DNA from: Rickettsiales bacterium
Lineage (GTDB): Bacteria; Pseudomonadota; Alphaproteobacteria; G027485855
Assembly (NCBI GenBank): GCA_027485855.1
Contig: JAIXQD010000021.1
Location: 178,700-242,699, forward strand
Direction: 5' to 3'
Length of the DNA: 64,000 nucleotides
Part shown: positions 1 to 64,000 of the stretch, piece by piece
How the letters are laid out: each line of letters opens with the position of its first letter
Position numbering within the stretch: position 1 is the stretch's first letter
Translations under genes and position numbers: made by a program
Notes under the pieces: generated by a model
Told to the model about the DNA's origin: nothing
The model's input: only the letters and a program-made list of their open reading frames with translations
Database searches by the model: none

Positions 1-3000
1 GGGGTAATGCCGCCCAAGCGCAGGCCAGAAGCCACAATCGGCTGGGTTTGCGAGACTAAATCTGCAGCCACCGCAAGGTAAACATCACCCGTGGCGGTAA
101 TACCGTTCACGCCATCAAAACTACCAATATTGTAGCCACCTGCCACAGTTTCATAGAATCTCAGCGAGCCCGTATCGGCGGCCAGTGTTGTAACGACATT
201 GTCGTAACCCACGCCAGCTAATAAATTATAGGAGCCACCCACACCAGTAAGCACCAAACGAGGCGAACTAATGCCTTGGCTTTGTGTGACAGTGCCGCCC
301 GTGGTGAGGTGCAGAGCATTGCTAAGCGTAACACCATTTAGAGCATCAACCGTGCCAATGGCAAAGCCACCATCATCGCGGAAGCGCACCGTGCCGGTAT
401 TAGCAGCCAGCGTGGTGATACCATTATTTTGGGTGTTGAGATCGAAGATGCCGCTCGTACCACTTAGCCGCAGGCCAGATGTGTTTATCGCTTGGCTCTG
501 CGTGACAGTGCCGCTGCTTTGCAACGTAGCAAAGTTGCTGGCAGTAACACCGTTTACACTATCGACTGTGCCAATATCAAAACCCGTATCATCGCGCAAG
601 CGCAGGCTGCCGGTATTGGCGGCTAAAGTCGTGACCTCGTTATTATTGGATTGGAAACTAAAGAGCGCACTCGCACCCGATAGCAAGAGGCTGGGCGTGG
701 TCACGGCTTGGCTCTGTTGGACTGCGGCTGCACTTTGCAAGCTGGCCAAAACTGTGGCGGTGAGGCCAACCACGGTATCAACAGTGGAAATGCTATAGGT
801 GCTATCATCGCGGAAACGCACTGTGCCAGTATTGGCCGCGAGCAAGGTAATAGCATTATTTTGTGTGTTAAGCGTGAAGGTGCCGCCCACGCCAGTTAAT
901 GCCAAGCTGGGCGAATTAATGGCCTGGCTTTGTGTAACCGTGCCCGTGCTGGTAAGACGTATAAGTGTGCTGGAAAGGCCATTCACACCATCGATGGTGC
1001 CAATGGCAAAGCCGGTATTATCTTGGAAACGCACCGTGCCCGCATTGCCCGCAAGGGTGGTGATGGCATTGTTTTGCGTGTTCAGCGTGAAGGTGCCCGT
1101 GCTGCCGCCGGCCAACAACAGGCTTGGCGCTGTAATCGCCTGAGTTTGTGTCACGGTGCCGGGTGTTTGCAGATAGAGCAGGCCCGTAACCGTGATGCCG
1201 TCCGTGATGCCAACTGTGCCAATTTCAAAATTACCAGTATCTTGGAAGCGAACCGTACCCGTATTTGCGGCTAATCTGCCCGTGTTATTCTGTTGTGTGT
1301 GAAGATCAAACACACCGCCCACACCTGTTAGCAGCAGGTTGCCACCAAAAATCGTATCGGTTTGGCTGACTGTGCCGGTGCTTTCCAGCTGCACCCAAGT
1401 GGTGCCACGAAGGCCCGAAATACCATCGACAGTAGCAATGCTAAAACTGCCATCGCGACGGAAGCGCACCGTCGCAACATCGCTGGCTATGGTATCAACA
1501 GCATTACTGAGGCTGTTCAGGTTAAACACACCCACTGCACCTGTCAGCAGTAAGCTGGGTGCCGTAATGGCCGCGCTTTGTGTGACGGTGCCATCGCTTT
1601 GCAGGCGTGCCAGTGTGCTGGCGGTAAGACCACTCACACCATCAGCCGTGCCAATGGCATAACCCGCATCATCGCGGAAACGCACCGTGCCGGTGTTGCC
1701 TGCAAGCGTGTCGAGCGCATTATTATGTGTGTTGAGGTTAAACACACCCGCCGCGCCCATAAGCGCCAGACCGGGCGCCGTGATGATTTGGCTTTGTGTC
1801 ACGGTGCCGGTGCTGGTCAGCCGCGCCTCTGCGCTAACAGTCAGACCATTCACACCATCAACTGTGCCAATATCAAAACCACCATCATCGCGGAAACGCA
1901 CCGTGCCAGCATTAGCCGCCAAGGTATTGATGCTATTATTGTTTGTGTTAAGGGTGAAGACACTACCCAAGCCGCTCAGCACCAAGCTTGGGACATCAAT
2001 AACTTGGCTTTGTGTGACGAGCCCGCTTGACTCTAAATTCAAGAAGTCAGTTAGGAATAGGCCAGAGATGCCCTGCACTTCGGCAATCTCAAAGCTGGAG
2101 TTGGCGAAAATTGCAATACTTTCGGCTTCACCTGCCAGACGCGCAAACTCATTGCCTTCCGTGTTTAAGCGATAGTCGCTGCCAGCGCCGGTCAGAACAA
2201 CATCTGCGGCAAAAAGTGGCGCCGATTGGTCAACCAAGCTCGTAGTTATAAAATAAACGTAATTGTCAGCAGTAAGGCCCGCCACGCCATCAACCGTACC
2301 AATGGTAAAGCCATCAGCATCAGCGAACACCACAGCCCCTGTATCCCCCGCCAAAGTGGTAATGGCATTACCATCACCAAGGATATAAGTGCCAGTACCA
2401 CGCAAAACCAAACCAGGTGAGTTAATCGGCGGGAAGCCAAGCACAGTGCCATTACTCGACAAAGCGGTAAGCGTGGCGGTAGTGATGCCAACCACGCTAT
2501 CTATGTTGCCAATGCCATAATCACCATCCTCACGGAAACGCACCGTGTCGGTATTCGCCGCGAGCGAGCCAATCACATTATCGAGTGTATCAAAGTTAAA
2601 GATACCGCCAGTGCCCGTGAGCAACAGGCCGGACGTGTTGATGATTTGGCTCTGTGTGACTGTGCCGGTGCTTTGTAGACGTGCCAACGTGCTGGCGGTA
2701 AGGCCGCTGACAAAATCAACTGTGCCAATAGCAAAGCTGCTGTCGTTGCGGAAGCGCACGGTGCCCGTATCGCTGGCCAGCGTGTCGATGTTGTTATTTT
2801 GCGTATTCAGGTTGAAAACACCGCCCGCGCCCGTCAGCACCAAGCCGGGTGTAGCAATGATTTGGCTTTGCGTGACAGTGCCGGTGCTTTGTAGACGCAC
2901 CAACGTGTTGGCGTTGATGCCGCTGATGCTTTCATCGACGGTGCCAATTTCATAATCACCATCTTCACGGAAGCGCACAATCTCGGTATCGGCCGCAAGC

Positions 3001-6000
3001 GTGGTGATACTGTTATTTTGTGTGTTCAAGTCAAAAACACCGCCAACGCCCAGCAGCAGCAGGTTGGACGCAACGATTGGCTTAAGTTGAGAAATCGAGC
3101 CGGCGCTGATACCAAAGTTGGTCAGTTGCAGCAGATCTGTGACGGTAATGCCTTGGTTTGCGTCATCCAGTGTATTCGTAATGATGAAGCCGTTATCATC
3201 GCGCAGACGCAAAGTACCAGTATCCGCACCAAAGAAAGAAATAGTGTTGTTAAGGCCGCTCAGGTTAAACACGCCGCCCGCGCCAGCCAAACCAAGAATG
3301 ATTGTGCCAATCGTATTGCTCTGTGTCACGGTGCCCGTGCTGACAAGCCTGATATACGACGCCGATGACAGACCGCTTACACCATCAAGCGTGCCAATGG
3401 CATAGTCGCCATCTTCGCGGAAACGCACGGTATTGGCACTGGTTGCCAGAGTGTCGATGCTGTTATTTTGCGTATCAAGGTTAAAGAATCCGACCGTGCC
3501 CTCGAGCACCAAGCCAGGTGTGGTAATAGCCTGACTTTGCGTAACGAAACCAGGCACGCCGGCCGTTTCAAGGCGCGCCAGAGTGGTAGTGGTAAGGCCG
3601 CTCACGCCATCGACCGTGGCAATGTCATAATCGTCACGATCGCGGTAGCGCACCGTGCCGGTATTGGCCGCAAGGTTGATTATGTCATTACTGCTCTGGG
3701 TGTTGAGCGTAAAGACGCCGCCCACGCCCGTGAGCAACAGGCCTGTCGTGGTGATGGGTTGAATTTGCGTGACTGTGCCGGTGCTTTCTAGGCGCACCAG
3801 CGTGCTCGCACCGAGGCCGTTCACACCATCTACGCTGCCAATGGCATAATTACCATCTTCACGGAAACGCACAGTGTCCGTGTTACTTGCCAGCGTGGTG
3901 ATGCTGTTGTTTTGTGTGTTAAGAGTAAACACACCACCCACACCCGTCAGCGCCAAGCTGGGTGCGGTGATAAGCTGACTTTGCGTGACGGTGCCCGTGC
4001 TGTACAGGCGGGCCAGCGTGGTCGCCGTAATACCACTCACAGTATCAACCGTACCAATCACATAATCACCATCCTCACGGAAAAGCACAGTGTCGGAGTT
4101 GGCCGCCAGTGTGGTGATGGTGTTGTTGTTGCTATTGAGGTTAAAAATGCCGCCTGTGCCGCTCAGCAATAAGCTGGGCGCGGTGATGGCCTGTGTTTGT
4201 GTGACCGTGCCCGCGCTTTGCAGGCGTGCCAAGGTGCTGGCGGTAAGACCATTCACACTATCCACCGTGCCAATGGCATAACCCGTATCATCACGGAAAC
4301 GCACTGTGCCGGTATTTGTGGCAAGAGTGGTAATAACATTATCTTGTGAATTCAGTGTAAACGTGCCAGCTGAACCACCTGTCAGCAGCAGGCTAGGCGC
4401 GGTGATGACTCGGCTCTGCGTGACCGTGCCGGTGCTTTGCAGGCGCGCCAGATCTGTTACGGTCAGACCATTTACGCTATCCACGCTGCTAATGACATAA
4501 TTCCCATCTTCGCGGAAACGCACCGTGCCCGTATTCGCTGCCAAATTATCGATTGCGTTACCAGTAGTATTAAGATTATAGATGCCGCCGACGCCCCTCA
4601 AAGCGAGGGCAGTTGCAAAGATAGGGTGCGTTTGCGTAACAGTGCCCGTGCTGCTGAGGCGTACTGTCGTCGCCGTCAAGCCACTGATTCCACCAGCTGA
4701 ACCAATTATATAATTACCATCCTCACCGAAACGCACCGTGGTTGTGTTGGCCGACAATGTGCCAATTGTGTTACTTTGTGTATCAAGGTTAAAGATGCCG
4801 AACGAGCCCGACAGTGCCAAGCCCGTTGAATTAATGGCCTGCGATTGCGTAACCGAACTTGTAGTTTCCAAGCGTAACAGGGTGGTTGTTGTAGCGCCAT
4901 TCACACCATCCACACTGCCAATCGCATAACCACCATCTTCACGGAAACGCACCGTATTGGTATCAGCCGCAAGGGTAGAAATAGAATTGTTTAGTGAATT
5001 GAGAGTGAAGCTCCCCCCAGTGCCGGTGAGCAACAGGCTGGGCGCGAAAACAGTATGGCCTTGCGTGACCGTACCGGTGCTTTCAAGCCGCACCAAGCTC
5101 GTAGCGACAAGGCCGTTCGTACCATCCACGCTGCCAATGGTATAATTACCATCCTCACGGAAACGCACCGTGCCAGTATTGGCCGCAAGCGTGCTGATGG
5201 TGTTGTTGTTGCTATTGAGGTTAAAAATGCCGCCTGTGCCGCTCAGCAACAAGCTGGGCGCAGCAATGGCCTCTGTTTGTGTGACCGTGCCCGTGCTTTG
5301 CAAGCGCGCTAGCGTGGCAACGGTAAGGCCGGTTACACTATCGACTGTGCCAATGGCATAGTCACCATCTTCACGGAGGCGCACCGTGTCGGTGTTACCT
5401 GCCAGGGTCGTAATGCTATTATTCTGGGTGTTTAATGTAAACACACCCGCCGCGCCCATAAGCGCCAGACCGGGTGCCGTGATGATTTGGCTTTGCGTGA
5501 CTGTGCCTGTGCTTTCAAGACGCGCCAAACCCGTTACGGTAAGGCCGCTCACACTATCGACTGTACCAATCACATAATCACCATCTTCACGGAAACGCAC
5601 AGTCTCGGTGTTGCTGGCCAGCGTGGTGATGGCATTGTTTTGCGTGTTTAGCGTGAAGATGCCCGCCACACCCGACAACAGTAAGGAAGGTGTCGTGATG
5701 ACATGTGTTTGTATGACTGTGCCCGTGCTTTCCAAACGCGCCAACGTGCTGGCGGTAAGGCCATTCACACTATCGACTGCGGCAATGGCAAAGCCACCAT
5801 CATCGCGGAAGCGCACGGTGGCCGTATCTGCAGCCAGCTGATTAACCGAGTTATTTTGTGTATTGAAGGTAAAGGTGCCGCCAGCGCCGGTCAGCAACAG
5901 ACCAGACACACTAATACTTTGACTCTGCGTGACTGTGCCAGTCGTTTGCAGGCGTGCTGTGCCCGCGGTAAGACCATTCACACTATCGACGGTACCAATA

Positions 6001-9000
6001 GCAAAGCCATCATCATCGCGGAAACGCACTATACCCGTATTAGATGCAAGAGTGTTGATGACATTGTTTTGTGTGTTGAGGTCAAAAGTACCGGGCAACC
6101 CCATCAGCACGAGGCTGGGTGTGGTGATAACCTGACTTTGCGTGACCGTGCCATCGGTTTGCAGACGCGCCAGTGTAGTGGCAGTGATACCGCTCACACT
6201 ATCAACAGTACCGATAGCAAAGCCGTCAACATCGCGCAGGCGCACAAAGGCACCTTCAGCGGCAACAGTAGTGAGATAATTACCCAGACGATGCAGGTTA
6301 TAAGTAGAGCCGGCGCCGCGCAGCACCAAATTATTCACCACCAGCTCACCCAAATTATCCGTGCTTGATTGGTCGATAGTACCGCTCGTGGTCAACGCCA
6401 ATATTCCTGAAACATGGAGCTGCTCAACTGCCGCCCCCGACTGTGACTGGGTTATGGTAAAGCCATCATCATCGCGCAGATAAATGTTAGCTGTGTTGCC
6501 TTGCACCCGCACGGCATTGTTATTTATGCCGGCGAAATTGAAAGTGCCACTAGCGCCCGTGAGTGTCAGGTCGGCAGTATTAATCGCCTCAGTCTGGGTG
6601 ACATTGGCATTGCCCGACAACCACAGACGATCGGTAGTGGTGATGCCAGCAACCCCCTCAACAACACCAATATCATAGGTCGTATCTTCATGCAGGAACA
6701 AGAAAGCAGCATTGGCCGCAACCGTGCCAAAATTATTGAACCCGTTGGCCGGCATACTGAAACTACCGGTCAAGAATAAGGCTTCAGGGGCGCGGACAGC
6801 ACCCGTATTATCAACCACCGACACGTTGCTGGCGGTGGTACTGAGAATGAGGCGCCCTGTTACATCAAAGCTGTAATCATCATCCGGCGTGGGCAGCGCG
6901 CGCAACTGCATAAAGCTGCTGGTATTGACATGGATATTACTTGCCTTGCCGCGAACATTATTAATGAGATTGCCCGCATGGTCGATAATGTAGTTACCGC
7001 TGCCACCATCACCCAGTAGCGTCAGCAAATCAGTATCAACCTGCTGGGTTTGCGTGACATTGCCGGCCGTGCGTAGCAACAACTCACCCAGTGTGGTGGC
7101 GCCGACCACATCATCGACTGTGTCTATATCATAGCCATTATCGTCGCGGAAAAAGACCTCGCCGGTATTGGCAGCTAAATCGGTGATGCTGTTGCTGATG
7201 CTATCAAGCGCAAAGATACCGCCCGTGCCACTCAGCGCCAAGCCCAGAGTGGTGATTGGCGCGCCAGCCGCCTGCGTGACTGTGCCGCTGGTGATGAAAT
7301 GTATCAGCGTTGTGGCGTCCATATCATATGGGCCAATATCATCAATGGTAAAGCCATCATCATCGCGGAAGCGCAAGGTAACAACATTGGCGGCAAGAGT
7401 GTTGGTGTTATTATTTTGTGTGTGCAGGCTGAATGTGCCAGCACCACCCAAAGCATAAAGGGCAAGGCTATTGGCAACCACCGCTTGGCTTTGCGTTACC
7501 GTACCGCTTGCACCAAAAGCGATAGCACCTGTTACTGTAACGCCGCTCACCCCATCAACCGTGCCAATCTCTGTTGCGCCAAGGTTTAAATTCTCAATTG
7601 TGAAAGCAGCAGTATCGGCCGCCAAAGTGTTGAATTCTAGATTGGTGAGGTTAAACGCACCGCCCGCGCCGCCCAGCACCAAGCCATCGGTGGTAAGGGG
7701 TTGGGTTTGCGTGACCGTACCCGCAGTCTCAAGACGGGTGATGCCGCTTGTGGTGATGCCCGCAAAGCCATCGGCCGTGCTCACTTCATAATTATTATCG
7801 CGGCGGAAGCGCACGGTGCCGGTACTGGCAGCAATAAAATCTACGCTATTACTCACACTATTTAAGCTGAATACGCCATCCGTGCCAAGCATCGCCAATT
7901 CAGGCGTAATGATGGATTGAGTTTGCGTAACAGTGCCGCTGCTGAGCAAACGCACAACGGTAGTAGCGGTAATACCATTAACTGTGTCAACTGTGCCAAT
8001 ATCAAAGCCCGTATCATCGCGGAAACGCAGGTAATCAGCTGATGCAGCAAGGGTGCCAACATTATTATCGCTTGTATTTAAATTATAGATACCCGTGGCG
8101 CCCGTGAGCAACAGGTTGCCCGCATTAATCGCCGCATCCTGCATCACCAGAGACGTTGTATCAAATGCAGCAACGCTGCTTGCGGTTACGCCTTCAACGC
8201 CATCGACCGTTGTCACCATAAAACCGTCATCATCGCGCAAACGCACCGTGCCGGTATTGGCGGCGAGATTAGTGATTGTAACGCTGCTGTCAGCAAAGTT
8301 ATAGATGCCGTCTACACCAGCCAGCACCAGGCTCGGCGTATTGACCGCACCGAAAGTTCGCGTGACTGTGCCACTAGTGATGAGATGCGCCAGCACTGCG
8401 GCATCGATCCCCTCGGCCGCGCCTAAATCATCGAGCGCAAAGCCATTATCATCGCGGAAGCGCACTGTCGCAACATCGGTGGCAAATTGATTAACATCGT
8501 TATTTTGTGTGTGGAGGTTAAATGTGCCCTCGCCTGTAGCCAAGCCAGCCAGCAATAAGCGACTGGATATAATAGCCTGGCTTTGCGTGACTGTGTCAGA
8601 CGAAATAAGATTGGTTCTGCTCACCGTGGTAATGCCACTCACCCCATCAACCGTGCCAATATCTAAGACAGAAGCCGCGGTTTTTCTAATGCGGATGATA
8701 TCGGTATCTGCAGCCAAGGTCGCAACATCGACATTGGCAACATTAAGGTTAAACGTGCCGCCTGCACCGGTCAGCAGCAGCCCATTCGTGGTGATGTCAT
8801 CAACTTGCGTGACAATAGCCGTGCTGTGCAGCCGCAGCAAAGAGGTCGTGGTCATGCCAACCACACCATCGGCAGTGCCAAGGCTGTAATTATCATCATT
8901 GCGGAAACGCACGGTGGCTGTATCGGCCGCGAGCACAGCCACGTCATTATTCTGGCTATTGAGGCTAAAGATGCCATCCGTGCCCAGCAGCGCCAATTCG

Positions 9001-10450
9001 GGCGCAGTAATAATCCGGCTTTGCGTGACTGTGCCGGCGCTGACCAAGCGCGCAACGCCCGTAACCTTGATGCCATCAACACCATCAACCGACCCAATAG
9101 CAAAGCCGCTATCATCGCGGAAGCGCACGGTGCCGGCATCGGCCGCCAGCGTGCTGATGGCATTGTTCGAACTATTCAGATTAAAGACGCCGCCCACGCC
9201 AACCAGCGCCAATTCAGGCGCACTAACAATCTGGGTTTGTGTGACAGTGCCGATGCTGACCAAGCCCAAAGCGGTGGAAGCGGTGATGCCATTCGTACCA
9301 CTGACCGAGCCAACGTCAAATCCGTCATTGGCTCTAAAATACAAGGTACCGGTATTAGCCGCCACTGTGCCAACAGAATTATTGGAATAGGTTAGAATGA
9401 AAACACCGTTCGCGCCGGTGAGCAGCAAACCGGGTGCGGTGATACCAAAATTATTTGTCACAATCCCCGAGCTAACCAGATGTGTCAGCGCTGTGGTGAT
9501 AATGCCATCGGTGGAACCTACCGTGCCAACGTCAAAGCCGTTATCATCACGGAATTGCAGTGTCTCAACCGTCGCGGCCAGCGAGTTGATGTCGTTATTT
9601 TGTGTATTGAGGTTGAAGGTGCCATCGTTAGCAAAGGTGCCCATGCCGCCCAATTCCAGCCCTTGCGCAATAATGGGCTGGCTTTGCGAAATGGTGCCAG
9701 AGGTAAACAGCGCAACATTGCCCGTAGCGGTGACACCATCGACACCATCGACCGTGCCGATTGCAGCAGGGATGGCAATCGGGTTAGCTATATCAACCGT
9801 GCGGGCATTAGCCGCAAGAGTGACAAAGGCAGCGGACAGAATAAAATCGCCATCCGTGCCGGTGAGCAGCAATTCTGGCGCTAAAATACCAAAGCCGACG
9901 CCCGTCGTGACAGCGCCGTCACTTTGCAGACGCAAGAGTTGTGAAACATCGATATCGTTGAGACCATCGGCGCTGTTGATCTGGTAGCCATTATCATCGC
10001 GGAAGCGCACTGTGCCGGCGCTGGCAGCCAAAAGGTCGATAGCATTATTGTTGCTGTTGAGATTAAATATACCGCCAACACCGAGCAGTGCCAATTCAGG
10101 GGCGGTAATAACGCGATTTTGCGAAACTGTGCCCGTGCTGACCAAACGCGTAGCACCCGTTGTAGTAATGCCAACCACACCATCAAGCGCACCAATGGTG
10201 TAACCACCATCATCGCGGAAACGCACTATGCCGGTATCGGCCGCTAGCGTGGTGATAACATTGTTTTGTGTATTAAGGTCGAAGACGCCGCCCACACCGC
10301 TCAGCACCAAACTCGGCGCGATAACTCTAGCCGATTGTGTAATCGTGCCAGTGGTGTCGATACGCAGCAGGCTGGCAGTAATGCCGTTTGTGCCATCCAC
10401 CGTGTTAATATCAAATACGCCATTCAGGCGCACCGTGCCCGTGCTGCTGG
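1..10450 (-). repeat. ~216-bp (72-aa) intragenic repeat array, roughly 48 units, consensus like N.ITTLAANTGTVRFRDD.G..IGTVDG.NG.T....L....GTVTQ.Q.ITAP.L.L.G.GG.F.L
   Basis: Motif atcatcgcggaa(g/a)cgcaccgtgcc recurs at about 372, 590, 805, 1021, 1240, 1452, 1670, 1885 ... 9992, 10208 with ~216-bp spacing. Confidence 0.9.
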
Positions 10451-13400
10451 CAGCAAGGTTGGTGGTAGAGATACTGAGATTACTGAGGTCGATGCTGCGG
10501 CCACGCACCGCAAAATTGGTGATGCCCGAAAGTGAACTGCTGGCCACCGAAGTAATATCTGCGCCGGTATCCGTGCCGGTGAATACCGAGAGCGTAGCAA
10601 TACCCGTGGGCGCAAGAGTGCCGCTGAATTGAATGGGGTTGCTGTAGCTGATGCTGCCAATGCGCAATGTGCCCGTGGTGGTAAAGCCAGCCAACTCTGC
10701 CGCACTAATTTCAAGTGAATTAGCGGTGGTGTCCGCCGCGCTACCAATACGGATGGTGTGTGTATTTTCCGTGGTAATGGGCGCCAAAGTAAACACGGCG
10801 CTTCGATAGCTGCCATCATTCAGTGCCATACTATCGGCATTAATCCTGGCGCTGCCGCCACCCGAAGGCGTGCGCACTGTGCCGCAATTGGTGGTGTAGC
10901 ACAAAAAGCCCACATTGCCCGTGCCGCCCGGCAACTCCACTGTGCCAGTCACACCACCGCTGCCCGCAATGCCGTTAATGTTAATGGTGCCGTTACCGGT
11001 GGCCTCAATAAGCGCGTTGTTTTGTAAACGCACCCCCGCCTGCAAGTCGGTGTTATTGTTATTACCATTACCGTTGATACCACCCGTGCCCTCCAGGGCA
11101 ATTGTGCCGGTGGTGGTGGTTAAGCTCGTGCCGGACAGCCAAATACCCGTAGCTTCAGCAGCACTGGTTGTGCCAGTACCACCCACGCCCGTCATAAAAA
11201 TATTGCTATTGGTGCTAAAACTACTGTCTTGCAGATAAATACCACTCAGCGCAAATGCGCCCGATTGTGCGCCACGCCCACGCAAGGAAATAGCCCCCGT
11301 GTCGGTGATGACCGTGGTGTTGCGCATATAAATGCCAGCATTGCTCGCGTCACCCTCTGCCCAACCGGCGCTGAACAAGCTGCCTGTGCCACCACCCACC
11401 ACAAACGTGCCGGTGGAGGTATCAATCGTGGTCGGCGTCACGCTGCCGCCAATAACCACACCGCCACCACCCACGCCATCGCGGTCAGCACGCAAATTCA
11501 GGTTAAGTGCGCCACCTAAGCTGCTAACGGTAACACCTTGCGTGATGGTGATATAGCCTGCCGCTTCAAACGACACGGTTTGTGCGGTGCCGTCGCGCTT
11601 AGTGATGTTGCCCTGAAAGAGCAGCTCTTGGTTGGCGCCCCGCACTTGAATAGAGAGGTCATTACTCGCCGGCAGAAACACCGGGTTACCAAAGCTAAGA
11701 CTATTATTGACGATAAACTGCTCACCATCGATGCTGATGGTTGAGGCCGAGCCGAAATCAACACTATCAAGAATTTGCGTATTACCAACACTACGGCCGA
11801 AAAATGCTGTGCCCGTGGTGTCAAGGATAAGCGACGAAATATTTGAGCTGTCGGCCGAATTAAGCAGACCACCAAAGGTGATGTCGGACGCGCCAGAGGT
11901 CAGAGTAATGCCGCCAATATTACGCAACAGCACATCGTTGCTGAAAAATATCGAGCCAGACGTGCCCGTACGCGTGGTGTTTATATCAGCTTCTAAGGTG
12001 ATGTCTCCGATGGACTCAAAACTGCCGCCAAATGTGTTAAATGTGGTGCGAATGTTGCTTTGGCCACCGCCAGAGGAATCGCTATCGGCATCTAAAATAA
12101 TATTCAGCCCATCGCCCGTGCCAGTATCGCTGTCAATAATGGCGCCATCAATGGTGATGTTATTATGCGCTCTCAGCTGCAATGTGCGGCTGCTCAGCGT
12201 GTCAATATCAAGGTTGGCCCCCGCCAACCAAGTGATATTTCCTGCGCCAGCGCCTGCCGCTGCGGTGCTGATACTGACATCACTGGTAATGAGCGCTGCA
12301 CGAATAGTGCCAACACTCACTTGCGCCGTGCCAGCCGATGTAGGAATTAAATCAGGGAAGTCGGGGCTGGGCGTGTAGCTGTCAGTGGCGGCGGTAATCT
12401 CGATATTGGTGGGGTCGAGCAGCCATTCGCCGACGCGGCCTAAGGGCGCTGCGGTGCTGATGCTGGCGGGGTTTATATCTATCCAACCACCCGATGTTTC
12501 AATAAAGCCGCCATTGCCGCCCTGGGCGCCGCCCTGAGCGCTGGCTGAACCATAAAAACGCGTAGCATCGTCCGACCAAATAATAACATGGCCACCATTG
12601 CCGTTGTTGGTAGCATCACTGCGCAAGCTGGCCGTACTGCCGACAAACACCGCTTTGGCATTAGGTATATTTTCCTGTTGGCGTAGCCTTTGGGCAGGCG
12701 CACGGCCACCCATGCGGTCGCCGCCTACAAAAATATCGCCGCCGCCCGTGGCACCGCTGGCATCCACAGCGCCGCCATTATAAATGGCAATTTGCTCACC
12801 CAATAAACGCGCTTCGCCGCCCTTATTGTTGGCGCCGCTCACAGCAATTTTGCCCGTATGGTCAATACGGCCCTCGGCTTGCAAGGTAACAGTGCCACCG
12901 CTGCCATTAGCGTTATTAGCGGCAATGGTGCCGCTGTTTTGAATATTTCTGCCGGTCAGCCACACTTCGCCCTGGCGCTGCTCAACGCCTGTGGCGCGCA
13001 CCACACCCTGCTGATTATTGCCCAAGGCAAACACATTGCCGCCCGCGGCGTTTAACTCGGCCCGCACGGCCTCAATGCTGCCGCTATTGCTCACACGGCC
13101 ATCGGCACGGGGCTCAACCTTAAGCCCGCCCACTTGTGTATCTTGCAGGGTAAAGCCATTGCCGGCGGCCAATGTAGCATCGCCCTTGGGTGCGCTGATA
13201 CGGCCGGTATTTTCAACCTCACGCGCCAACAAATATATGCTGCCATGCGCGGCTTCAATGGTGCCGCTATTGCGCACACTGGCTGCACTATTACCGCTCA
13301 GCTGAATGGCGCCGCCATTGAGAAAATCAGTGTCGGTGATATTTTTGGTGCTGGCAATAAAATCGCCGCCCGTATGTACACGCCCCTCAGCGCCAATCAA

Positions 13401-13754
13401 CACACCCTGCGGATTGAGGAGATACAAACTACCTGTGGCACTTAAACGGCCATCAAGCCGCGAAGCATCGCCGCCCAATACGCGGTTAAGCGTGGCGCCA
13501 TTAGCATTATCAAAATGCACGCTGCCGCTTTGGCCAATGCTAAAACTATCCCAGTTGATAATGCCTGCGGCCGTGCTTTGCTGCACCAGCATGGCATTTG
13601 CGTCCACACTGATGCTGCCCGTGCCTGCCGCAAAACTTCCGCCGCTCGGCAATTCTGTCGCATCAGCTTGGCTGATAAATATGATACACGCACTGGCCAG
13701 TAACAACGAGCGCAGCGGCGAAGAATAGAAAGGTCGGAAGGCGGCAAGAGACAT
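1..13754 (-). CDS. Giant filamentous haemagglutinin-like (TpsA) repeat exoprotein, >4580 aa, 3' end beyond window start
   Basis: Manual translation from ATG at 13754: MSLAAFRPFYSSPLRSLLLASACIIFISQADA-TELPSGGSFAAG...IINWDSFSIG...TLNRVLGG...LYLLNPQGVLIG, i.e. a signal peptide plus TPS haemagglutinin-activity domain. The same frame still reads GTVRFRDDGGFA near 395-360. Absent from the ORF track, consistent with no stop before the window edge; not every codon was checked. Confidence 0.9.
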   Translation of the reverse strand, partial: MSLAAFRPFYSSPLRSLLLASACIIFISQADATELPSGGSFAAGTGSISVDANAMLVQQSTAAGIINWDSFSIGQSGSVHFDNANGATLNRVLGGDASRLDGRLSATGSLYLLNPQGVLIGAEGRVHTGGDFIASTKNITDTDFLNGGAIQLSGNSAASVRNSGTIEAAHGSIYLLAREVENTGRISAPKGDATLAAGNGFTLQDTQVGGLKVEPRADGRVSNSGSIEAVRAELNAAGGNVFALGNNQQGVVRATGVEQRQGEVWLTGRNIQNSGTIAANNANGSGGTVTLQAEGRIDHTGKIAVSGANNKGGEARLLGEQIAIYNGGAVDASGATGGGDIFVGGDRMGGRAPAQRLRQQENIPNAKAVFVGSTASLRSDATNNGNGGHVIIWSDDATRFYGSASAQGGAQGGNGGFIETSGGWIDINPASISTAAPLGRVGEWLLDPTNIEITAATDSYTPSPDFPDLIPTSAGTAQVSVGTIRAALITSDVSISTAAAGAGAGNITWLAGANLDIDTLSSRTLQLRAHNNITIDGAIIDSDTGTGDGLNIILDADSDSSGGGQSNIRTTFNTFGGSFESIGDITLEADINTTRTGTSGSIFFSNDVLLRNIGGITLTSGASDITFGGLLNSADSSNISSLILDTTGTAFFGRSVGNTQILDSVDFGSASTISIDGEQFIVNNSLSFGNPVFLPASNDLSIQVRGANQELLFQGNITKRDGTAQTVSFEAAGYITITQGVTVSSLGGALNLNLRADRDGVGGGGVVIGGSVTPTTIDTSTGTFVVGGGTGSLFSAGWAEGDASNAGIYMRNTTVITDTGAISLRGRGAQSGAFALSGIYLQDSSFSTNSNIFMTGVGGTGTTSAAEATGIWLSGTSLTTTTGTIALEGTGGINGNGNNNNTDLQAGVRLQNNALIEATGNGTININGIAGSGGVTGTVELPGGTGNVGFLCYTTNCGTVRTPSGGGSARINADSMALNDGSYRSAVFTLAPITTENTHTIRIGSAADTTANSLEISAAELAGFTTTGTLRIGSISYSNPIQFSGTLAPTGIATLSVFTGTDTGADITSVASSSLSGITNFAVRGRSIDLSNLSISTTNLAASSTGTVRLNGVFDINTVDGTNGITASLLRIDTTGTITQSARVIAPSLVLSGVGGVFDLNTQNNVITTLAADTGIVRFRDDGGYTIGALDGVVGITTTGATRLVSTGTVSQNRVITAPELALLGVGGIFNLNSNNNAIDLLAASAGTVRFRDDNGYQINSADGLNDIDVSQLLRLQSDGAVTTGVGFGILAPELLLTGTDGDFILSAAFVTLAANARTVDIANPIAIPAAIGTVDGVDGVTATGNVALFTSGTISQSQPIIAQGLELGGMGTFANDGTFNLNTQNNDINSLAATVETLQFRDDNGFDVGTVGSTDGIITTALTHLVSSGIVTNNFGITAPGLLLTGANGVFILTYSNNSVGTVAANTGTLYFRANDGFDVGSVSGTNGITASTALGLVSIGTVTQTQIVSAPELALVGVGGVFNLNSSNNAISTLAADAGTVRFRDDSGFAIGSVDGVDGIKVTGVARLVSAGTVTQSRIITAPELALLGTDGIFSLNSQNNDVAVLAADTATVRFRNDDNYSLGTADGVVGMTTTSLLRLHSTAIVTQVDDITTNGLLLTGAGGTFNLNVANVDVATLAADTDIIRIRKTAASVLDIGTVDGVSGITTVSRTNLISSDTVTQSQAIISSRLLLAGLATGEGTFNLHTQNNDVNQFATDVATVRFRDDNGFALDDLGAAEGIDAAVLAHLITSGTVTRTFGAVNTPSLVLAGVDGIYNFADSSVTITNLAANTGTVRLRDDDGFMVTTVDGVEGVTASSVAAFDTTSLVMQDAAINAGNLLLTGATGIYNLNTSDNNVGTLAASADYLRFRDDTGFDIGTVDTVNGITATTVVRLLSSGTVTQTQSIITPELAMLGTDGVFSLNSVSNSVDFIAASTGTVRFRRDNNYEVSTADGFAGITTSGITRLETAGTVTQTQPLTTDGLVLGGAGGAFNLTNLEFNTLAADTAAFTIENLNLGATEIGTVDGVSGVTVTGAIAFGASGTVTQSQAVVANSLALYALGGAGTFSLHTQNNNTNTLAANVVTLRFRDDDGFTIDDIGPYDMDATTLIHFITSGTVTQAAGAPITTLGLALSGTGGIFALDSISNSITDLAANTGEVFFRDDNGYDIDTVDDVVGATTLGELLLRTAGNVTQTQQVDTDLLTLLGDGGSGNYIIDHAGNLINNVRGKASNIHVNTSSFMQLRALPTPDDDYSFDVTGRLILSTTASNVSVVDNTGAVRAPEALFLTGSFSMPANGFNNFGTVAANAAFLFLHEDTTYDIGVVEGVAGITTTDRLWLSGNANVTQTEAINTADLTLTGASGTFNFAGINNNAVRVQGNTANIYLRDDDGFTITQSQSGAAVEQLHVSGILALTTSGTIDQSSTDNLGELVVNNLVLRGAGSTYNLHRLGNYLTTVAAEGAFVRLRDVDGFAIGTVDSVSGITATTLARLQTDGTVTQSQVITTPSLVLMGLPGTFDLNTQNNVINTLASNTGIVRFRDDDGFAIGTVDSVNGLTAGTARLQTTGTVTQSQSISVSGLLLTGAGGTFTFNTQNNSVNQLAADTATVRFRDDGGFAIAAVDSVNGLTASTLARLESTGTVIQTHVITTPSLLLSGVAGIFTLNTQNNAITTLASNTETVRFREDGDYVIGTVDSVSGLTVTGLARLESTGTVTQSQIITAPGLALMGAAGVFTLNTQNNSITTLAGNTDTVRLREDGDYAIGTVDSVTGLTVATLARLQSTGTVTQTEAIAAPSLLLSGTGGIFNLNSNNNTISTLAANTGTVRFREDGNYTIGSVDGTNGLVATSLVRLESTGTVTQGHTVFAPSLLLTGTGGSFTLNSLNNSISTLAADTNTVRFREDGGYAIGSVDGVNGATTTTLLRLETTSSVTQSQAINSTGLALSGSFGIFNLDTQSNTIGTLSANTTTVRFGEDGNYIIGSAGGISGLTATTVRLSSTGTVTQTHPIFATALALRGVGGIYNLNTTGNAIDNLAANTGTVRFREDGNYVISSVDSVNGLTVTDLARLQSTGTVTQSRVITAPSLLLTGGSAGTFTLNSQDNVITTLATNTGTVRFRDDTGYAIGTVDSVNGLTASTLARLQSAGTVTQTQAITAPSLLLSGTGGIFNLNSNNNTITTLAANSDTVLFREDGDYVIGTVDTVSGITATTLARLYSTGTVTQSQLITAPSLALTGVGGVFTLNTQNNSITTLASNTDTVRFREDGNYAIGSVDGVNGLGASTLVRLESTGTVTQIQPITTTGLLLTGVGGVFTLNTQSSNDIINLAANTGTVRYRDRDDYDIATVDGVSGLTTTTLARLETAGVPGFVTQSQAITTPGLVLEGTVGFFNLDTQNNSIDTLATSANTVRFREDGDYAIGTLDGVSGLSSASYIRLVSTGTVTQSNTIGTIILGLAGAGGVFNLSGLNNTISFFGADTGTLRLRDDNGFIITNTLDDANQGITVTDLLQLTNFGISAGSISQLKPIVASNLLLLGVGGVFDLNTQNNSITTLAADTEIVRFREDGDYEIGTVDESISGINANTLVRLQSTGTVTQSQIIATPGLVLTGAGGVFNLNTQNNNIDTLASDTGTVRFRNDSSFAIGTVDFVSGLTASTLARLQSTGTVTQSQIINTSGLLLTGTGGIFNFDTLDNVIGSLAANTDTVRFREDGDYGIGNIDSVVGITTATLTALSSNGTVLGFPPINSPGLVLRGTGTYILGDGNAITTLAGDTGAVVFADADGFTIGTVDGVAGLTADNYVYFITTSLVDQSAPLFAADVVLTGAGSDYRLNTEGNEFARLAGEAESIAIFANSSFEIAEVQGISGLFLTDFLNLESSGLVTQSQVIDVPSLVLSGLGSVFTLNTNNNSINTLAANAGTVRFRDDGGFDIGTVDGVNGLTVSAEARLTSTGTVTQSQIITAPGLALMGAAGVFNLNTHNNALDTLAGNTGTVRFRDDAGYAIGTADGVSGLTASTLARLQSDGTVTQSAAITAPSLLLTGAVGVFNLNSLSNAVDTIASDVATVRFRRDGSFSIATVDGISGLRGTTWVQLESTGTVSQTDTIFGGNLLLTGVGGVFDLHTQQNNTGRLAANTGTVRFQDTGNFEIGTVGITDGITVTGLLYLQTPGTVTQTQAITAPSLLLAGGSTGTFTLNTQNNAITTLAGNAGTVRFQDNTGFAIGTIDGVNGLSSTLIRLTSTGTVTQSQAINSPSLALTGVGGTFTLNTQNNAITLLAANTGTVRFRDDSTYSISTVDTVVGLTATVLASLQSAAAVQQSQAVTTPSLLLSGASALFSFQSNNNEVTTLAANTGSLRLRDDTGFDIGTVDSVNGVTASNFATLQSSGTVTQSQAINTSGLRLSGTSGIFDLNTQNNGITTLAANTGTVRFRDDGGFAIGTVDALNGVTLSNALHLTTGGTVTQSQGISSPRLVLTGVGGSYNLLAGVGYDNVVTTLAADTGSLRFYETVAGGYNIGSFDGVNGITATGDVYLAVAADLVSQTQPIVASGLRLGGIT

Positions 13755-14133
13755 TTGTCACCAAGGCGAGATATGTAAAATTTTGTCGATTAAACGAGAC
13801 AAACCGCTAAAAAACAAGGCTAATAAACCTATATAATTAATCGGGTTATTATCTTCGGCATAAATGACACAGACATGTGCCTTAACTCATTATTAATAAT
13901 GTCTTTATCGCGCCCGCATGCCTATTTATGCCCATTTTATAATGTTAAACAGAGTCTGCGTCACGCGCCCCACTATATGCCCCACATCGCTCACGCTGCA
14001 GGAATTATTTCGTAACCGCCGCCTTTATGCAGCTCTTACATGCTTGCTCACAGCCGATATCGCATTCTTACCCCTTGCTCTCTAAATCTGGAGACGCTGT
14101 GAAAGTCAGCACCAACAACCAAGGGAGACTTTT

Positions 14134-14355
14134 ATGAACAAAGAACAAGTACAAGGCAAAGCCGAACAAATGACCGGTAAACTTAAAGAAAAATGGGGCA
14201 AGCTGACCGGTGATGATATTGCACTCTACAACGGTAAGCGCGAACATTTCTTGGGCAAGCTCAAAGAGCATTACGGGCTGGCCAAAGAAGAAGCTGAAAA
14301 GCAGCTCAATCTGATTGAAGTCAGTTGCGGCTGTGGCACAACCAAAGCGGCGTAA
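14134..14355 (+). CDS. CsbD family general stress protein
   Basis: GKLKEKWGKLTGDD...GKLKEHYG..KEEAEKQ CsbD/YjbJ signature; GGGAG RBS. Confidence 0.9.
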   Translation: MNKEQVQGKAEQMTGKLKEKWGKLTGDDIALYNGKREHFLGKLKEHYGLAKEEAEKQLNLIEVSCGCGTTKAA

Positions 14356-14391
14356 ACCGTCTTTGTAAAACAATGCCGTAAACGAATAGCT

Positions 14392-14427
14392 ATCGCCCGG
14401 TAATATTCCTGAGGCCGGGCGATTTTT
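14392..14427 (+). terminator. Intrinsic terminator after csbD-like gene
   Basis: atcgcccgg...ccgggcgat stem followed by tttt. Confidence 0.55.
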
Positions 14428-14566
14428 CTCTCTTACTTTCCACCAAGGTCACCGACGCTGAGTTTTATGCTCACTCAACCAGAGCAGATAAAACAAGCAG
14501 CGCTTCGGCAAGAACAGCAGCCAGAAAAAAAGGCGCAACACATAACGCGCTAAACAGGAAAACTTC

Positions 14567-15559
14567 ATGCGGCATATCGCCCTACCTGCACTCTTTTTGC
14601 TCATGATATATACGCCAGCCATGGCCGCAGAAGATAGGCGCGCAAAAGACGACAAAGGCATTTTTAATGTAGTGCTCGAAAATGATAAGTTTGCCGGAGA
14701 AGACCGCGATTACACCAACGGCATTCGCTTTTCGTGGCTATCATCTGAAGAAAATATGCCCGCTTGGACGCGCAGCATAGCAAGCGTGCTGCCGCTGGCC
14801 AGCGACGGGCATAAGCGCATCAGTGTGGCCGCAGGGCAAAGCATGTTTGCGCCACAAGATTTATCGCGCCGCGATTTGGTGGTGGGCGATCATCCCTATG
14901 CCGGCTGGCTATATGGCTCGGTGGGCATTGTGTCGGATACAGGCAAGACGCTGGATAATGTCATGCTTACGCTGGGCGTGGTTGGCCCCTACTCGCTGGC
15001 CGAGCCAACACAAAAATTTGTTCACCGCATCATGAATAGCCCGCAGCCGAAGGGCTGGAATAATCAGCTTAAAAACGAGCTTGGTGTGGTGCTGACCTAT
15101 GAGCGCAAATGGCGAAGTATTTTTGCGATTTCGCCCTTAGGCCTCAGTGCAGATATCACCCCACATGCCGGCGTGAACCTTGGCAATGTCAACACCGATG
15201 CAACATTGGGCGCTACTTTTCGTTTGGGCTATGATTTACCGGTTGATTATGGCCCACCGCGCATTCGCCCCAGTTTGGCAGGGTCGGATTTTTTTATACC
15301 GACACAAGAACTTGGTGGATATTTATTCACCACCCTTGGTGCGCGTGCTGTGGCCCGCAACATCTTCCTTGATGGCAACACATTCCGCGATAGCGCCAGC
15401 GTGGATAAGAAAAATTTTGTGGGCGCTTTGCAAGTTGGTGCCGTCGTGACGTATGGCGAAACGCGCCTCTCTTACACACAGATATTTATGACTAAAGAAT
15501 ATAAAACACAAAAAAACGCAGCGGTGTTTGGTGCCATAACACTATCACACCGCTTCTAA
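14567..15559 (+). CDS. lpxR: Lipid A 3'-O-deacylase LpxR family outer-membrane protein
   Basis: ENDKF..DRDYTNG, GQSMFAP, HPYAGWLY, KGWNNQL, RNIFLDGN, C-terminal Phe; signal peptide. Confidence 0.85.
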   Translation: MRHIALPALFLLMIYTPAMAAEDRRAKDDKGIFNVVLENDKFAGEDRDYTNGIRFSWLSSEENMPAWTRSIASVLPLASDGHKRISVAAGQSMFAPQDLSRRDLVVGDHPYAGWLYGSVGIVSDTGKTLDNVMLTLGVVGPYSLAEPTQKFVHRIMNSPQPKGWNNQLKNELGVVLTYERKWRSIFAISPLGLSADITPHAGVNLGNVNTDATLGATFRLGYDLPVDYGPPRIRPSLAGSDFFIPTQELGGYLFTTLGARAVARNIFLDGNTFRDSASVDKKNFVGALQVGAVVTYGETRLSYTQIFMTKEYKTQKNAAVFGAITLSHRF

Positions 15560-15665
15560 TCCTTACGCAAACTTTATACCCATTCTGCTTTGTCGTATCG
15601 CCCGCTTACCGCCTTGTGGCTAGGGTCGATTTTAATAACGGCCAAATTTCTTAGAGGAGAAACCC

Positions 15666-16214
15666 ATGAAAAAACTACGCACACTCTTGCTGGCGCTTAT
15701 AGTAACTGCGCTGGTAACCTTATCCAGCGGCGCCTTTGCGGCAACACCGGATAATTTGCATAAGGATGCAAATCAAGCGCTGGCCATGCTTATAAAAGCA
15801 AACCCTGTGGCCGCCGATATTGCTAAAAAAGCGAAGGCCGTGCTGATTTTTCCGAATATCGTTAAGGCTGGCCTCATCTTTGGTGGCGCTTACGGCGAAG
15901 GCTTGTTGCAACAAAATGGAAAAGTGTCTGGGTATTATAATTCGGTCACTGCATCCTTTGGCTGGCAGGCGGGCGCACAATCTTATGGCTATGCGGTGTT
16001 TCTGATGAGCGACAAAGCCATCACATATCTTAACGAAACACATGGTTGGGAAATTGGCATTGGCCCAACGGTGGTGCTGGTGGATGCGGGTGTGGCTAAA
16101 AACCTTAGCTCCAGCACACTCCAAGATGATGCCTATGCCTTCATCTTCGACCAACAGGGCTTGATGGCATCCTTAAGCATTGAAGGCACCAAAATTTCAC
16201 AGATTAAAAAATAG
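15666..16214 (+). CDS. YSC84/SYLF lipid-binding domain secreted protein
   Basis: AKAVLIFPNIVKAGLIFGGAYGEG, SFGWQAGAQ, QQGLMASLSIEGTKI; signal peptide. Confidence 0.88.
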   Translation: MKKLRTLLLALIVTALVTLSSGAFAATPDNLHKDANQALAMLIKANPVAADIAKKAKAVLIFPNIVKAGLIFGGAYGEGLLQQNGKVSGYYNSVTASFGWQAGAQSYGYAVFLMSDKAITYLNETHGWEIGIGPTVVLVDAGVAKNLSSSTLQDDAYAFIFDQQGLMASLSIEGTKISQIKK

Positions 16215-16225
16215 GAATAACCGAT

Positions 16226-16495
16226 ATGCAAACCTCCACCACCACAACGCAATCAATCGGAAAATATATTTTGATACTTTGTCTGGCTGCAGTGGTTGGC
16301 TTGGTGGGCTATAGCCTGCTCAACGCGCCCGATCGGCGCAGTGCCGGCGATAAAATTGGCGATGCTATCAATGCGCTGCCCAATGGTATCGATAAAGCAG
16401 CACAACAATTAGAAAGCCGCACCCCCGCCGACAAAATCAATGACGCCGCTAAAGATGCCGGCGATGATTTGAAAAAAGCCACGAACCAACAATAG
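16226..16495 (+). CDS. Small membrane-anchored hypothetical protein with two repeated KIGDA/KINDA helices
   Basis: AGGA RBS, N-terminal TM helix, hydrophilic repeats. Confidence 0.7.
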   Translation: MQTSTTTTQSIGKYILILCLAAVVGLVGYSLLNAPDRRSAGDKIGDAINALPNGIDKAAQQLESRTPADKINDAAKDAGDDLKKATNQQ

Positions 16496-16502
16496 CCCGC
16501 TA

Positions 16503-16578
16503 AACCCTTAACCCCGAACCCCGAACCCCGAACCCAACACCACAAACCCCAAGACCACAAACCCCAAGACCACAAACC
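16503..16578 (+). repeat. Intergenic tandem repeats: (aaccccg)x3 followed by 15-bp accacaaaccccaag x~3
   Basis: Read directly from the sequence. Confidence 0.85.
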
Positions 16579-16591
16579 AAAGGATTGCCCC

Positions 16592-17479
16592 ATGAAGACC
16601 TGGACCCTACTCTTAACAAGCATACTCGGTACAAATCTGGCCCTTGGCATAAGCACGACTTACGCCAATAGCATCACCACCGACACAATAAAAACAGCCA
16701 CAAGCCCAGTGAGCAATGCAGAAATGGGCGATCCGCGCGTGGCGGCCGCTAGTTTTGTTGAACATGTGAATTTTGCGCGGGTGGCACTGGCGATGAAAAA
16801 TACCGATCTGGCCAAAAAGCACATCACTCAGGCCCGCAATATGGTGACCATTATTAAAAGCGCAACAGTCGAGCAGCGGGTCATAAGAGAGGTGGAATCG
16901 GGCCGCATCATTTACCAATATGACACGCAGTATAAATACCATTATTTTCCCATTCAAACTGGCCCCGTGCAGGTCAAAACCATGGATAGTGGCCCATTAT
17001 GGGCGACCAATGATTTAGCCGTGACCGATGCAGATATTGTTTATCTGACGCTCGACCTCACTGGCGACAAAGTCGAGAGCTATATCAATGAAGCCGAAAA
17101 TGCCATCACTGCGGGCGACCTCAAACGGGCCGACGAGCAGCTCGCGCAATTAACAGAGGCCGTGGTAACGGTCGATAGCAAAGTATCAATGCCGAGCGTG
17201 AAAGCCTATGACAACATTGCACTGGCGCGTAACTTCATTGCTGGCAAAAATTATGAGGGTGCCAGCTATGCCTTGAAACACGCCGATAGCGCGCTCGATG
17301 AAATGACCAAAAACGAAACAGACAAAACACGATTAACCGAAATTGCGGTGATGCGTAAAGATGTAACCAATCTGCAAGACTATATCACCAAAAAAGACCC
17401 CAACATGATTGAGCAAGCAAATGCCAAAATGGAAAAATGGTGGAAAGAGTTAAATAACTGGGGCAAAAGCGCTAAGTAA
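16592..17479 (+). CDS. YfdX-like secreted helical protein
   Basis: Signal peptide; HVNFARVAL, P.VKAYDNIALARNFI..KNYEGASYALKHA..AL pattern resembles the YfdX family. Confidence 0.6.
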   Translation: MKTWTLLLTSILGTNLALGISTTYANSITTDTIKTATSPVSNAEMGDPRVAAASFVEHVNFARVALAMKNTDLAKKHITQARNMVTIIKSATVEQRVIREVESGRIIYQYDTQYKYHYFPIQTGPVQVKTMDSGPLWATNDLAVTDADIVYLTLDLTGDKVESYINEAENAITAGDLKRADEQLAQLTEAVVTVDSKVSMPSVKAYDNIALARNFIAGKNYEGASYALKHADSALDEMTKNETDKTRLTEIAVMRKDVTNLQDYITKKDPNMIEQANAKMEKWWKELNNWGKSAK

Positions 17480-17502
17480 CCCCTTATACTAAGCACACCA
17501 TG

Positions 17503-17537
17503 CGCCACCTCCCAACGGAGGTGGCGTATTTGTTTTC
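17503..17537 (+). terminator. Intrinsic terminator
   Basis: cgccacctcc-caac-ggaggtggcg perfect 10-bp stem then T-rich tail. Confidence 0.75.
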
Positions 17538-17571
17538 TGGTTATTCCGCGCAATGAAGCCCATAATGCAAG

Positions 17572-17817
17572 ATGCACAAAAAGCCCGCAGACCTTGAACA
17601 AAAGCACGAAGCGTTGCAGGCAAAAATATTTTCGTCTGTTGCACACGATATAAGAACACCGCTGGCCTGCATCATTGGCTCGCTGCAAACACTCGACCAA
17701 ATGAACAGCAAGCTATCGCCAACGCAGCGTGACATGCTGATAAAAATAGCGTTGGCCGAAGCACAGCGGCTAGATGGCTTGCTCACAGAGCGGCTGGATG
17801 AAGCCAAACCAGAATAA
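17572..17817 (+). CDS. Stand-alone HisKA (DHp) domain protein, KdpD-like H-box, no ATPase domain
   Basis: IFSSVAHDIRTPLACIIGSL...EAQRLDGLL; 81 aa only. Confidence 0.75.
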   Translation: MHKKPADLEQKHEALQAKIFSSVAHDIRTPLACIIGSLQTLDQMNSKLSPTQRDMLIKIALAEAQRLDGLLTERLDEAKPE

Positions 17818-17918
17818 TCGGGCCATTTACGCGCCGCTTACGCAGCAGCCAAAGCATCGCATCGTATCCTTGTGGCCACTTCGTTATATCTGATGGCACA
17901 TAGCGCACAAGGATACTT

Positions 17919-18077
17919 ATGACTCTCTCATCCATTCTACTTATTATTCTTGTCCTGATGCTGGTGGGCTCATTGCCCACTTGGCCACATAGCAAAAACT
18001 GGGGCTATTACCCCAGCGGCGGCACAGGGCTTATCGTTATCATTCTTCTTATTCTACTCGTCACGGGTCGGATCTAA
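17919..18077 (+). CDS. DUF3309 family small membrane protein (52 aa, not in ORF track)
   Basis: MTLSSILLIILVLMLVGSLPTWPHSKNWGYYPSGGTGLIVIILLILLVTGRI; AAGGA RBS. Confidence 0.9.
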   Translation: MTLSSILLIILVLMLVGSLPTWPHSKNWGYYPSGGTGLIVIILLILLVTGRI

Positions 18078-18100
18078 CCCCTTAAACAAAGGAATATCTT

Positions 18101-18388
18101 ATGAGCAAAACTCTATCAACAATAATCGCCGCATCGGTCTTGGCCTTAGGACTGGGCGCCTGCACAGCAGAACAAAAAATGCACTATAAAAACCCAGGCT
18201 CTTACGAGAGCACCGAAACCAACACGGATGCAAAAGGCACAACGACCGTCAAAACATCGACAACAGAAGTGACCATTGATGAAAATGGACACCGCCAAGA
18301 AACCATTACCTCAAAAACCAGCAGAGACCCTGTCGGTTTGGGCAACAAAACCACCACAAATACTAAGAAAACCACTGTAGAAAAATAG
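18101..18388 (+). CDS. Small Thr-rich lipoprotein
   Basis: Lipobox LGAC; AAGGA RBS. Confidence 0.75.
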   Translation: MSKTLSTIIAASVLALGLGACTAEQKMHYKNPGSYESTETNTDAKGTTTVKTSTTEVTIDENGHRQETITSKTSRDPVGLGNKTTTNTKKTTVEK

Positions 18389-18422
18389 TCAGCCTCACCC
18401 ATACAACCAAAGGAACATCATC

Positions 18423-18671
18423 ATGTTTAACGCACCCGTTAAAGAAGACAATACCACCACCTTAAAAGATGGTGTCTATAATATGGAAAAAAACATAAAC
18501 GAAGCCGCACATGATGCTGGGCGCAAAGCGCGGAGCATGATGCATACAGCCAACAACGAGCTATCGCATGTACGCGAATATCTTGGTACGGAAATACGCG
18601 GCAACCCCGTGCGTTCAAGTGTCATCGCATTGGGCGTTGGCATGTTCCTTGGCGCACTATTTCGCCGCTAA
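18423..18671 (+). CDS. DUF883 / ElaB-YqjD-like tail-anchored protein
   Basis: C-terminal IRGNPVRSSVIALGVGMFLGALFRR. Confidence 0.85.
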   Translation: MFNAPVKEDNTTTLKDGVYNMEKNINEAAHDAGRKARSMMHTANNELSHVREYLGTEIRGNPVRSSVIALGVGMFLGALFRR

Positions 18672-18676
18672 TAGAT

Positions 18677-19039
18677 ATGGAAATGTTGCTTGCCATCATG
18701 ACTTTCATGCGCCGCGCGGGTGGCAAGCAACAGCTCCAAAGGCTGCTCGCCCACTTTTTGCTCTTACTTTTGTTGGTTATCATCACCGCCATAATGGTGA
18801 GCGCAGTATTAATTGGCGGTTTAATCAACGCCCACATTACTTTGCTGAATAGCGGCATGACAGCGACAAACGCATTGCTTATGATTGGTGCCGCCGCGCT
18901 ATTTATTATTGCGATACTGATTGCTGTGCTCGTGTCGCAAATAAAGCTGTTGCAGCGTCAGCCGATGAAATCACCACTAACGGGTATGCTGGACGCCTTC
19001 ACCGCTGGGCTTATGGCAGAGCAGGAACAACCGCGATAA
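18677..19039 (+). CDS. Two-TM membrane protein (YqjE/holin-like position after DUF883)
   Basis: Two hydrophobic helices; TAATG coupling to next gene. Confidence 0.6.
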   Translation: MEMLLAIMTFMRRAGGKQQLQRLLAHFLLLLLLVIITAIMVSAVLIGGLINAHITLLNSGMTATNALLMIGAAALFIIAILIAVLVSQIKLLQRQPMKSPLTGMLDAFTAGLMAEQEQPR

Positions 19040-20568
19040 TGGACCCGCTCAAAAAACTGCTCCATGATTATACGCTGTATATTATTTTTGCGGTGAGTGT
19101 GCTGTGCTTTGCCATGATTTATAACCAACATCCCGCGGGCCATCTGCAAGATTTGCTCGCGAGCGGCCTTTGTGTTTTATTGGTTATTGTCTATATTTAT
19201 CTTGAGCGGGATGCACAAAAAAATGCCGCCAAGCAAGCGCTCGAACTCGTGACGGCCAACCGTGTTATTGCTAAAGCTATAAAGCAAGTTTCAGACGAAA
19301 AACAAAGCACAATAACCAACAACCTGAAACATGCTGAAAGCGCCATGCACTCTGCACGGGAAGAACGCGCCTCGGCAGAACATGCTGCGTTGATTGCGGC
19401 AAAAGCCAATCAAGCAAAATCTGCCTTCTTGACCAATGTCAGCCATGAAATTCGTACACCGATGAACGCCATTATCGGCCTTGCGCATACTTTGCAAACA
19501 ACAAAACTCGACACACAACAAAAGCAATATGTGGATGTGCTGCATGCCAGTGCCGCGGCTTTGATGCGCCTCATCAATAACCTGCTCGATATTGATAAAA
19601 TGGAAACAGAAGAAATAGCCCTTGACGAGGCGCCTTTTTCCATGACGGCCCTGCTCAACCAAGTTATCAGTGCCATGTCGGTGCAGGCGAAGCAAAAAAC
19701 TGTGAGCTTGCTCATGCATTATGAGCCTGGCCTTGATAAAACTTATATTGGCGATAGCGGCCGCATTCGTCAGATATTGCTTAATCTGGTGGGTAATGCG
19801 GTGAAGTTTACCGATGCCGGCGGCAAAGTTACGCTGCTGTTTGCCAATGGCGGCACGGTTGGCGGCAAAAAAATGATTACCATCACGGTGACAGATACAG
19901 GCATTGGCATTCCGGCCAATAAAATCGGTCTCATTTTTGGCAAATTCATTCAGGCAGATTTATCTATTACCTGTAAATATGGCGGCATTGGGCTGGGCCT
20001 TGCTATCTCGCAGGCGCTGGCTCAACGCATGGGTGGAAAAATCACTGTCACCAGTGTGGTTGAGCAAGGCTCATCCTTTGTGCTACATTTAAGCCTAGCG
20101 GTGCAGGCCACTGAAAGCGAGGCCGACATACACCATGAGGAAAACATCATCTATCTCGATATCCAAGCCAACAGCAAGCGGCTGCCCATTCTCTTAGTTG
20201 AGGACCACGAACCTAATGTGCTGGTGGCCAGCATTATGTTTAATAATTTTGGCTATCACTACGAGGTTGCGCGCAACGGGCAAGAGGCCATTGAGCGCTT
20301 TGCCCAAGACAAATACTCTATTGTGCTGATGGATTTAGAAATGCCCATAATGAATGGCTTTGATGCAACCAAACATATTCGCGACTATGAAACAATAAAA
20401 GGTTGTGCCGCTGTGCCGATTATCGCCATGACCGCACACGCCATGAAGGGCGACCGCGAAAAATGCCTGAATGCGGGTATGAGCGACTATATCGCTAAGC
20501 CCTTTACCCCCCACCAGTTGCAGGCCATCTTAGATAAATATGTCAAGCGTCTGCCACAAGTTGCATAA
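19039..20568 (+). CDS. Hybrid sensor histidine kinase (2 TM-HisKA-HATPase-REC)
   Basis: FLTNVSHEIRTPMNAIIG, NLVGNAVKFT, DTGIGI, GLGLAIS, ILLVEDH...VLMDLEMP...KP. Confidence 0.95.
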   Translation: MDPLKKLLHDYTLYIIFAVSVLCFAMIYNQHPAGHLQDLLASGLCVLLVIVYIYLERDAQKNAAKQALELVTANRVIAKAIKQVSDEKQSTITNNLKHAESAMHSAREERASAEHAALIAAKANQAKSAFLTNVSHEIRTPMNAIIGLAHTLQTTKLDTQQKQYVDVLHASAAALMRLINNLLDIDKMETEEIALDEAPFSMTALLNQVISAMSVQAKQKTVSLLMHYEPGLDKTYIGDSGRIRQILLNLVGNAVKFTDAGGKVTLLFANGGTVGGKKMITITVTDTGIGIPANKIGLIFGKFIQADLSITCKYGGIGLGLAISQALAQRMGGKITVTSVVEQGSSFVLHLSLAVQATESEADIHHEENIIYLDIQANSKRLPILLVEDHEPNVLVASIMFNNFGYHYEVARNGQEAIERFAQDKYSIVLMDLEMPIMNGFDATKHIRDYETIKGCAAVPIIAMTAHAMKGDREKCLNAGMSDYIAKPFTPHQLQAILDKYVKRLPQVA

Positions 20569-20579
20569 AGGAAAAACCG

Positions 20580-21233
20580 ATGAGGAAAAAACACATGTTA
20601 TGGATTGTCGCAGGAGTTATTATTATCGGCGCTGCCGCATGGGGACCAATGATGAGCAATGTTGAGCAAGCAAAATATCAGGTCGTGGAAACTGATAATG
20701 CCATTGAAATACGCGATTACGCAGCGCACATCGTGGCCGAGGTTACCGTATCGGGTGAGCGCCGCGATGCCATTAACAAAGGCTTCCGCCTGATTGCCGA
20801 TTATATTTTTGGCAATAACAGCACCGCAAACAAAGTGGCTATGACAGCGCCCGTCATACAACAACCTAGCCAACAACCCAGCCAACAACCCAGCGAAAAA
20901 ATTGCCATGACCGCGCCCGTGCTGCAGCAAGGCAGTGGCGATGAGTGGAAGGTGCGCTTTGTTATGCCGGCCAACTATACGCTGACAACTCTGCCAAGCC
21001 CTAAAAACAACGCCGTGTCATTGCATCAGATCCCTGCCAAACGCTATGCTGTCATTCGCTTTTCGGGCATGGCCGGCCAAGACAGCCTCAATAAGCATAC
21101 GGATATTTTGCAGGCTTTCATTGCGGCAAAAAAACTGAACGCGCTCTCTACCCCCAGCTTTGCGTTCTATAACCCACCTTGGACTTTACCACCCCTCCGC
21201 CGCAATGAAGTGATGATAGAAATTGCCAAATAG
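20580..21233 (+). CDS. SOUL family heme-binding protein
   Basis: EIRDY, GFRLIADYIFGNN, IAMTAPV, YNPPWTLP.LRRNEV. Confidence 0.92.
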   Translation: MRKKHMLWIVAGVIIIGAAAWGPMMSNVEQAKYQVVETDNAIEIRDYAAHIVAEVTVSGERRDAINKGFRLIADYIFGNNSTANKVAMTAPVIQQPSQQPSQQPSEKIAMTAPVLQQGSGDEWKVRFVMPANYTLTTLPSPKNNAVSLHQIPAKRYAVIRFSGMAGQDSLNKHTDILQAFIAAKKLNALSTPSFAFYNPPWTLPPLRRNEVMIEIAK

Positions 21234-21411
21234 GCACTTAAAGTTTTTATCATTGGACATTTTTATCATTCAAAGCTCTATCATGGGCCAACACCATGGC
21301 ATTTTTAAATGATGCTTTATGCGCTGTTTATACATAAAGCATTTTTACCTGCAACAACTTCACAACATTCCCCCTATGGTATGGAAACTATCTTTAACCA
21401 AGGGGAATTCT

Positions 21412-21657
21412 ATGAAAGATCTCAAAAAAACTATTGTGGTGCTTGTGGCGCTCGCATCACTTGCGGCTTGCGGCGGCACAACGGGTGATCGTGCGCTCAG
21501 TGGTGGCGCAATTGGCGCTGGTGTTGGCGCAGTGACCGGCGCTGTTGTGGGTGGCAGCCCTGTTACGGGCGCTGTCGTTGGTGGTGCTGTTGGTGCTGCA
21601 ACAGGCGCCATGACCAAGAAAAAAGATGTTGATCTCGGTGAACCCGTATGGCGCTAA
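21412..21657 (+). CDS. Glycine-zipper lipoprotein
   Basis: Lipobox LAAC then GGTTGDRALSGGAIGAGVGA...; start moved to ATG 21412 after AGGGG RBS. Confidence 0.85.
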   Translation: MKDLKKTIVVLVALASLAACGGTTGDRALSGGAIGAGVGAVTGAVVGGSPVTGAVVGGAVGAATGAMTKKKDVDLGEPVWR

Positions 21658-22085
21658 ACCCTTTTGCCACATTGGCTGTGGTGAGCATCTTCGCGCTGTC
21701 ACTGCATAGCGCACAGGCACAAGATAATGTGCTAAGCGAGCAGCAACAAAATAATATTGTCTATGTCACTGGTGGCATCGGCAAAGACGAAAGCGATGCC
21801 CTCAGAGCCACGCAAGCCAATTATAATTTACGGGTGATGAATGCCGACAAGGTTGGGCATTTCTCTAGTGATACTCGTATCATTATTCGTGACTTGCAAA
21901 ATAATATCTTGCTTGATGCCACAAGTGGGCCACTGTTTTACGCGAACCTGCCCAAAGGCCGCTATATTATACAAGGCTTTGTGGGCCTGCAAAGCAAGAT
22001 GCAACCCATCACCATAGCTGCCGGAAAAACCGCCAATGTGCGCTTTGTGTGGCGACAAGATGCAACTGACATCCCCAACGAATAA
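21648..22085 (+). CDS. Secreted protein, carboxypeptidase-regulatory-like beta domain
   Basis: YVTGGIGKDE, GPLFYANLPKGRY; signal peptide. Confidence 0.7.
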   Translation: MALNPFATLAVVSIFALSLHSAQAQDNVLSEQQQNNIVYVTGGIGKDESDALRATQANYNLRVMNADKVGHFSSDTRIIIRDLQNNILLDATSGPLFYANLPKGRYIIQGFVGLQSKMQPITIAAGKTANVRFVWRQDATDIPNE

Positions 22086-22096
22086 GAGGAAATATT

Positions 22097-22279
22097 ATGC
22101 TAAACTTTGTCATTACATTTTTTATTCTGGCTGTGCTTGCCGCCATTTTCGGATTTGGTGGCCTGGCTGCTGATTTTGCCAACATTGCAAAATTCCTGGC
22201 TGGCATTTTTGTGGTGCTGTTTGTGGTAAGCCTGATTTACAGCATCATCACTGGCCGCAAGGCTACGCCGCCGCTATAA
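22097..22279 (+). CDS. DUF1328 family small membrane protein
   Basis: ITFFILAVLAAIFGFGGLA...IAKFL..IFVVLF. Confidence 0.9.
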   Translation: MLNFVITFFILAVLAAIFGFGGLAADFANIAKFLAGIFVVLFVVSLIYSIITGRKATPPL

Positions 22280-22319
22280 AATAATCTCGGCGGCCGCACC
22301 TGTTTGACAAAATGTGGTT

Positions 22320-23060
22320 TCATGCGCCGAGGCTAATATTAGAGACAGCGGCGCTGGAGTGTTGCTGCAATTGCACTTCCATGCGGTAGCCGATGCCGGC
22401 CTCGGTGACAATAAGCCTAGGGCGGGCAGTGTCTGCCTCAATTTTCTCGCGTATCTGGCCAATATAAACGCGCAGATAAGTGGTATCTTCCGCATGCGCA
22501 GCCCCCCACACTGCTTTAAGAATTTCTTTGTGCGTCAGCATTTTGCCGCGATTGACCATAAAATATCGCAGCAGATCATATTCCTTTGGCGTGAAGGGGG
22601 TTAGCGCGTCATCTACAAATACTTCATGCCGCACAAGGTCCATACGAATTATGCCATTCGACAATTCAGCGCAGCCCGTTTCGCGCACGGCACTGCTGCG
22701 TAAGCTTACATTCATGCGTGCCAGCAGCACATCAACATTAAAGGGCTTGGTCACATAATCATTGGCGCCCATGTTGAGTGCGCTAACAATTTCATCATCG
22801 AGCGCGCAAGCCGAAAGCACCACAATAGGCGCTTGCGACCACTCGCGTATGGCGCTAATGACATCCTTGCCGTCCATATCTGGCAGGCCAAGATCAAGCA
22901 GTATCAGGTCAGGCCGCACCGATGCGGTCATGCGAATGGCCTGTTTACCCGTTAAACATTCAACAATTTTGTAATTTTGCACATCGAGCAGAATGCCCAA
23001 CATTTTCTGTATTTGTGGCTCATCATCCACCACTAGGATGGTATTCTTTTTTTCATGCAT
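22320..23060 (-). CDS. KdpE-like OmpR-family response regulator
   Basis: ILVVDDEPQI, DLILLDLGLPDMDG, IREWSQ.PIVVLSA, YLRVYIGQIREKIE, TEAGIGYR. Confidence 0.92.
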   Translation of the reverse strand: MHEKKNTILVVDDEPQIQKMLGILLDVQNYKIVECLTGKQAIRMTASVRPDLILLDLGLPDMDGKDVISAIREWSQAPIVVLSACALDDEIVSALNMGANDYVTKPFNVDVLLARMNVSLRSSAVRETGCAELSNGIIRMDLVRHEVFVDDALTPFTPKEYDLLRYFMVNRGKMLTHKEILKAVWGAAHAEDTTYLRVYIGQIREKIEADTARPRLIVTEAGIGYRMEVQLQQHSSAAVSNISLGA

Positions 23061-23334
23061 GGGGGAAATCCTGATCTGCGAAGCGCGCTGTTTATATTTT
23101 TAAAACGCCTTGCATTTGGTCAACCTACCACGAACACAGCTTTTTAGATATACATATAAATATGAGGCTTTTTAGCTAGGCATGCCCCTATTGAGCGCTT
23201 GTCTAACAGCGATTGTAAGCGCTCACTTGCAGGCGTTGAAGCCATTGAGATCATTTCGCGACATTATAGATGCTGATGGCGCTATCTGGGATGGAAACAG
23301 TGACTTTAGCGACGAAAAGAAAATCGATCATCCA

Positions 23335-24294
23335 TCAAGAAAATGGTATTTTTGAAAGCTTGATTTCAACGCTGTTCCAATTATTTTCCAACAATATTTT
23401 TTTCAGCCAGGCTTGCATGGTAACGGGTGCTAGCGGGCCAAGCCATATGGCCTTCAAATCTTTTTCTTGCAGTGGCAGCACTAAAGGCACTTTCGCTTCA
23501 CCCCCAATTTTCTTAGTAGGAAGATAACGGGGGGTGCGATCGGCGCGAATAATTCTTAAGAAACGAGTTTCTTTTTCTTTTGAAAACTTTTCCGGCTTAT
23601 ACTCCGTACAGTGCGGCAAGCAGTTAGAGGCTAGTAGAGTTGACATCTCGCGCAGAAATAACCAACCCTCATCTTTATTTGGGTTTGCTGCCTCCAAGCC
23701 CCGATTGACGCAGTCCATACATTTTTCAATGATAGGCCTCAAGACACATCGCAACACTTCATCATCGTAAAAAACTTCAAACACTGGCGAAGTACCATTG
23801 GAAAAACAACCATCATCATTCTCTAGTGTATCAGTAAAATTTTCTGAAAACCCTGAAGCAAATTCAAGACAAACGCCCTCTCCATTATCTGCAAACTCCA
23901 TCCACAGGTGCGGATCATCCTGTAGGCCGCTGGCGCAGAATAAAAAGAACTGGCCGGATTGCTCTATATTGACCTGCAAAATTTTTTTAAATTTTTCTAT
24001 GAAAAATTTTGCACCGGGGTGCATAACTTTAGACGAATGTTCGTCTAATAGTTGGTAACAAATGTCCACCCCAGATCGGATTTCGAAAGGATCGCTTTTT
24101 TGCGTAAAAATATTTGTGAACCATAAAACACGACTAGAGAGAATCCCTTTCAACGCGCTTACTTTGGTATAATGAAAGAGGAGGTGACTTACTTTAGAAT
24201 ATGTGGCTGCACCATTCTTTTCTAGAAAATCAAAGAACTCTTTGTATGCAGGCGCGGTTATCGTTAGAAGCATAGTAAGCCATAATATGTACAA
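23335..24294 (-). CDS. DUF2971 domain protein
   Basis: LFHYT, LWFTN...DPFE, LWMEFADNGEGVCLEF, K..KFSKEKETR, IWLGP. Confidence 0.8.
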   Translation of the reverse strand: MYILWLTMLLTITAPAYKEFFDFLEKNGAATYSKVSHLLFHYTKVSALKGILSSRVLWFTNIFTQKSDPFEIRSGVDICYQLLDEHSSKVMHPGAKFFIEKFKKILQVNIEQSGQFFLFCASGLQDDPHLWMEFADNGEGVCLEFASGFSENFTDTLENDDGCFSNGTSPVFEVFYDDEVLRCVLRPIIEKCMDCVNRGLEAANPNKDEGWLFLREMSTLLASNCLPHCTEYKPEKFSKEKETRFLRIIRADRTPRYLPTKKIGGEAKVPLVLPLQEKDLKAIWLGPLAPVTMQAWLKKILLENNWNSVEIKLSKIPFS

Positions 24295-24743
24295 TGCCCA
24301 TCAGCCATCATATTCAAGCATTGCAGATTTGTTTGCGCTTGTTGAGAATATACACCAGTACAGGCGGTCAGCAAAAGACGGGGGCAGATTATGACCGTGA
24401 TATTTATCATTTCTATACTTTAATATTTTAAAACGACTTTGTAAATTTACAAATTCTGTGTAACTGAGAATCGGATTTGGATTTTTAATTAAGCTGTCTC
24501 TGATGGGATGGTCTGCCTGAAAGCGCCAAGACAAGCGCGCTACCAAGCTTACTGATTAAAAAGCTCCGTACCAACAAGATCACAAAATAGGTTTCTGTAG
24601 GTCTTGGCTATACATTTCCTGTCCCACAGCATTATCAATAACATATCTTTTGAGCAATCATTTTATTGAGATTATCTCATGCTAAAATGGATGTTGATGG
24701 TTTGCCTTAAGGGGAAAAGATATTTTTCTTGTTAAAAAGGGCA

Positions 24744-26039
24744 CTACCTTTGCCAACCATCAATTTTAAAAACACGTTCTAGGAGCTTGCGTTCTGGCCC
24801 GCCAGAAGCAGGGGCAAACCAAACCTCAAACCGAGCGGCATAATATTGCTCCCAGTCGCCTTCGTAAATCATAATATGAGAGTTCGATAGAAACTGCTCT
24901 TGGTTATTATCCGACCAGCCTATCCATTCACTGGAGTCTTGCTTTAAATCATCTTCAGAAAGAGGTGTGTTTTTTGTAACTTCAAAAGCCTTAAGATAAA
25001 CCATGCCTCGTTCCCCAGGATTAGCGCGGATATAGACATCATATATCCCATTTGACCCGGAAATATCTAACGAGGGGGGCCCCATGCTGATGCTGCTTGC
25101 AGGAAGCATGCTTTTTATTTGCTCCCAATCACTGAGAGTTAAAAAGCGTTTAAATTCTTGGTTGAGGTATGACAGGGATGCTTCGGTAATGCGGCGCTGT
25201 TTGGCAGAAGACTGCTCCATAATCTCAACTAATAAATTATTTTCCTTTATACTCACATAACTCCCATACTGCGCAAATTGTCTACGCTCTTGCCTCAAAA
25301 TAACATCTTGTTTCTGACCACAACGCAACAAGGTGACACCTACATTACCAAAAGAAGAATCGGCTGAAAAACTTATAGTTGTTCTGGTCTGAAACTGCTT
25401 GTCTGGCCCACTCTGCCATCGTTTGAGGCCAGAACTTGTGTAATTAGCATGAAGTGTCGTTTGCCAGATGCCATCCACAACCCACCGCCGCGTAGCGAAA
25501 AGCGTGCCGTGCCGCGTATATAAACGCCAGGCAGGATGAGCGGCAAGATATCGCAGCAGATTTTCACTATTATTTAGGTAGGCTGTAACAAGGCTGGACA
25601 TATCGCATGATATGGTCGCGTTATCGCTGCCAGAATTATTCAGGCTATTTAAAACTGTTTGTTGAAAAGGGTCGTCAGTAACGGCGGAGATTGTTCCTTT
25701 AATATTCCGCGTGTTTACGACTTCGATATCTGTGGGTATGGTAAGATTCTTTGCAAAATCATCACCACTTGGGCCGAATAACCACATAAAAGTAAAAACC
25801 ACGGATAACACTTTGAGTAAAATAAGAAATGAAAAAAGATTAATTGCAGATTTTAGCCATCTTTTTTTAAAAAGATTAACGATTGAAACCACAAATACGC
25901 CTGCAAGAGCAATATTCACCAGTAATAAAATGCCTGAATTCATAGGCCCTATAAATAGATAAGCAATAGCCAGTGAAACTGTGATGACTGATGGTATCCA
26001 AAAACTTGAATTATAGGCCTTCCAAAATCTTTTAATCAT
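24744..26039 (-). CDS. Hypothetical membrane-anchored protein (3 N-terminal TMs, large soluble domain)
   Basis: 431-aa ORF, AGGAG RBS; C-terminal YEGDWEQYYAARFEVWF. Confidence 0.75.
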   Translation of the reverse strand: MIKRFWKAYNSSFWIPSVITVSLAIAYLFIGPMNSGILLLVNIALAGVFVVSIVNLFKKRWLKSAINLFSFLILLKVLSVVFTFMWLFGPSGDDFAKNLTIPTDIEVVNTRNIKGTISAVTDDPFQQTVLNSLNNSGSDNATISCDMSSLVTAYLNNSENLLRYLAAHPAWRLYTRHGTLFATRRWVVDGIWQTTLHANYTSSGLKRWQSGPDKQFQTRTTISFSADSSFGNVGVTLLRCGQKQDVILRQERRQFAQYGSYVSIKENNLLVEIMEQSSAKQRRITEASLSYLNQEFKRFLTLSDWEQIKSMLPASSISMGPPSLDISGSNGIYDVYIRANPGERGMVYLKAFEVTKNTPLSEDDLKQDSSEWIGWSDNNQEQFLSNSHIMIYEGDWEQYYAARFEVWFAPASGGPERKLLERVFKIDGWQR

Positions 26040-26330
26040 ATTCGGCTCCTACATCTTAAGTCTTCAAAATTCCATTCGCAGTTTTTTTTCAGACTTTGAA
26101 TAGGGGGTTCATTGCACAAGCTGTTAGCTAGAAAACTCCGTAGCAGTACTGAGCCCGCATATATTTCTTCGAGTTTTAGCTTATGTTCTCTGCAAGCCGC
26201 TTTGTTCATCAATATATAAGTAAGGCGGTGGTTTTGAAAGATATTGAAGTTATGTTGCGCCTCCGACGTCCAAAATGCTTATGCGCATTTTGTCGAACCC
26301 GCGACGCTTCTTTCCTATCCAATCCCAGTC

Positions 26331-26365
26331 ATAAATAAAGGGGCCAAAAAGGCCCCTTTATTTAT
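26331..26365 (-). terminator. Hairpin terminator after tRNA-Ser
   Basis: Perfect 15-bp inverted repeat ataaataaaggggcc-aaaaa-ggcccctttatttat. Confidence 0.8.
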
Positions 26366-26458
26366 GGCGGAGACGGAGGGATTCGAACCCTCGATACAAG
26401 TTTAAGCTCGTATAACGGTTTAGCAAACCGCCGCCTTCAGCCACTCGGCCACGTCTCC
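26365..26458 (-). tRNA. tRNA-Ser(GCT)
   Basis: GGAGACGTGGCCGAGTGG...GCGGTTTGCTAAACCGT...long variable arm...GGTTCGAATCC...CGTCTCCGCCA. Confidence 0.97.
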
Positions 26459-26535
26459 GCATTGTTGCATTTGGGGCAAGCCCAAACAGCAACAGGCTTT
26501 CTTTATACCATTATCGTCTTATCTGGCTAGGGGTA

Positions 26536-27474
26536 TTATTTGCTTTGTTGCTGGCGGTTTTTGGGCGCATTTTTAGCATCACTTTTAACAGGCACACGAC
26601 TGGTTAAAGCATGGCATAAAATAGCGGCTGTGGCGGCAACATTAAGCGATTGCACCTGCCCGCTACCTGGTAAATAGAGCCATTTTTCGCAGGCTTTGCG
26701 GGTGGCTGCGGTAAGGCCGGTTTCTTCTTGCCCCAGTACTAAAATAATTGGCCTTGTTGGCAAATCGGCCGGGTTGGTTATAAAGCGCGCATCGGCGTTA
26801 TTTTTCTCAGTTTTATTTGCTTTACTATTGTTTACATCGGGCAAAGTTGTGCCAACGATGCAAAAGCTATTTGATAATTGCCGCAGCAACACTGGCAAAT
26901 CGGCCGTGGCGCTTAAGCGCACCGCCTCTAGCCCGCCCTCGGCAATACGATAAGCCGCATCAGGCAGGCTGGTGGGCAGCTCTTTTACACCCAGCAAAAT
27001 ATCGCTGACGCCGAAAAATGCAGCCGTGCGCGCAATTGCGCCAATATTATGCGGGTTGCCCAATTGCTCGAGCGCCAAAATAAGCCGTGGCGGCTGTCTT
27101 TGCCACTCACCCACCGGTGCGGGCGATATTGCCGAGGCCAGCACCACCGCAACAAGCCCACCATGATGCGGCGTTGCGGTGATTTTTGCTAATTCATCGG
27201 CCGACATTTGCCGGTAAGCGCATTTTTGCTCGGCCAAATATTTGCAAATAGGCCCCGCTTTTTGTTTTTGCTCGGGGGTGTAGTAAAGCCGAATAATATC
27301 GCTTTTGCGGCTGGCAAATAATGCCGTTACTGCCGATACACCGCACACATGCCGCCATTTAGGCGCCGCTGCAGGCTTTGCTTCGGGCATATTTTGGGCC
27401 GTGTTTTGAGCTTGCGGCGCAGGCAGTGGGCGCTGGGGACGCTGGGGGGTAAAACGCGAAGAATGGTTAGCCAT
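26536..27474 (-). CDS. TrmH/SpoU family RNA 2'-O-methyltransferase
   Basis: [35 protein letters not shown]; likely start ATG 27474. Confidence 0.9.
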
Positions 27475-27621
27475 GGGCTGGTTATAACTTATTCTTGGCG
27501 CCACAGCATAGAGAATTGCACAAAACCCCATCTTTCGATATGTTTCGTCGCCAGGCGCCCGCATATTTGCAGCGTCTCGGCTTTGCCCTATAATTTACCT
27601 AATATATCACCAGAGGCCGCT

Positions 27622-28656
27622 ATGCGTATTTTAGAAGATGTAAAACTTGATTTTGACGATGTGCTGCTTTTGCCCAAGCGCAGCCGCTTGGCCTCGCGTT
27701 CAGAGGTGGCCCTCAATCGTAGCTTTACCTTTATGTATAGTGGCGAAGTGATTGATAGCGTGCCGGTTATGGCCGCAAATATGGATACCGTCGGCACGCT
27801 TGAAATGGCTACAGCCTTGGCCGAGCATAAAATGCACACAGCGCTGCATAAGTTTTATTCAATTGAAACACTGACAGAATTTTTTGCGTTACCCGCCGCC
27901 AGCTATAGCTGGTACAGCATGGGCATCACTGAAAATGATTTTGAAAAATTTAACGCCACACTCAAAGCGGGTGCTGCTATTAAGCGCGTGGTTATGGATG
28001 TGGCCAATGGCTATCAGGAAGTATTTGTCGATGCGGTGCGGCGCGTGCGCAAAGCCCACCCCAGCCTTACCATTATGGCCGGCAATGTTGTCAGTGGCGA
28101 GATGACCGAAGCACTTATTTTAGCCGGCGCCGATTGTGTAAAAGTTGGCATAGGCCCTGGCAGTGTTTGCACCACACGCAAAGTAACCGGCGTTGGTTAC
28201 CCGCAGCTATCGGCGATAATTGAATGTGCTGATGCAGCGCATGGTTTAGGCGGGCAAGTGTGCGGCGATGGCGGCTGCAAAGTGCCCGGCGATGTCGCCA
28301 AAGCATTTTGTGCAGGCGCCGATTTTGTCATGCTGGGCGGCATGCTGGCAGGCCATGATGAATCGGCCGGCGAGCTGATTGAACGCAACGGCAAAAAACT
28401 TAAGCTTTACTATGGCATGTCGTCTGAAGTAGCGATGACCCGCCATCATGGTGGGGTGGCTAAATATCGCGCCCCCGAGGGGAAGGCCGTAGAAGTGCCC
28501 TATCGCGGGCCGGTGCTTAACACGGTGCAAGAGATATTGGGCGGCATTCGCTCGGCAGGCACATATATTGGCGCAAGACGGCTGAAAGAATATAGTAAAC
28601 GCGCAACTTTTGTGCGCGTTTCCCGTCAGCTTAATACGGTTTTTGGCGATAGCTGA
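27622..28656 (+). CDS. guaC: GMP reductase
   Basis: [48 protein letters not shown]; no CBS domains; start ATG 27622. Confidence 0.95.
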
Positions 28657-28801
28657 AAATAAAAAGCCATAAATCCGGCTTGCAACTATTAAAATACTAG
28701 AGAGCATGCACTGCAATACGTTATGGTATTTGCATAGAGGTCATATGACCAAAATTATTTAATAAAAAGACATATTTGCAATCTAAATCAGGGATATAGA
28801 G

Positions 28802-31800
28802 ATGAATCAGGATCAAGATAAACTGAACATCACTCTTAACTATCGCAAAGGCGGCGTCATTGAAGCCCAAAAATTTGCGGCCACTAACCCGCTTTTAGTC
28901 AGCTATAACGCTGGCATAGAGCAGGATAATAATAGCAAGCGCACATTTATCTCGCTGGCCTCGCTTTTGGCCAACAGCATCAGCGCTGATAGCAGCTATA
29001 TTACCCGCAGCATTGAAACGGCAGGTGGCGATATTGCCATCTTGCGCCGCACACTTGAAGCCATCAATGCCAACATTCCGCCTGCCAAAAGCGGGCAAGC
29101 CCTTGATGAGGGCTGTCACGCACCAATTTTTTTAGCCGCACAAGCCGCCGCCGAAAAAATGGGCGATGAGTTTGTCAATACCGACCATCTTATTCTGGCA
29201 CTGCTCAATGGCGTTGAGGCCGAGCACCCAACTGCTGTTAATCACGCGGCACAGCTGAGTGCGGCTTTAAGCAATGCCGGCCTTACTGCTCAATCCTACA
29301 AAAAAAGCGTGCTTGATTTACGTCGCGGGGCGCGCATTAAAACACAATTTGACGGCGAAAATTTTGGCACGCTTGGCCTTTATACCAAGCTGATTGCCGC
29401 AGCAGGTCAAGAGCGCACGCCCTTTATGAACCGCAGCGAAGAAATGCGCCGCATTGAAAAGCAAATTGCTAAAACTGAGGGTAATTCGGTTTGGCTGACG
29501 GGCGAGTTTGGCGTTGGCAAAACTGCACTGGTTGAAGCTTTTGCCGCACGCTTAGCCGATGGCCAAACCCCGCGCCAACTGGCAGGGCGCAAGCTGCTTA
29601 AGCTTGACCTCAGCCGCTTTATTGCCGGCGCTGGCAATGAGCTAGATACACGCTTTAAGGCGCTGTGCGATGAAGCCGAAGCCGATGGCGATAAAATTCT
29701 TTATATCGACGAAATTGAGCGCCTGTTGCTTGATAATGGTTCGGTGCGCGCCAGCTTAGCCATTATTTTAAACGATGTGGTCAGCCGTGGGCAGTTACCC
29801 ATTATTGCCACCTCAGACGGTGGTCGCGCCGAAGTTTTAAGCACGGCTGACCAAAGCCTGTTCAAAAAATTTGAGCGTATTCGTTTGCAAGAGCCAAGCG
29901 ACGATTTAGCCCGCGAGATGCTTTATGCTCACCGCGACAGCATTGCTGCACGTCACGGCGTTGAGATTGAAGACGAGGCTATTGCCCGCGTTATCAAACA
30001 AACCAAGCGCTATCAGTCGGATGAAAAATTCCCCAAAAAAGCCATTGATGCGCTTGATGAGGCCGCGAGCCTTGTGGCCATCCGTGCCGAGCGCCCCGAA
30101 GTGCTGACCAGCAAAGATGAGCAGCTCATTCTTATGGTGGCCGAGCTCGACAGCTTGAAAAACAAAAGCGATGATGCCAGTGCGCAGCGTCAAAAAATAC
30201 TGCAAGAGCAATTTGATAAGCTGGAAGATGAGCTCACTGCGCTCGAACAGCAGTGGGAAAATGAGCAAAGCCTGCGCATGGCTGTCGAAACCGCTCGCAG
30301 CAGCTTGCAGCAATCAGAAAATAAATTGCAGCAACTGAAGCAAGAGCGCGAGCAGCTTGGCCAAGGCCAGCAAGTGCTGCAAGCGGCAAATGCCAATGGC
30401 GACAATCATCAAGTGGCCGCGCCCGTCAGCAAAGACATTGTGGAAAAGCGCCAGCGCATCGAAGCCGACATCAAGCGCGCTGAAATGCGTGATTTACCCG
30501 CCCAACGCACTGCGCTGAGCGAAGCTGAAAAAAATCTGGCCGCACTTGGCGATAATCGCTTGGCGCAATTAGTGGTAACGCCAAAAGATATTGACCAGGC
30601 CTTAACGGTAGCAACCGGTATCCCCATTGGTCAGGGCGATGATGAAGCCAAATATGCGCCAGGCGCTATTGAAGCCGCACTTGAAAAACGCGTGGTGGGC
30701 CAAAAGAAAGCTGTCAGCATTGTGGCCGAAGGTATTCGTCGTGCTAAAAAGGGCCTTAATGATGCAGGCAAGCCGCTGCTGGTGGTGTTTTTTGCCGGCC
30801 CCTCGGGCGTTGGTAAAACCGAATTAGCCAAAGCCACCGCCGAGTTTGAATTTGGCGGCGAAGATCGGGTTATTCGTTATGATATGGGCGAATATACCGA
30901 GCCACACACAGTCTCGACCTTGTTGGGCGCCCCTCCTGGCTATCAAGGCAGCGAGCAAGGCGGCAAGCTGGTCAATGACATCAATAATGCGCCCTACTCG
31001 GTGCTGTTATTCGATGAAATTGAAAAAGCGCACCCCAGTCTGTTTCCTATTTTGCTCAAGCTGCTCGATGAAGGCAAAGTCACTGACCGTCAGCACAACA
31101 CCGCTGATGCGCGTAACTGCATTATCGTCATGACCTCGAATGTGGGTAAGGAATATTTCGAGCAATTTAAAAATGGCAGTATTAAAACGCCGGAAGAGCT
31201 TAATCGTTTGGTCAAAGAAGCCTATAATGAGCGCTTCCCCGTTGAATTGCGTGGCCGTATTAGCTCGGGCTTCACCATCTTTAATTCGCTCGACCCCAAA
31301 GTGACGCGGATGATTATCCCCATTCAAACACGCAAGCTGAATAAGCTGATGGATGAGCGCCAAGTGAAAGTGGCCCTCACCCCCAGCGCCGAAGATTGGT
31401 TGGCCAAATATGGCTACGACCCCAATTTGGGCGCCCGTCCGCTGAATAATTTGTATCGGGATATTATTGTCAATGGCGTAGCCAAGCTGGTCACCGATGG
31501 CATGCTGCTGCCCGGTCAAGATGTGAGCGTGGATGTGCAACCACAAAAAGTGACAGTGCAAAGCCACATCACCTCGGCCGAGGAGATCATGAAAATTGTT
31601 GATGGTCTGGACGAGTTCAAACCCACCATTCAAGAGCTGCAAGAGCAATTACAAAAACTTTGCAGCAAATTAAGCTATGCTGAATTGACACAAGATAACC
31701 CGCCCGTAGAAGAGATGCACGAAATTGAAGTGCCATGGCCTACGCTTAAAGTGAGTGACCGCTTGCGTCCGGCGCCCGCAATTAACATTGCCAACGCTAA

Positions 31801-31885
31801 AGCCGATATTACCGGCCAAGGCAACAAAGGGCCAGAACGCCCCACAACGGCGCCCATCACAAGCAACGCCGCCACTTTAGGCTAA
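28802..31885 (+). CDS. Divergent ClpB-like double AAA+ ATPase, copy 1
   Basis: Clp-N (GDEFVNTDHLILALL), GEFGVGKT, IDEIE, coiled-coil M domain, GPSGVGKTE, GAPPGYQG, FDEIEKAH, GARPL. Confidence 0.9.
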   Translation: MNQDQDKLNITLNYRKGGVIEAQKFAATNPLLVSYNAGIEQDNNSKRTFISLASLLANSISADSSYITRSIETAGGDIAILRRTLEAINANIPPAKSGQALDEGCHAPIFLAAQAAAEKMGDEFVNTDHLILALLNGVEAEHPTAVNHAAQLSAALSNAGLTAQSYKKSVLDLRRGARIKTQFDGENFGTLGLYTKLIAAAGQERTPFMNRSEEMRRIEKQIAKTEGNSVWLTGEFGVGKTALVEAFAARLADGQTPRQLAGRKLLKLDLSRFIAGAGNELDTRFKALCDEAEADGDKILYIDEIERLLLDNGSVRASLAIILNDVVSRGQLPIIATSDGGRAEVLSTADQSLFKKFERIRLQEPSDDLAREMLYAHRDSIAARHGVEIEDEAIARVIKQTKRYQSDEKFPKKAIDALDEAASLVAIRAERPEVLTSKDEQLILMVAELDSLKNKSDDASAQRQKILQEQFDKLEDELTALEQQWENEQSLRMAVETARSSLQQSENKLQQLKQEREQLGQGQQVLQAANANGDNHQVAAPVSKDIVEKRQRIEADIKRAEMRDLPAQRTALSEAEKNLAALGDNRLAQLVVTPKDIDQALTVATGIPIGQGDDEAKYAPGAIEAALEKRVVGQKKAVSIVAEGIRRAKKGLNDAGKPLLVVFFAGPSGVGKTELAKATAEFEFGGEDRVIRYDMGEYTEPHTVSTLLGAPPGYQGSEQGGKLVNDINNAPYSVLLFDEIEKAHPSLFPILLKLLDEGKVTDRQHNTADARNCIIVMTSNVGKEYFEQFKNGSIKTPEELNRLVKEAYNERFPVELRGRISSGFTIFNSLDPKVTRMIIPIQTRKLNKLMDERQVKVALTPSAEDWLAKYGYDPNLGARPLNNLYRDIIVNGVAKLVTDGMLLPGQDVSVDVQPQKVTVQSHITSAEEIMKIVDGLDEFKPTIQELQEQLQKLCSKLSYAELTQDNPPVEEMHEIEVPWPTLKVSDRLRPAPAINIANAKADITGQGNKGPERPTTAPITSNAATLG

Positions 31886-31897
31886 GGGAGCGACAAA

Positions 31898-34800
31898 ATG
31901 AACCAAGGTCAAGAACCAACTTTTGATGTGCTGCTCAACGACCGCAGCACTAATGTGCCCAGCAAATATGGGGTGAATATGACGAGCGCTTTGCAGCGCT
32001 ATTATAACAGCGGTCTTGAGCAAGATGCTCAATCTGCACCAGGCACACAAGGCAAAGATTATAGCAACCTTGCTTCTATTTTATTGGCCGCGCTCGCCAG
32101 CGAAGAATCTTATATCTCGCGCGCAATCAGCAAAGCGGGCGGTGACCGCACCGTGCTTGTACGTGGCCTGCAGCAAGTTTGGCAAGATATCCCCAAGAGC
32201 GCCGATGGTATCGTCAAGGATTTAGGCTATCTTGCGCCAATTTTTGCTGGTGCAGATAATGTACGCTTAACCATGGGTGATAAATTTCATAATACCGATC
32301 ATCTGGTAGCTGCCCTGCTGCAAGGCGAATATCAGCCAAGCTCAACGGCAATGACTGCGCATTATACCAAGCTGCAAGAGGCTTTTGCCAATGCCGGTAT
32401 TGATGCCGATATTTGGCAAAAAACTATCGAAGAAATGCGCCATGGTGCACGCATTGGCAGCCGCATGGATGGTGAGCTATTTGATAGTCTTGGTCTTTAT
32501 ACCAATGACATGGCCATACTGGCCGTCGAAAAGCCAGAGCCGGTATTTTTAGGCCGCCGCGCCGAGATTGACCGTATCGAAGCACAATTAGCCAAAGCGC
32601 AAGGCAACTCGGCTTGGCTGACGGGTGATTTTGGGGTGGGCAAAACCGCCATTGCCGAAGCCGTGGCCGATCGGATCAGCCTTGAAGAATCTCGCGCCGA
32701 ATTGCGCGGTCGCGTGGTGCTGCGTCTTAATATGAGCAAGCTGATTACCGGACAAGCCGGTGACCCTGCCGACAGATTGCGCGCCATTTGTGACGAAGCT
32801 GCGCGCGATGGCAATAAAATCCTGCTGATTGATGAAGTAGAGCGCCTGCTGCTTGATAATGGCGCTATTCGTGCCAATGTGGCCGTGGTGCTCAATGATG
32901 TGCTCAGTGCGGGCCGCTTGCCCATGCTGCTCACCTCGGATGGCGGGCGGGCTGATGCGCTTTACAGCAATGATGCCAGCCTCTTTGATAAACTAGCGCG
33001 CATTGATGTGCGCGAACCCAGCGCTGAACTTGCCACCGAAATGCTTTATGCCCACCGTGAGCGCATTGAGCAGCTTTATGGCGTAACCATCACCGACGAA
33101 GCCCTGCAACGGGCCGTGGCGCAAACACAAAAATACCAAGCCGATAAGCGCCTACCCAAAAAAGCCGTTGATGCGCTAGAAGCCGCAGCCAGCCAAGTGG
33201 CGCTTGAAAAAGAGCGCCCCGCGCAATTAGTCAAGCTCGCACAAACCCAAGAGAACATCGAAGCCGAGCTGCGTCGTTTAAATGTGCGGCAAGATGCCGC
33301 GGCTCTACAGCGCAAAGCCGAGCTCACCCAGCAACAAGCCGAAGCCGTGAACAGCGAAGCCGAGCTAGAAGCCAAATGGGAGCAAGAGCTTGAAATTTAT
33401 AAAGCCGTGCAGCGCGCCCAAGAAAATATTGTGGCAGCAGAAGACAAGCAATATGAGCTGCGCACGCAAATAGAGCAGTTGGCCGGCGCACAACAACAAA
33501 TGCAGCTGGTAACGGATGGCAGCGAAAGCAAAACTATCAGCACCGCTGCGCCCAGCCTTGCAACCCAGCAGCGCGAATTAAAAACCCAGCTCAAAACGCT
33601 TGAGCGCAAATTGCCGCAATTGCAGCAGCAGCTCGAACAGGCGCAAAAAGCCGCCGCCGACTATGCCCCACATCGCTTGGTTGATGGCACAGTCAATGCG
33701 GTGGATATTGATGAAGCTATCGAGCGCAGCACCGGCATTCGTATTAAACCCGAAGAGACCGATAAATTTGCCAAAGGCAAAATTGAAGCGGCCTTGCGCC
33801 AGCGTGTTGTGGGCCAAGATAAAGCCATTGCCATTGTGGCGGGCGCGGTGCGTCGTGCCGCCATGGGCTTACGCAAAAATGGCAAAACCTTAGGCGTGTT
33901 CTTTTTTGCGGGCCCGTCGGGCGTTGGCAAAACCGAGCTGAGCTTGGCTTTGGCCGAGTTTCTTGGTTACAACATGCTGCGCTATAATATGAATAACTTC
34001 ACCCAAGCGCACACGGTGGCAACCTTGCTGGGCTCGCCCCACGGCTATGAAGGCGGCGGTGGCCCCTTGGTGCGCGACATTAAACAGAACCCTAATTCGG
34101 TTATTCTGCTGGATGAATATGAAAAAGCGCATGCTGATTTCAGCAAAATATTGATGGACCTGTTTGATACCGGCCGCACCACCGATAACCGCAACAACAG
34201 CGCTGACGCCAGCAACTGCTATATCGTCATGACTTCAAACATTGGCGAAGATTACTTCCGCGACTATCGCGATGGCGTGATTAAAACCGAAGCCGAATTG
34301 CTTGATGAAGTCAAACGCGCCTATGAAGAAAAATTCCCAGCGTCGTTCCAAGGGCGCGTTGAGAATTTTATTATCTTTAATAATCTTGACCCTGCGGTCA
34401 CGCGCGAAGTTGTGCCGCTGCAGCTGCGCAAACTCAACGAGCAGTTCAAAGATAATAAGCTCGACATCACCATGGACGCCGCAACCTCGGCCTGGCTGGC
34501 CGAACATGGCTATGACCCACATAAAGGCGTGCGCCCCTTACAAAACTTGTTTGATAAAGTGGTGGCCAATGGCGTGAATGATTTATTCATGGATGGCGAT
34601 TTATTGCCCGGCCAGCAAGTGAGCATTACGCTGCAACCGCAGACAGTGCAAATTCAAACACACGCCAGCGCCGAAGATGTTGATGCACGCATTTTCAGCC
34701 ATAAGATTTTTTACCCAACGCTGGCGCAAGCCGAAGCTGAGTTGCAAAAACACTTCAGCAATTTAAGCGATGCCGATAAGAGCCGTGGTGCTGCGCCAGA

Positions 34801-34960
34801 GGCGATGCATAGCGTAGAAGTCATGTGGCCAAGCTTTACAATTACCGACAAATTAGCCGCAGTGCCCGCTATTGAGCTTGGCACACAAGAAGAAGGGCCC
34901 GTACGTCGGCCCAAAGCTGCGGCTGCTGGTGGCAAGCCCGCACCACTAGCCAATAGCTAA
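31898..34960 (+). CDS. Divergent ClpB-like double AAA+ ATPase, copy 2
   Basis: Same architecture: GDFGVGKT, IDEVE, M domain, GPSGVGKTE, GSPHGYEG, LDEYEKAH, GVRPL; 12 bp after copy 1 with GGGAG RBS. Confidence 0.9.
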   Translation: MNQGQEPTFDVLLNDRSTNVPSKYGVNMTSALQRYYNSGLEQDAQSAPGTQGKDYSNLASILLAALASEESYISRAISKAGGDRTVLVRGLQQVWQDIPKSADGIVKDLGYLAPIFAGADNVRLTMGDKFHNTDHLVAALLQGEYQPSSTAMTAHYTKLQEAFANAGIDADIWQKTIEEMRHGARIGSRMDGELFDSLGLYTNDMAILAVEKPEPVFLGRRAEIDRIEAQLAKAQGNSAWLTGDFGVGKTAIAEAVADRISLEESRAELRGRVVLRLNMSKLITGQAGDPADRLRAICDEAARDGNKILLIDEVERLLLDNGAIRANVAVVLNDVLSAGRLPMLLTSDGGRADALYSNDASLFDKLARIDVREPSAELATEMLYAHRERIEQLYGVTITDEALQRAVAQTQKYQADKRLPKKAVDALEAAASQVALEKERPAQLVKLAQTQENIEAELRRLNVRQDAAALQRKAELTQQQAEAVNSEAELEAKWEQELEIYKAVQRAQENIVAAEDKQYELRTQIEQLAGAQQQMQLVTDGSESKTISTAAPSLATQQRELKTQLKTLERKLPQLQQQLEQAQKAAADYAPHRLVDGTVNAVDIDEAIERSTGIRIKPEETDKFAKGKIEAALRQRVVGQDKAIAIVAGAVRRAAMGLRKNGKTLGVFFFAGPSGVGKTELSLALAEFLGYNMLRYNMNNFTQAHTVATLLGSPHGYEGGGGPLVRDIKQNPNSVILLDEYEKAHADFSKILMDLFDTGRTTDNRNNSADASNCYIVMTSNIGEDYFRDYRDGVIKTEAELLDEVKRAYEEKFPASFQGRVENFIIFNNLDPAVTREVVPLQLRKLNEQFKDNKLDITMDAATSAWLAEHGYDPHKGVRPLQNLFDKVVANGVNDLFMDGDLLPGQQVSITLQPQTVQIQTHASAEDVDARIFSHKIFYPTLAQAEAELQKHFSNLSDADKSRGAAPEAMHSVEVMWPSFTITDKLAAVPAIELGTQEEGPVRRPKAAAAGGKPAPLANS

Positions 34961-35314
34961 GGCCACGCGTTACAGCCAATGATTAATATTTTTTGGTAAT
35001 ATAATTACCAAATTAATAGGTATTAATAGCGCGTGCAGACCAACGAATAAATTTATTTATAAATACATTGTAAAAGCCAAAAAATTATTTTCAACCTGTG
35101 GCAAGGCCGCAATACACACTAAGCCATTGATAAAAAACAACAACAAAACAATATTGGGCTAAATACACCTATCTTTTGCTGTGTAATATTGGCAACATCG
35201 GCCAAAATTCGCCATAAAATTACCTAAAAACACCATTTCGCTTAGCAATAGATTTACCATTATGACCGCATTATGACCTTACCGAGCCACCCATTTTAAC
35301 GAAGGTTTACGCCC

Positions 35315-35572
35315 ATGCTCTCCAAACCCTGCGTTACTGCCCTTGTCGACCTTATCGATAACAAGCTTTCTTCAATGGCCGTCACCGACCGTGACGATCT
35401 GCGCGAGTTTAATGTTTTGCAGCGCGCGCTCAACGAGCTGCAAGGCCTGCAACATAGCAGCAGCAGCGAAGCCGAATTTGGTAATATTCCGCGCCGTGGC
35501 CGTCGCCGCAAAGTTGCTGACTATCTTGCCCGTAGTTTTTCAGGCGAACATGGTCATATTGCCCGCGCCTGA
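35315..35572 (+). CDS. Small hypothetical protein with basic RRGRRRK tail
   Basis: Plausible ORF followed by a terminator; helical LVDLIDNKLSSM..DRDDLRE pattern. Confidence 0.65.
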   Translation: MLSKPCVTALVDLIDNKLSSMAVTDRDDLREFNVLQRALNELQGLQHSSSSEAEFGNIPRRGRRRKVADYLARSFSGEHGHIARA

Positions 35573-35602
35573 ACCTAGGCTTTAATAAGTAACTTTTACA
35601 AG

Positions 35603-35643
35603 AAATGCTCGACTGGTCGGGGGGTCAGTCGGGTATTTTTTTT
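35603..35643 (+). terminator. Intrinsic terminator
   Basis: aaatgctcgactgg...tcagtcgggtattt stem then T run. Confidence 0.65.
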
Positions 35644-36036
35644 GGGCATTTTTTTGCGCTTATATATATTGCTTGCAATCCTGTATGCAAAAGCACTATA
35701 ACAAGCGCGAGTTTAGATGAACTCTTGCATTGTGCATGCACTGCTTCTGCCTCCGGCCTTTGGCCCTAAGCACATAATTGCAGTGACGGGCTTTAATAAC
35801 GCCCATAAAACTGGCCGTCCTGCAGACAATTTTATGGCAGCCATTTTTCTTCCACGCTGAGAGTTTACCGTCTGGTTTGTGGGTACAGCCTTATGCTGTC
35901 CGCAAATAATCTGACGTGGCTCAATGATGCGCTTGGCATAAGCCAAGCACGCATTGCGCTCGGCTACGCTCAAGCGGTGGCGGCATTGTGCTGCAACCTA
36001 ACGCGCGCCTTGTGCGCAACTTAAAGGACTTAATCA

Positions 36037-37776
36037 ATGAATACCCCAGCAGATATGCAGATGAATGCAACCATAAGCCACATGCCAGAAACAAATGCGC
36101 CCGTAGTAAACGCAGCTGTCGCAAATGCCCCAAGCTTTGCCGATTTTGGCCTGCCTGAGAGCATGCAGAAAACCTTGCAAAAATTAAACTATACCATGCC
36201 CACCCCTATTCAGGTGGCTGCACTCCCCTTGGCATTATCGGGCCGCGATATTTTAGGCTCGGCCCAAACCGGCACCGGCAAAACCGCGGCTTTTGGCATT
36301 CCGCTTTTGGTGCATCTGATGCAAAATCCACAAGCGCAGGCCTTGGTGATGACCCCCACGCGCGAATTGGCCGTGCAGGTTGCCAAAGCGCTGCAACAGC
36401 TTATTCCCTTTAACGACAAGCAAATGAGCGACATTAAATGCGCCGTGCTCATTGGCGGCGAAGCCATGCCCATTCAGATGCGTCAGCTGAAAATGCGCCC
36501 GCGTCTTATTGTTGGCACACCGGGCCGCATCAATGACCATCTGGCCCGTGGCACATTACGCTTATCGAACACCACCTATCTTGTGCTGGACGAAACCGAC
36601 CGCATGCTTGATATGGGTTTTGGCCCACAGATTGATAAAATCCTGGAGCATGTGCCCGCCGTGCGCCAAACCTTGCTGTTTTCAGCAACTTTACCGGGCA
36701 ATATTGTCAAGCTCTCGTCGCGCTATATGCGTGAGCCAGTGCGTGTGGCTGTGGGTTCAACCTCGGCGCCGATTGCCAAAATCAAACAAGAGCTGGTACG
36801 CACCAGCGAAGGCGAAAAATATCACGAACTTTTATCGCAGCTTGAAAATCGTGATGGCTCGATTATCATTTTTGTTAAAACCAAACATGGCACCGAGCGT
36901 CTGGCTGAAAAACTCTGCCGCGCGAATATTCCGGCCGATGCCATTCATGGCGATTTGCAGCAGCGTCAACGGCAGCGCGTCATCGAGGCGTTCCGTCGGC
37001 AAGATTATCGTATTTTGGTGGCAACCGATGTGGCAGCCCGCGGCCTTGATATTCCGCATATTGCCCATGTCATCAATTATGATTTGCCGCAAGTGGCCGA
37101 AGATTATATTCACCGCATTGGCCGCACCGCCCGCGCTGGTGCAGAAGGCTCGGCCGTTAATTTGCTGACCCCTGCCGATAACGGCAAATGGCGCGCTATT
37201 CAGCAGCTGCTGGGCGAAAAACCAAGCAACAGCAATGGCGGCGAGTCTATGCGCCAAGCCCCCAATGGTAAGAATGGCTCGCGCAAATTTTCGGGTGCCA
37301 GAAAATCGGGCGACCGGTCTTTTGGTGACAGGTCTTTTGGTGACAGGTCTTTTGGTGACAGAAAATTTGGCGCCAGAAATACCGATGAGCGGAAATTTTC
37401 TGACCGCAATGTCGGCGAAAGAAGCTTTGAAGAAAAACGTTTCGGCGATAAAAAGCCAGCCAGCAGAAAGTTTGACCAGAATAGCGGCCCAGAAAACAAA
37501 TATAGCGAGCGCAAATATAGTGAGCGCAAATATGGTGAAGGCAATTTTGCCGAACCCAGCTTTGGCGAGCAAAAACCTTTTTATAAAAAAGCTGCCGGTA
37601 AAAGCTTTGGCAAAAAAGATTTTGGTCAGGGCCGACCAACTTCGGGCAAACCCACACAAGGCAAGCCCACAGGTGGCAAATTTGGTGGTAAAAACAAAGC
37701 CGGCTCAAATAATACCAGCCAAGATGCGAGCCGCCAGCAACGGAGCTGGTCGCCAACAAATCGGGCTGTTGCGTAA
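36037..37776 (+). CDS. DEAD-box RNA helicase (DETD variant) with repetitive basic C-tail
   Basis: Q motif, AQTGTGKT, PTRELA, DETD, SAT, ARGLD, HRIGRTAR. Confidence 0.95.
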   Translation: MNTPADMQMNATISHMPETNAPVVNAAVANAPSFADFGLPESMQKTLQKLNYTMPTPIQVAALPLALSGRDILGSAQTGTGKTAAFGIPLLVHLMQNPQAQALVMTPTRELAVQVAKALQQLIPFNDKQMSDIKCAVLIGGEAMPIQMRQLKMRPRLIVGTPGRINDHLARGTLRLSNTTYLVLDETDRMLDMGFGPQIDKILEHVPAVRQTLLFSATLPGNIVKLSSRYMREPVRVAVGSTSAPIAKIKQELVRTSEGEKYHELLSQLENRDGSIIIFVKTKHGTERLAEKLCRANIPADAIHGDLQQRQRQRVIEAFRRQDYRILVATDVAARGLDIPHIAHVINYDLPQVAEDYIHRIGRTARAGAEGSAVNLLTPADNGKWRAIQQLLGEKPSNSNGGESMRQAPNGKNGSRKFSGARKSGDRSFGDRSFGDRSFGDRKFGARNTDERKFSDRNVGERSFEEKRFGDKKPASRKFDQNSGPENKYSERKYSERKYGEGNFAEPSFGEQKPFYKKAAGKSFGKKDFGQGRPTSGKPTQGKPTGGKFGGKNKAGSNNTSQDASRQQRSWSPTNRAVA

Positions 37777-37794
37777 ATTTTATTAAGTCAAACT

Positions 37795-37826
37795 AAGGCG
37801 GGGCTGGCAACAGTCCCGCCTTTTTT
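37795..37826 (+). terminator. Intrinsic terminator
   Basis: aaggcggggctg-gcaa-cagtcccgcctt followed by T run. Confidence 0.85.
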
Positions 37827-37950
37827 ATGCCCTATATTTGCGGCTTATCCTTCTCCCTGCAGCATAAAAAACGAATAGATAAAATACCCGATAAATCCGG
37901 CAAAAATGTCGGCATTTGTTCAAAAATCTTTAAAGCTATCTCGCTAATAT

Positions 37951-40404
37951 ATGAGCTCTGACGACGGAGCCCGAATGAGCACAAACGACGCACTTTCAGC
38001 CTTTATGATTATCGATGAAAGCGCTGTGCCGCCCGACCATGCCAGCGCCGATAGCAATCAGCTTGATTATATAGCCTCCACTATTGCTATGCCAAGTTAC
38101 AGCTATGCGGCGGTCAATGTAAGCGCAGCCTTTCCGCATAATTATAATTACAGCGCACAAATTCAAGCAGCAGCACCCATTATCAGCACGCATTATGATA
38201 GCAGCACGCCGCTATATAATGTCGCCAGCGCAAGCGCAACTACAGCTGATACCCCCGCGCTTTTTGCAACCTCGATGAATCTTGGCCCCGCACGCATCAG
38301 CTTCACTGATAATTTTTTTAGTCAGCAATATCATTTTTCAGCAAGCTCAGTTGCCGACACACGCGCGGCCGCCGCTTGGACACAATATACCGGCCGCAAC
38401 ATACGCGTGGCTGTGGTTGATGATGGCTTTGATTATCAGCACCGTGATTTAAGTCTTAACTATAACCAAAACATCGACCGCGATTTTCGCGACAATGATA
38501 TGGATGCGCTTTATCGCACACAAACAGGTGATGCGCATGGCACCGCAGTGATGTCAGTCATCGGCGCTGATAATAACGGCACAGGCATGGTGGGCGTTGC
38601 GCCAGATGCAACATTGGTGGGTATTCGTGTTGGCTTTGGCAGTAGTGGGGTGACGACCTTTGGTGCTGCGCTGGCCTATGGCAGCAATTACGATGTGATC
38701 AATAATAGCTGGGGTTATACATCAGCATTTATTGATAATTTTCAAATGAGCTATATGGCCTCACTGCGCGATGCCATGGTTAATGGCATGAATAATGGTC
38801 GCGGCGGGCTTGGCTCGATTTTTGTTTTTAGTGCGGGCAATAGCCGCAGCTCTGGTGATGCCACCACCTATCATGGCACCACAAATTTTATTGGCACTAT
38901 TACGGTTGGCGCCGTTGATAGCAATGGGCGGGTTGGTGTTTTTAGCACACCAGGCGAGTCTGTTCTGGTATCAGCCGCTGGTGTTGGTGTAATCGCCGCA
39001 GATAACACCATAGGTGGCTATAACAGTGGTGAATATGGAACGATAAGTGGAACATCTTTTTCGGCACCCGTTGTGTCTGGCGTTGTGGCACTGATGCTGG
39101 AAGCCAATAGTCGTTTAGGCTTTCGTGATGTGCAGGAGATTTTAGCCCTGTCCTCGCGTCAAACCGATAGCAGCAATAGCAGCTGGCGATTTAATGGTGC
39201 CGATAATTGGAATGGTGGCGGCATGCATTTTAGCCGCGATTATGGCTTTGGCGTGGTCGATGCTCATGCTGCTGTGCGCCTGGCTGAAGGTTGGAACACC
39301 TCGCGCACTGCGGCAAACATGCAAATGGCCAGCGGCACGGCTAACCCTAATCTTTTTGCGCCTGACAATAATAGCACAGGCGTGAGCTCAAGCATCAACT
39401 TAACCGGCACAAATTTACAGCTCGATAAAGTTATGGTTGATGTACGCCTTGCTAGCAGCACGGGGCAGATGGGCGATGTACGACTAAACCTTATTTCGCC
39501 CGATGGCACAGTGAGCACACTTATCGACCGTGTTAATAATGGGAGCTTTATGTCAAGCTCGTTTAGCTTTAATCTGAGCAGCAATGCATTTTGGGGCGAA
39601 GATAGCAACGGCACTTGGCGTTTACAGTTGGTGGATACTGCCACAAATGTTGGCCGCACTACTTTGCAAAGCTGGACGTTACGCGCCTATGGCGATGCCA
39701 TTGGCAATGACGATACTTACTATTACACCAATGAATTTACCACAGCCACGGGGGCGCGCAGAACTCTTATCGATACTGATGGCGGCCTCAATAGCATTAA
39801 TACCGCTGCGGTTGATGGTACTGTTGTGCTGGCAATGGCCGCGGGCAGCACAGGCTCAAACATCGCTGGGCGCAGCCTTACTATTGGCGCCAGCACCAAC
39901 ATTCATAATGCCGTGACTGGCTCGGGCAATGACTATATTTATGGCAACGGGCTGAACAATGCCATTCGTGGCGGCGCCGGCGATGATCTTATGCAAGGGC
40001 GCGGCGGCAATGATACGCTGGTTGGTGGTGCGGGTGGTGACACACTGAATGGCGGCGATGGTAATGACGTCTTGATTGGTGGCCTTGGCGCGGACATGAT
40101 TATTACCGGCATTGGCACAGATATTGTGACTTACAACAGCATGTCAGATGCAGGTGACACCATTACCGATTTTACCGTTGGCACTGACCGGCTAAATTTT
40201 GTTTCGCTGTTTACCAGCCTTGGCTACAGCGGCAGCAACCCCTTAGCTGATAGTCTGTTGCGGATAACTTATAATAGCTCGGCCAATACAACCATCTTGG
40301 CGATTGATAGCGACCGCACTGGCCCACAAGCCGCCGTAACATTGGCAACCTTGCAAAACACCAGCGCCACACTTGTAGCCACGCGCGATTATTATTGGGT
40401 TTAA
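37951..40404 (+). CDS. Subtilisin/kexin-like S8 peptidase with P-domain and RTX repeats (T1SS substrate)
   Basis: VAVVDDG, HGT, SAGN, GTSFSAP; P-domain (GEDSNGTWRL); GGxGxD nonapeptides; DTITDF tail. Confidence 0.92.
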   Translation: MSSDDGARMSTNDALSAFMIIDESAVPPDHASADSNQLDYIASTIAMPSYSYAAVNVSAAFPHNYNYSAQIQAAAPIISTHYDSSTPLYNVASASATTADTPALFATSMNLGPARISFTDNFFSQQYHFSASSVADTRAAAAWTQYTGRNIRVAVVDDGFDYQHRDLSLNYNQNIDRDFRDNDMDALYRTQTGDAHGTAVMSVIGADNNGTGMVGVAPDATLVGIRVGFGSSGVTTFGAALAYGSNYDVINNSWGYTSAFIDNFQMSYMASLRDAMVNGMNNGRGGLGSIFVFSAGNSRSSGDATTYHGTTNFIGTITVGAVDSNGRVGVFSTPGESVLVSAAGVGVIAADNTIGGYNSGEYGTISGTSFSAPVVSGVVALMLEANSRLGFRDVQEILALSSRQTDSSNSSWRFNGADNWNGGGMHFSRDYGFGVVDAHAAVRLAEGWNTSRTAANMQMASGTANPNLFAPDNNSTGVSSSINLTGTNLQLDKVMVDVRLASSTGQMGDVRLNLISPDGTVSTLIDRVNNGSFMSSSFSFNLSSNAFWGEDSNGTWRLQLVDTATNVGRTTLQSWTLRAYGDAIGNDDTYYYTNEFTTATGARRTLIDTDGGLNSINTAAVDGTVVLAMAAGSTGSNIAGRSLTIGASTNIHNAVTGSGNDYIYGNGLNNAIRGGAGDDLMQGRGGNDTLVGGAGGDTLNGGDGNDVLIGGLGADMIITGIGTDIVTYNSMSDAGDTITDFTVGTDRLNFVSLFTSLGYSGSNPLADSLLRITYNSSANTTILAIDSDRTGPQAAVTLATLQNTSATLVATRDYYWV

Positions 40405-40463
40405 GTTTGTTTCGCTCATGCAGCTATAATCTAATTTTAACAGGCTGCTGCTAAGTTTAATCG

Positions 40464-42164
40464 ATGTTAGTCACCCCCCTTGCCACAGCGCGACAAGCCG
40501 TGAAGCAACAGCTATGGCTGTTAGCGGCCTTTAGCTTTGGCATAAATATTTTGCTGTTTGTGCTGCCGCTTTATTCGCTACAGATTTATGACCGCGTGCT
40601 GACAAGTGGCAGCCTGCCTACTTTAGCCACACTCACGGCGCTAGCCATATTCTTGCTCATCGTGATGTCGTGGCTTGATGGCTTGCGGCAAAATATGCTC
40701 ACCGCTTTAGGCAATTGGCTAGAGCTGACGCTGGGCGCTGCGGTGATGCGGGCAGCCATAAATGCGGCGCTGCTCACGCGCTCGACCACAACCGCACAAG
40801 CCACTTTCGATTTACGGGCTTTACGTAACTTCATCGCCAGCCCCGCAATGCCCGCTTTGTTTGATTATCCATTTGTGCCGATTTTTTTGATATTTTTATG
40901 GTGGGTGCATCCTTGGTGCGGCATTTTTGCGATTATTGTTGGTGCGGCGATGTTACTGCTGACCATACAAAGCGAAAACGCCGTACGCGATATGGTAGAA
41001 AAAAGCAATCTGGCCTCAGCCGAGCTGCAACTACAATCGGAAGTGATTTTGCGCAGTGCCGATGCCTTGCGCGGCATGGGCATGATTGGCAAAGCCGTCA
41101 GCCTTTGGCAAAAACGTAACGAGCATTTAGTGCATTTAAGCGGCACTATGGCCGACCGCAGCGCAACTTTGGCAGCGCTGAGTAAATTTATTCGTTTATT
41201 TGGCCAGCTGGGCATTATGGGCCTCACCGCATGGCTGGTGGTGCGGCAAGAGGTTACGCCCGGCGCCATTATTGCCGTGTCTATTTTATTTGGACGCATT
41301 TTATTGCCCGTTGAGCAAACCATTGGCGGCTGGCGGGCGCTTGTGGCCGCGCGCTTAGGTGCAAAACGACTAGAGCTGCTTTTACAAAAATTTCCATCCG
41401 CACAAAAAGGCATGGCACTGCCAGCACCACAAGGCGCGCTTGAGGCAACGCAACTGGGCTTTCGCCTGCCGCATAGCCTTGAGCCAATAATTCAGAATGT
41501 AAATATCAAAATTGCTGCGGGCGAAACCTTGGCCATTATTGGCCCCACGGCGGCAGGCAAATCTACGTTAGCGCGCCTGCTTTTGGGTATTTGGCAACCC
41601 ACAACCGGCACAGTGCGTTTAGATGGCACCCCTGTTGAAAACTGGCACACTAATGAACAAGCGGCCGATTTTTTTGGCTATTTGCCGCAGGATATTCAGC
41701 TACTCAGTGGCACAGTGCGCGACAATATTGCCCGCAGTGATGCACATACCGATGCCGATGTGCTGGCCGCCGCAAAGCTGGCCGGCATTCATGAAATGAT
41801 AATGCAGCTACCGCGTGCCTATGATACCGAAATTGGCGAGGGCGGGGCTAATTTATCGGGCGGGCAAAGGCAGCGCTTGGCATTGGCGCGGGCAATTATC
41901 GGCACGCCAAAGTTGGTAATTTTAGATGAGCCCAATGCCAATCTTGATGCCGAGGGCGAGGCCAGCTTGGCCCAAGCCATTGCGCATTTAAAAGCGCAAG
42001 GCGTGACAATTTTGCTGGTCATTCATCGCACGCAATTGCTGCACTATGCCGAGCGTATCGCCTTTATGCGGCAAGGGCGGTTAGAGCTGCTCGGCCCCCG
42101 AGAAGAAGTTTTGGCCCAACTACGTGGCACAAAAAAAATTGATACGCAGGGCGCGCCGCCATGA
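40464..42164 (+). CDS. Type I secretion ABC permease/ATPase (PrtD/AprD-like)
   Basis: LYSLQIYDRVL, GPTAAGKST, LSGGQRQR, LDEPNANLD. Confidence 0.95.
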   Translation: MLVTPLATARQAVKQQLWLLAAFSFGINILLFVLPLYSLQIYDRVLTSGSLPTLATLTALAIFLLIVMSWLDGLRQNMLTALGNWLELTLGAAVMRAAINAALLTRSTTTAQATFDLRALRNFIASPAMPALFDYPFVPIFLIFLWWVHPWCGIFAIIVGAAMLLLTIQSENAVRDMVEKSNLASAELQLQSEVILRSADALRGMGMIGKAVSLWQKRNEHLVHLSGTMADRSATLAALSKFIRLFGQLGIMGLTAWLVVRQEVTPGAIIAVSILFGRILLPVEQTIGGWRALVAARLGAKRLELLLQKFPSAQKGMALPAPQGALEATQLGFRLPHSLEPIIQNVNIKIAAGETLAIIGPTAAGKSTLARLLLGIWQPTTGTVRLDGTPVENWHTNEQAADFFGYLPQDIQLLSGTVRDNIARSDAHTDADVLAAAKLAGIHEMIMQLPRAYDTEIGEGGANLSGGQRQRLALARAIIGTPKLVILDEPNANLDAEGEASLAQAIAHLKAQGVTILLVIHRTQLLHYAERIAFMRQGRLELLGPREEVLAQLRGTKKIDTQGAPP

Positions 42165-43483
42165 ACTTGCCAGAAACTACGCCCAACCAAAGTGCCGCGC
42201 TGCAATTGCAAAAAATTCGGCGGCAGGCATTTTTAGGTTTAGTCATTGGGCTTTTTAGCTTGGTGATTTTTCTGCTATGGGCCGCTTTTATGCCACTAGC
42301 CAGCGCCATTGTGGCGCAGGGGCGGCTGATTGTTGAAAGTGGCGCGCAGCAAATTCAGCATTTAGAGGGCGGCATTGTGCGCGAAATATTGGTCACCCGT
42401 GGGCAACATGTTGATGCGGGTCAGGTGCTGCTGCGCCTCGACCAATTACAAGCGGGTGCGTCACTCAGCGCCATTCAAAGCCAGCTTGCCGCGAGCCTTG
42501 CCGAACAAACGCGGCTAGAGGCCGAGCGCAGGGCACAAAATGAGTTGGCCGAACCAAAAAATACCGAAGAGCTGCCGCAAGAAATATGGCAACAAGCATG
42601 GGCAGGACAAAAAGCCCTGTGGCAAAGCCGCCGCGATGTGCGCGAAGGGCGCCTGGCTGTTATGCAACAAAGACGCGCCCAGTTAGCACAAGAAGCCGAA
42701 GGGCTAAACATGCAATTGCAAGCGCTGCAACAACAACGCCAGCTGATTGGCGATGAGATTGTCGATGCCAAACAGCTTTATGAAAAGGGCTATGAGCGCT
42801 TGCCACGCGTGCGTGCGCTTGAGCGTGCTGCCGCCGATCTTGATGGGCGCATTGGCCAGCTTGTTGCCGAGCAAGCCAAAAATCAACACGCCCTCACCGA
42901 GTTAGAATTGCAGCAGCAAGGGCTAGAAAATGAATGGCAAAATGCCATTGCCACCGAGATGCGCACCACCGAGCAAAAATTGGCCGAGTTACGGCAAAGG
43001 CGCAAAAGCGCCAGCGACATTGTGGCGCGTGCCGAGCTGGTTGCACCCGTGGCTGGGGTGATTAGCGATATTATTCCCTATGGCGCGGGCGCTGTGATTG
43101 CTGCAGGCAGCCCGCTTATGACCCTCGTACCCGAGCAAGAAATAATGCTGATTGAAGTGATGGTGCGCCCCGATGATATTGAATCAGTTTCGCCGCAAAT
43201 GCCGGCGCGCATCAGGCTATCGGCCTTCAACCAAAAGCGCGTGCCAGAAATTGATGGCACAGTAATGTTTGTAGCGTCCGACCTCAGCACCGACCCCATG
43301 ACCGGTCAAAAATATTTTAAAGCGCGAGTAGCCCCTGATAGCAAAGCATTAACCGCGTTACAGTTACGGCTGGTGCCGGGCATGCCTGCCGAAGCTTTGA
43401 TTATTACCGGTAGCCGCACGCTGCTAAATTATTTACTAAGCCCGCTTAGTGATGGGCTGCGTCACGCGCTACGCGAGGGCTAA
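42161..43483 (+). CDS. HlyD/PrtE family T1SS membrane fusion protein
   Basis: IQHLEGGIV, coiled coil, APVAG, LVPGMPAE..I.TG.RTLL.YLL.PL. Confidence 0.95.
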   Translation: MNLPETTPNQSAALQLQKIRRQAFLGLVIGLFSLVIFLLWAAFMPLASAIVAQGRLIVESGAQQIQHLEGGIVREILVTRGQHVDAGQVLLRLDQLQAGASLSAIQSQLAASLAEQTRLEAERRAQNELAEPKNTEELPQEIWQQAWAGQKALWQSRRDVREGRLAVMQQRRAQLAQEAEGLNMQLQALQQQRQLIGDEIVDAKQLYEKGYERLPRVRALERAAADLDGRIGQLVAEQAKNQHALTELELQQQGLENEWQNAIATEMRTTEQKLAELRQRRKSASDIVARAELVAPVAGVISDIIPYGAGAVIAAGSPLMTLVPEQEIMLIEVMVRPDDIESVSPQMPARIRLSAFNQKRVPEIDGTVMFVASDLSTDPMTGQKYFKARVAPDSKALTALQLRLVPGMPAEALIITGSRTLLNYLLSPLSDGLRHALREG

Positions 43484-44510
43484 AACACTGCACATACCAG
43501 GCGGCCGCTTGCGCTAAGCCTTGTTGCGCATCATATTCAGGCTGGTAACCAAGGGCGGTCTTTATGGCGCTGATGTCGGCCAAGGAATGCGCCACATCGC
43601 CCGCACGAAAATCACGATAAACGGGCTGGCTTGCCGTAAGACCCGCATCATGCCGGCGCAACGCTTGTTGCAACATATCAAACAACTGATTAAGCGTCGT
43701 GCGCGCCCCGCAAGCGACATTATAAACAGCGTGCGGCGCATGGGCTGGCAACAAAGCGGCGCGCAAATTAGCTTGCACCGCATTGGCCACATAACAAAAA
43801 TCGCGGCTGGTTAAGCCATGGCCATTAATAAAAACTGGTTGGCCAGTAAGCAGCGCTTGCGCCCAAGCCGGTATCACTGCGGCATAAGGGCCAGAGGGGC
43901 TTTGCCTTGGGCCAAACACATTAAAATATCGCAGCCCCACAGCGGTCATACCATAAGCGCGGCAGAAAACATCGGCATAAACTTCATTGATGTATTTTGT
44001 GGCGGCATAGGGCGAAAGCGGCTTGCCTAGCTGCCCTTCTTGCTTGGGCAGCGCCGGATGATCACCATAAACCGAACTTGACGAGGCATAAACAAAACGT
44101 GGCGGCGCACCCTTTATACTGGCTTGTTTTGCTGCATCCAGCATATTGATAAAACCATTTACATTGGCATTATGACTGGCAAGCGGCTCAGCCAGCGAGC
44201 GTGGCACACTGCCAAGCGCGGCCTGATGCAAAATAAACTCAGCGCCCGCCACAGCCTTTTGGCAGGTGGCAAGGTTGGTAATATCGCCTTCTATAAAGGT
44301 AAAATTGCTAAAGGCTTTTTCACCCAGCAAAGATTGCACGGCGTGCAAATTATCGGCGCTGCCTGTCGCAAAATTATCTAGCCCAATAACTTTTTGCCCA
44401 TATTGCAAAAGTGTTTGCACCAAATGACTGCCAATAAAGCCAGCAGCCCCTGTCACCAGCCACTGCCGTGGCGTTGCCGCCAAAAATTTATAAAAAGCTG
44501 CATTATCCAT
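43446..44510 (-). CDS. UDP-GlcNAc 4-epimerase (WbpP/TviC-like SDR)
   Basis: WLVTGAAGFIGS, HQAALGSVPRS, YAATK, RYFNVFG; start ATG 44510 overlaps upstream TAA. Confidence 0.92.
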   Translation of the reverse strand: MDNAAFYKFLAATPRQWLVTGAAGFIGSHLVQTLLQYGQKVIGLDNFATGSADNLHAVQSLLGEKAFSNFTFIEGDITNLATCQKAVAGAEFILHQAALGSVPRSLAEPLASHNANVNGFINMLDAAKQASIKGAPPRFVYASSSSVYGDHPALPKQEGQLGKPLSPYAATKYINEVYADVFCRAYGMTAVGLRYFNVFGPRQSPSGPYAAVIPAWAQALLTGQPVFINGHGLTSRDFCYVANAVQANLRAALLPAHAPHAVYNVACGARTTLNQLFDMLQQALRRHDAGLTASQPVYRDFRAGDVAHSLADISAIKTALGYQPEYDAQQGLAQAAAWYVQCFSPRVARDAAHH

Positions 44511-45838
44511 TAAAGGCGCCACAAGCCATAGCCGTTGCTGCGAATGACGCTGGCATCGTAAACCGATTTTACATCGACAAACAAACCACCTGTTTTTAGT
44601 CGCTGCAATAATTCTGGCAAAGGCTTGGCAAGATATTCTTGATGCGCCACAGCCGCTACAATGGCTACAGCTTTTTGCGGCAATTCGGCCCATGGCGTTA
44701 GTTTTATGCCATATTCATGCTGGGCCATGGCCGCATCGGCCAAGGGGTCGTGCACACTAACGGCACAGCCATAGTCTTGCAGTTCGCGCACCAGATCGGC
44801 CACTTTGGAGTTACGAATGTCAGGACAATTTTCCTTAAAGGTCAGGCCCAGCACAATAACGGGGGCATCTTTGGGGTTGGCGCCACTACGCACAATGCCT
44901 TTTACTGTTTGCTGGGCAATATAGGCGGCAATGCTATCATTGATACGCCGCCCCGCTAAAATAACCTCGCTATGATAGCCAATTTTCTCGGCTTTATAGG
45001 TGAGATAATAGGGGTCAACGCCAATACAATGCCCGCCCACCAAACCCGGGCGAAAGGGCAGAAAATTCCACTTCGTGCCGGCGGCTTGCAACACCTCGGC
45101 CGTATCAAGGCCGATGCGGTCAAAAATAAGCGCCAGCTCATTCATAAGCGCGATGTTCAGATCACGCTGCGTGTTCTCAATGACTTTGGCCGCCTCGGCC
45201 ACCGCAATTGAGCTGGTGCGAAAAACCCCCGCCGGAATGACCGAGCCATAAACCTGCGCCACATGTTCAAGCGTGGCCGCGCTATCACCCGCCACAACTT
45301 TAACAATTTTTGTCAGCGTGTGCTCTTTATCACCGGGATTAACACGCTCGGGCGAGTAGCCCACAAAAAAATCTTTTTGCCAAACAAGCCCAGAATATTG
45401 CGCCAAAAGTGGCACGCAGACTTCTTCGGTGGCACCCGGATAGACGGTTGATTCAAACACCACCACAGCGCCACGCTTAAGATTTTTGCCAACACTCATC
45501 GAGGCCGCCCTCAGCGGCGTAAAATCCGGATTATGGGCATCATCAACCGGTGTGGGCACAGCCACTATAATAAAATCGGCGTTTTTGAGCTGCTCGGGAT
45601 TATTGGTAAAGCTTAAATGCTGCGCGCTTTTTAATTCATCGGCGCTGAGGTCGCCATTGGCATCGTGCCCTACGGTGAGTTGTGCCAATTTATCGGCCGA
45701 AATATCAAAGCCAATGGTTGGGTATTTTTTGCCAAACTCAACCGCCAGCGGCAAGCCAACATAACCCAAACCCACCACAGCAATAATTTTTGGGGCGGTC
45801 ATGGCTGCTGTTGTTGAAGCGTTTGCGGGCACGGTCAT
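44510..45838 (-). CDS. UDP-N-acetylhexosamine dehydrogenase (WbpO/TviB-like)
   Basis: VVGLGYVGLPLA, ESTVYPG, YSPERVNPG, GGHCIGVDP, GLTFKENCPD. Confidence 0.93.
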   Translation of the reverse strand: MTVPANASTTAAMTAPKIIAVVGLGYVGLPLAVEFGKKYPTIGFDISADKLAQLTVGHDANGDLSADELKSAQHLSFTNNPEQLKNADFIIVAVPTPVDDAHNPDFTPLRAASMSVGKNLKRGAVVVFESTVYPGATEEVCVPLLAQYSGLVWQKDFFVGYSPERVNPGDKEHTLTKIVKVVAGDSAATLEHVAQVYGSVIPAGVFRTSSIAVAEAAKVIENTQRDLNIALMNELALIFDRIGLDTAEVLQAAGTKWNFLPFRPGLVGGHCIGVDPYYLTYKAEKIGYHSEVILAGRRINDSIAAYIAQQTVKGIVRSGANPKDAPVIVLGLTFKENCPDIRNSKVADLVRELQDYGCAVSVHDPLADAAMAQHEYGIKLTPWAELPQKAVAIVAAVAHQEYLAKPLPELLQRLKTGGLFVDVKSVYDASVIRSNGYGLWRL

Positions 45839-46014
45839 TTTTATCTCCTAAATCGCCGTGACTATAGCAATCTTATTTCAAAAATGCAGCCGTTAACGCA
45901 TCTTGGTAATTATTGTTGCAAAATCGGCACAATCGTTATTTTCCAATATGTTTCAACTTGTTATCGCCTATAAAGCGCGCTATGTAAGAGGGGCATTTTA
46001 TGGAGGTGCCGCAT

Positions 46015-46881
46015 ATGACCGAGCATAAACCAACCCCGGATGTGGAAGCCCGTCACCGCAGTGCAACCACATTATCTGACGGCATTGCTTTAGGCCTTAC
46101 CCGCGCACTACGCTTTTTTGCCGATACATTTTTTGCGCAGCGCTATGGGCACCGCGCTGTTGTGCTTGAAACTGTCGCCGCCGTGCCCGGTATGGTGGGT
46201 GGCATGTTGGCGCATCTGCGCTCTTTGCGGCGCATGGAAGATGATAAGGGCTGGATTAAAACCATGCTCGACGAAGCCGAAAATGAGCGCATGCACCTGA
46301 TGACTTTTGTCGCCATTGCCAAACCCTCTATTTTAGAGCGCGGCCTCATTTTAGTCGCTCAGGGCGCTTTTTTTAACGCCTATTTCTTGTTGTATTTGCT
46401 TGCCCCGCGCACAGCGCATCGGCTGGTTGGCTATTTTGAAGAAGAAGCCGTTAAAAGCTACACACAATATCTTGAAGCTATTGATAGCGGCAAAATTGCC
46501 AATGTGCCCGCGCCACAAATTGCTATCGACTACTGGAAATTACCCGAAGACGCCACGCTGCGCGATGTGGTGCTGGTTGTCCGCGCCGATGAGGCCGGCC
46601 ATCGGGATGTAAACCATGCTTTTGCCGATGAGCTTTGCGCCAAAACTGCGCGCCAACGCCACAAGGAAGACCAAGCCAAGCTGCTTAAAATGGGCAAAGC
46701 TAAAATCGCGGCTGCCGTTGCGGCTGCCAACACTGCTGGTAACAATGCGCCCAACGCAGCACCCATTGCCGTGCCGGTGCTCACGCCTGCCAACCAAAGC
46801 GTGGAACCAACCATTGCAGCGCGGCCAACATCGCCCGCAACACCAGTTTCTGTCGCAAAGCCGCAATCGCCATCGCTTTAA
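46015..46881 (+). CDS. aox: Alternative oxidase with Ala/Pro-rich C-terminal extension
   Basis: [38 protein letters not shown] di-iron motifs; GGAGG RBS before ATG 46015. Confidence 0.93.
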
Positions 46882-46936
46882 TTTTTTAAACACAACTAAC
46901 TTATCAGCATAACATTTATGATGATGGAGCAGAGAC

Positions 46937-47644
46937 ATGGACATTAACAAGCTTGTGAACCAATTCTTGGGCGAAGGCAGCACATTGCCACAACAGGCTA
47001 AAAATATGGCACAAAAGGCCACCAGCGGTAGTTTTGGCGGATTTGCCGGCGGCGCTGCAGCAGGCGGCGTTTTGGGCCTATTACTGGGCAATAAAAAAGC
47101 GCGTAAAATGGCCGGCAACCTCGCGGGTGGTGTGGTGGGCTATGGTGGCGCCGCTGTATTGGGCGCCATGGCGTTTAAAGCCTATCAAAACTGGCAGGGC
47201 AAAAAAGCGGCCACACCGCTGACTGAACAAGATATTCAGCAAACACAGCAAAGCGGGCAAAAATTTCTGCCTGATTATAGCCAAACAAACGATGGTCAGC
47301 CTTTCGGCTTATTGCTGGTTAAAGCGATGATTGCCGCCGCCAATGCTGATGGCCATATGGATGCAACCGAACAGCAGCGCATTTTTGCAGAAGTTGAAAA
47401 GCTTGAGCTGCCCCCTGCAAGCAAAGCCACGATTTTTGAGGCGATGGCCAAACCACCCAGTTTTGTCAGCCTTGCCTCGGCCGTGAATGGCCAAGAGCAA
47501 GCAGCCGAGCTTTATTTAGCCTCGCGCCTTGCCATTGACCCAGACCAACCGGCCGAACAAGCCTATCTGCGCGCTCTGGCCACGCAATTACAATTGCCGC
47601 CTGAGTTGGTGCAACATTTAGAGCAGCAAATAAACGCCGCGTGA
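46937..47644 (+). CDS. DUF533 / TerB-like protein
   Basis: GGAAAGGVLGLLLG.KKARK, AMIAAANADGH.D..E, ELYLASRLAID. Confidence 0.88.
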   Translation: MDINKLVNQFLGEGSTLPQQAKNMAQKATSGSFGGFAGGAAAGGVLGLLLGNKKARKMAGNLAGGVVGYGGAAVLGAMAFKAYQNWQGKKAATPLTEQDIQQTQQSGQKFLPDYSQTNDGQPFGLLLVKAMIAAANADGHMDATEQQRIFAEVEKLELPPASKATIFEAMAKPPSFVSLASAVNGQEQAAELYLASRLAIDPDQPAEQAYLRALATQLQLPPELVQHLEQQINAA

Positions 47645-47791
47645 TTTAGGTCGCCCGTTTTAGGCCGCACAACAGGCCCCTTATCATCTCTATGGCGCTA
47701 AATGCCGTGAAGCTGCGCCCCGCAGCGCGCCCCAACCATGCGTAAAACAATAGCAGCAGCGTCCGCATACCTGCATACCCCAGATTAACTA

Positions 47792-47870
47792 GCCTAAATG
47801 CCAGGCCCTAAATGCTAGCCCCTAAATACACTGGCCCTAAATGCCAGGTCCTTAAATACACTCGCCCAAA
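47792..47870 (+). repeat. ~15-bp degenerate tandem repeat (cctaaatgccaggc / cctaaatacactgg) x~5
   Basis: Read directly from the sequence. Confidence 0.8.
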
Positions 47871-47878
47871 CTTATTAC

Positions 47879-47907
47879 TTGCATATATAAACATATACAC
47901 ATATAAT
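47879..47907 (+). promoter_or_regulatory. Sigma70 promoter TTGCAT-17-TATAAT with overlapping AT-rich putative ArsR operator
   Basis: -10 ends 5 nt before ATG 47913; no RBS, suggesting a leaderless mRNA. Confidence 0.7.
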
Positions 47908-47912
47908 TACTT

Positions 47913-48263
47913 ATGCCTAAAAAAACCCAGCGTCGCCTTGCAGCACAACCGCACAGCCACAAAACAACGCTCCCCAGCGCAGAGCAGCTTTACCCCTTGG
48001 CGGAGATTTTTAAACTTCTGGGTGAGCCGGCAAGATTAAAATTACTGCTCGCCTGCCAAAGCGGGCAGCAAAATGTTGGCATGCTGGCCGCACGCGCCGA
48101 GCTGTCACAACCGCTGGCCAGTCATCATCTGCGTTTGTTAAAAGCCGCAAGATTGCTACGCAGCAGTCGCGATGGGCAGCAAATTTTTTATCATTTACAC
48201 GATCAGCATGTGGCTGACATGCTGAGCGGCATGTTAGCGCATATTACCGAAGAAGGAGCATAA
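47913..48263 (+). CDS. ArsR/SmtB family metal-responsive repressor
   Basis: FKLLGEPARLKLL, SQPLASHHLRLL, DQHV...LAHITE alpha5 site. Confidence 0.92.
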   Translation: MPKKTQRRLAAQPHSHKTTLPSAEQLYPLAEIFKLLGEPARLKLLLACQSGQQNVGMLAARAELSQPLASHHLRLLKAARLLRSSRDGQQIFYHLHDQHVADMLSGMLAHITEEGA

Positions 48264-48265
48264 TC

Positions 48266-48895
48266 ATGCCGGGCTGCACACATTGTCATCATGATGATAC
48301 CGCCGCACCAACCGCTGCTTTTCGGAAAGTGTTGTGGCTGGCCTTGTTTTTAAATGCCGCGATGTTTGCGCTTGAGTGGGGCGCGGGCGCTTTGGCCAAC
48401 TCCGTTTCGCTATGGGCCGACGCGCTCGACTTTTTGGGTGACAGTGCGGCCTTTGCCATAACTTTAATGGTGCTGCATTTATCGCCGCTGGCCCGCACCA
48501 GAGCCGCACAATTAAAAGCCGTGGTTATGGGCGGCTTTGGGCTTTGGGTGTTGTGGGCCGCCTTGCAGCAGGCTTTGGGGCAGGCAATGCCACAGCCACC
48601 CATTATGCTGGGTGTGGCCTTGGCCGCCTTAGGCACTAATTTGCTTTGCGCCATTATGCTTTATAAATACCGTATGGGTGATGCAAACAGCCAATCGATT
48701 TGGCTTTGCAGCCGCAATGATGCCTTAGGCAATATGGCTGTGTTGCTGGCGGCTTTTGGCGTGGCCCAAACAGCCCAAGTTTGGCCCGATATTGTGGTGG
48801 CGGTCATTCTTGCTGCTCTTAATATCAGCGCTGCGGCTAAAGTGTTGCACCTATCGCGCGCTGAGCTACGGCAACAAATCAGCCATCAGCATTAA
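48266..48895 (+). CDS. Short CDF cation efflux transporter (no cytosolic CTD)
   Basis: CTHCHH N-terminus, SLWADALDFLGD, WLCSRNDALGN. Confidence 0.9.
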   Translation: MPGCTHCHHDDTAAPTAAFRKVLWLALFLNAAMFALEWGAGALANSVSLWADALDFLGDSAAFAITLMVLHLSPLARTRAAQLKAVVMGGFGLWVLWAALQQALGQAMPQPPIMLGVALAALGTNLLCAIMLYKYRMGDANSQSIWLCSRNDALGNMAVLLAAFGVAQTAQVWPDIVVAVILAALNISAAAKVLHLSRAELRQQISHQH

Positions 48896-48904
48896 AGCCA
48901 CCTA

Positions 48905-49906
48905 TTAACGCAGCCTTTTATGCGTCGCCAAAAGTGGCCCGCCATTAAGCAGGCGTGCATGTTGCTGATCAATATAGGTGGCCAGCTGCCCTATGCGGCG
49001 CTCACGGATGGTATTGCGAAACGCATCGCCAAGGTTATTGGGCTCGGTAATAAAAGATTTTGCCATAAGCTGTTCTTCAAGCAAATTTTGGTGAATAACC
49101 GCCGTTAGCCCCATGGCTAAGGCCGCCGACGCGCGACTGCCAACCGCCTGCTCTGACAAATGCAGCATGCCCTCAAGCGATTCTTCAATCGAGCCGCCAT
49201 GAACCGTGGTTATAACCAAATGCCCCGTTGTGGCCGCACGCAAAACTTGCGCTGCGGCATCTGGCGTGCGGATTTCGCCCACAAAAATATAGCGCGGGCT
49301 CCAACGCAAGCTACGCTTCAGCATCGTCGCCCATTCATGATCTTCGCTAATCTCAACTTGGTAGCAAAAACCATTGCTGGCATGCCGCCCTTCAAGATTA
49401 AACTCAACCGGATCTTCAACCGTAAAAGCCACATTGCCATAACGCTGCAAATAATCGCAAAGTAAGGCACAAGCCGTGGTGGTTTTGCCGTGACCCGTTG
49501 GCCCCGCAATAATAATCAGCCCATCGCGCACACCAAGCTGCTGCAAATGTGGCAACAAGGCGGGGTCAAAACCCAAATCTTCTAGGGCGGGGGGGCGCTC
49601 TGGGATGCGCCGCAGCACCACCCACTCTTTGCCGCTGGCCATGATAATGCGTGAGCAACGCATGCGCATCGTGTCGTATTCTAAGGTCGACTCAGCCCCG
49701 CTATGCTCGGTTTGTAGGCGCAGGCGGATTTTTTCAACGTCTAATTGATATTCGCTCGGCACCTCTCTGTTGCCGCCTTCGCGGCGCTCACGCCCCCGTG
49801 GACGGTAATGCGCGGCCTCTTCATCATCGAGGCGTATATATAAATCGGTAAAATTGAGCTCAGATAAAGGGGTATGCTGTGGGGTATGCTGTCGTTTTTC
49901 TGCCAT
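48905..49906 (-). CDS. PilT/DotB-family secretion ATPase
   Basis: GPTGHGKTT, TVEDPVEF, VGEIR, TGHLVITTVH, AFRNTIRE (AIRNLIRE-like). Confidence 0.85.
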   Translation of the reverse strand: MAEKRQHTPQHTPLSELNFTDLYIRLDDEEAAHYRPRGRERREGGNREVPSEYQLDVEKIRLRLQTEHSGAESTLEYDTMRMRCSRIIMASGKEWVVLRRIPERPPALEDLGFDPALLPHLQQLGVRDGLIIIAGPTGHGKTTTACALLCDYLQRYGNVAFTVEDPVEFNLEGRHASNGFCYQVEISEDHEWATMLKRSLRWSPRYIFVGEIRTPDAAAQVLRAATTGHLVITTVHGGSIEESLEGMLHLSEQAVGSRASAALAMGLTAVIHQNLLEEQLMAKSFITEPNNLGDAFRNTIRERRIGQLATYIDQQHARLLNGGPLLATHKRLR

Positions 49907-50041
49907 AGTGCGATACCCTCTTTTGAAAAAATTCAGACTTTATCAACTAAAGCGGTTTAGCATAAAAGTGATAAATATTCCGTCAATGCTGGGCAAGGTC
50001 AATTGACCCCGTCCGGCAAAATCCTCGAGGGGGGAATGCTG

Positions 50042-50212
50042 ATGGGTTTAAGCTTAACTACTGCCGGCTTTACCGCAACCCATATCGGGTCATCGGCCAC
50101 GCCCGCGCGCAAAGCGGTTGAAACACCTGCAGCAGAAAACACCACGCCCGCCGCGCCACAACAACCTTCTGGCTATTGGCGGCGCACCGGCGGCTTAAAC
50201 ATTAGTATCTAA
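50042..50212 (+). CDS. Small hypothetical protein ending GGLNISI
   Basis: GAGGGGG RBS upstream; fits between PilT-like gene and dotA. Confidence 0.5.
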   Translation: MGLSLTTAGFTATHIGSSATPARKAVETPAAENTTPAAPQQPSGYWRRTGGLNISI

Positions 50213-50218
50213 TTTATA

Positions 50219-53200
50219 TTATCTTTCACGTTCATCGCGACCGCGCCCGCCGATATCTGGCGGCACATGACGCTGATTAGAAAGATCGGCCGCTTGCTTT
50301 GCAGCATCACTGGCTCTATCTGCTTCACGGCCAGAGCGCTCAGCGCCACGCTCAGCTCTGCCGGCATCTTCACGCGTAGAGTCTGTCGATACATTGGGGT
50401 TGCTCGGAGTGCCCGCGCCCGCTGGCGAGGGCGTGCCCAAGCCACCCGTGCCGCCACCCGTGCCACCGCTGCCACCACCACCTGTGCCGCCCCCCATCAA
50501 ACCCATCGCAGCGCCGCCAGCGCCACCACCACCGGTGCCACCGCCACCGCCGCCAGTGGTGGGCATATCGGGGCTATCATTATTATTTGGGCCCCTGTTA
50601 TTTGGTCCGCCGCCAGAGCCAGGTGGGGCATTACCGCCGCCAAAGCCAAGCATGGCCGGCACCGAGCGCCCCAAGCTGCTGACATCATTAATGGCCCCAG
50701 GCAGAGCCTTGGTGACAGCACCCAACTGACCACCCAACGTATTGGCATACATAACGCCAGCAACGCTGTTGATATCATGCTGCGGGGCAATACTCTTGAG
50801 ACTTTCGCCGCCAATCCACTTCATCGCGGCATCGGGAATGACCTCAATCATATCAAGGCATTTCAACACCAGCCAGTAGCCGATAAATAAATAGAAGATC
50901 GAGTAAATAAAGCGCGTCAGCACATTGGTGTTAACGCCCGCTATGTGGCTATCCAAAACCACTGTTTCGTAAAACATGGTGAGAAAGCTCAGCACGGTAT
51001 TGGCCGCTAAAATGGCTACCACCAAGCCCAAAATAGTCATGATGGGGCGCACAAAAGTCGAGAAAATCAGAAAATAGCCGCGCCGCGCATAATCACCCGG
51101 AATGCCACCGCCTTTGGGGTTGATATGCGCCAAGGCCAATAATGGCAAGCACACAACCGCCTCCATCACATTGACCACCCAGCTTAAAATACCAAAAATA
51201 AATTTGATAAAAGGCAGCAAGGGCAGCAAAAAGCCGACCAAGAGCGACGCGGTTAAACCGACAATAATGATAAACCACAAGATAGATTTAACGAGGTTTT
51301 TAATCCCATCTGGCATAGAGGCCAATGCCGTGCTGGCCAGCGCCAACCCAACACCCTGACGCACCGACACATCTTCAGACACTGCGCCAAGCCCAACAAA
51401 GCCCGCCCAGCGCGCCCAAAAATTAACGTCCGCACCCGCAGCAATGGCCATAAGGTTGATTGACCAATAAAATTTCTCCATGCCGATTTGCACAAATGAG
51501 CCAAACGCATCACCCGAGGAGAGCGTTAGCACATTGCTGTAAAAACTATTCTCTAGCCATGCGCCAATACCGCCCGCTGTTGCACCAGGGGCGCCGGGCG
51601 CTGTGGCATTAGCCAGCTCTTTTTGCCAAAGGCCGGTTTTCATATCGTTTGTCGAGAGCGCCGTCACCACCGCTTGCATAGGGTCGCTCGGTGTTTCAGT
51701 TTCGCCGCGATCGGCAGGGTTGATGCCACTTGGCGCATCAACATTGATAAAATTAAGACTGCTAATCACCGTTTTGGCAATGTCGGCCGCGGCATAACCA
51801 TCGCCGACGAGTTGTGCCGTATCAGCGGGCTGCGGCGCGATATTGACCACTTGCGTGAGCAAATTTTGCCGGCGCGATAAAATGTTAAAATAAGCACCTG
51901 CCTCAACCCAGCCTAGTTTTTTGTCACTATTCACCAACTGGTCTTCCGATACTGTGCCTTGTGCCGTGGCAAGCGGCTCAAAGTAAGTGCGGGCACGCAA
52001 AGCAATTTCGCGGTGATAGTCATCAATCAGCTGATAAAAATTAGTGGCCAAGCTTGCCGGCGGGCGCTGTCCGGCATTAGCAGAGTCGCTGGCAGGGTGG
52101 AAATAACTTGCCACAGTGGCACCGGCTTGAAACGCCTGCTGCAAATATTGACTGGATGAGGCTTGCTGTATCGCATTAAAGCCGCGCAGGGTTTGCGCCA
52201 GTGTGTCATTGCCTGCACCTGCTGTGCTGATGTTATTCATCATCACCCGACCACAAATTGGCTGCGCGCCCTGCTCACGCACAACATAGGGCATAATCAG
52301 TGGCACCTGACCGGTATTGTCGGAGGCCAGACCCGGCGGCAACTGACTTAAGCCCAGTTGATAAAGCTGCGGCGGCTCTATACCCGTCACTTGTGATTGA
52401 TAAATGTGTGATTGATAACAAACGCCAATACGATAGGCCGCCAAAAATGCCTCGCTCGAGCGCGGAATAGACGGCATGCTGATTTGTGTGGTTTGGTTAC
52501 TGGCGGTGGTGAATTTATCCCAAGCATAGCTGGCAAAACCCGAGCCCCACTCGGCCACTTTTAAAATAACATACTGCCCCGAATTCAGCCCGCTGGTCAT
52601 TGGCACTAAAAGGCCAATCGCCACAACCAGACGCAGCGGCCCCCAAATTTGATCGGCTTCGCCAAAGGGTTTGCCCTTATGGGCGGTTTCAGCAATCATC
52701 ACCACAAGATGATAAAGCAAAATAGCCGAGCCAATCACCAACATGCCAACGCTAAATGTGCGCAGCAATTCTTTGAGCGCTAACTGAATGGCATTACCAA
52801 ACATGCCCAAATCATCGATGCGGGCAAATTCTGGACTAAGCGCAAATAAATGTGACAACCAGCGCGAGCCACCATCTGTGGGGGCAGGCGTAAACATATC
52901 CGGTGAGGCGGGCGGGGTTTGCGCTTGCGCACTGCCTGCTAAAATAGAGGTTATCAATAAAACAAACACCAGCATAAAGCCCAAGCAAAGTGCGGTTAAA
53001 ATACCTAAAGCCAAAAGCGGAAAAATCTGCTCATGGGTTTTGGGCGTAAAGCGCCAACCATCGAGCAGCACACCGAATAAACGTAACTGCGCTGTAGGAC
53101 GGCTTTCTAAATAATCTTTTGGCAAAGCCCGAAAAGAAATCAGCACCAAAGCTAAGTTCAGCACCAGCATTTGCCAGGCTTCAAGAAAGCTGCGCACCGA

Positions 53201-53290
53201 ACGGCCCAAGCCAAATTGTGGGATAAGGCCAAAAAATGACCGCTTGGGGCTTGGGGCTGAAGCGTTTGACTTGGGTGGTTCTGCGCTCAC
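50219..53290 (-). CDS. dotA: DotA/TraY family type IVB secretion membrane protein
   Basis: ETAHKGKPFG, WGPLRLVVAIGLLVP, GW.EAGAYF, LPLLPFI.F..G...W...V.EAV..PL.ALAH, RP...ILGL; Gly-rich tail. Confidence 0.85.
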   Translation of the reverse strand: MSAEPPKSNASAPSPKRSFFGLIPQFGLGRSVRSFLEAWQMLVLNLALVLISFRALPKDYLESRPTAQLRLFGVLLDGWRFTPKTHEQIFPLLALGILTALCLGFMLVFVLLITSILAGSAQAQTPPASPDMFTPAPTDGGSRWLSHLFALSPEFARIDDLGMFGNAIQLALKELLRTFSVGMLVIGSAILLYHLVVMIAETAHKGKPFGEADQIWGPLRLVVAIGLLVPMTSGLNSGQYVILKVAEWGSGFASYAWDKFTTASNQTTQISMPSIPRSSEAFLAAYRIGVCYQSHIYQSQVTGIEPPQLYQLGLSQLPPGLASDNTGQVPLIMPYVVREQGAQPICGRVMMNNISTAGAGNDTLAQTLRGFNAIQQASSSQYLQQAFQAGATVASYFHPASDSANAGQRPPASLATNFYQLIDDYHREIALRARTYFEPLATAQGTVSEDQLVNSDKKLGWVEAGAYFNILSRRQNLLTQVVNIAPQPADTAQLVGDGYAAADIAKTVISSLNFINVDAPSGINPADRGETETPSDPMQAVVTALSTNDMKTGLWQKELANATAPGAPGATAGGIGAWLENSFYSNVLTLSSGDAFGSFVQIGMEKFYWSINLMAIAAGADVNFWARWAGFVGLGAVSEDVSVRQGVGLALASTALASMPDGIKNLVKSILWFIIIVGLTASLLVGFLLPLLPFIKFIFGILSWVVNVMEAVVCLPLLALAHINPKGGGIPGDYARRGYFLIFSTFVRPIMTILGLVVAILAANTVLSFLTMFYETVVLDSHIAGVNTNVLTRFIYSIFYLFIGYWLVLKCLDMIEVIPDAAMKWIGGESLKSIAPQHDINSVAGVMYANTLGGQLGAVTKALPGAINDVSSLGRSVPAMLGFGGGNAPPGSGGGPNNRGPNNNDSPDMPTTGGGGGGTGGGGAGGAAMGLMGGGTGGGGSGGTGGGTGGLGTPSPAGAGTPSNPNVSTDSTREDAGRAERGAERSGREADRASDAAKQAADLSNQRHVPPDIGGRGRDERER

Positions 53291-53380
53291 GCAATATCCT
53301 AATCTTTGTGCAAATGGCTATACATCAAAGGACGAATGTTAACAAAACGGTATTAGTTGCACAATACTACTGTCATTTAA

Positions 53381-54166
53381 ATGGCAGATGGTCAAACAAG
53401 CAAAGATGAATTAAGTTTTGTTGTGTCCAACGCAAATACCACAAAACTCGGCTTAACCCAGCATGATTGGCTGAAAACTTTGGCATTATTGCTAATGTTG
53501 GTCGATCATTTGGGCTTTTTTGTGTTTATGCAAGAGCCGTGGCTACGCGTTATTGGCCGTGGAGCCGCCCCCATATGGCTCTTTTTGCTGGGCTATTCAT
53601 TGAGCCGTAAACTCGATGCTTGGCTGTGGATTTATGGCCTCGCACTTATAGCCGTGTGGGGTAGTTTGGGCCTGCCTTTTGGGGCGCTAAATATTCTTTG
53701 GACGATTATTATAACAAGGCTGTTTATGCAGCTTTGGCTGAAATATGACGGCCAGCTAAATTGGCGAATAGGCTTGTGGTTACTGGGTTTGGCCACCCTC
53801 ATACAGCCCACCAATGATATTTTTGAATATGGCACGCTAGGCCCCATTTTTGCCCTTAGTGGCTATTATGTGCGACAAAAACCACAGCAAATTAGCGGTG
53901 CGCTCATTTTGGCTTTTGCTTTATCGGCGCATTTTTGGCTGGCCGAACAGGTTTTTGCCTTCAAAGATGCTCATCTTTATGGATTATTGCTGTTTTTAGG
54001 CATAATCGGGCTTGTGCTTTATAATTTTAAGGCGGGCGAGTGGCAGGTTAAAATGACTCAATCGCTTTATGGGCTGTTTAAAATGGGTGGGCGATATAGC
54101 GTGCATTTTTACTTCTGGCACCAGATGCCCTTGCTTTTATTGCTATTTTACACATTTAAATTATAG
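53381..54166 (+). CDS. TraX/TrbP-type pilin acetyltransferase-like membrane protein
   Basis: DWLKTLALLLMLVDH, RVIGRGAAPIW, NILWT, EYG, FYFWH pattern of the TraX family. Confidence 0.72.
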   Translation: MADGQTSKDELSFVVSNANTTKLGLTQHDWLKTLALLLMLVDHLGFFVFMQEPWLRVIGRGAAPIWLFLLGYSLSRKLDAWLWIYGLALIAVWGSLGLPFGALNILWTIIITRLFMQLWLKYDGQLNWRIGLWLLGLATLIQPTNDIFEYGTLGPIFALSGYYVRQKPQQISGALILAFALSAHFWLAEQVFAFKDAHLYGLLLFLGIIGLVLYNFKAGEWQVKMTQSLYGLFKMGGRYSVHFYFWHQMPLLLLLFYTFKL

Positions 54167-54301
54167 GATTTTAAATCGCGGCTTGTTTGCTGCAAATTGT
54201 TGTGCATAATTAATAAACTATTCAGCACCACATGTTGAAATGGATAAAGGGCAACATATAATTGCCCCAAATATCCGATAGATTTTATTTATAGACAATG
54301 A

Positions 54302-55288
54302 ATGGATTGCATGCCGCTTAAAAAGTCGCCTTTGCTTTATAACAATAGCCACAAGTCAAAATGTGGCCTTGAAGATGTGTGGCTGCTCACCTTAAGCTTT
54401 TTAGCGCTTTTTGCTTTTCCTGACATTGCCTTTGCGCAAAGCGATAATATCGGTAAGGCCGTAAAGCTGAGCGCCGATCAGATTGGCACCTTGGTCAATA
54501 TCGTCAATATTATGGCTTATACGGCGGGCGCCATGATGTGTGCCGGCGCGCTCATGAAGCTAAAAAAACATGCTGAATCGCCGCAAAACTACCCGATGTC
54601 GGCGGCCTTATGGCGCCTTGGTGGCGCGGCATGCTTAATGGCGCTGCCTTGGGCGACAAGCTTTGTTGTGGAAACAGTTTTGGGTGGCAATGCCAGCAAA
54701 GGCGGCGTTACCGGCACACCAGGTAAAGTCACTGCCGCTGTTGCGGGCGAGGTGCCTGGGCTTGATGTTTTGCTGCAAAACTTTGTTGGCAATATACAGC
54801 AGCCTATTTTATGGCTGTTAGGCGTTGTTTGCTATTTGCTGGGCGCCATCATGCTGATGCAGGGCATTTTGGCCATGTCAAAATTTGGCCAAGACCAAAA
54901 AGCCACTACCAACGCCATCATGACCAAAATGGTTTTTGCGGCGGTGCTTTTAGCGGCGCCACAAGCTTTTACCGCTATTACCGGCAGTATTTTTGGCGGC
55001 GGCAATTTGCCAACTAACCTAGTTTTATCTTATATGCCCAATAGCGGCGATGGGTCGAGCCAGTTTAATGCGGCGCTTGGGGCTGCACTTAATTTTATTC
55101 AGATTATTGGCTATATCGCCTTTGTGCGTGGTTGGTTTGTGCTGCGCAAAGCCATTGAGGGCGACGGGCAGGCCAGTAAAGCCGGCGGCATTACTCATAT
55201 TGTGGGCGGCGCTTTGGCGGTTAATATTCATGCCACCTTAAATGCTGTGCAAAATACTTTGGGTGTTAATCTGGTGACTGTGACCTAG
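54302..55288 (+). CDS. IcmC/DotE (TraQ)-like protein with an N-terminal IcmD-like repeat
   Basis: C-terminal IQIIGYIAFVRGWFVL...GITHIVGGALAVNI matches IcmC as recalled; first repeat KLKKHAE...ALPW mirrors the next two genes; start uncertain. Confidence 0.7.
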   Translation: MDCMPLKKSPLLYNNSHKSKCGLEDVWLLTLSFLALFAFPDIAFAQSDNIGKAVKLSADQIGTLVNIVNIMAYTAGAMMCAGALMKLKKHAESPQNYPMSAALWRLGGAACLMALPWATSFVVETVLGGNASKGGVTGTPGKVTAAVAGEVPGLDVLLQNFVGNIQQPILWLLGVVCYLLGAIMLMQGILAMSKFGQDQKATTNAIMTKMVFAAVLLAAPQAFTAITGSIFGGGNLPTNLVLSYMPNSGDGSSQFNAALGAALNFIQIIGYIAFVRGWFVLRKAIEGDGQASKAGGITHIVGGALAVNIHATLNAVQNTLGVNLVTVT

Positions 55289-55385
55289 CTTATAAGTGTA
55301 AATTCTGTGGACGAAAATAAAGATTCTATTTATCATTGTGTTTTAGTATAAGTTTCTGAAATAAGCTTTTGGACGGAGGGATCCT

Positions 55386-55769
55386 ATGAATATGTCAAAA
55401 ACGACAGCACAAAATTACCTATTCGGCGCACTCGCAGCGGCTGTCGTATTTGCCGCCATGCCGTCTGATGCTTTTGCCACTGTGACAAACCTTGCTGGCA
55501 TGCAAAATCAGGTTAAAACTCAAGCTGGTGGTCTGACCAATATCGTTAGCATGGTTTGCTACACTGTTGGCACCATGCTTTCTGGCCTTGGCGTTTATAA
55601 GCTTAAAAAACACGCCGAGAATGCCGCGCAAGTGCCGCTTAACCAGCCACTCACTGCCCTTGGCGTTGGCGCTGGCTTGCTGAGCCTGCCATGGATTACC
55701 AGCTTTGCCACAAGCACTGTTGGTACAGGCACACAGAAAGCGGCCTTTACTAACTTCAACGCGTTCTAA
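55386..55769 (+). CDS. IcmD/DotP (pilin-like) protein, copy 1
   Basis: Signal-like AFA|T, two hydrophobic helices flanking YKLKKH.EN..QVPL; GGAGG RBS; position between icmC and icmJ. Confidence 0.72.
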   Translation: MNMSKTTAQNYLFGALAAAVVFAAMPSDAFATVTNLAGMQNQVKTQAGGLTNIVSMVCYTVGTMLSGLGVYKLKKHAENAAQVPLNQPLTALGVGAGLLSLPWITSFATSTVGTGTQKAAFTNFNAF

Positions 55770-55820
55770 AGCTTAAAAAAAACCATCATCCATTTATTAT
55801 AACCATAGGGAGACATACCA

Positions 55821-56195
55821 ATGAAACAACAAACGACTAACTACCTTTTCGGCGCACTTGCAGCGGCTGTCGTATTTGCCGCCATGCCGTCTGACGCTTT
55901 TGCTACTGTGGCAAACCTTGCTGGCATGGAAAATCAGGTTAAAAGCCAAGCCGGTGGTTTGACCAATATCGTCAGCATGGTATGCTACACTGTTGGCACC
56001 ATGCTTTCGGGCCTTGGTGTTTATAAGCTTAAAAAACACGCAGAGAACGCCGCGCAAGTGCCGCTTAACCAGCCGCTCACCGCCCTTGGCGTTGGCGCTG
56101 GCTTGCTGAGCCTGCCTTGGATTACCAGCTTTGCCACAAGCACTGTTGGTACAGGCACACAAAAAGCGGCCTTTACTAACTTCAACGCGTTCTAA
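55821..56195 (+). CDS. IcmD/DotP (pilin-like) protein, copy 2
   Basis: Nearly identical to copy 1; GGAG RBS. Confidence 0.72.
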   Translation: MKQQTTNYLFGALAAAVVFAAMPSDAFATVANLAGMENQVKSQAGGLTNIVSMVCYTVGTMLSGLGVYKLKKHAENAAQVPLNQPLTALGVGAGLLSLPWITSFATSTVGTGTQKAAFTNFNAF

Positions 56196-56227
56196 ATTTT
56201 AATGCCTAAACCAAGCAGATTTTAGCT

Positions 56228-56971
56228 GTGAAGGCATTTTTAGATATTGCTCTCGCCGTCAACCGTCCCGTTGACGGCGAGACTGTTTCTGGCGGGCCCT
56301 CAGGTCTTTTGGGGGCTGGCCTTTTGGGCGGCAATAAAGGCGCCAAGCGCAGCGAATGGCCCAAAATCAGGGCCGAGGTTTTGCGCCGCGATGATTTTAG
56401 TTGCCAGTTTTGTGGCTTCCGCTCGGAGCGCTATCAAAAAGTTATCCCGCTACCCGGCAGCAAAGCTATTTTACGCGCCGATAAATTAGTAACGGCCTGT
56501 ATTTTTTGTGAGCAATGCTTTGATATTGAAAGCGTTGGCCAACATAATGCGGGCGTTTTGCTATGGCTGCCTGAAATAACCCAAGCACAACTGCATCATA
56601 TTGCGCGGGCTATTTATGTTGCCCGCATTGCCGATGAAACTGCACAAAGCAAAGCTGTGCGCGATGCGGCCACCACGGCCTTCGACCAGCTATTATCACG
56701 CCGCAGCGAGTGCAAACGCCGCCTGGGCACCGATGACCCGCTGGTGCTGGCCAGTGTGTTGCAAGAGGGGCTTGATGACAGCCAATATGTTGAGCGCAAA
56801 GCCAAGCTAGAAGGTGTGCGCTTGATGCCGCTGCCCAAACGCATGGTACGCAGCAAAGAGGGCGAGAGCGACCAGTTCCCTGAAATTATCAGCTATTATG
56901 CCAGCCTTGAGGGCGCCTATGCCGCCTACCCCTTCGATAGCTGGGCCGAAGCCTTAAACACGGCCGCTTAA
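56228..56971 (+). CDS. icmJ: IcmJ/DotN-like Zn-binding (HNH-fold) protein
   Basis: VLRRDDFSCQFCGF, LVTACIFCEQC, LLWLPEITQAQLHHIAR, EGVRLMP. Confidence 0.82.
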   Translation: MKAFLDIALAVNRPVDGETVSGGPSGLLGAGLLGGNKGAKRSEWPKIRAEVLRRDDFSCQFCGFRSERYQKVIPLPGSKAILRADKLVTACIFCEQCFDIESVGQHNAGVLLWLPEITQAQLHHIARAIYVARIADETAQSKAVRDAATTAFDQLLSRRSECKRRLGTDDPLVLASVLQEGLDDSQYVERKAKLEGVRLMPLPKRMVRSKEGESDQFPEIISYYASLEGAYAAYPFDSWAEALNTAA

Positions 56972-56977
56972 AAAGTG

Positions 56978-57247
56978 CTATTCTGTTTCATCAAATTTAT
57001 TGGCCACAAGATTATCGATAGCCACAAGTGCGGCCTCGGCATCAGGCCCTGTTGCTGAAAAGACCAGCTCGCTGCCAAAGGGCGCGGCTAAAGTAAGCAC
57101 ATCTAAAATTGACTGGGCTTCTACTTTTTGTCCGCCAAAACTAAGCCAGAGCTGCACGTTAAACTGCGCCACGCATTGCACCAATTTGCTGGCCGCGCGC
57201 GCATGTAAGCCGCGCTGATTAATAAGCCGCAAGCGCCGCTCTTGCAC
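56978..57247 (-). CDS. ptsH: HPr/NPr phosphocarrier
   Basis: INQRGLHARAAS, AQSILDVLTLAA. Confidence 0.93.
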   Translation of the reverse strand: MQERRLRLINQRGLHARAASKLVQCVAQFNVQLWLSFGGQKVEAQSILDVLTLAAPFGSELVFSATGPDAEAALVAIDNLVANKFDETE

Positions 57248-57649
57248 TTAACTGCCTGTTTGCAGCAATTGCGAAGCAACATTCATGAAGCGCCGACCGG
57301 CATCACGCGCTTCTTCAACCGCCTCTGACAAAGGTTTTTGGCGCAATTGCACCAGCTTAATCAGCATCGGCAAATTAACGCCAGCCACAACTTCAATGGC
57401 ACCCGGCTGCATCAGTGAAATGGCTAAATTGCTGGGCGTGCCGCCAAATAAATCGGTAATCAAGGCCACGCCCTGCCCGCCATCGCAGGCTTTAATGGCG
57501 TCCTCTACTTCATTGCGTTTTTGCTGCATGTCATCGCCCAATTGCATACTAACGGCATGCATTTGTGCTTGCGCACCCATAATTTGCGTGAGTGCGGCTA
57601 AAAATTCGCGCCCCAATTGACCATGTGTCACCAGAACAATACCAATCAT
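57248..57649 (-). CDS. PTS EIIA mannose/fructose-type component
   Basis: MIGIVLVTHG, TDLFGGTPSN, GVNLPMLI. Confidence 0.93.
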   Translation of the reverse strand: MIGIVLVTHGQLGREFLAALTQIMGAQAQMHAVSMQLGDDMQQKRNEVEDAIKACDGGQGVALITDLFGGTPSNLAISLMQPGAIEVVAGVNLPMLIKLVQLRQKPLSEAVEEARDAGRRFMNVASQLLQTGS

Positions 57650-57750
57650 TTTTGCTCTCCCCTACTTCATTCTACTGTTGGCATAACGGAAAGCAAGGAC
57701 ACTGGCAAGAGCAGCGCCCCAAAGCCGATAAGAATTATGCGATCATGGCC

Positions 57751-57987
57751 CTAAACTAAAATATCGAGCAAGCGCTGCTGCATATCTTTGGCCACTTCAG
57801 CCACTTTGATATTAGCCGAGAAACCGATTTGCGCTTGCTTAAGATCGACCACATCTTGCACAAGATTGGCGGTTGAATTACCGGCACCCGCGGCCCCTGT
57901 TTGCGCAATATTGCCAGCGGCTTTCTCGGCGAGAGCCGTATTGATTGAAAGGCCGCGAAGGGCTGAAGAAAGTGCGCTATCAAGCAT
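57751..57987 (-). CDS. Small protein resembling fused flagellar rod/hook N- and C-terminal segments
   Basis: ALSSALRGL...AAGNIA and LVQDVVDLKQAQIGFSANIKV...DM...LLDI. Confidence 0.75.
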   Translation of the reverse strand: MLDSALSSALRGLSINTALAEKAAGNIAQTGAAGAGNSTANLVQDVVDLKQAQIGFSANIKVAEVAKDMQQRLLDILV

Positions 57988-58020
57988 AGCTACACTATAA
58001 AGCACAAAGCTTAACGGACG

Positions 58021-59655
58021 TTAAACATTTTCAGCTAAGGGCAGCTCAACCGTAAATATGGCGCCGATAATTTGCCCGTCAGCATCTAAATTATTGGCCG
58101 CATAAATGCGCCCGCCATGCGCCTCGATAATTTGCCGCGCAATAGAAAGGCCAAGACCCGAATGCTGGCCAAATTTTTCGGTTTTAGGGCGCTCTGAGTA
58201 AAACCGGTCAAACACGGCCTCAAGCTTTTGTGGCGGGATACCCGGGCCAGAATCTATCACTTTTATTATCGCCCGATTTTCGCTGGCAGTTAAAATCATT
58301 TGCACGGGCGCCGTTGCCGGCGAAAAAGACAAAGCATTATCGAGCAGATTTTGCAGCACCTGACTAAAGCGCCCCGTTACCAAGCGGGCATAAACAGGCT
58401 CGCTGGGCAGTTGCAATTGCACCGATGCCTCGCCACGCTCGGCACGCACTGTGTAATGGTCGGCGATGCTGCTTAAAAGGGGGCCCAAGGCTTGTGCGGT
58501 CAGCGCAGCGCGACTGAGCTCAGCATCGAGGCGTGAGGCGCTGGCAATATCGGTGATGAGGCGATCGAGCCTTTGGCAATCATCAAGAATAATCGCCACA
58601 AGTTTTTTTTGTTTTTCAGGATTGTTGACTTTCTCAAGCGTTTCGACCGCACTGCGCATTGAGGTGAGTGGGTTTTTCAGCTCATGCGCCACGTCTGCAG
58701 CAAAGCGCTCGATGGCGTCTAGCTTTTGTGCCAAAGCATCGGTCATATCACGCAGTGCTTGCGATAAATCGCCAATTTCGTCACCACGATGCCCGAGATT
58801 GGGTATTTCGGTGACGCGCTGTTTGCTAAAGCGCACCCTATCGGCCGCAATCGAGAGTAAATGAATAGGCCGCGCAATGGCGCGCGCTAAGTAATAAGAC
58901 ATCAGCAAGGTGAGGCTGAGCGTAAAAATAAAAATGCGCAGAATATCCATGCGCACACTGCGAATGGTTTTCTCAACTTCGTCCCCTGCCCGCACCACTT
59001 GCACCACGCCCAAAACCTGCTTGTAGCGGGTTACGGGCACAGCCACAGTCATAACCATACCCTGGTCTTGCGTATTCCATAATTGTCGGCCAACCTCGCC
59101 CGAAAGTGCGGCGACAACATCGGGGAAGTTTTTGCCCCGCACACGCCGTTTTTCAACATAATCTGGCCAGTAGCCGCGCCCTGGCAGCCAATCTATCAGG
59201 CGATACCATTGCCGACTAAGATTGCGCACCCATTGCGGATAGGCATTGGGCTCTGGCAGGGTTTCAATTTCAATAAGGCCGCCAGGGCCCATTAATTTAC
59301 GGCTATCGGCCACAACGCGACCATCGAGCGCAAAGAGACGCGTGCGCGTATCGGTGGCCTCCACCAAGCGGCGCACAATGATGCGCGCTTCGGCATTTTG
59401 CAGCTTGGCTACTTCATTATCATCAAGCTCGACCGCGCCCTCACCGAGCGATGCCGCAAAAATAAGCGCCTCGGTTTCAAGCTTGTCTAATTCGGTGCGG
59501 ATAAAACTGGCCTCATAACGCGATAAATAAAGCACCGCCAGCAACAGCAGCAACAAAGCCAAGCTGTTTATCGCCATAATGCGGCGCGTTAAAGGGGAGA
59601 GGCGCCGCTTATGTCGCGGATTATCACGCTTCGCGGAAACGGTAGCCAACGCCAT
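58021..59655 (-). CDS. chvG: Sensor histidine kinase ChvG/ExoS
   Basis: SPLTRRI...N, HAMP (RGDEIGDLS), [34 protein letters not shown]. Confidence 0.93.
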
Positions 59656-60325
59656 AAAGAGTTTCTATATGATTGAAATCATCATCGACCACTTTAAACT
59701 TTTTGCGAATGCGCTTAACGTGACTATCAATGGTGCGGTCATCAACATAAATCGCTTCGCCATAAGCTAAATCCATCAGCTGATCGCGGTTTTTAACATG
59801 CCCTGGGCGCTGCGCTAACGCTTTAACCAGCAAAAACTCGGTCACCGTTAAATCGACCGGCTTATCTTGCCATAAGCACAAATGACGGTCGGTATCGAGC
59901 GTGAGCGGCCCACGAACCATCACGCTTTCGGGGTTGCTCTTGGCGTTTTTATTTTGTCGTTGCGCATCGCGCCGCAATAAAGTGCGGATACGCTCGATAA
60001 GCAGCCGCTGCGAAAACGGCTTGGTGATGTAGTCATCGGCACCCATGCGCAGACCCATCAGCTCGTCCAGCTCTTCGTCTTTTGAGGTCAGGAAAATAAC
60101 CGGCATCTGGCTGTGGTTACGCAATTTTGCCAATAGCTCTAAGCCATTAAGGCGCGGCATTTTAATATCGAGCACGGCACAATCGGCTGGCTGCGCCAGC
60201 AACGAGCGCAACGCCTCTTCGCTGTCATTATAGCTGCGAATGGTGAAGCCCTCTGCTTCCAGCGCCATGGCCACAGATGTTAAAATATTCTGGTCGTCGT
60301 CAACCAATGCGATTGTTTGTGCCAT
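59624..60325 (-). CDS. chvI: Response regulator ChvI
   Basis: [41 protein letters not shown]. Confidence 0.95.
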
Positions 60326-60428
60326 GCGGCCCCCTTAATTGTTGGCTCTTAAAAATACGCGACGAGTATGGCATAATTTCGGCAATTGCCTATCGTCGAT
60401 TCTCGCCTTTTATGAGGGAGCCCCCTTA

Positions 60429-62003
60429 ATGAATAAAATTGCCAATTTAGGCCTTAAGGGCCTTGCCGCGCTGCATGTTAACCTTGGCACGGCCGCACTT
60501 TATGAACAGGCCTTGCGCCGCAACGAAGCGCAGCTATCGGCCCATGGCGCACTCATTGCCTATACCGGCCAGCACACCGGACGTTCGCCCAACGATAAAT
60601 TTATTGTCGAAGATGCGCAAACCAGCCGCGATATCTGGTGGGGCAAGGTCAATCGGCCAATCAGTCAGGCGCATTATGCGGGCTTGCTGCAAAAAATGCG
60701 CGAATGGTGCGTTGGCCGTGAATTATTTGCCCAAGATTTATTTGCCGGCGCTGCGGCAAACTATCGGTTGCCCATCAGGGTTATTACGCAAAATGCGTGG
60801 CATAGTTTATTTGCCCGCAATATGTTTATCAGACCACAGCCCGCCGAAATCGTCACGCATGAGCCGCAATTTACCGTGCTGCATCTGCCCGAATTTCTGG
60901 CCGACCCACGCATCGATGGCACACAAAGCAGCACCTTTATTATTATCAATTTTGCCGAGCGCATGGTGCTGATTGGTGGCACGGCCTATGCTGGCGAGAT
61001 TAAAAAATCAATTTTCAGTGTGATGAATTATCTTTTGCCCGCCCAAGGTATTTTACCCATGCATGCCTCGGCCAATAGCGGCCCTGCGGGAGATGTGGCG
61101 GTTTTCTTTGGCCTATCGGGCACGGGTAAAACCACCTTGTCGGCCGACCCCGCCCGCACCCTGATTGGCGATGATGAGCATGGCTGGAGCCAAGACGGCG
61201 TGTTTAATTTTGAGGGCGGCTGTTATGCTAAGCTTATTCGGTTGAGCGCCAAAGCCGAGCCCGAAATTTATGCCACAACCCAGCGCTTTGGCACTATTGT
61301 TGAAAATGTGCCGTGCGATGCCCGCACCCGCCTTTTGGATTTAGACAGCACCGAATATACCGAAAATACGCGGGCCAGCTACCCTCTAGATTTTATTCCT
61401 AATGCCAGCACCACGGGCATGGGCGGCTTACCGCAAAATATTATTATGCTCACCGCTGATGCTTTTGGTGTTTTGCCGCCGCTGGCCAAACTAAGCCCCG
61501 AGCAGGCGATGTATCACTTTTTGTCGGGCTATACGGCACGTGTGGCTGGCACCGAGCGCGGCGTTACCACACCACAAGCCGCATTTTCGGCCTGTTTTGG
61601 TGCGCCCTTCTTGCCGCGTCACCCGCAAGTTTATGCAAAAATGCTTGGCGAAAAGCTAAAGCAACACAAAGTCAATTGCTGGCTGGTCAATACCGGCTGG
61701 ACCGGCGGCGCTTATGGCACTGGTCAGCGCATGCCCATAGACTATACCCGCGCCTTGCTGCATAGCGCACTCGATGGCAGCTTAAGCCAAACTCAATTTG
61801 CGCCAGAGCCTTATTTTGGCCTGATGGTGCCGGAATCTTGCAAAAATGTGCCAAGCCAAATTCTGCGCCCCGAGAGCAGCTGGGCCGATGCCCAAGCCTA
61901 CCAGCAAGCCGCACGACAAGTGGCGCATAAATTTGCTATAAACTTTGCCGAATATGCCCCACATGTTGATGATGCGGTGCGTGCCATTGCGATTGCAGCT
62001 TAG
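60429..62003 (+). CDS. pckA: PEP carboxykinase (ATP)
   Basis: [46 protein letters not shown]; start ATG 60429. Confidence 0.97.
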
Positions 62004-62013
62004 GAGAATAAAA

Positions 62014-62784
62014 ATGCGCCCTATATTATTACTCACAACAGCCTTGTGGCTTTATCCGCATATGGCATTTGCGCAAACAGCCCCGAGCCTTGTTGAGCAA
62101 ATAGCCGCACTGCGCACCATGGTGCAACAGCAGCAAGCACAAATTGATGCGCTTGAGCAAAAACTACAAAGCAACCCCGCAATGGTGGGTAGTGATTATA
62201 GCATGGCGCATGAGCTGGCCGAGCTACGCGCCGCCATTGGCCTACCCACACATACGGGTGCAAAAACCGAGGCTAAAATGGGTAATTTTGCCCCCATGCA
62301 AGAGCCTAAAGCGATAACACCGTCTGCGGCCCCTGCGATTGTGGGCGAGCCCATGCCACTTATTCCGGCAACTGCGAAACCGACAAGCACAGACAATAGC
62401 AGCAAAATTATTGGCCAAATCATCCAGCCTAAAACAGGCGATGACGTTAGCGCCAGTGCACGGCCCACAATAGCCGCACCCAAAGCGCCCACGCCGCCCA
62501 CAGCGCCCGTAAAAGATACGAAGGCCACCCCTGACACCATACAAAAAACCAGCATAGGGCGGCTGACTATGGGCGCTGCTGGGCGCTTTGAAATTAGTGG
62601 CCGCGTGTTGGGCGTGATGGATGGCAAAAACATAATTATTTCAGATGAGAGCGGCAGCCTTATGGCCTATGGCACCAGCACTATGATAGAAGACAAAAAA
62701 ATAGCGCCCGAGCAGCGGGTGGTGCTGCAAGGGCGCTTTGCTGATAAAAACCGCTTTATGATTGAGAGCCTCAGCACGCGCTAA
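62014..62784 (+). CDS. Secreted hypothetical protein: coiled coil, Pro-rich linker, C-terminal OB-fold-like domain
   Basis: AGGAG RBS, AFA signal cleavage, ISGRV...IISDESG...VVLQGRF. Confidence 0.7.
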   Translation: MRPILLLTTALWLYPHMAFAQTAPSLVEQIAALRTMVQQQQAQIDALEQKLQSNPAMVGSDYSMAHELAELRAAIGLPTHTGAKTEAKMGNFAPMQEPKAITPSAAPAIVGEPMPLIPATAKPTSTDNSSKIIGQIIQPKTGDDVSASARPTIAAPKAPTPPTAPVKDTKATPDTIQKTSIGRLTMGAAGRFEISGRVLGVMDGKNIIISDESGSLMAYGTSTMIEDKKIAPEQRVVLQGRFADKNRFMIESLSTR

Positions 62785-62833
62785 AGGCACGCGCTAAGGT
62801 TCACACACCAAGGCCAAAGCTAGCAGTAAACGG

Positions 62834-63487
62834 CTATTTAGCCGCAACCACCATGACCATTTGTTTACCTTCCATTTTAGCGGGGTGCTCAATTTTACAG
62901 AGCGACTCAAGCTCAAGCCGGACGCGCTCCATCAGTTGCACGCCAATATCTTGGTGCGCCATTTCGCGGCCACGAAAACGCAAAGTGATTTTCACCTTAT
63001 CGCCTTCTTCGAGGAATTTTTTCACAGCGCGCATTTTAACGCCGTAATCATTATCATCGATATTGGGACGCAGCTTAATTTCTTTGACATCGATGACTTT
63101 TTGCTTCTTGCGGGCTTCGGCCGCTTTTTTCTGCATCTCATATTTATATTTGCCGTAATCCTGAATTTTGCACACAGGCGGCTCAGCATTAGGCGAAATC
63201 TCGACCAGATCAAGGCCGACAGCCTCGGCGGCCTCTATGGCTTCGCGCACATTCATGACACCAAGCATCTCGCCCGCTGAATCAATGACGCGCACACTGC
63301 GTGCGGTTATTTCACGGTTGACGCGCGGGCCATCATTTTTTGGCGCGGCCTCACCTCTGAAGTCGCGGCGGTCGCCAGAAGGCGGGCTCGCTGAATTATT
63401 GCTGCGGTTAGGCGGACGTGGGCTGCTAAAAGAAGAGCCAGAACGAGGGGGGCCAGAAAATGGGCCCGAAGAAAATGGACGATTAAT
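62834..63487 (-). CDS. infC: Translation initiation factor IF-3 (ATT start)
   Basis: [41 protein letters not shown]; GGAGA-6nt-ATT at 63487. Confidence 0.95.
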
Positions 63488-63533
63488 GGTTTGTCTCCAC
63501 AAGTTGTTGAACTAGGCTTTCATTATATCCGCT

Positions 63534-64000
63534 TTAGTACGGAATGTCGAGTAAAGCCATGCCATCGGGCGGTAAAGACTCTTTGGCAATGGCGCCAACA
63601 GCTTGCGCCAAAGGCAGCAGCTCTTGTGCATCGCCCCCCAGCCTGCGCAAGGCAATTGTTTGATTTTGCGCCTCTTTTTGGCCAACAACGGCAATGAGCG
63701 GGGCTTTTTTAAGCGACCATTCACGGATTTTGTAATTTATTTTCTCGGGGCGCAAATCTATCTCGGTGCGCAGACCCGCTTGCTCAAATTTTTGCATAAC
63801 CTCTTTGGCATAGCCATCGGCCTCGTTGGTGATGGTAGTAACCACAACCTGCACGGGCGATAGCCACAGCGGCAATTTGCCGGCATAATGCTCGATGAGC
63901 ATGCCAATAAAGCGCTCAAGCGAGCCCAAAATTGCTCGGTGCATCATGACGGGCGCATGTTTTGCGCCATCTTCGGCAACATAGCTGGCGCCCAAACGCT
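63534..64000 (-). CDS. thrS: Threonyl-tRNA synthetase, C-terminal part (5' end outside window)
   Basis: [29 protein letters not shown]. Confidence 0.96.

Follow-up and report, generated by a model that had tools for sequence, protein, structure and literature searches.

The coupling of two ATPase rings is classically illustrated by Hsp100 disaggregases, in which the share of the first ring in threading, as opposed to regulation, is still debated. Within this superfamily, ClpV unfolds a dedicated substrate and takes no part in general disaggregation. Heteromeric Hsp100/Clp unfoldases are, to our knowledge, not yet known from bacteria. For ClpB, a mutational study names R331 and Y251 in AAA1 and R756 and Y653 in AAA2 as key residues, and describes AAA2 as the main motor and AAA1 as a regulatory ring (PMC6593972). 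According to the same source, mutations in the Walker B motif or the Arg fingers of AAA1 strongly reduced disaggregation by ClpB.

Here we describe two adjacent genes, A and B, known from one uncultured freshwater alphaproteobacterium and located in a window of 64,000 nucleotides, the whole stretch of DNA that was analysed. They represent a natural variant of the double-ring machine, in which the first nucleotide-binding domain (NBD1) is stripped of its fingers and gripping loop yet constrained, and the second (NBD2) is complete. Such a pair offers a natural test of whether NBD2 alone can drive an Hsp100 and of what purpose a nucleotide-binding "silent" ring serves. With modest confidence, we favour the explanation that A and B are a co-transcribed, lineage-specific pair of ClpB/ClpV-type unfoldases driven by NBD2, while the NBD1 ring binds nucleotide and serves in assembly or regulation.

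The gene pair and its occurrence

The features of the locus are collected in Table 1. As a sequence-only reading of the window had described, the two genes are co-oriented and a 12-nt spacer separates the stop codon of A from the start codon of B; this spacer with its GGGAG suggests co-transcription. The same reading took them for long-diverged paralogues, which agrees with the BLASTP alignment of the two proteins (445/1022 identities, 44%, E = 0). The upstream neighbour of A is an IMPDH/GMP-reductase-like ORF ending at 28656. A consensus scan of the + strand found no sigma-70-like site within 28657-28801, the nearest + strand site lying at 28568-28596, and no sigma-32-like site was seen upstream in a weak test by consensus. 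Heat-shock genes are absent near the pair, in line with the impression of no obvious heat-shock context, and there were no conserved neighbours or orthologues usable for inferring a substrate.

Because the ORFs exceed 1000 aa and match ClpB models with E-values of ~1e-125 to 1e-151, A and B are not chance features. The locus is likewise real, since aquatic or freshwater metagenomes from three studies contain identical contigs; independent metagenome contigs also bridge the A/B junction with 0 differences (31295-32012 and 31848-32002). No relatives closer than about 30-37% identity were found in 1.84 billion representative proteins or 5.8 billion clusters, nor were closer ones found in JGI metagenome contigs or 41 related genomes, the latter holding no orthologues of the pair. 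The closest relatives are generic Clp proteins, and A and B form singleton clusters seen on one contig.

Table 1. Positions of the features of the A/B locus in the window
Feature	Positions	Strand	Residues and motifs	Basis
Presumed promoter/RBS region, AT-rich intergenic	28657..28801	+		Sequence reading; upstream of gene A
Gene A, divergent class-1 Hsp100 (ClpB/ClpV-type) ATPase	28802..31885	+	1027 aa	ORF, translation, Pfam, NCBIfam, AF2, Foldseek
A N-domain, divergent Clp_N-like, helical	28889..29326	+	aa 30-175	Partial Clp_N match, AF2
A NBD1	29417..30091	+	aa 206-430; Walker A K240 and Walker B D303/E304 kept; pore loop shortened, non-aromatic; fingers replaced by K355/K356	
A M-domain, extended coiled coil	30092..30556	+	aa 431-585	AF2
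A NBD2 and D2-small	30557..31567	+	aa 586-922; K672, Y714-Q715 pore loop, D738/E739, N780, R819, R879	Pfam, alignment
A C-terminal extension, absent from ClpB	31568..31882	+	aa 923-1027	Alignment, AF2
Spacer, 12 nt, with GGGAG, Shine-Dalgarno-like, for gene B	31886..31897	+		Sequence reading
Gene B, paralogue of A (44% identity)	31898..34960	+	1020 aa	ORF, translation, Pfam, NCBIfam, BLASTP
B N-domain	31988..32443	+	aa 31-182	Alignment to A; Clp_N 20.4 bits, sub-cut-off
B NBD1	32534..33214	+	aa 213-439; K249, D312/E313 kept; pore loop shortened, non-aromatic; fingers replaced by D364/K365	
B M-domain, only 26% identical to A M-domain	33215..33673	+	aa 440-592	Alignment
B NBD2 and D2-small	33674..34663	+	aa 593-922; K678, Y717-E718, D739/E740, N781, R820, R879	Pfam, alignment
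B C-terminal extension	34664..34957	+	aa 923-1020	Alignment; short conserved blocks common to A extension

Family assignment and phylogeny

Both proteins contain two AAA+ modules per chain (AAA with AAA_lid_9, and AAA_2 with ClpB_D2-small, all over the Pfam cut-offs), as class-1 double-ring Hsp100/Clp proteins do, and share with ClpB a long coiled-coil M-domain and the lack of an IGF loop. Family membership was judged by the curated NCBIfam thresholds. A and B reached 505.4/409.9 and 419.5/323.2 bits with the ClpB models (TIGR03346/NF008118; cut-offs 1232.1/1417), 402.3 and 350.3 bits with ClpV/TssH (TIGR03345; 884.95), 382 and 367 bits with ClpA (993), 297.6 and 264.2 bits with ClpG (1900), and 293.6 and 248.4 bits with ClpK (1900). 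Judged by residues, they also differ from ClpB in lacking the NBD1 pore aromatic (Y251, E. coli numbering) and the fingers R331/R332, and the absence of an IGF-type tripeptide places them outside ClpA/ClpC/ClpE.

The genome separately encodes a canonical ClpB (1376.1 bits, over the ClpB cut-off) that clusters with alphaproteobacterial ClpBs in the tree, so the pair is not its only ClpB; a ClpA-like gene is present as well. VipA/TssB and VipB/TssC (PF05591, PF05943) gave 0 matches in the source genome (97.8% complete, 34 contigs), with a positive E. coli control, which extends the earlier remark on missing T6SS genes to the whole genome for these sheath genes. Over-cut-off TssH was found in 14 of the 121 alphaproteobacterial genomes searched, the source genome not being one of the 14. 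The sub-threshold scores, the separate ClpB and the lack of VipA/VipB matches together support the sequence-only reading that the pair is neither housekeeping ClpB nor ClpV. Six Clp-family genes, several of them atypical, in a genome of 2.37 Mb point to a lineage-specific expansion of unfoldases.

In the phylogenetic tree, A and B form a clade with support of 100 on a stem of 1.92 changes per site. This clade falls inside the ClpB/ClpV/ClpB-like group (99) and outside the proteobacterial ClpB (96) and ClpV (100) clades. An origin from alphaproteobacterial ClpB was not rejected by the AU test (p = 0.23), and a grouping with ClpV was not rejected either (p = 0.65). With end branches of 0.89 for B and 0.44 for A, B evolves about twice as fast.

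Motif states of the two rings

Motif states were read from alignments with the genome's own ClpB and ClpA, ClpV and 266 homologues. All the motif strings quoted in the initial reading are present in the translations, and alignment with the own ClpB confirmed their placement. In NBD1, Walker A and B are kept and the double Arg finger is lost in both proteins, as had been claimed: the residues aligned with the trans fingers R331/R332 of ClpB are K355/K356 in A and D364/K365 in B. Among the 261 homologues with an aligned NBD1, finger 1 is Arg in 254 and finger 2 in 245. The NBD1 pore loops of A and B are 2-3 residues shorter than in the own ClpB, with a gap or a non-aromatic residue at the aromatic position. 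The proposed replacement of the gripping loop is real, but it is not unusual in itself, as the aromatic is also missing in 41 of the 261 divergent homologues and in 9/9 over-cut-off ClpV/TssH proteins aligned. Judging from these alignments, it is rarer for both Arg fingers to be lost. Two Arg positions conserved in A and B are not found in ClpB, namely R307/R316 just after Walker B and R359 (A)/R368 (B), three residues past the lost finger. Together with the Lys pair of A, they could possibly form a non-canonical NBD1 active site. Identity between A and B is 53% for NBD1-large, 55% for the NBD1 lid and 54% for NBD2-large; the two domains are equally well conserved between the copies, so NBD1 is under constraint and not in decay.

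NBD2 keeps Walker A, pore Tyr, Walker B, sensor-1 Asn, Arg finger and sensor-2 Arg in both proteins; of these, the pore Tyr (Y714/Y717), Arg finger (R819/R820) and sensor-2 Arg (R879 in both) had been recognised before. The NBD2 pore loop reads Y-Q in A and Y-E in B instead of Y-V, with Val or Ile at the second position in 251/266 homologues. This Gln or Glu beside the pore Tyr would make the proposed motor itself atypical. Alignment with the own ClpA bore out the absence of a ClpP-docking loop: at its IGF position neither protein has an IGF-type tripeptide, and the loop itself is retained, exceeding that of ClpB in length.

N-domain, M-domain and C-terminal extension

Both proteins have the class-1 Hsp100 layout of N-domain, NBD1, long coiled-coil M-domain, NBD2 and D2-small. 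The full architecture given in the sequence-only reading was recovered by Pfam and the AF2 model, though the Clp_N match is weak, with a partial match of 27.1 bits for A (cut-off 20.7) and 20.4 bits for B, just under the cut-off. The AF2 model of A has a mean pLDDT of 84.3, and its top Foldseek matches are ClpC, ClpB and Hsp104 with probability 1.00. The N-domain of A is predicted as eight helices (pLDDT about 80-95) and is 18% identical to the N-domain of the own ClpB and 40% to that of B. The modelled M-domain of A contains helices of 74 residues (458-531) and 42 residues (539-580). Measured from lid to NBD2, the M region comprises 209 aa in A and 206 in B, compared with 150-196 aa in aligned ClpB and ClpV proteins; it is about 35-40 aa longer than in the aligned ClpBs (169-172 aa). 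At 22-25% identity, the alignment of the M-domain is uncertain over motif 2, through which ClpB cooperates with DnaK. The C-terminal extension of A consists of a low-confidence part (923-975) and a part predicted as disordered (976-1027), with pLDDT 35-66 in the AF2 model, and gave no usable match in the ESM Atlas.

Possible mechanism and alternative explanations

The absence of close relatives in the databases searched, combined with NBD1 loss beside an intact NBD2, makes A and B look like a new specialised unfolding machine, not an ordinary ClpB. We infer that the proteins form hexamers, that NBD1 is inactive, that NBD2 drives threading and that the substrate is a dedicated one. The pair would act beside the housekeeping ClpB without replacing it, each protein forming the usual two-tier hexamer. 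The upper NBD1 tier could still bind nucleotide, since Walker A and B are intact; without trans Arg fingers and with a truncated, non-aromatic gripping loop, it would most likely be a slow or non-hydrolysing ring for assembly and regulation. Threading would be driven by the lower NBD2 tier alone, in which the pore Tyr and every catalytic residue are retained; the earlier phrase "powered mainly by NBD2" is a deduction from the motifs. As disaggregation by ClpB is strongly reduced by mutations in Walker B or the fingers of AAA1, a dead NBD1 is not automatically compatible with ClpB-like work. Substrate choice and regulation would lie with the regions least like ClpB, namely the divergent N-domains, the ~40-residue-longer M-domain, the polar or acidic residue after the NBD2 pore Tyr and the ~100-residue C-terminal extension.

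A sharper form of this explanation, which does not contradict it, is an obligate hetero-hexamer, a single ring of alternating A and B subunits whose NBD1 tier would be a pseudo-ATPase and whose NBD2 tier would be active. We regard it as a tentative but serious possibility. The tandem arrangement with a Shine-Dalgarno-like site in the spacer and the retention of both copies intact after an old duplication are consistent with it, and the faster evolution of B and the divergence of the M-domains (26%) and N-domains (40%) are expected of non-equivalent subunits; the finger positions also differ, K/K in A versus D/K in B. A precedent exists in Pex1/Pex6, described in PMC5447069 as a type II AAA+ heterohexamer with a binding-but-inactive NBD1. 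However, there is no complementary loss of motifs: NBD2 is complete in A and in B, and neither has retained the NBD1 fingers or pore aromatic. A shared type of NBD1 loss gives no specific support for a mixed ring, and tandem paralogues commonly function apart. If A and B did co-assemble, the principle of heteromeric AAA+ rings (Pex1/Pex6, Rpt-type) would extend to bacterial Clp proteins. More speculatively, an obligate A3B3 Hsp100 ring with its whole upper tier as pseudo-ATPase might be dedicated to dismantling a lineage-specific assembly, not to general aggregate rescue, a reading we find rather doubtful; if true, it could be the first bacterial heteromeric Hsp100/Clp unfoldase and a prokaryotic parallel to Pex1/Pex6.

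It is possible, though somewhat unlikely, that A and B are two separate homo-hexameric specialised unfoldases that split substrates or regulation after duplication and are merely co-transcribed. Their divergence is greatest in the N-domain, M-domain and C-terminal extension, the expected selectors of substrates and partners, and the full NBD2 motif set of each copy means that each could run alone. Nothing stands directly against two independent machines, but they explain the tight translational arrangement less well.

A stress disaggregase, similar in function to ClpG/ClpK or acting as a second ClpB, would confer heat or stress tolerance beyond the canonical ClpB, its NBD1 hydrolysing ATP through non-canonical residues such as the conserved Arg positions R307/R316 and R359/R368 or the two Lys residues of A. 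The full ClpB-type layout, the long M-domain and the missing IGF loop would suit such a role, as would the additional N- and C-terminal extensions, which ClpG also has. We consider it improbable, given ClpG/ClpK scores far under the cut-offs of 1900 bits (298/294 for A, 264/248 for B), the loss of both canonical fingers and the NBD1 gripping aromatic, and the lack of nearby heat-shock genes and, in the weak consensus test, of an upstream sigma-32-like site. Finally, redundant paralogues decaying without a function of their own are very improbable: the very long stem branch, the lost NBD1 residues and the singleton clusters on one contig could be read that way, but both ORFs are intact at >1000 aa, neither copy has lost an NBD2 catalytic residue despite divergence to 44% identity, and NBD1 is conserved between the copies as much as NBD2.

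Comparison with known double-ring ATPases

The NBD2-driven pair that we favour resembles ClpB/Hsp104 in its Clp_N-like N-domain, NBD1, coiled-coil M-domain inserted in the NBD1 lid, NBD2 and D2-small, in the lack of a ClpP-docking IGF loop and in complete NBD2 motifs, and the best HMM and PDB sequence matches of A and B are ClpB. Unlike A and B, ClpB keeps the NBD1 pore aromatic and both fingers, has a shorter M region and a Y-V loop in NBD2, and lacks the C-terminal extension of about 100 aa. ClpV/TssH shares the NBD1 pore loop without an aromatic, but retains both NBD1 Arg fingers (9/9 for each feature among the alphaproteobacterial TssH proteins aligned).

Pex1/Pex6, as well as NSF and p97, are comparable in how they work: they are double-ring ATPases with activity in NBD2 and an NBD1 expected to bind nucleotide without hydrolysing it, and Pex1 and Pex6 are likewise two paralogous proteins. 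They are eukaryotic proteins of the classic AAA clade, outside Hsp100/Clp, and lack an M-domain. Pex1 and Pex6 form a heterohexamer (PMC5447069), whereas a hetero-oligomer of A and B is a candidate.

Comparable in their role are ClpG/ClpK and the ClpI proteins of Actinomycetota, double-ring Clp unfoldases with an accessory function beside ClpB and ClpC, which A and B would share. PMC10149685 recognises ClpI as a phylogenetically distinct third group with intact ATPase modules and an M-domain of ClpC length, in contrast to the degenerate NBD1 and extra-long M-domain of A and B.

Gene pair and predicted fold

The tandem ClpB-like ATPases A and B are separated by a spacer of 12 nt, and GGGAG lies eight bases before the ATG of B. 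The N-terminus reads MNQ.Q. in each protein, an agreement that speaks for the start codon assigned to either gene. The two proteins share 445/1022 identities (44% over the full length) and the same Pfam matches (AAA, AAA_lid_9, AAA_2 and ClpB_D2-small), together with a weak Clp_N match of 27.1 bits in A and of 20.4 bits in B, the latter below the cut-off of 20.7. We modeled A with AlphaFold2 from a 64-sequence alignment (mean pLDDT 84.3, pTM 0.71). The model is confident over residues 30 to ~922, with eight helices in the N-domain, a pair of AAA+ modules and a coiled coil of unusual length (helices 458-531 and 539-580). Confidence is low over residues 923-975, and disorder is predicted for residues 1-28 and 976-1027. 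Foldseek grouped the model with structures of ClpC, ClpB and Hsp104 (probability 1.00), and ClpB was on top of the sequence matches in the PDB. For the C-terminal extension, a search of the ESM Atlas returned no usable match.

Coordinates of the gene pair and of other features (window positions, or positions in excerpted loci L001, L007 and L008 of the same genome)
Feature	Location	Strand	Description
Low-GC stretch	within 23335-26458		431-aa ORF without family; DUF2971 protein
tRNA-Ser(GCT)	26365-26458	-	adjoins low-GC stretch
SpoU methylase	26536-27564	-	mechanical ORF
IMPDH/GMP-reductase-like gene	27349-28656	+	mechanical ORF
Gene A	28802-31885	+	1027 aa, long ORF
Gene B	31898-34960	+	1020 aa, long ORF
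S8 subtilase, ABC transporter, HlyD-family protein	37951-43483	+	subtilase with P-domain and RTX repeats
1023-aa ORF	50219-53290	-	no Pfam family at E <= 1e-5
Promoter-like arrangement	L001:4060-4140	-	directly upstream of canonical clpB
Patatin-like ORF	L007:252-1388	+	G-G-G-x-R-G start
NBD1-only Clp-like protein	L007:1405-2277	-	290 aa, stand-alone
Gln-rich ORF	L007:2281-3708	-	at least 475 aa, apparently coiled-coil
Atypical Clp protein	L008:193-3561	+	1122 aa, contig C9

Motif states in the two ATPase rings

We aligned A and B with the canonical ClpB and the ClpA of the same genome and with other Clp proteins, as well as with 266 homologues from two database searches and nine ClpV proteins above the model cut-off. 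The alignments with ClpB, ClpA, ClpV and the 266 homologues bear out the motif description of the sequence-only reading, namely a degenerate first ring (NBD1) beside an intact second ring (NBD2). In NBD1, the Walker A Lys (K240 in A, K249 in B) and the Walker B Asp-Glu (D303/E304 and D312/E313) are retained, and the sensor-1 Thr is replaced by Ser in the pair. The NBD1 pore loop is 2-3 residues below the ClpB length, and the G-E-F-E motif that follows it is missing. The pore aromatic is truly lost from both proteins rather than shifted in the alignment, and the loop of B has no aromatic residue of any kind. The trans Arg fingers (R331/R332 in the genome's own ClpB) are replaced by K355/K356 in A and by D364/K365 in B. 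The proposed loss of both fingers thus holds at the canonical positions, with a caveat from two nearby Arg residues common to A and B, one three residues past the lost finger (R359 in A, R368 in B) and the other right after Walker B (R307 and R316), where the ClpB-type residues are Pro and Thr. NBD2 has Walker A (K672 in A, K678 in B), the pore Tyr (Y714 and Y717), Walker B (D738/E739 and D739/E740), the sensor-1 Asn (N780 and N781), the Arg finger (R819 and R820) and sensor-2 (R879 in both). Directly after the NBD2 pore Tyr, A has Q and B has E, at a position where V or I is found in 251 of the 266 homologues.

To judge how unusual this combination is, we considered the 261 homologues with an aligned NBD1, a set enriched for divergent Clp proteins because it was drawn from the closest database matches to A. 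The NBD1 pore position is aromatic in 220 and non-aromatic in 41 of these 261, and Arg occupies finger 1 in 254/261 and finger 2 in 245/261. The aromatic residue is absent from all nine ClpV/TssH proteins, so a non-aromatic loop alone is a known state, and both fingers are retained in 9/9. Loss of both fingers is rarer than a non-aromatic NBD1 loop. The M region, from the NBD1 lid to NBD2, spans 209 aa in A and 206 aa in B, compared with 150-196 aa in ClpB/ClpV. In no other protein of these sets did we see together the loss of both fingers, the loop deletion, the long M region, Y-Q or Y-E in the NBD2 pore loop and a C-terminal extension.

Constraint between the paralogues

Identity between A and B is 53% in the large domain of NBD1 and 55% in its lid, 54% in the large and 47% in the small domain of NBD2, 40% in the N-domain, 26% in the M-domain and 29% in the structured part of the C-terminal extension. 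The similar identities in NBD1 and NBD2 mean that NBD1 is as constrained as the catalytically complete ring. Moreover, NBD1 has conserved motifs of its own in the pair, such as those that surround and follow Walker B. This constraint, together with these motifs, argues against decay of NBD1 and for its retention in an altered role.

Family assignment and phylogeny

A and B are members of the Hsp100/Clp class-1 superfamily. Both proteins scored below the cut-offs of all five curated models, and by these models the assertion that they are neither ClpB nor ClpV was upheld. Judged by the defining features that we tested, the pair does not qualify as ClpB, ClpV, ClpA/C or ClpG/K, and PADLOC returned only generic NBD2-type matches (DolB, PDC-M37B).

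Scores of A and B against curated Clp family models (bits)
Model	A	B	Cut-off
ClpB	505	420	1232
ClpV	402	350	885
ClpA	382	367	993
ClpG	298	264	1900
ClpK	294	248	1900

In an IQ-TREE phylogeny (LG+C20+F+G4 PMSF, quick search, 72 rows, 831 columns), A groups with B (support 100); the stem leading to them measures 1.92 changes per site, and the end branches measure 0.44 (A) and 0.89 (B). The pair falls within a group of ClpB, ClpV and divergent ClpB-like proteins (support 99) but belongs to neither the clade of proteobacterial ClpBs (96) nor that of ClpV (100). The sister row in the tree is a Saccharibacteria protein (P0243) with a short M region of ClpA/ClpC length (50 aa); it was flagged as a long-branch join and, for that reason, rejected as kin. 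A reduced AU test (35 rows, 835 columns, LG+F+G4, fast-search trees) rejected none of the placements, with p values of 0.52 for the free tree, 0.23 for the pair with alphaproteobacterial ClpB and 0.65 for the pair with ClpV. The pair could have originated by local duplication of clpB followed by fast change, from an old ClpV-like lineage, or by transfer. Since A and B have in common the deletion in the loop and the loss of both canonical fingers, the changes in NBD1 are older than the duplication that separated the two genes.

Search for relatives and reality of the locus

We found no relatives of the pair. A word-indexed search of 5.8 billion clusters returned, besides B, ordinary ClpBs at 30-36% identity, and the cluster of A is a singleton with one member on one contig. 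An exhaustive phmmer search of 1.84 billion representatives gave B at 836 bits and the next match at 425 bits and 29% identity; the next-best matches to A after B were odd multi-stretch proteins. Searching for shorter proteins with NBD1 of A (residues 200-470) gave four matches, the best with 34% identity at near-full coverage, and one match of 39% covered 31% of the region. Two pair-specific peptide patterns retrieved 14 loci from JGI metagenome contigs, at 28-34% identity. Conservation of the pair in related genomes, a question raised by the sequence-only reading, was not found among 41 genomes of the same class, in which the best non-self matches were ordinary ClpB or ClpV; the nearest genomes in this species set are kin at class level only. 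Among the best literature matches, no title or abstract described tandem Hsp100 genes whose NBD1 is degenerate, which is not proof of absence.

The top non-self matches to A (P0121, P0122 and P0133, ~1020-1030 aa) align to its NBD2 in three stretches apart from one another, and none of the NBD1 motifs aligns in them. This pattern points to Clp-like proteins in which an NBD2-type module is repeated.

Most of the locus is covered by Logan contigs that come from runs of three aquatic/freshwater metagenome studies and show a single difference across 6159 bases, a SNP present in one run; two of them bridge the A/B junction. No RNA data set was among the runs listed as carrying the locus. Identical contigs from three studies indicate that the locus is real; the runs are not all independent, because one may be the source of the assembly. 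The GC content of the locus (0.51-0.53) is in line with that of the contigs of the genome (0.49-0.55).

Other Clp and secretion genes of the genome

The genome comprises 2.37 Mb in 34 contigs, with the window on contig C10, and its marker genes indicate 97.8% completeness and 9.5% contamination. The search for a separate clpB found a canonical copy on contig C31 (1376 bits, above the cut-off), and the refuting case of the sequence-only reading, a genome with no ClpB besides the pair, thus does not apply. This ClpB is ~70% identical to alphaproteobacterial ClpBs and clusters with them in the tree, which marks the organism as an alphaproteobacterium. The genome also carries a ClpA-like gene. In line with the lack of T6SS genes in the sequence-only reading, VipA and VipB had no match in the genome, with a positive E. 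coli control, and there was no TssH above the cut-off, which is present in 14 of 121 genomes of the class (this count and that of 41 take in one genome flagged as unpublished, G040, on which none of our conclusions depends). VirB4 also had no match. Directly upstream of the canonical clpB, the arrangement CTTGCA ... CCCACAT resembles a sigma-32-type promoter, and nothing comparable was seen upstream of gene A. Scanning the window with a sigma-32-like consensus pattern gave a single match, located elsewhere than upstream of the pair, where chance alone would give 1.65; we assign this match no weight.

Two further atypical Clp genes are located on contig C9. The 1122-aa protein has an N-terminal extension of ~440 aa, a canonical NBD1 (aromatic pore loop, RRFQ), practically no M-domain (50 aa) and a C-terminal tail; it is under all Clp cut-offs (544 bits for ClpB, 539 for ClpA) and has the longest branch in the tree. 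The 290-aa protein has a non-aromatic pore loop and retains both Arg fingers. The Gln-rich ORF adjoins it upstream, and the start of another neighbor was judged patatin-like by eye from the sequence. With ClpB, ClpA, A and B, the Clp family has six genes in this genome.

Gene neighborhood

Upstream of the pair lie a run of small genes resembling ribosomal-protein genes; genes for LpxR, a hybrid histidine kinase, a SOUL protein and an OmpR-type regulator; two genes, orphan or DUF2971, that lie next to tRNA-Ser in DNA of 40.6% GC; and the SpoU methylase and IMPDH/GMP-reductase-like genes. Downstream are an 85-aa ORF without family, a DEAD-box helicase, and an S8 subtilase with RTX repeats followed by a type I secretion ABC/HlyD pair. 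To our knowledge, none of these neighbors is an Hsp100 partner.

The low-GC stretch (0.406 at 24-26 kb vs ~0.52 elsewhere) may be a small island, with the Clp pair outside it. The SpoU and IMPDH/GMP-reductase-like ORFs overlap by 216 nt, and the true start of one or both is presumably further in. The subtilase and the ABC/HlyD genes are probably a type I secretion substrate and its exporter.

Proposed mechanism and comparison with known systems

From these sequence comparisons, A and B appear to be orphan Hsp100 proteins encoded in tandem, under constraint but with a first ring that has degenerated, and they occur in a single uncultured lineage. In ClpB, the second ring (AAA2) is described as the main threading motor and the first (AAA1) as regulatory, with R331, Y251, R756 and Y653 as the residues altered in order to disable one ring or the other (PMC6593972). 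Because A and B have lost key AAA1 residues in nature and keep AAA2 intact, we read them as putative unfoldases in which NBD2 would thread the substrate and NBD1 would bind nucleotide, thereby holding and regulating the ring. The divergent N-domains, the longer M-domain and the C-terminal extension could provide specificity or partner binding. Assembly of A and B into one mixed ring would fit the tight gene spacing, the unequal rates seen in their end branches and the unequal finger residues. Separate rings would fit equally well, given the identical pattern of losses in A and B and the complete NBD2 in each protein.

The proposed unfoldases would resemble ClpV in having a dedicated substrate, as we propose for A and B, and they share its non-aromatic NBD1 loop. 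In the heterohexamer of Pex1/Pex6, the NBD1 tier is described as binding ATP, probably without hydrolysis (PMC5447069), and the likeness of A and B to it would be one of analogy only. ClpI of Actinomycetota, a recently named extra Clp class, is described as having intact ATPase modules (PMC10149685), in contrast to the degenerate NBD1 of A and B.

Follow-up and report, generated by a model that had tools for sequence, protein, structure and literature searches.

A TraX-family gene inside the icmC-icmD-icmJ block of a chromosomal type IVB machine in an alphaproteobacterium allied to Micavibrio

Introduction

An uncultured alphaproteobacterium whose Icm proteins have their nearest relatives in Micavibrio and allied MAGs carries a locus that combines a TraX-family gene with Dot/Icm-type (type IVB) secretion genes and a gene for a PilT-like ATPase. 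This combination poses the question of whether the locus belongs to a conjugation apparatus or to a machine that serves the cell itself, and of what a relative of the F-pilin acetylase might be doing beside icmC and icmD. The locus lies in a stretch of 64,000 nucleotides that was analysed as a whole and is called the window below. An earlier note on this DNA had proposed a domesticated type IVB system that builds an acetylated, possibly retractile IcmD-based pilus for contact with prey or host cells. Here we examine how much of that proposal the rest of the genome, and related genomes, bear out.

Results

Gene content and surroundings of the locus

All seven open reading frames that the earlier note had listed (those of the PilT-like ATPase, DotA, TraX, IcmC, two IcmD copies and IcmJ) were recovered, together with a promoter-like site between traX and icmC:

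48905-49906, minus strand: PilT-like secretion ATPase, 333 aa (T2SSE ATPase PF00437, 113 bits, cut-off 24.9)
50219-53290, minus strand: DotA/TraY, paralog 1 of 3, polytopic membrane protein, 1023 aa (TIGR04346, 235.9 bits, cut-off 100)
53381-54166, plus strand: predicted TraX-family membrane acyltransferase, 261 aa (PF05857, 55.5 bits, cut-off 25)
54235-54262, plus strand: promoter-like site in the traX-icmC gap (TTGAAA, 16 bases, TATAAT), a consensus match alone at 11 of 12 positions
54302-55288, plus strand: IcmC/DotE (IncI TraQ)-like protein, 328 aa (NF033883, 42.5 bits, under the cut-off of 80)
55386-55769, plus strand: IcmD/DotP (IncI TraR)-like protein, copy 1, 127 aa (134 bits to the IcmD family profile)
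55821-56195, plus strand: IcmD/DotP-like protein, copy 2, 124 aa (weak match to the TrbC/VirB2 model, E 0.0073)
56228-56971, plus strand: IcmJ/DotN, 247 aa (NF038221, 97.9 bits, cut-off 100)

The DotA protein ends in a glycine-rich C-terminal tail. IcmJ has 112 homologues at 33-57% identity, its own record excepted, and cysteines C59, C62, C91 and C94 are invariant among them; IcmJ/DotN is the predicted cytoplasmic zinc-binding member of the coupling complex. The flanking genes on both sides are housekeeping genes, namely those of an ArsR regulator and a cation-efflux protein on the left and of HPr, EIIA-Man, a ChvG-like kinase, a ChvI-like regulator and PckA on the right. Both relaxase matches of the genome fall outside the window, so that the earlier description of the locus as lying among housekeeping genes with no relaxase in view is correct on both counts.

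The rest of the type IVB core is dispersed over the chromosome

A scan of species genomes with a single DotA query found no relative, and whole-genome searches and an IcmJ profile were used instead. The whole-genome searches located the genes that the earlier note had recommended looking for: DotB/C/D, DotG/H/I and DotL/M/O are all encoded in the genome. The genes dotD-dotC-dotB, in that order, are found on contig C34, adjoining an IncI/R64-like type IVb pilus cluster; DotB (C34:176259-177434) matches Legionella adelaidensis DotB at 6e-109, and DotC and DotD match the L. adelaidensis proteins at 9e-44 and 1e-20. A second piece of the core, icmL-K-E, is on another contig and encodes DotH (PF12293, 248.8 bits), DotI, and a DotG (IcmE) whose C-terminal match of 146 bits is short of the equivalog cut-off. 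The third, icmB-icmP-icmO, again on another contig, encodes a 994-aa IcmB/DotO (C18:90388-93372), the counterpart of TraU and a distant ATPase of the VirB4 type, that reaches no NCBIfam model at or above cut-off and matches a Vibrio megaplasmid homologue at 2.6e-135. Its other two products, a coupling protein of the TrbC/DotL type (372 bits) and DotM (190.5 bits), are both under their equivalog cut-offs. Two further DotA paralogs, at C34:211455-214352 and C10:122829-125363, bring the total to three. The components by which membership of the type IVB class is judged, that is DotA, IcmB/DotO, the DotC/D/H/G outer-membrane core, the DotL/M/N coupling complex and DotB, are all present, and each Dot/Icm piece of the genome is flanked by housekeeping genes. 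The type IVB machine is complete, chromosomal and scattered in at least four pieces. The sub-locus in the window looks non-mobile and has the rest of its core in the same genome, in agreement with its earlier designation as a chromosomal type IVB sub-locus.

Models for IcmS (PF12608) and DotU (PF09850) had no match in the genome, PF12608 having matched no control genome either, and phmmer searches of the genome with IcmW, IcmX and IcmV of L. adelaidensis found nothing, although divergent forms may escape them. These negative results count against an effector-translocating role of the Legionella kind. Compared with Legionella-type Dot/Icm systems, the machine has DotA, B, C, D, G, H, I, L, M, N and O as well as IcmC/IcmD in common, together with the dotD-C-B order, and its relatives keep the order icmL-K-E-G-C-D-J-B. 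It differs in being split into at least four pieces, in having DotA in triplicate, in the five undetected proteins named above, in the TraX-family gene within its icmC-D-J operon, and in a host that is allied to an epibiotic predator rather than being an intracellular pathogen.

The same machine is present in Micavibrio and allied genomes

Searching species-representative genomes with the IcmJ profile gave 253 loci. Nearly all of the best 80 are titled Micavibrio, Pseudobdellovibrionaceae, Alphaproteobacteria or Rhodospirillales, and a complete M. aeruginosavorus chromosome is among them. IcmD directly precedes IcmJ in 69 of these 80 loci and IcmB directly follows it in 62, so that the same machine, in Legionella gene order, is found in Micavibrio and allied MAGs; the whole Dot/Icm cluster is present in a complete Micavibrio chromosome and in dozens of allied genomes. 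As excerpted, the M. aeruginosavorus genome paper reports no evidence of a type IV secretion system (PMC3189940), and the sole mention of the system that our literature search found is a passing one in the excerpted text of a marine survey (PMC9418006).

IcmC and IcmD are predicted to be VirB2-like hairpin proteins

The two IcmD copies are 94% identical to each other, and neither scores above any family cut-off. In an alignment of 34 homologues, IcmD begins with a signal peptide ending in an Ala-x-Ala site, which is invariant or nearly so; behind it come two hydrophobic helices joined by a basic loop. The residue after the predicted cleavage site is variable (T, S, F, Q, G, N, A or D), which we counted against a link to TraX. 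VirB2/TrbC pilins share the layout of IcmD (cleavable signal peptide, pair of hydrophobic helices, short basic loop), and the TrbC/VirB2 model (PF04956) matches 13 of the 34 IcmD members below threshold at E <= 0.1 (best 1.6e-4). On the other hand, the window's IcmD (16.9 bits) does not reach the gathering cut-off of 27.9, and no solved pilin was matched either by the IcmD profile among the sequences of PDB structures or by fold. For copy 2, whose nearest Atlas cluster is the IcmD family (score 0.95), the AlphaFold2 model is a low-confidence helical hairpin (pLDDT 55; helices 33-75 and 83-108), and a Foldseek search of the PDB with it returned only generic helical hairpins and nothing at E <= 0.001.

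IcmC has a signal peptide followed by three tandem IcmD-like hairpin modules, which the IcmD profile matches at residues 30-132 (8.5e-23), 159-234 (9.6e-7) and, weakly, 268-324 (0.045). IcmC and IcmD are thus predicted to be VirB2-like helical-hairpin proteins, in line with earlier literature in which their counterparts TraQ and TraR are, in the excerpted text, regarded as VirB2-like putative pilins (Guglielmini 2014, PMC4027160; PMC6112013). In the excerpted part of a cryo-tomography preprint, DotE/IcmC and DotP/IcmD are described as almost wholly inner-membrane proteins of unassigned position (10.1101/312009).

TraX in the icm block: a dedicated enzyme or a neighbour by chance?

The new element here is the TraX gene inside the icmC-icmD-icmJ block. 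The genome contains this one TraX gene; no second copy or remnant was found, and the priA-atpH interval, where three Micavibrio genomes have their TraX gene, holds no TraX remnant in this one. Like F-plasmid TraX, the N-acetylase of F-pilin TraA, the window's protein falls within PF05857 above the cut-off and is encoded with pilin-type genes of a type IV secretion system. This candidate enzyme differs from F TraX in failing the F-type equivalog model TIGR02755 (32.8 bits, cut-off 149.35) and in having the type IVB proteins IcmC and IcmD, not TraA, as neighbours. Of the 468 plasmid records that tblastn matched, a single one is not enterobacterial; the 30 matches listed are all from Salmonella or E. 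coli, 25 are annotated as traX pilus acetylase, and identity to them is 28-33% over 42-49% of the query. The traX of IncI and IncM plasmids owes its name to alphabetical position. A shared-word search gave five relatives besides the protein itself. Across 19 members of the TraX subfamily six residues (D42, G59, P64, Y150, G151 and H247) are invariant and two more (H43 and R60) nearly so. A complex prediction of TraX with mature IcmD, run without controls, scored 0.00.

On the evidence above and below, TraX probably acylates IcmC and/or IcmD, which as VirB2-like proteins would be plausible substrates. A less likely but serious alternative is that TraX serves the envelope in general as an acyltransferase, O-acetylating a glycan or a lipid for instance, that it has no substrate in the secretion system and that it came to lie near the icm genes as a by-product of the rearrangements that fragmented the Dot/Icm cluster. 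The genomic distribution of TraX speaks to both readings. In a scan for TraX loci, for which an 8-row alignment was used since a 19-row one was too divergent, 79 of 80 subfamily loci have no T4SS gene within 10 kb, many of them with tandem TraX copies, and T4BSS genes are near TraX in one of the 80, the window apart; conversely, TraX is near IcmJ in two of the best 80 of the 253 IcmJ loci, the window again apart. The location between priA and the atpH operon in the three Micavibrio genomes, the housekeeping neighbours of the PF05857 genes of another subfamily in two further genomes (G158 and G113), the additional Acyl_transf_3 domain (PF01757) of one TraX homologue and the fragmentation of the cluster in this genome likewise fit an envelope function. 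T4BSS regions of Roseomonas and Acetobacter plasmids showed no TraX, and the literature search returned no paper linking a TraX-family enzyme to a type IVB system.

Against an accidental association, TraX is found on the same strand within the icmC-icmD-icmJ block in four genomes and in four different positions: traX-C-D-D-J here, C-traX-D-D-J in L100, D-J-traX in L121 and C-D-D-D-traX-J-B in L243. All four placements fall in a block of about 3 kb in genomes of about 2 Mb, and the IcmJ tree does not place this genome, L100 and L121 as sisters. Among 400 genomes of the class, TraX is present in 10 of 31 DotA-positive and 7 of 369 DotA-negative ones, a 25-fold enrichment, and counting by GTDB family (7/21 vs 6/187) gives a 15-fold enrichment; the sampled genomes are kin, and such tests overstate independence. 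In a SecA tree the genomes with both TraX and DotA are dispersed, with four sister pairs in which a double-positive genome is paired with a DotA-only one. The window's own TraX subfamily occurs in seven DotA-positive genomes and in one DotA-negative genome (G293), and this sole carrier without a T4BSS has its TraX gene 0.8 kb from the gene of a TrbC/VirB2-family pilin, the first in a VirB4...VirB9 cluster. Queries of the G293 type found no VirB-type system in the window's genome, which leaves type IVB as its only detected T4SS. F TraX, the only family member to have been characterised, modifies the pilin of a T4SS and is dispensable for that machine, according to excerpted text of PMC4027160; similarly, 21 of the 31 DotA-positive class genomes lack TraX, so the type IVB machine does not need it. 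The traX-icmD synteny that the earlier note had suggested following up is therefore recurrent, and is backed by the class-wide co-occurrence with DotA and by the VirB2-adjacent copy, but it is rare. The repeated occurrence of the family beside icmC/icmD and beside a true VirB2 gene provides an independent comparative hint that these proteins may be handled like conjugative pilins.

Conjugation or a cellular function?

A further reading is that the machine moves DNA: an IncI-like apparatus with a type IVb thin pilus, mobilising for example two relaxase-bearing integrative elements, with IcmD as conjugative pilin and TraX as its acetylase. The adaptor and accessory families were not found, so the gene set comes down to the core common to Dot/Icm and IncI conjugation systems and does not reveal the cargo. 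IncI1 (R64/ColIb-P9) and IncM conjugation systems (MPF-I) have this core in common with the machine here, including TraQ/TraR as the counterparts of IcmC/IcmD, and carry a type IVb thin-pilus cluster beside their tra genes, just as such a cluster lies beside dotD-C-B here and on a Vibrio megaplasmid. The genome also contains two pairs of a relaxase (PF03432) and a VirD4-type coupling protein, at C9:448.6-451.4 kb and C10:108.8-112.9 kb, the latter with an integrase alongside and next to DotA paralog 3. However, these relaxases have coupling proteins of their own and sit on small elements at least 118 kb from the locus. No cognate relaxase or oriT lies beside the Dot/Icm genes, which unlike those of IncI1 and IncM are chromosomal, scattered at four or more sites among housekeeping genes and conserved across the lineage. 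At least 80 species-level genomes belonging to one radiation keep the Legionella order, which points to vertical inheritance of a cellular function, and we consider a conjugative or mobilising role improbable.

The PilT-like ATPase probably belongs to another system

The window's ATPase was previously labelled PilT/DotB-like, of which the first half stands: the best NCBIfam model is PilT (TIGR01420), at 128.9 bits and under the cut-off of 319.1. The match to the DotB model is 58.9 bits (cut-off 463.3), and we rejected the protein as DotB, the genuine one being that on C34. The earlier note went further and made the ATPase the motor that retracts an extracellular acetylated IcmD pilus. Its gene does follow dotA on the same strand, at a distance of 312 bases, its C-terminal motif AFRNTIRE presumably corresponds to the PilT-type motif AIRNLIRE, and close orthologs (46-55% identity) are limited, among five genomes searched, to G064 and G065, both of which have TraX within the icm block. 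Yet none of the six ATPase copies in G064 and G065 adjoins a Dot/Icm gene, the best 80 of the 253 IcmJ loci show neither a PilT-like nor a DotA gene within 10 kb of IcmJ, and a paralog in the window's genome (C31:131458-132417) sits between an amidohydrolase gene and pyrE. The run of genes around this paralog was tried as a Dot/Icm block and rejected, as ileS, ribF, lspA, pgi and pyrE are housekeeping genes. Beyond this lineage the window's ATPase has its best match (1.8e-32) in a type IVb pilus cluster, namely the small ATPase that follows the major pilin. To our knowledge no VirB2-type pilus has a PilT-like motor, and we know of no pilus for Dot/Icm systems. With true DotB encoded elsewhere and the copies of relatives unlinked to Dot/Icm genes, membership of the ATPase in the system is doubtful, and the retractile-pilus model is not supported and is the least probable of the readings considered.

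Discussion

The reading that we favour, with a probability of roughly 55% for the whole, is that the locus encodes part of a type IVB translocator whose IcmD and/or IcmC is acylated by TraX. The chromosome of this uncultured alphaproteobacterium, which by its Icm proteins is close to Micavibrio and allied MAGs, encodes a complete IncI/Dot-Icm-type machine in four or more pieces, and the window carries one of them. This piece supplies one of three DotA paralogs and, divergent from it, the co-directional genes traX-icmC-icmD-icmD-icmJ. IcmC and IcmD would be Sec-exported, VirB2-like hairpin membrane proteins, with IcmC representing three such modules fused into one chain. TraX, which in this radiation is usually encoded elsewhere, appears to have been drawn into the icm block here and would most likely acylate mature IcmD and/or IcmC once the signal peptide has been cleaved off. 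The chemistry would probably be N-terminal acetylation, like that of F TraX on F-pilin, and the modification would be an accessory rather than an essential step. The PilT-like ATPase is more probably a lineage-specific PilT paralog that works with type IV pili than a Dot/Icm component.

The machine itself is most likely a vertically inherited, contact-dependent translocator and not a plasmid transfer apparatus. The earlier guess of a role in contact with prey fits the finding that Micavibrio and allied MAGs have the Icm proteins closest to those found here. Since the whole cluster is present in Micavibrio and dozens of its allies, the machine is a candidate for the prey-attack apparatus of epibiotic predators. 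More speculatively, and in our view unlikely as a whole, type IVB systems may contain a VirB2-type filament or channel lining made of IcmD after Sec processing, IcmC being a relative with three fused modules; the subunits of this structure would be N-acylated by a dedicated TraX across the Micavibrio-like radiation. If this were true, an acetylated IcmD structure would be the long-sought conduit of these epibiotic predators into their prey.

Components of the type IVB system across the genome

The earlier note had read this locus as a domesticated type IVB (Dot/Icm) system building an acetylated, possibly retractile IcmD-based pilus. All seven open reading frames (ORFs) that it had named are in place.

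Genes of the window locus
48905-49906, - strand: T2SSE-family ATPase, 333 aa; best model PilT at 128.9 bits (under the cut-off), DotB model 58.9 bits
50219-53290, - strand: DotA/TraY, 1023 aa (235.9 bits, cut-off 100)
53381-54166, + strand: TraX family, 261 aa (PF05857, 55.5 bits, cut-off 25)
54302-55288, + strand: IcmC/TraQ-like protein, 328 aa (family model search)
55386-55769 and 55821-56195, + strand: small IcmD-like proteins, 127 and 124 aa, with a mutual identity of 94%
56228-56971, + strand: IcmJ/DotN, 247 aa (family model search)

The locus is flanked by ordinary alphaproteobacterial housekeeping genes, with an ArsR regulator and a cation-efflux protein on one side and HPr, EIIA-Man, a ChvG-like kinase, a ChvI-like regulator and PckA on the other, and its GC content is 0.47-0.55 vs. 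~0.52 in the surroundings. The remaining core type IVB genes are present in the source genome (2.37 Mb in 34 contigs, completeness 97.8%, contamination 9.5%; the window lies on contig C10), but they are dispersed.

Further core genes on other contigs of the source genome
C18:26332-29614: icmL, icmK, icmE
C18:85914-93372: icmB, dotM, a 197-aa gene and a TrbC/DotL-type coupling protein
C34:176259-178769: dotD-dotC-dotB, matching Legionella adelaidensis proteins at 1e-20, 9e-44 and 6e-109, respectively

On C34, genes for a type IVb pilus (pilin, platform protein, assembly ATPase, secretin) adjoin dotB; across C34:166949-178769, dotD-dotC-dotB and this IncI/R64-like cluster follow one another as they do on a Vibrio vulnificus megaplasmid. 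Legionella has a single DotA; the source genome has three dispersed paralogs, including C34:211455-214352 and C10:122829-125363, and three Micavibrio genomes (G061-G063) carry three to four copies in tandem. Models for IcmS and DotU, as well as L. adelaidensis IcmW, IcmX and IcmV used as queries, gave no match in the source genome, so that the gene set corresponds to the core common to IncI conjugation and Dot/Icm. In the L. adelaidensis 'plasmid 24' record (NZ_LR134433.1; L032), Dot/Icm region I is surrounded by ribosomal protein, tRNA-ligase and cell-division genes, and the record looks like a piece of chromosome.

With the core genes present, albeit dispersed, and housekeeping genes on either side of the window locus, the proposal of a domesticated type IVB system is borne out. 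Two pairs of relaxase (PF03432) and VirD4-type coupling protein do occur in the genome, both in small elements distant from the window locus: one at C9:448642-451415 and the other, with a QatC-like gene, a DNA methyltransferase and a tyrosine integrase, at C10:108780-122537, directly adjoining DotA paralog 3. Both elements may be mobilisable, borrowing the chromosomal mating pore.

Distribution in relatives

The window IcmJ has 112 homologues in a large protein collection (33-57% identity, own record excluded), and a profile built from 30 homologues recovered 253 loci among species-representative genomes. Of these 253 loci, the best 80, many of them cut by contig ends, come almost exclusively from MAGs with Micavibrio, Pseudobdellovibrionaceae, Alphaproteobacteria or Rhodospirillales in the title; the complete Micavibrio aeruginosavorus HCB189 chromosome is among them. 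Within this set, IcmD directly precedes IcmJ in 69/80 loci, IcmB directly follows it in 62/80, icmL, icmK and icmE are all there in 49/80, and a DotA or PilT-like gene was found in 0/80. The ancestral arrangement is thus that of Legionella, icmL-K-E-G-C-D-J-B, which the source genome has split. A single-gene SecA tree places the source genome with five others (G064, G298, G155, G315 and G175; support 1.00) in a clade separate from Micavibrio proper. The system itself is of a known kind, previously noticed in Micavibrionales: seven members with a type IVB system are named in a marine survey (PMC9418006). The M. aeruginosavorus ARL-13 genome paper of 2011 states that neither type III nor type IV secretion is in evidence (PMC3189940).

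TraX and the type IVB genes

The window copy is the only TraX gene of the source genome. Each of five Micavibrio-like genomes searched has a TraX-family match. In three Micavibrio genomes, TraX is placed after priA and before the atpH-atpA-atpG operon, or the reverse, in the interval that separates them; no TraX remnant was found in the priA-atpH interval of the source genome. Micavibrio-like MAGs (L194-L267) often carry two or three TraX-subfamily genes in tandem.

Gene order in blocks containing traX (L100, L121 and L243 are loci in other genomes)
Window: traX-icmC-icmD-icmD-icmJ
L100: icmC-traX-icmD-icmD-icmJ-icmB
L121: icmD-icmJ-traX
L243: icmC-icmD-icmD-icmD-traX-icmJ-icmB

Synteny of traX with icmD in relatives is thus recurrent but rare: TraX is present in 2/80 IcmJ loci (L100 and L121, among the best 80 of 253), and type IVB genes in 1/80 TraX-subfamily loci (L243, among the best 80 of 205). 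In 4/4 in-block cases TraX is encoded on the strand of the icm genes. In the IcmJ tree, built from a single short protein, the window genome, L100 and L121 appear to fall within one large clade without being sisters.

Co-occurrence points the same way. When the same 400 genomes of the class were searched for both families, TraX was found in 10/31 DotA-positive vs. 7/369 DotA-negative genomes (odds ratio 24.6, Fisher p 2e-8) and, counted by GTDB family, in 7/21 vs. 6/187 (p 5e-5), kinship making neither set of counts independent. One DotA-only genome of this sample, G040, is unpublished. Double-positive genomes are spread over the SecA tree, and four sister pairs differ in TraX, consistent with TraX being an often-lost accessory gene.

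Within the sample, the subfamily of the window TraX occurs in seven DotA-positive genomes and one genome negative for DotA and DotH, G293. There, TraX lies 0.8 kb from a divergent ORF of 132 aa; the Atlas clusters closest to this ORF are TrbC/VirB2 pilins (score 0.92; family set common to 28/30 matches), and VirB4 (PF03135, 9e-30) and VirB9 (TrwF, 1e-19) follow it. The surrounding VirB-type cluster (L153, G293:C2:37001-57000, at 9964-19016) consists of the VirB2-like ORF, VirB4, a polytopic protein, a VirB8-sized protein, VirB9 and a proline-rich VirB10-sized protein, with TraX divergently upstream of the pilin gene. As the sole DotA-negative carrier of the subfamily in the sample, G293 is an exception in keeping with the overall pattern. 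Queries from the G293 cluster detected no VirB homologues in the source genome. In a tblastn search of 72,556 plasmids, the window TraX had matches in 468 records, of which a single one is not enterobacterial; every one of the 30 listed comes from Salmonella or E. coli, and 25 carry the annotation traX pilus acetylase. Recurrent same-strand synteny, co-occurrence with DotA and the VirB2-adjacent copy in G293 together make a link between TraX and IcmD probable; overall, the reading in the earlier note is partly supported.

IcmC and IcmD as candidate substrates

Across 34 aligned IcmD proteins, the Ala-x-Ala signal-peptidase site is invariant; after it come ~20 variable residues and then two hydrophobic helices separated by a conserved K-x-H-A-E-N-P loop. 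IcmC consists of three IcmD-like modules, matched by the IcmD profile at 8.5e-23, 9.6e-7 and, weakly, 0.045. The TrbC/VirB2 model is matched at E <= 0.1 by 13/34 IcmD members and DUF6750 by 16/34; the nearest Atlas clusters, which serve as leads only, are named IcmD (0.95) and virB2 (0.94). At the level of fold, an AlphaFold2 model of IcmD is a helical hairpin of low confidence (pLDDT 55), Foldseek retrieved only generic hairpins, and no pilin emerged when PDB sequences were searched with a profile. That IcmC and IcmD are VirB2-like is already in print, two papers describing IncI TraQ and TraR as remote VirB2 relatives (PMC4027160, PMC6112013).

The PilT-like ATPase

The window ATPase is not DotB, which is a separate gene in dotD-dotC-dotB on C34. 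A paralog lies between an amidohydrolase gene and pyrE in the source genome. Of five genomes searched, only two encode close orthologs, at 46-55% identity: G064 has four copies and G065 two, all of them among housekeeping or type IV pilus genes and none next to Dot/Icm genes. The best match outside the lineage is a small ATPase after the major pilin in a Vibrio type IVb pilus cluster (1.8e-32). The window ATPase is probably a PilT paralog for type IV pili, its place beside dotA being incidental, and the idea of a PilT-driven, retractile pilus does not hold up.

Other genes in the window

A giant ORF (3-13754, - strand; at least 4584 aa) extends beyond the window edge; its sole Pfam signal consists of many weak repeats like the type III secretin N0 domain (52 bits summed, none significant singly). 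A low-GC segment (24001-26458; 0.41), in which a 431-aa ORF without a Pfam family lies beside a tRNA-Ser gene, is possibly a small island. Genes at 28802-31885 and 31898-34960 (both +) stand in tandem and code for ClpB-like double-AAA+ proteins, 1027 and 1020 aa long. A type I-secreted protease cassette occupies 37951-43483 (+), with a subtilase bearing a P-domain and RTX repeats, then an ABC exporter and an HlyD-type protein. Finally, 46000-46881 (+) encodes an alternative oxidase (PF01786, 295.7 bits), an enzyme uncommon among bacteria.

Proposed mechanism

Judged by their sequence features, IcmC and IcmD are inserted in a Sec-dependent manner and cleaved after Ala-x-Ala. TraX, which belongs to a family of polytopic membrane acyltransferases and whose first helix contains a conserved Asp-His pair, could then acylate the new N-terminus or another periplasm-facing group. 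The modified hairpins would enter the machine energised by IcmB/DotO, forming its channel lining or a short filament, and the whole apparatus would act at cell contact, plausibly with prey. A TraX-family enzyme recurrently associated with a type IVB system was not found in the literature searched, and it is in this recurring association that the newness lies.
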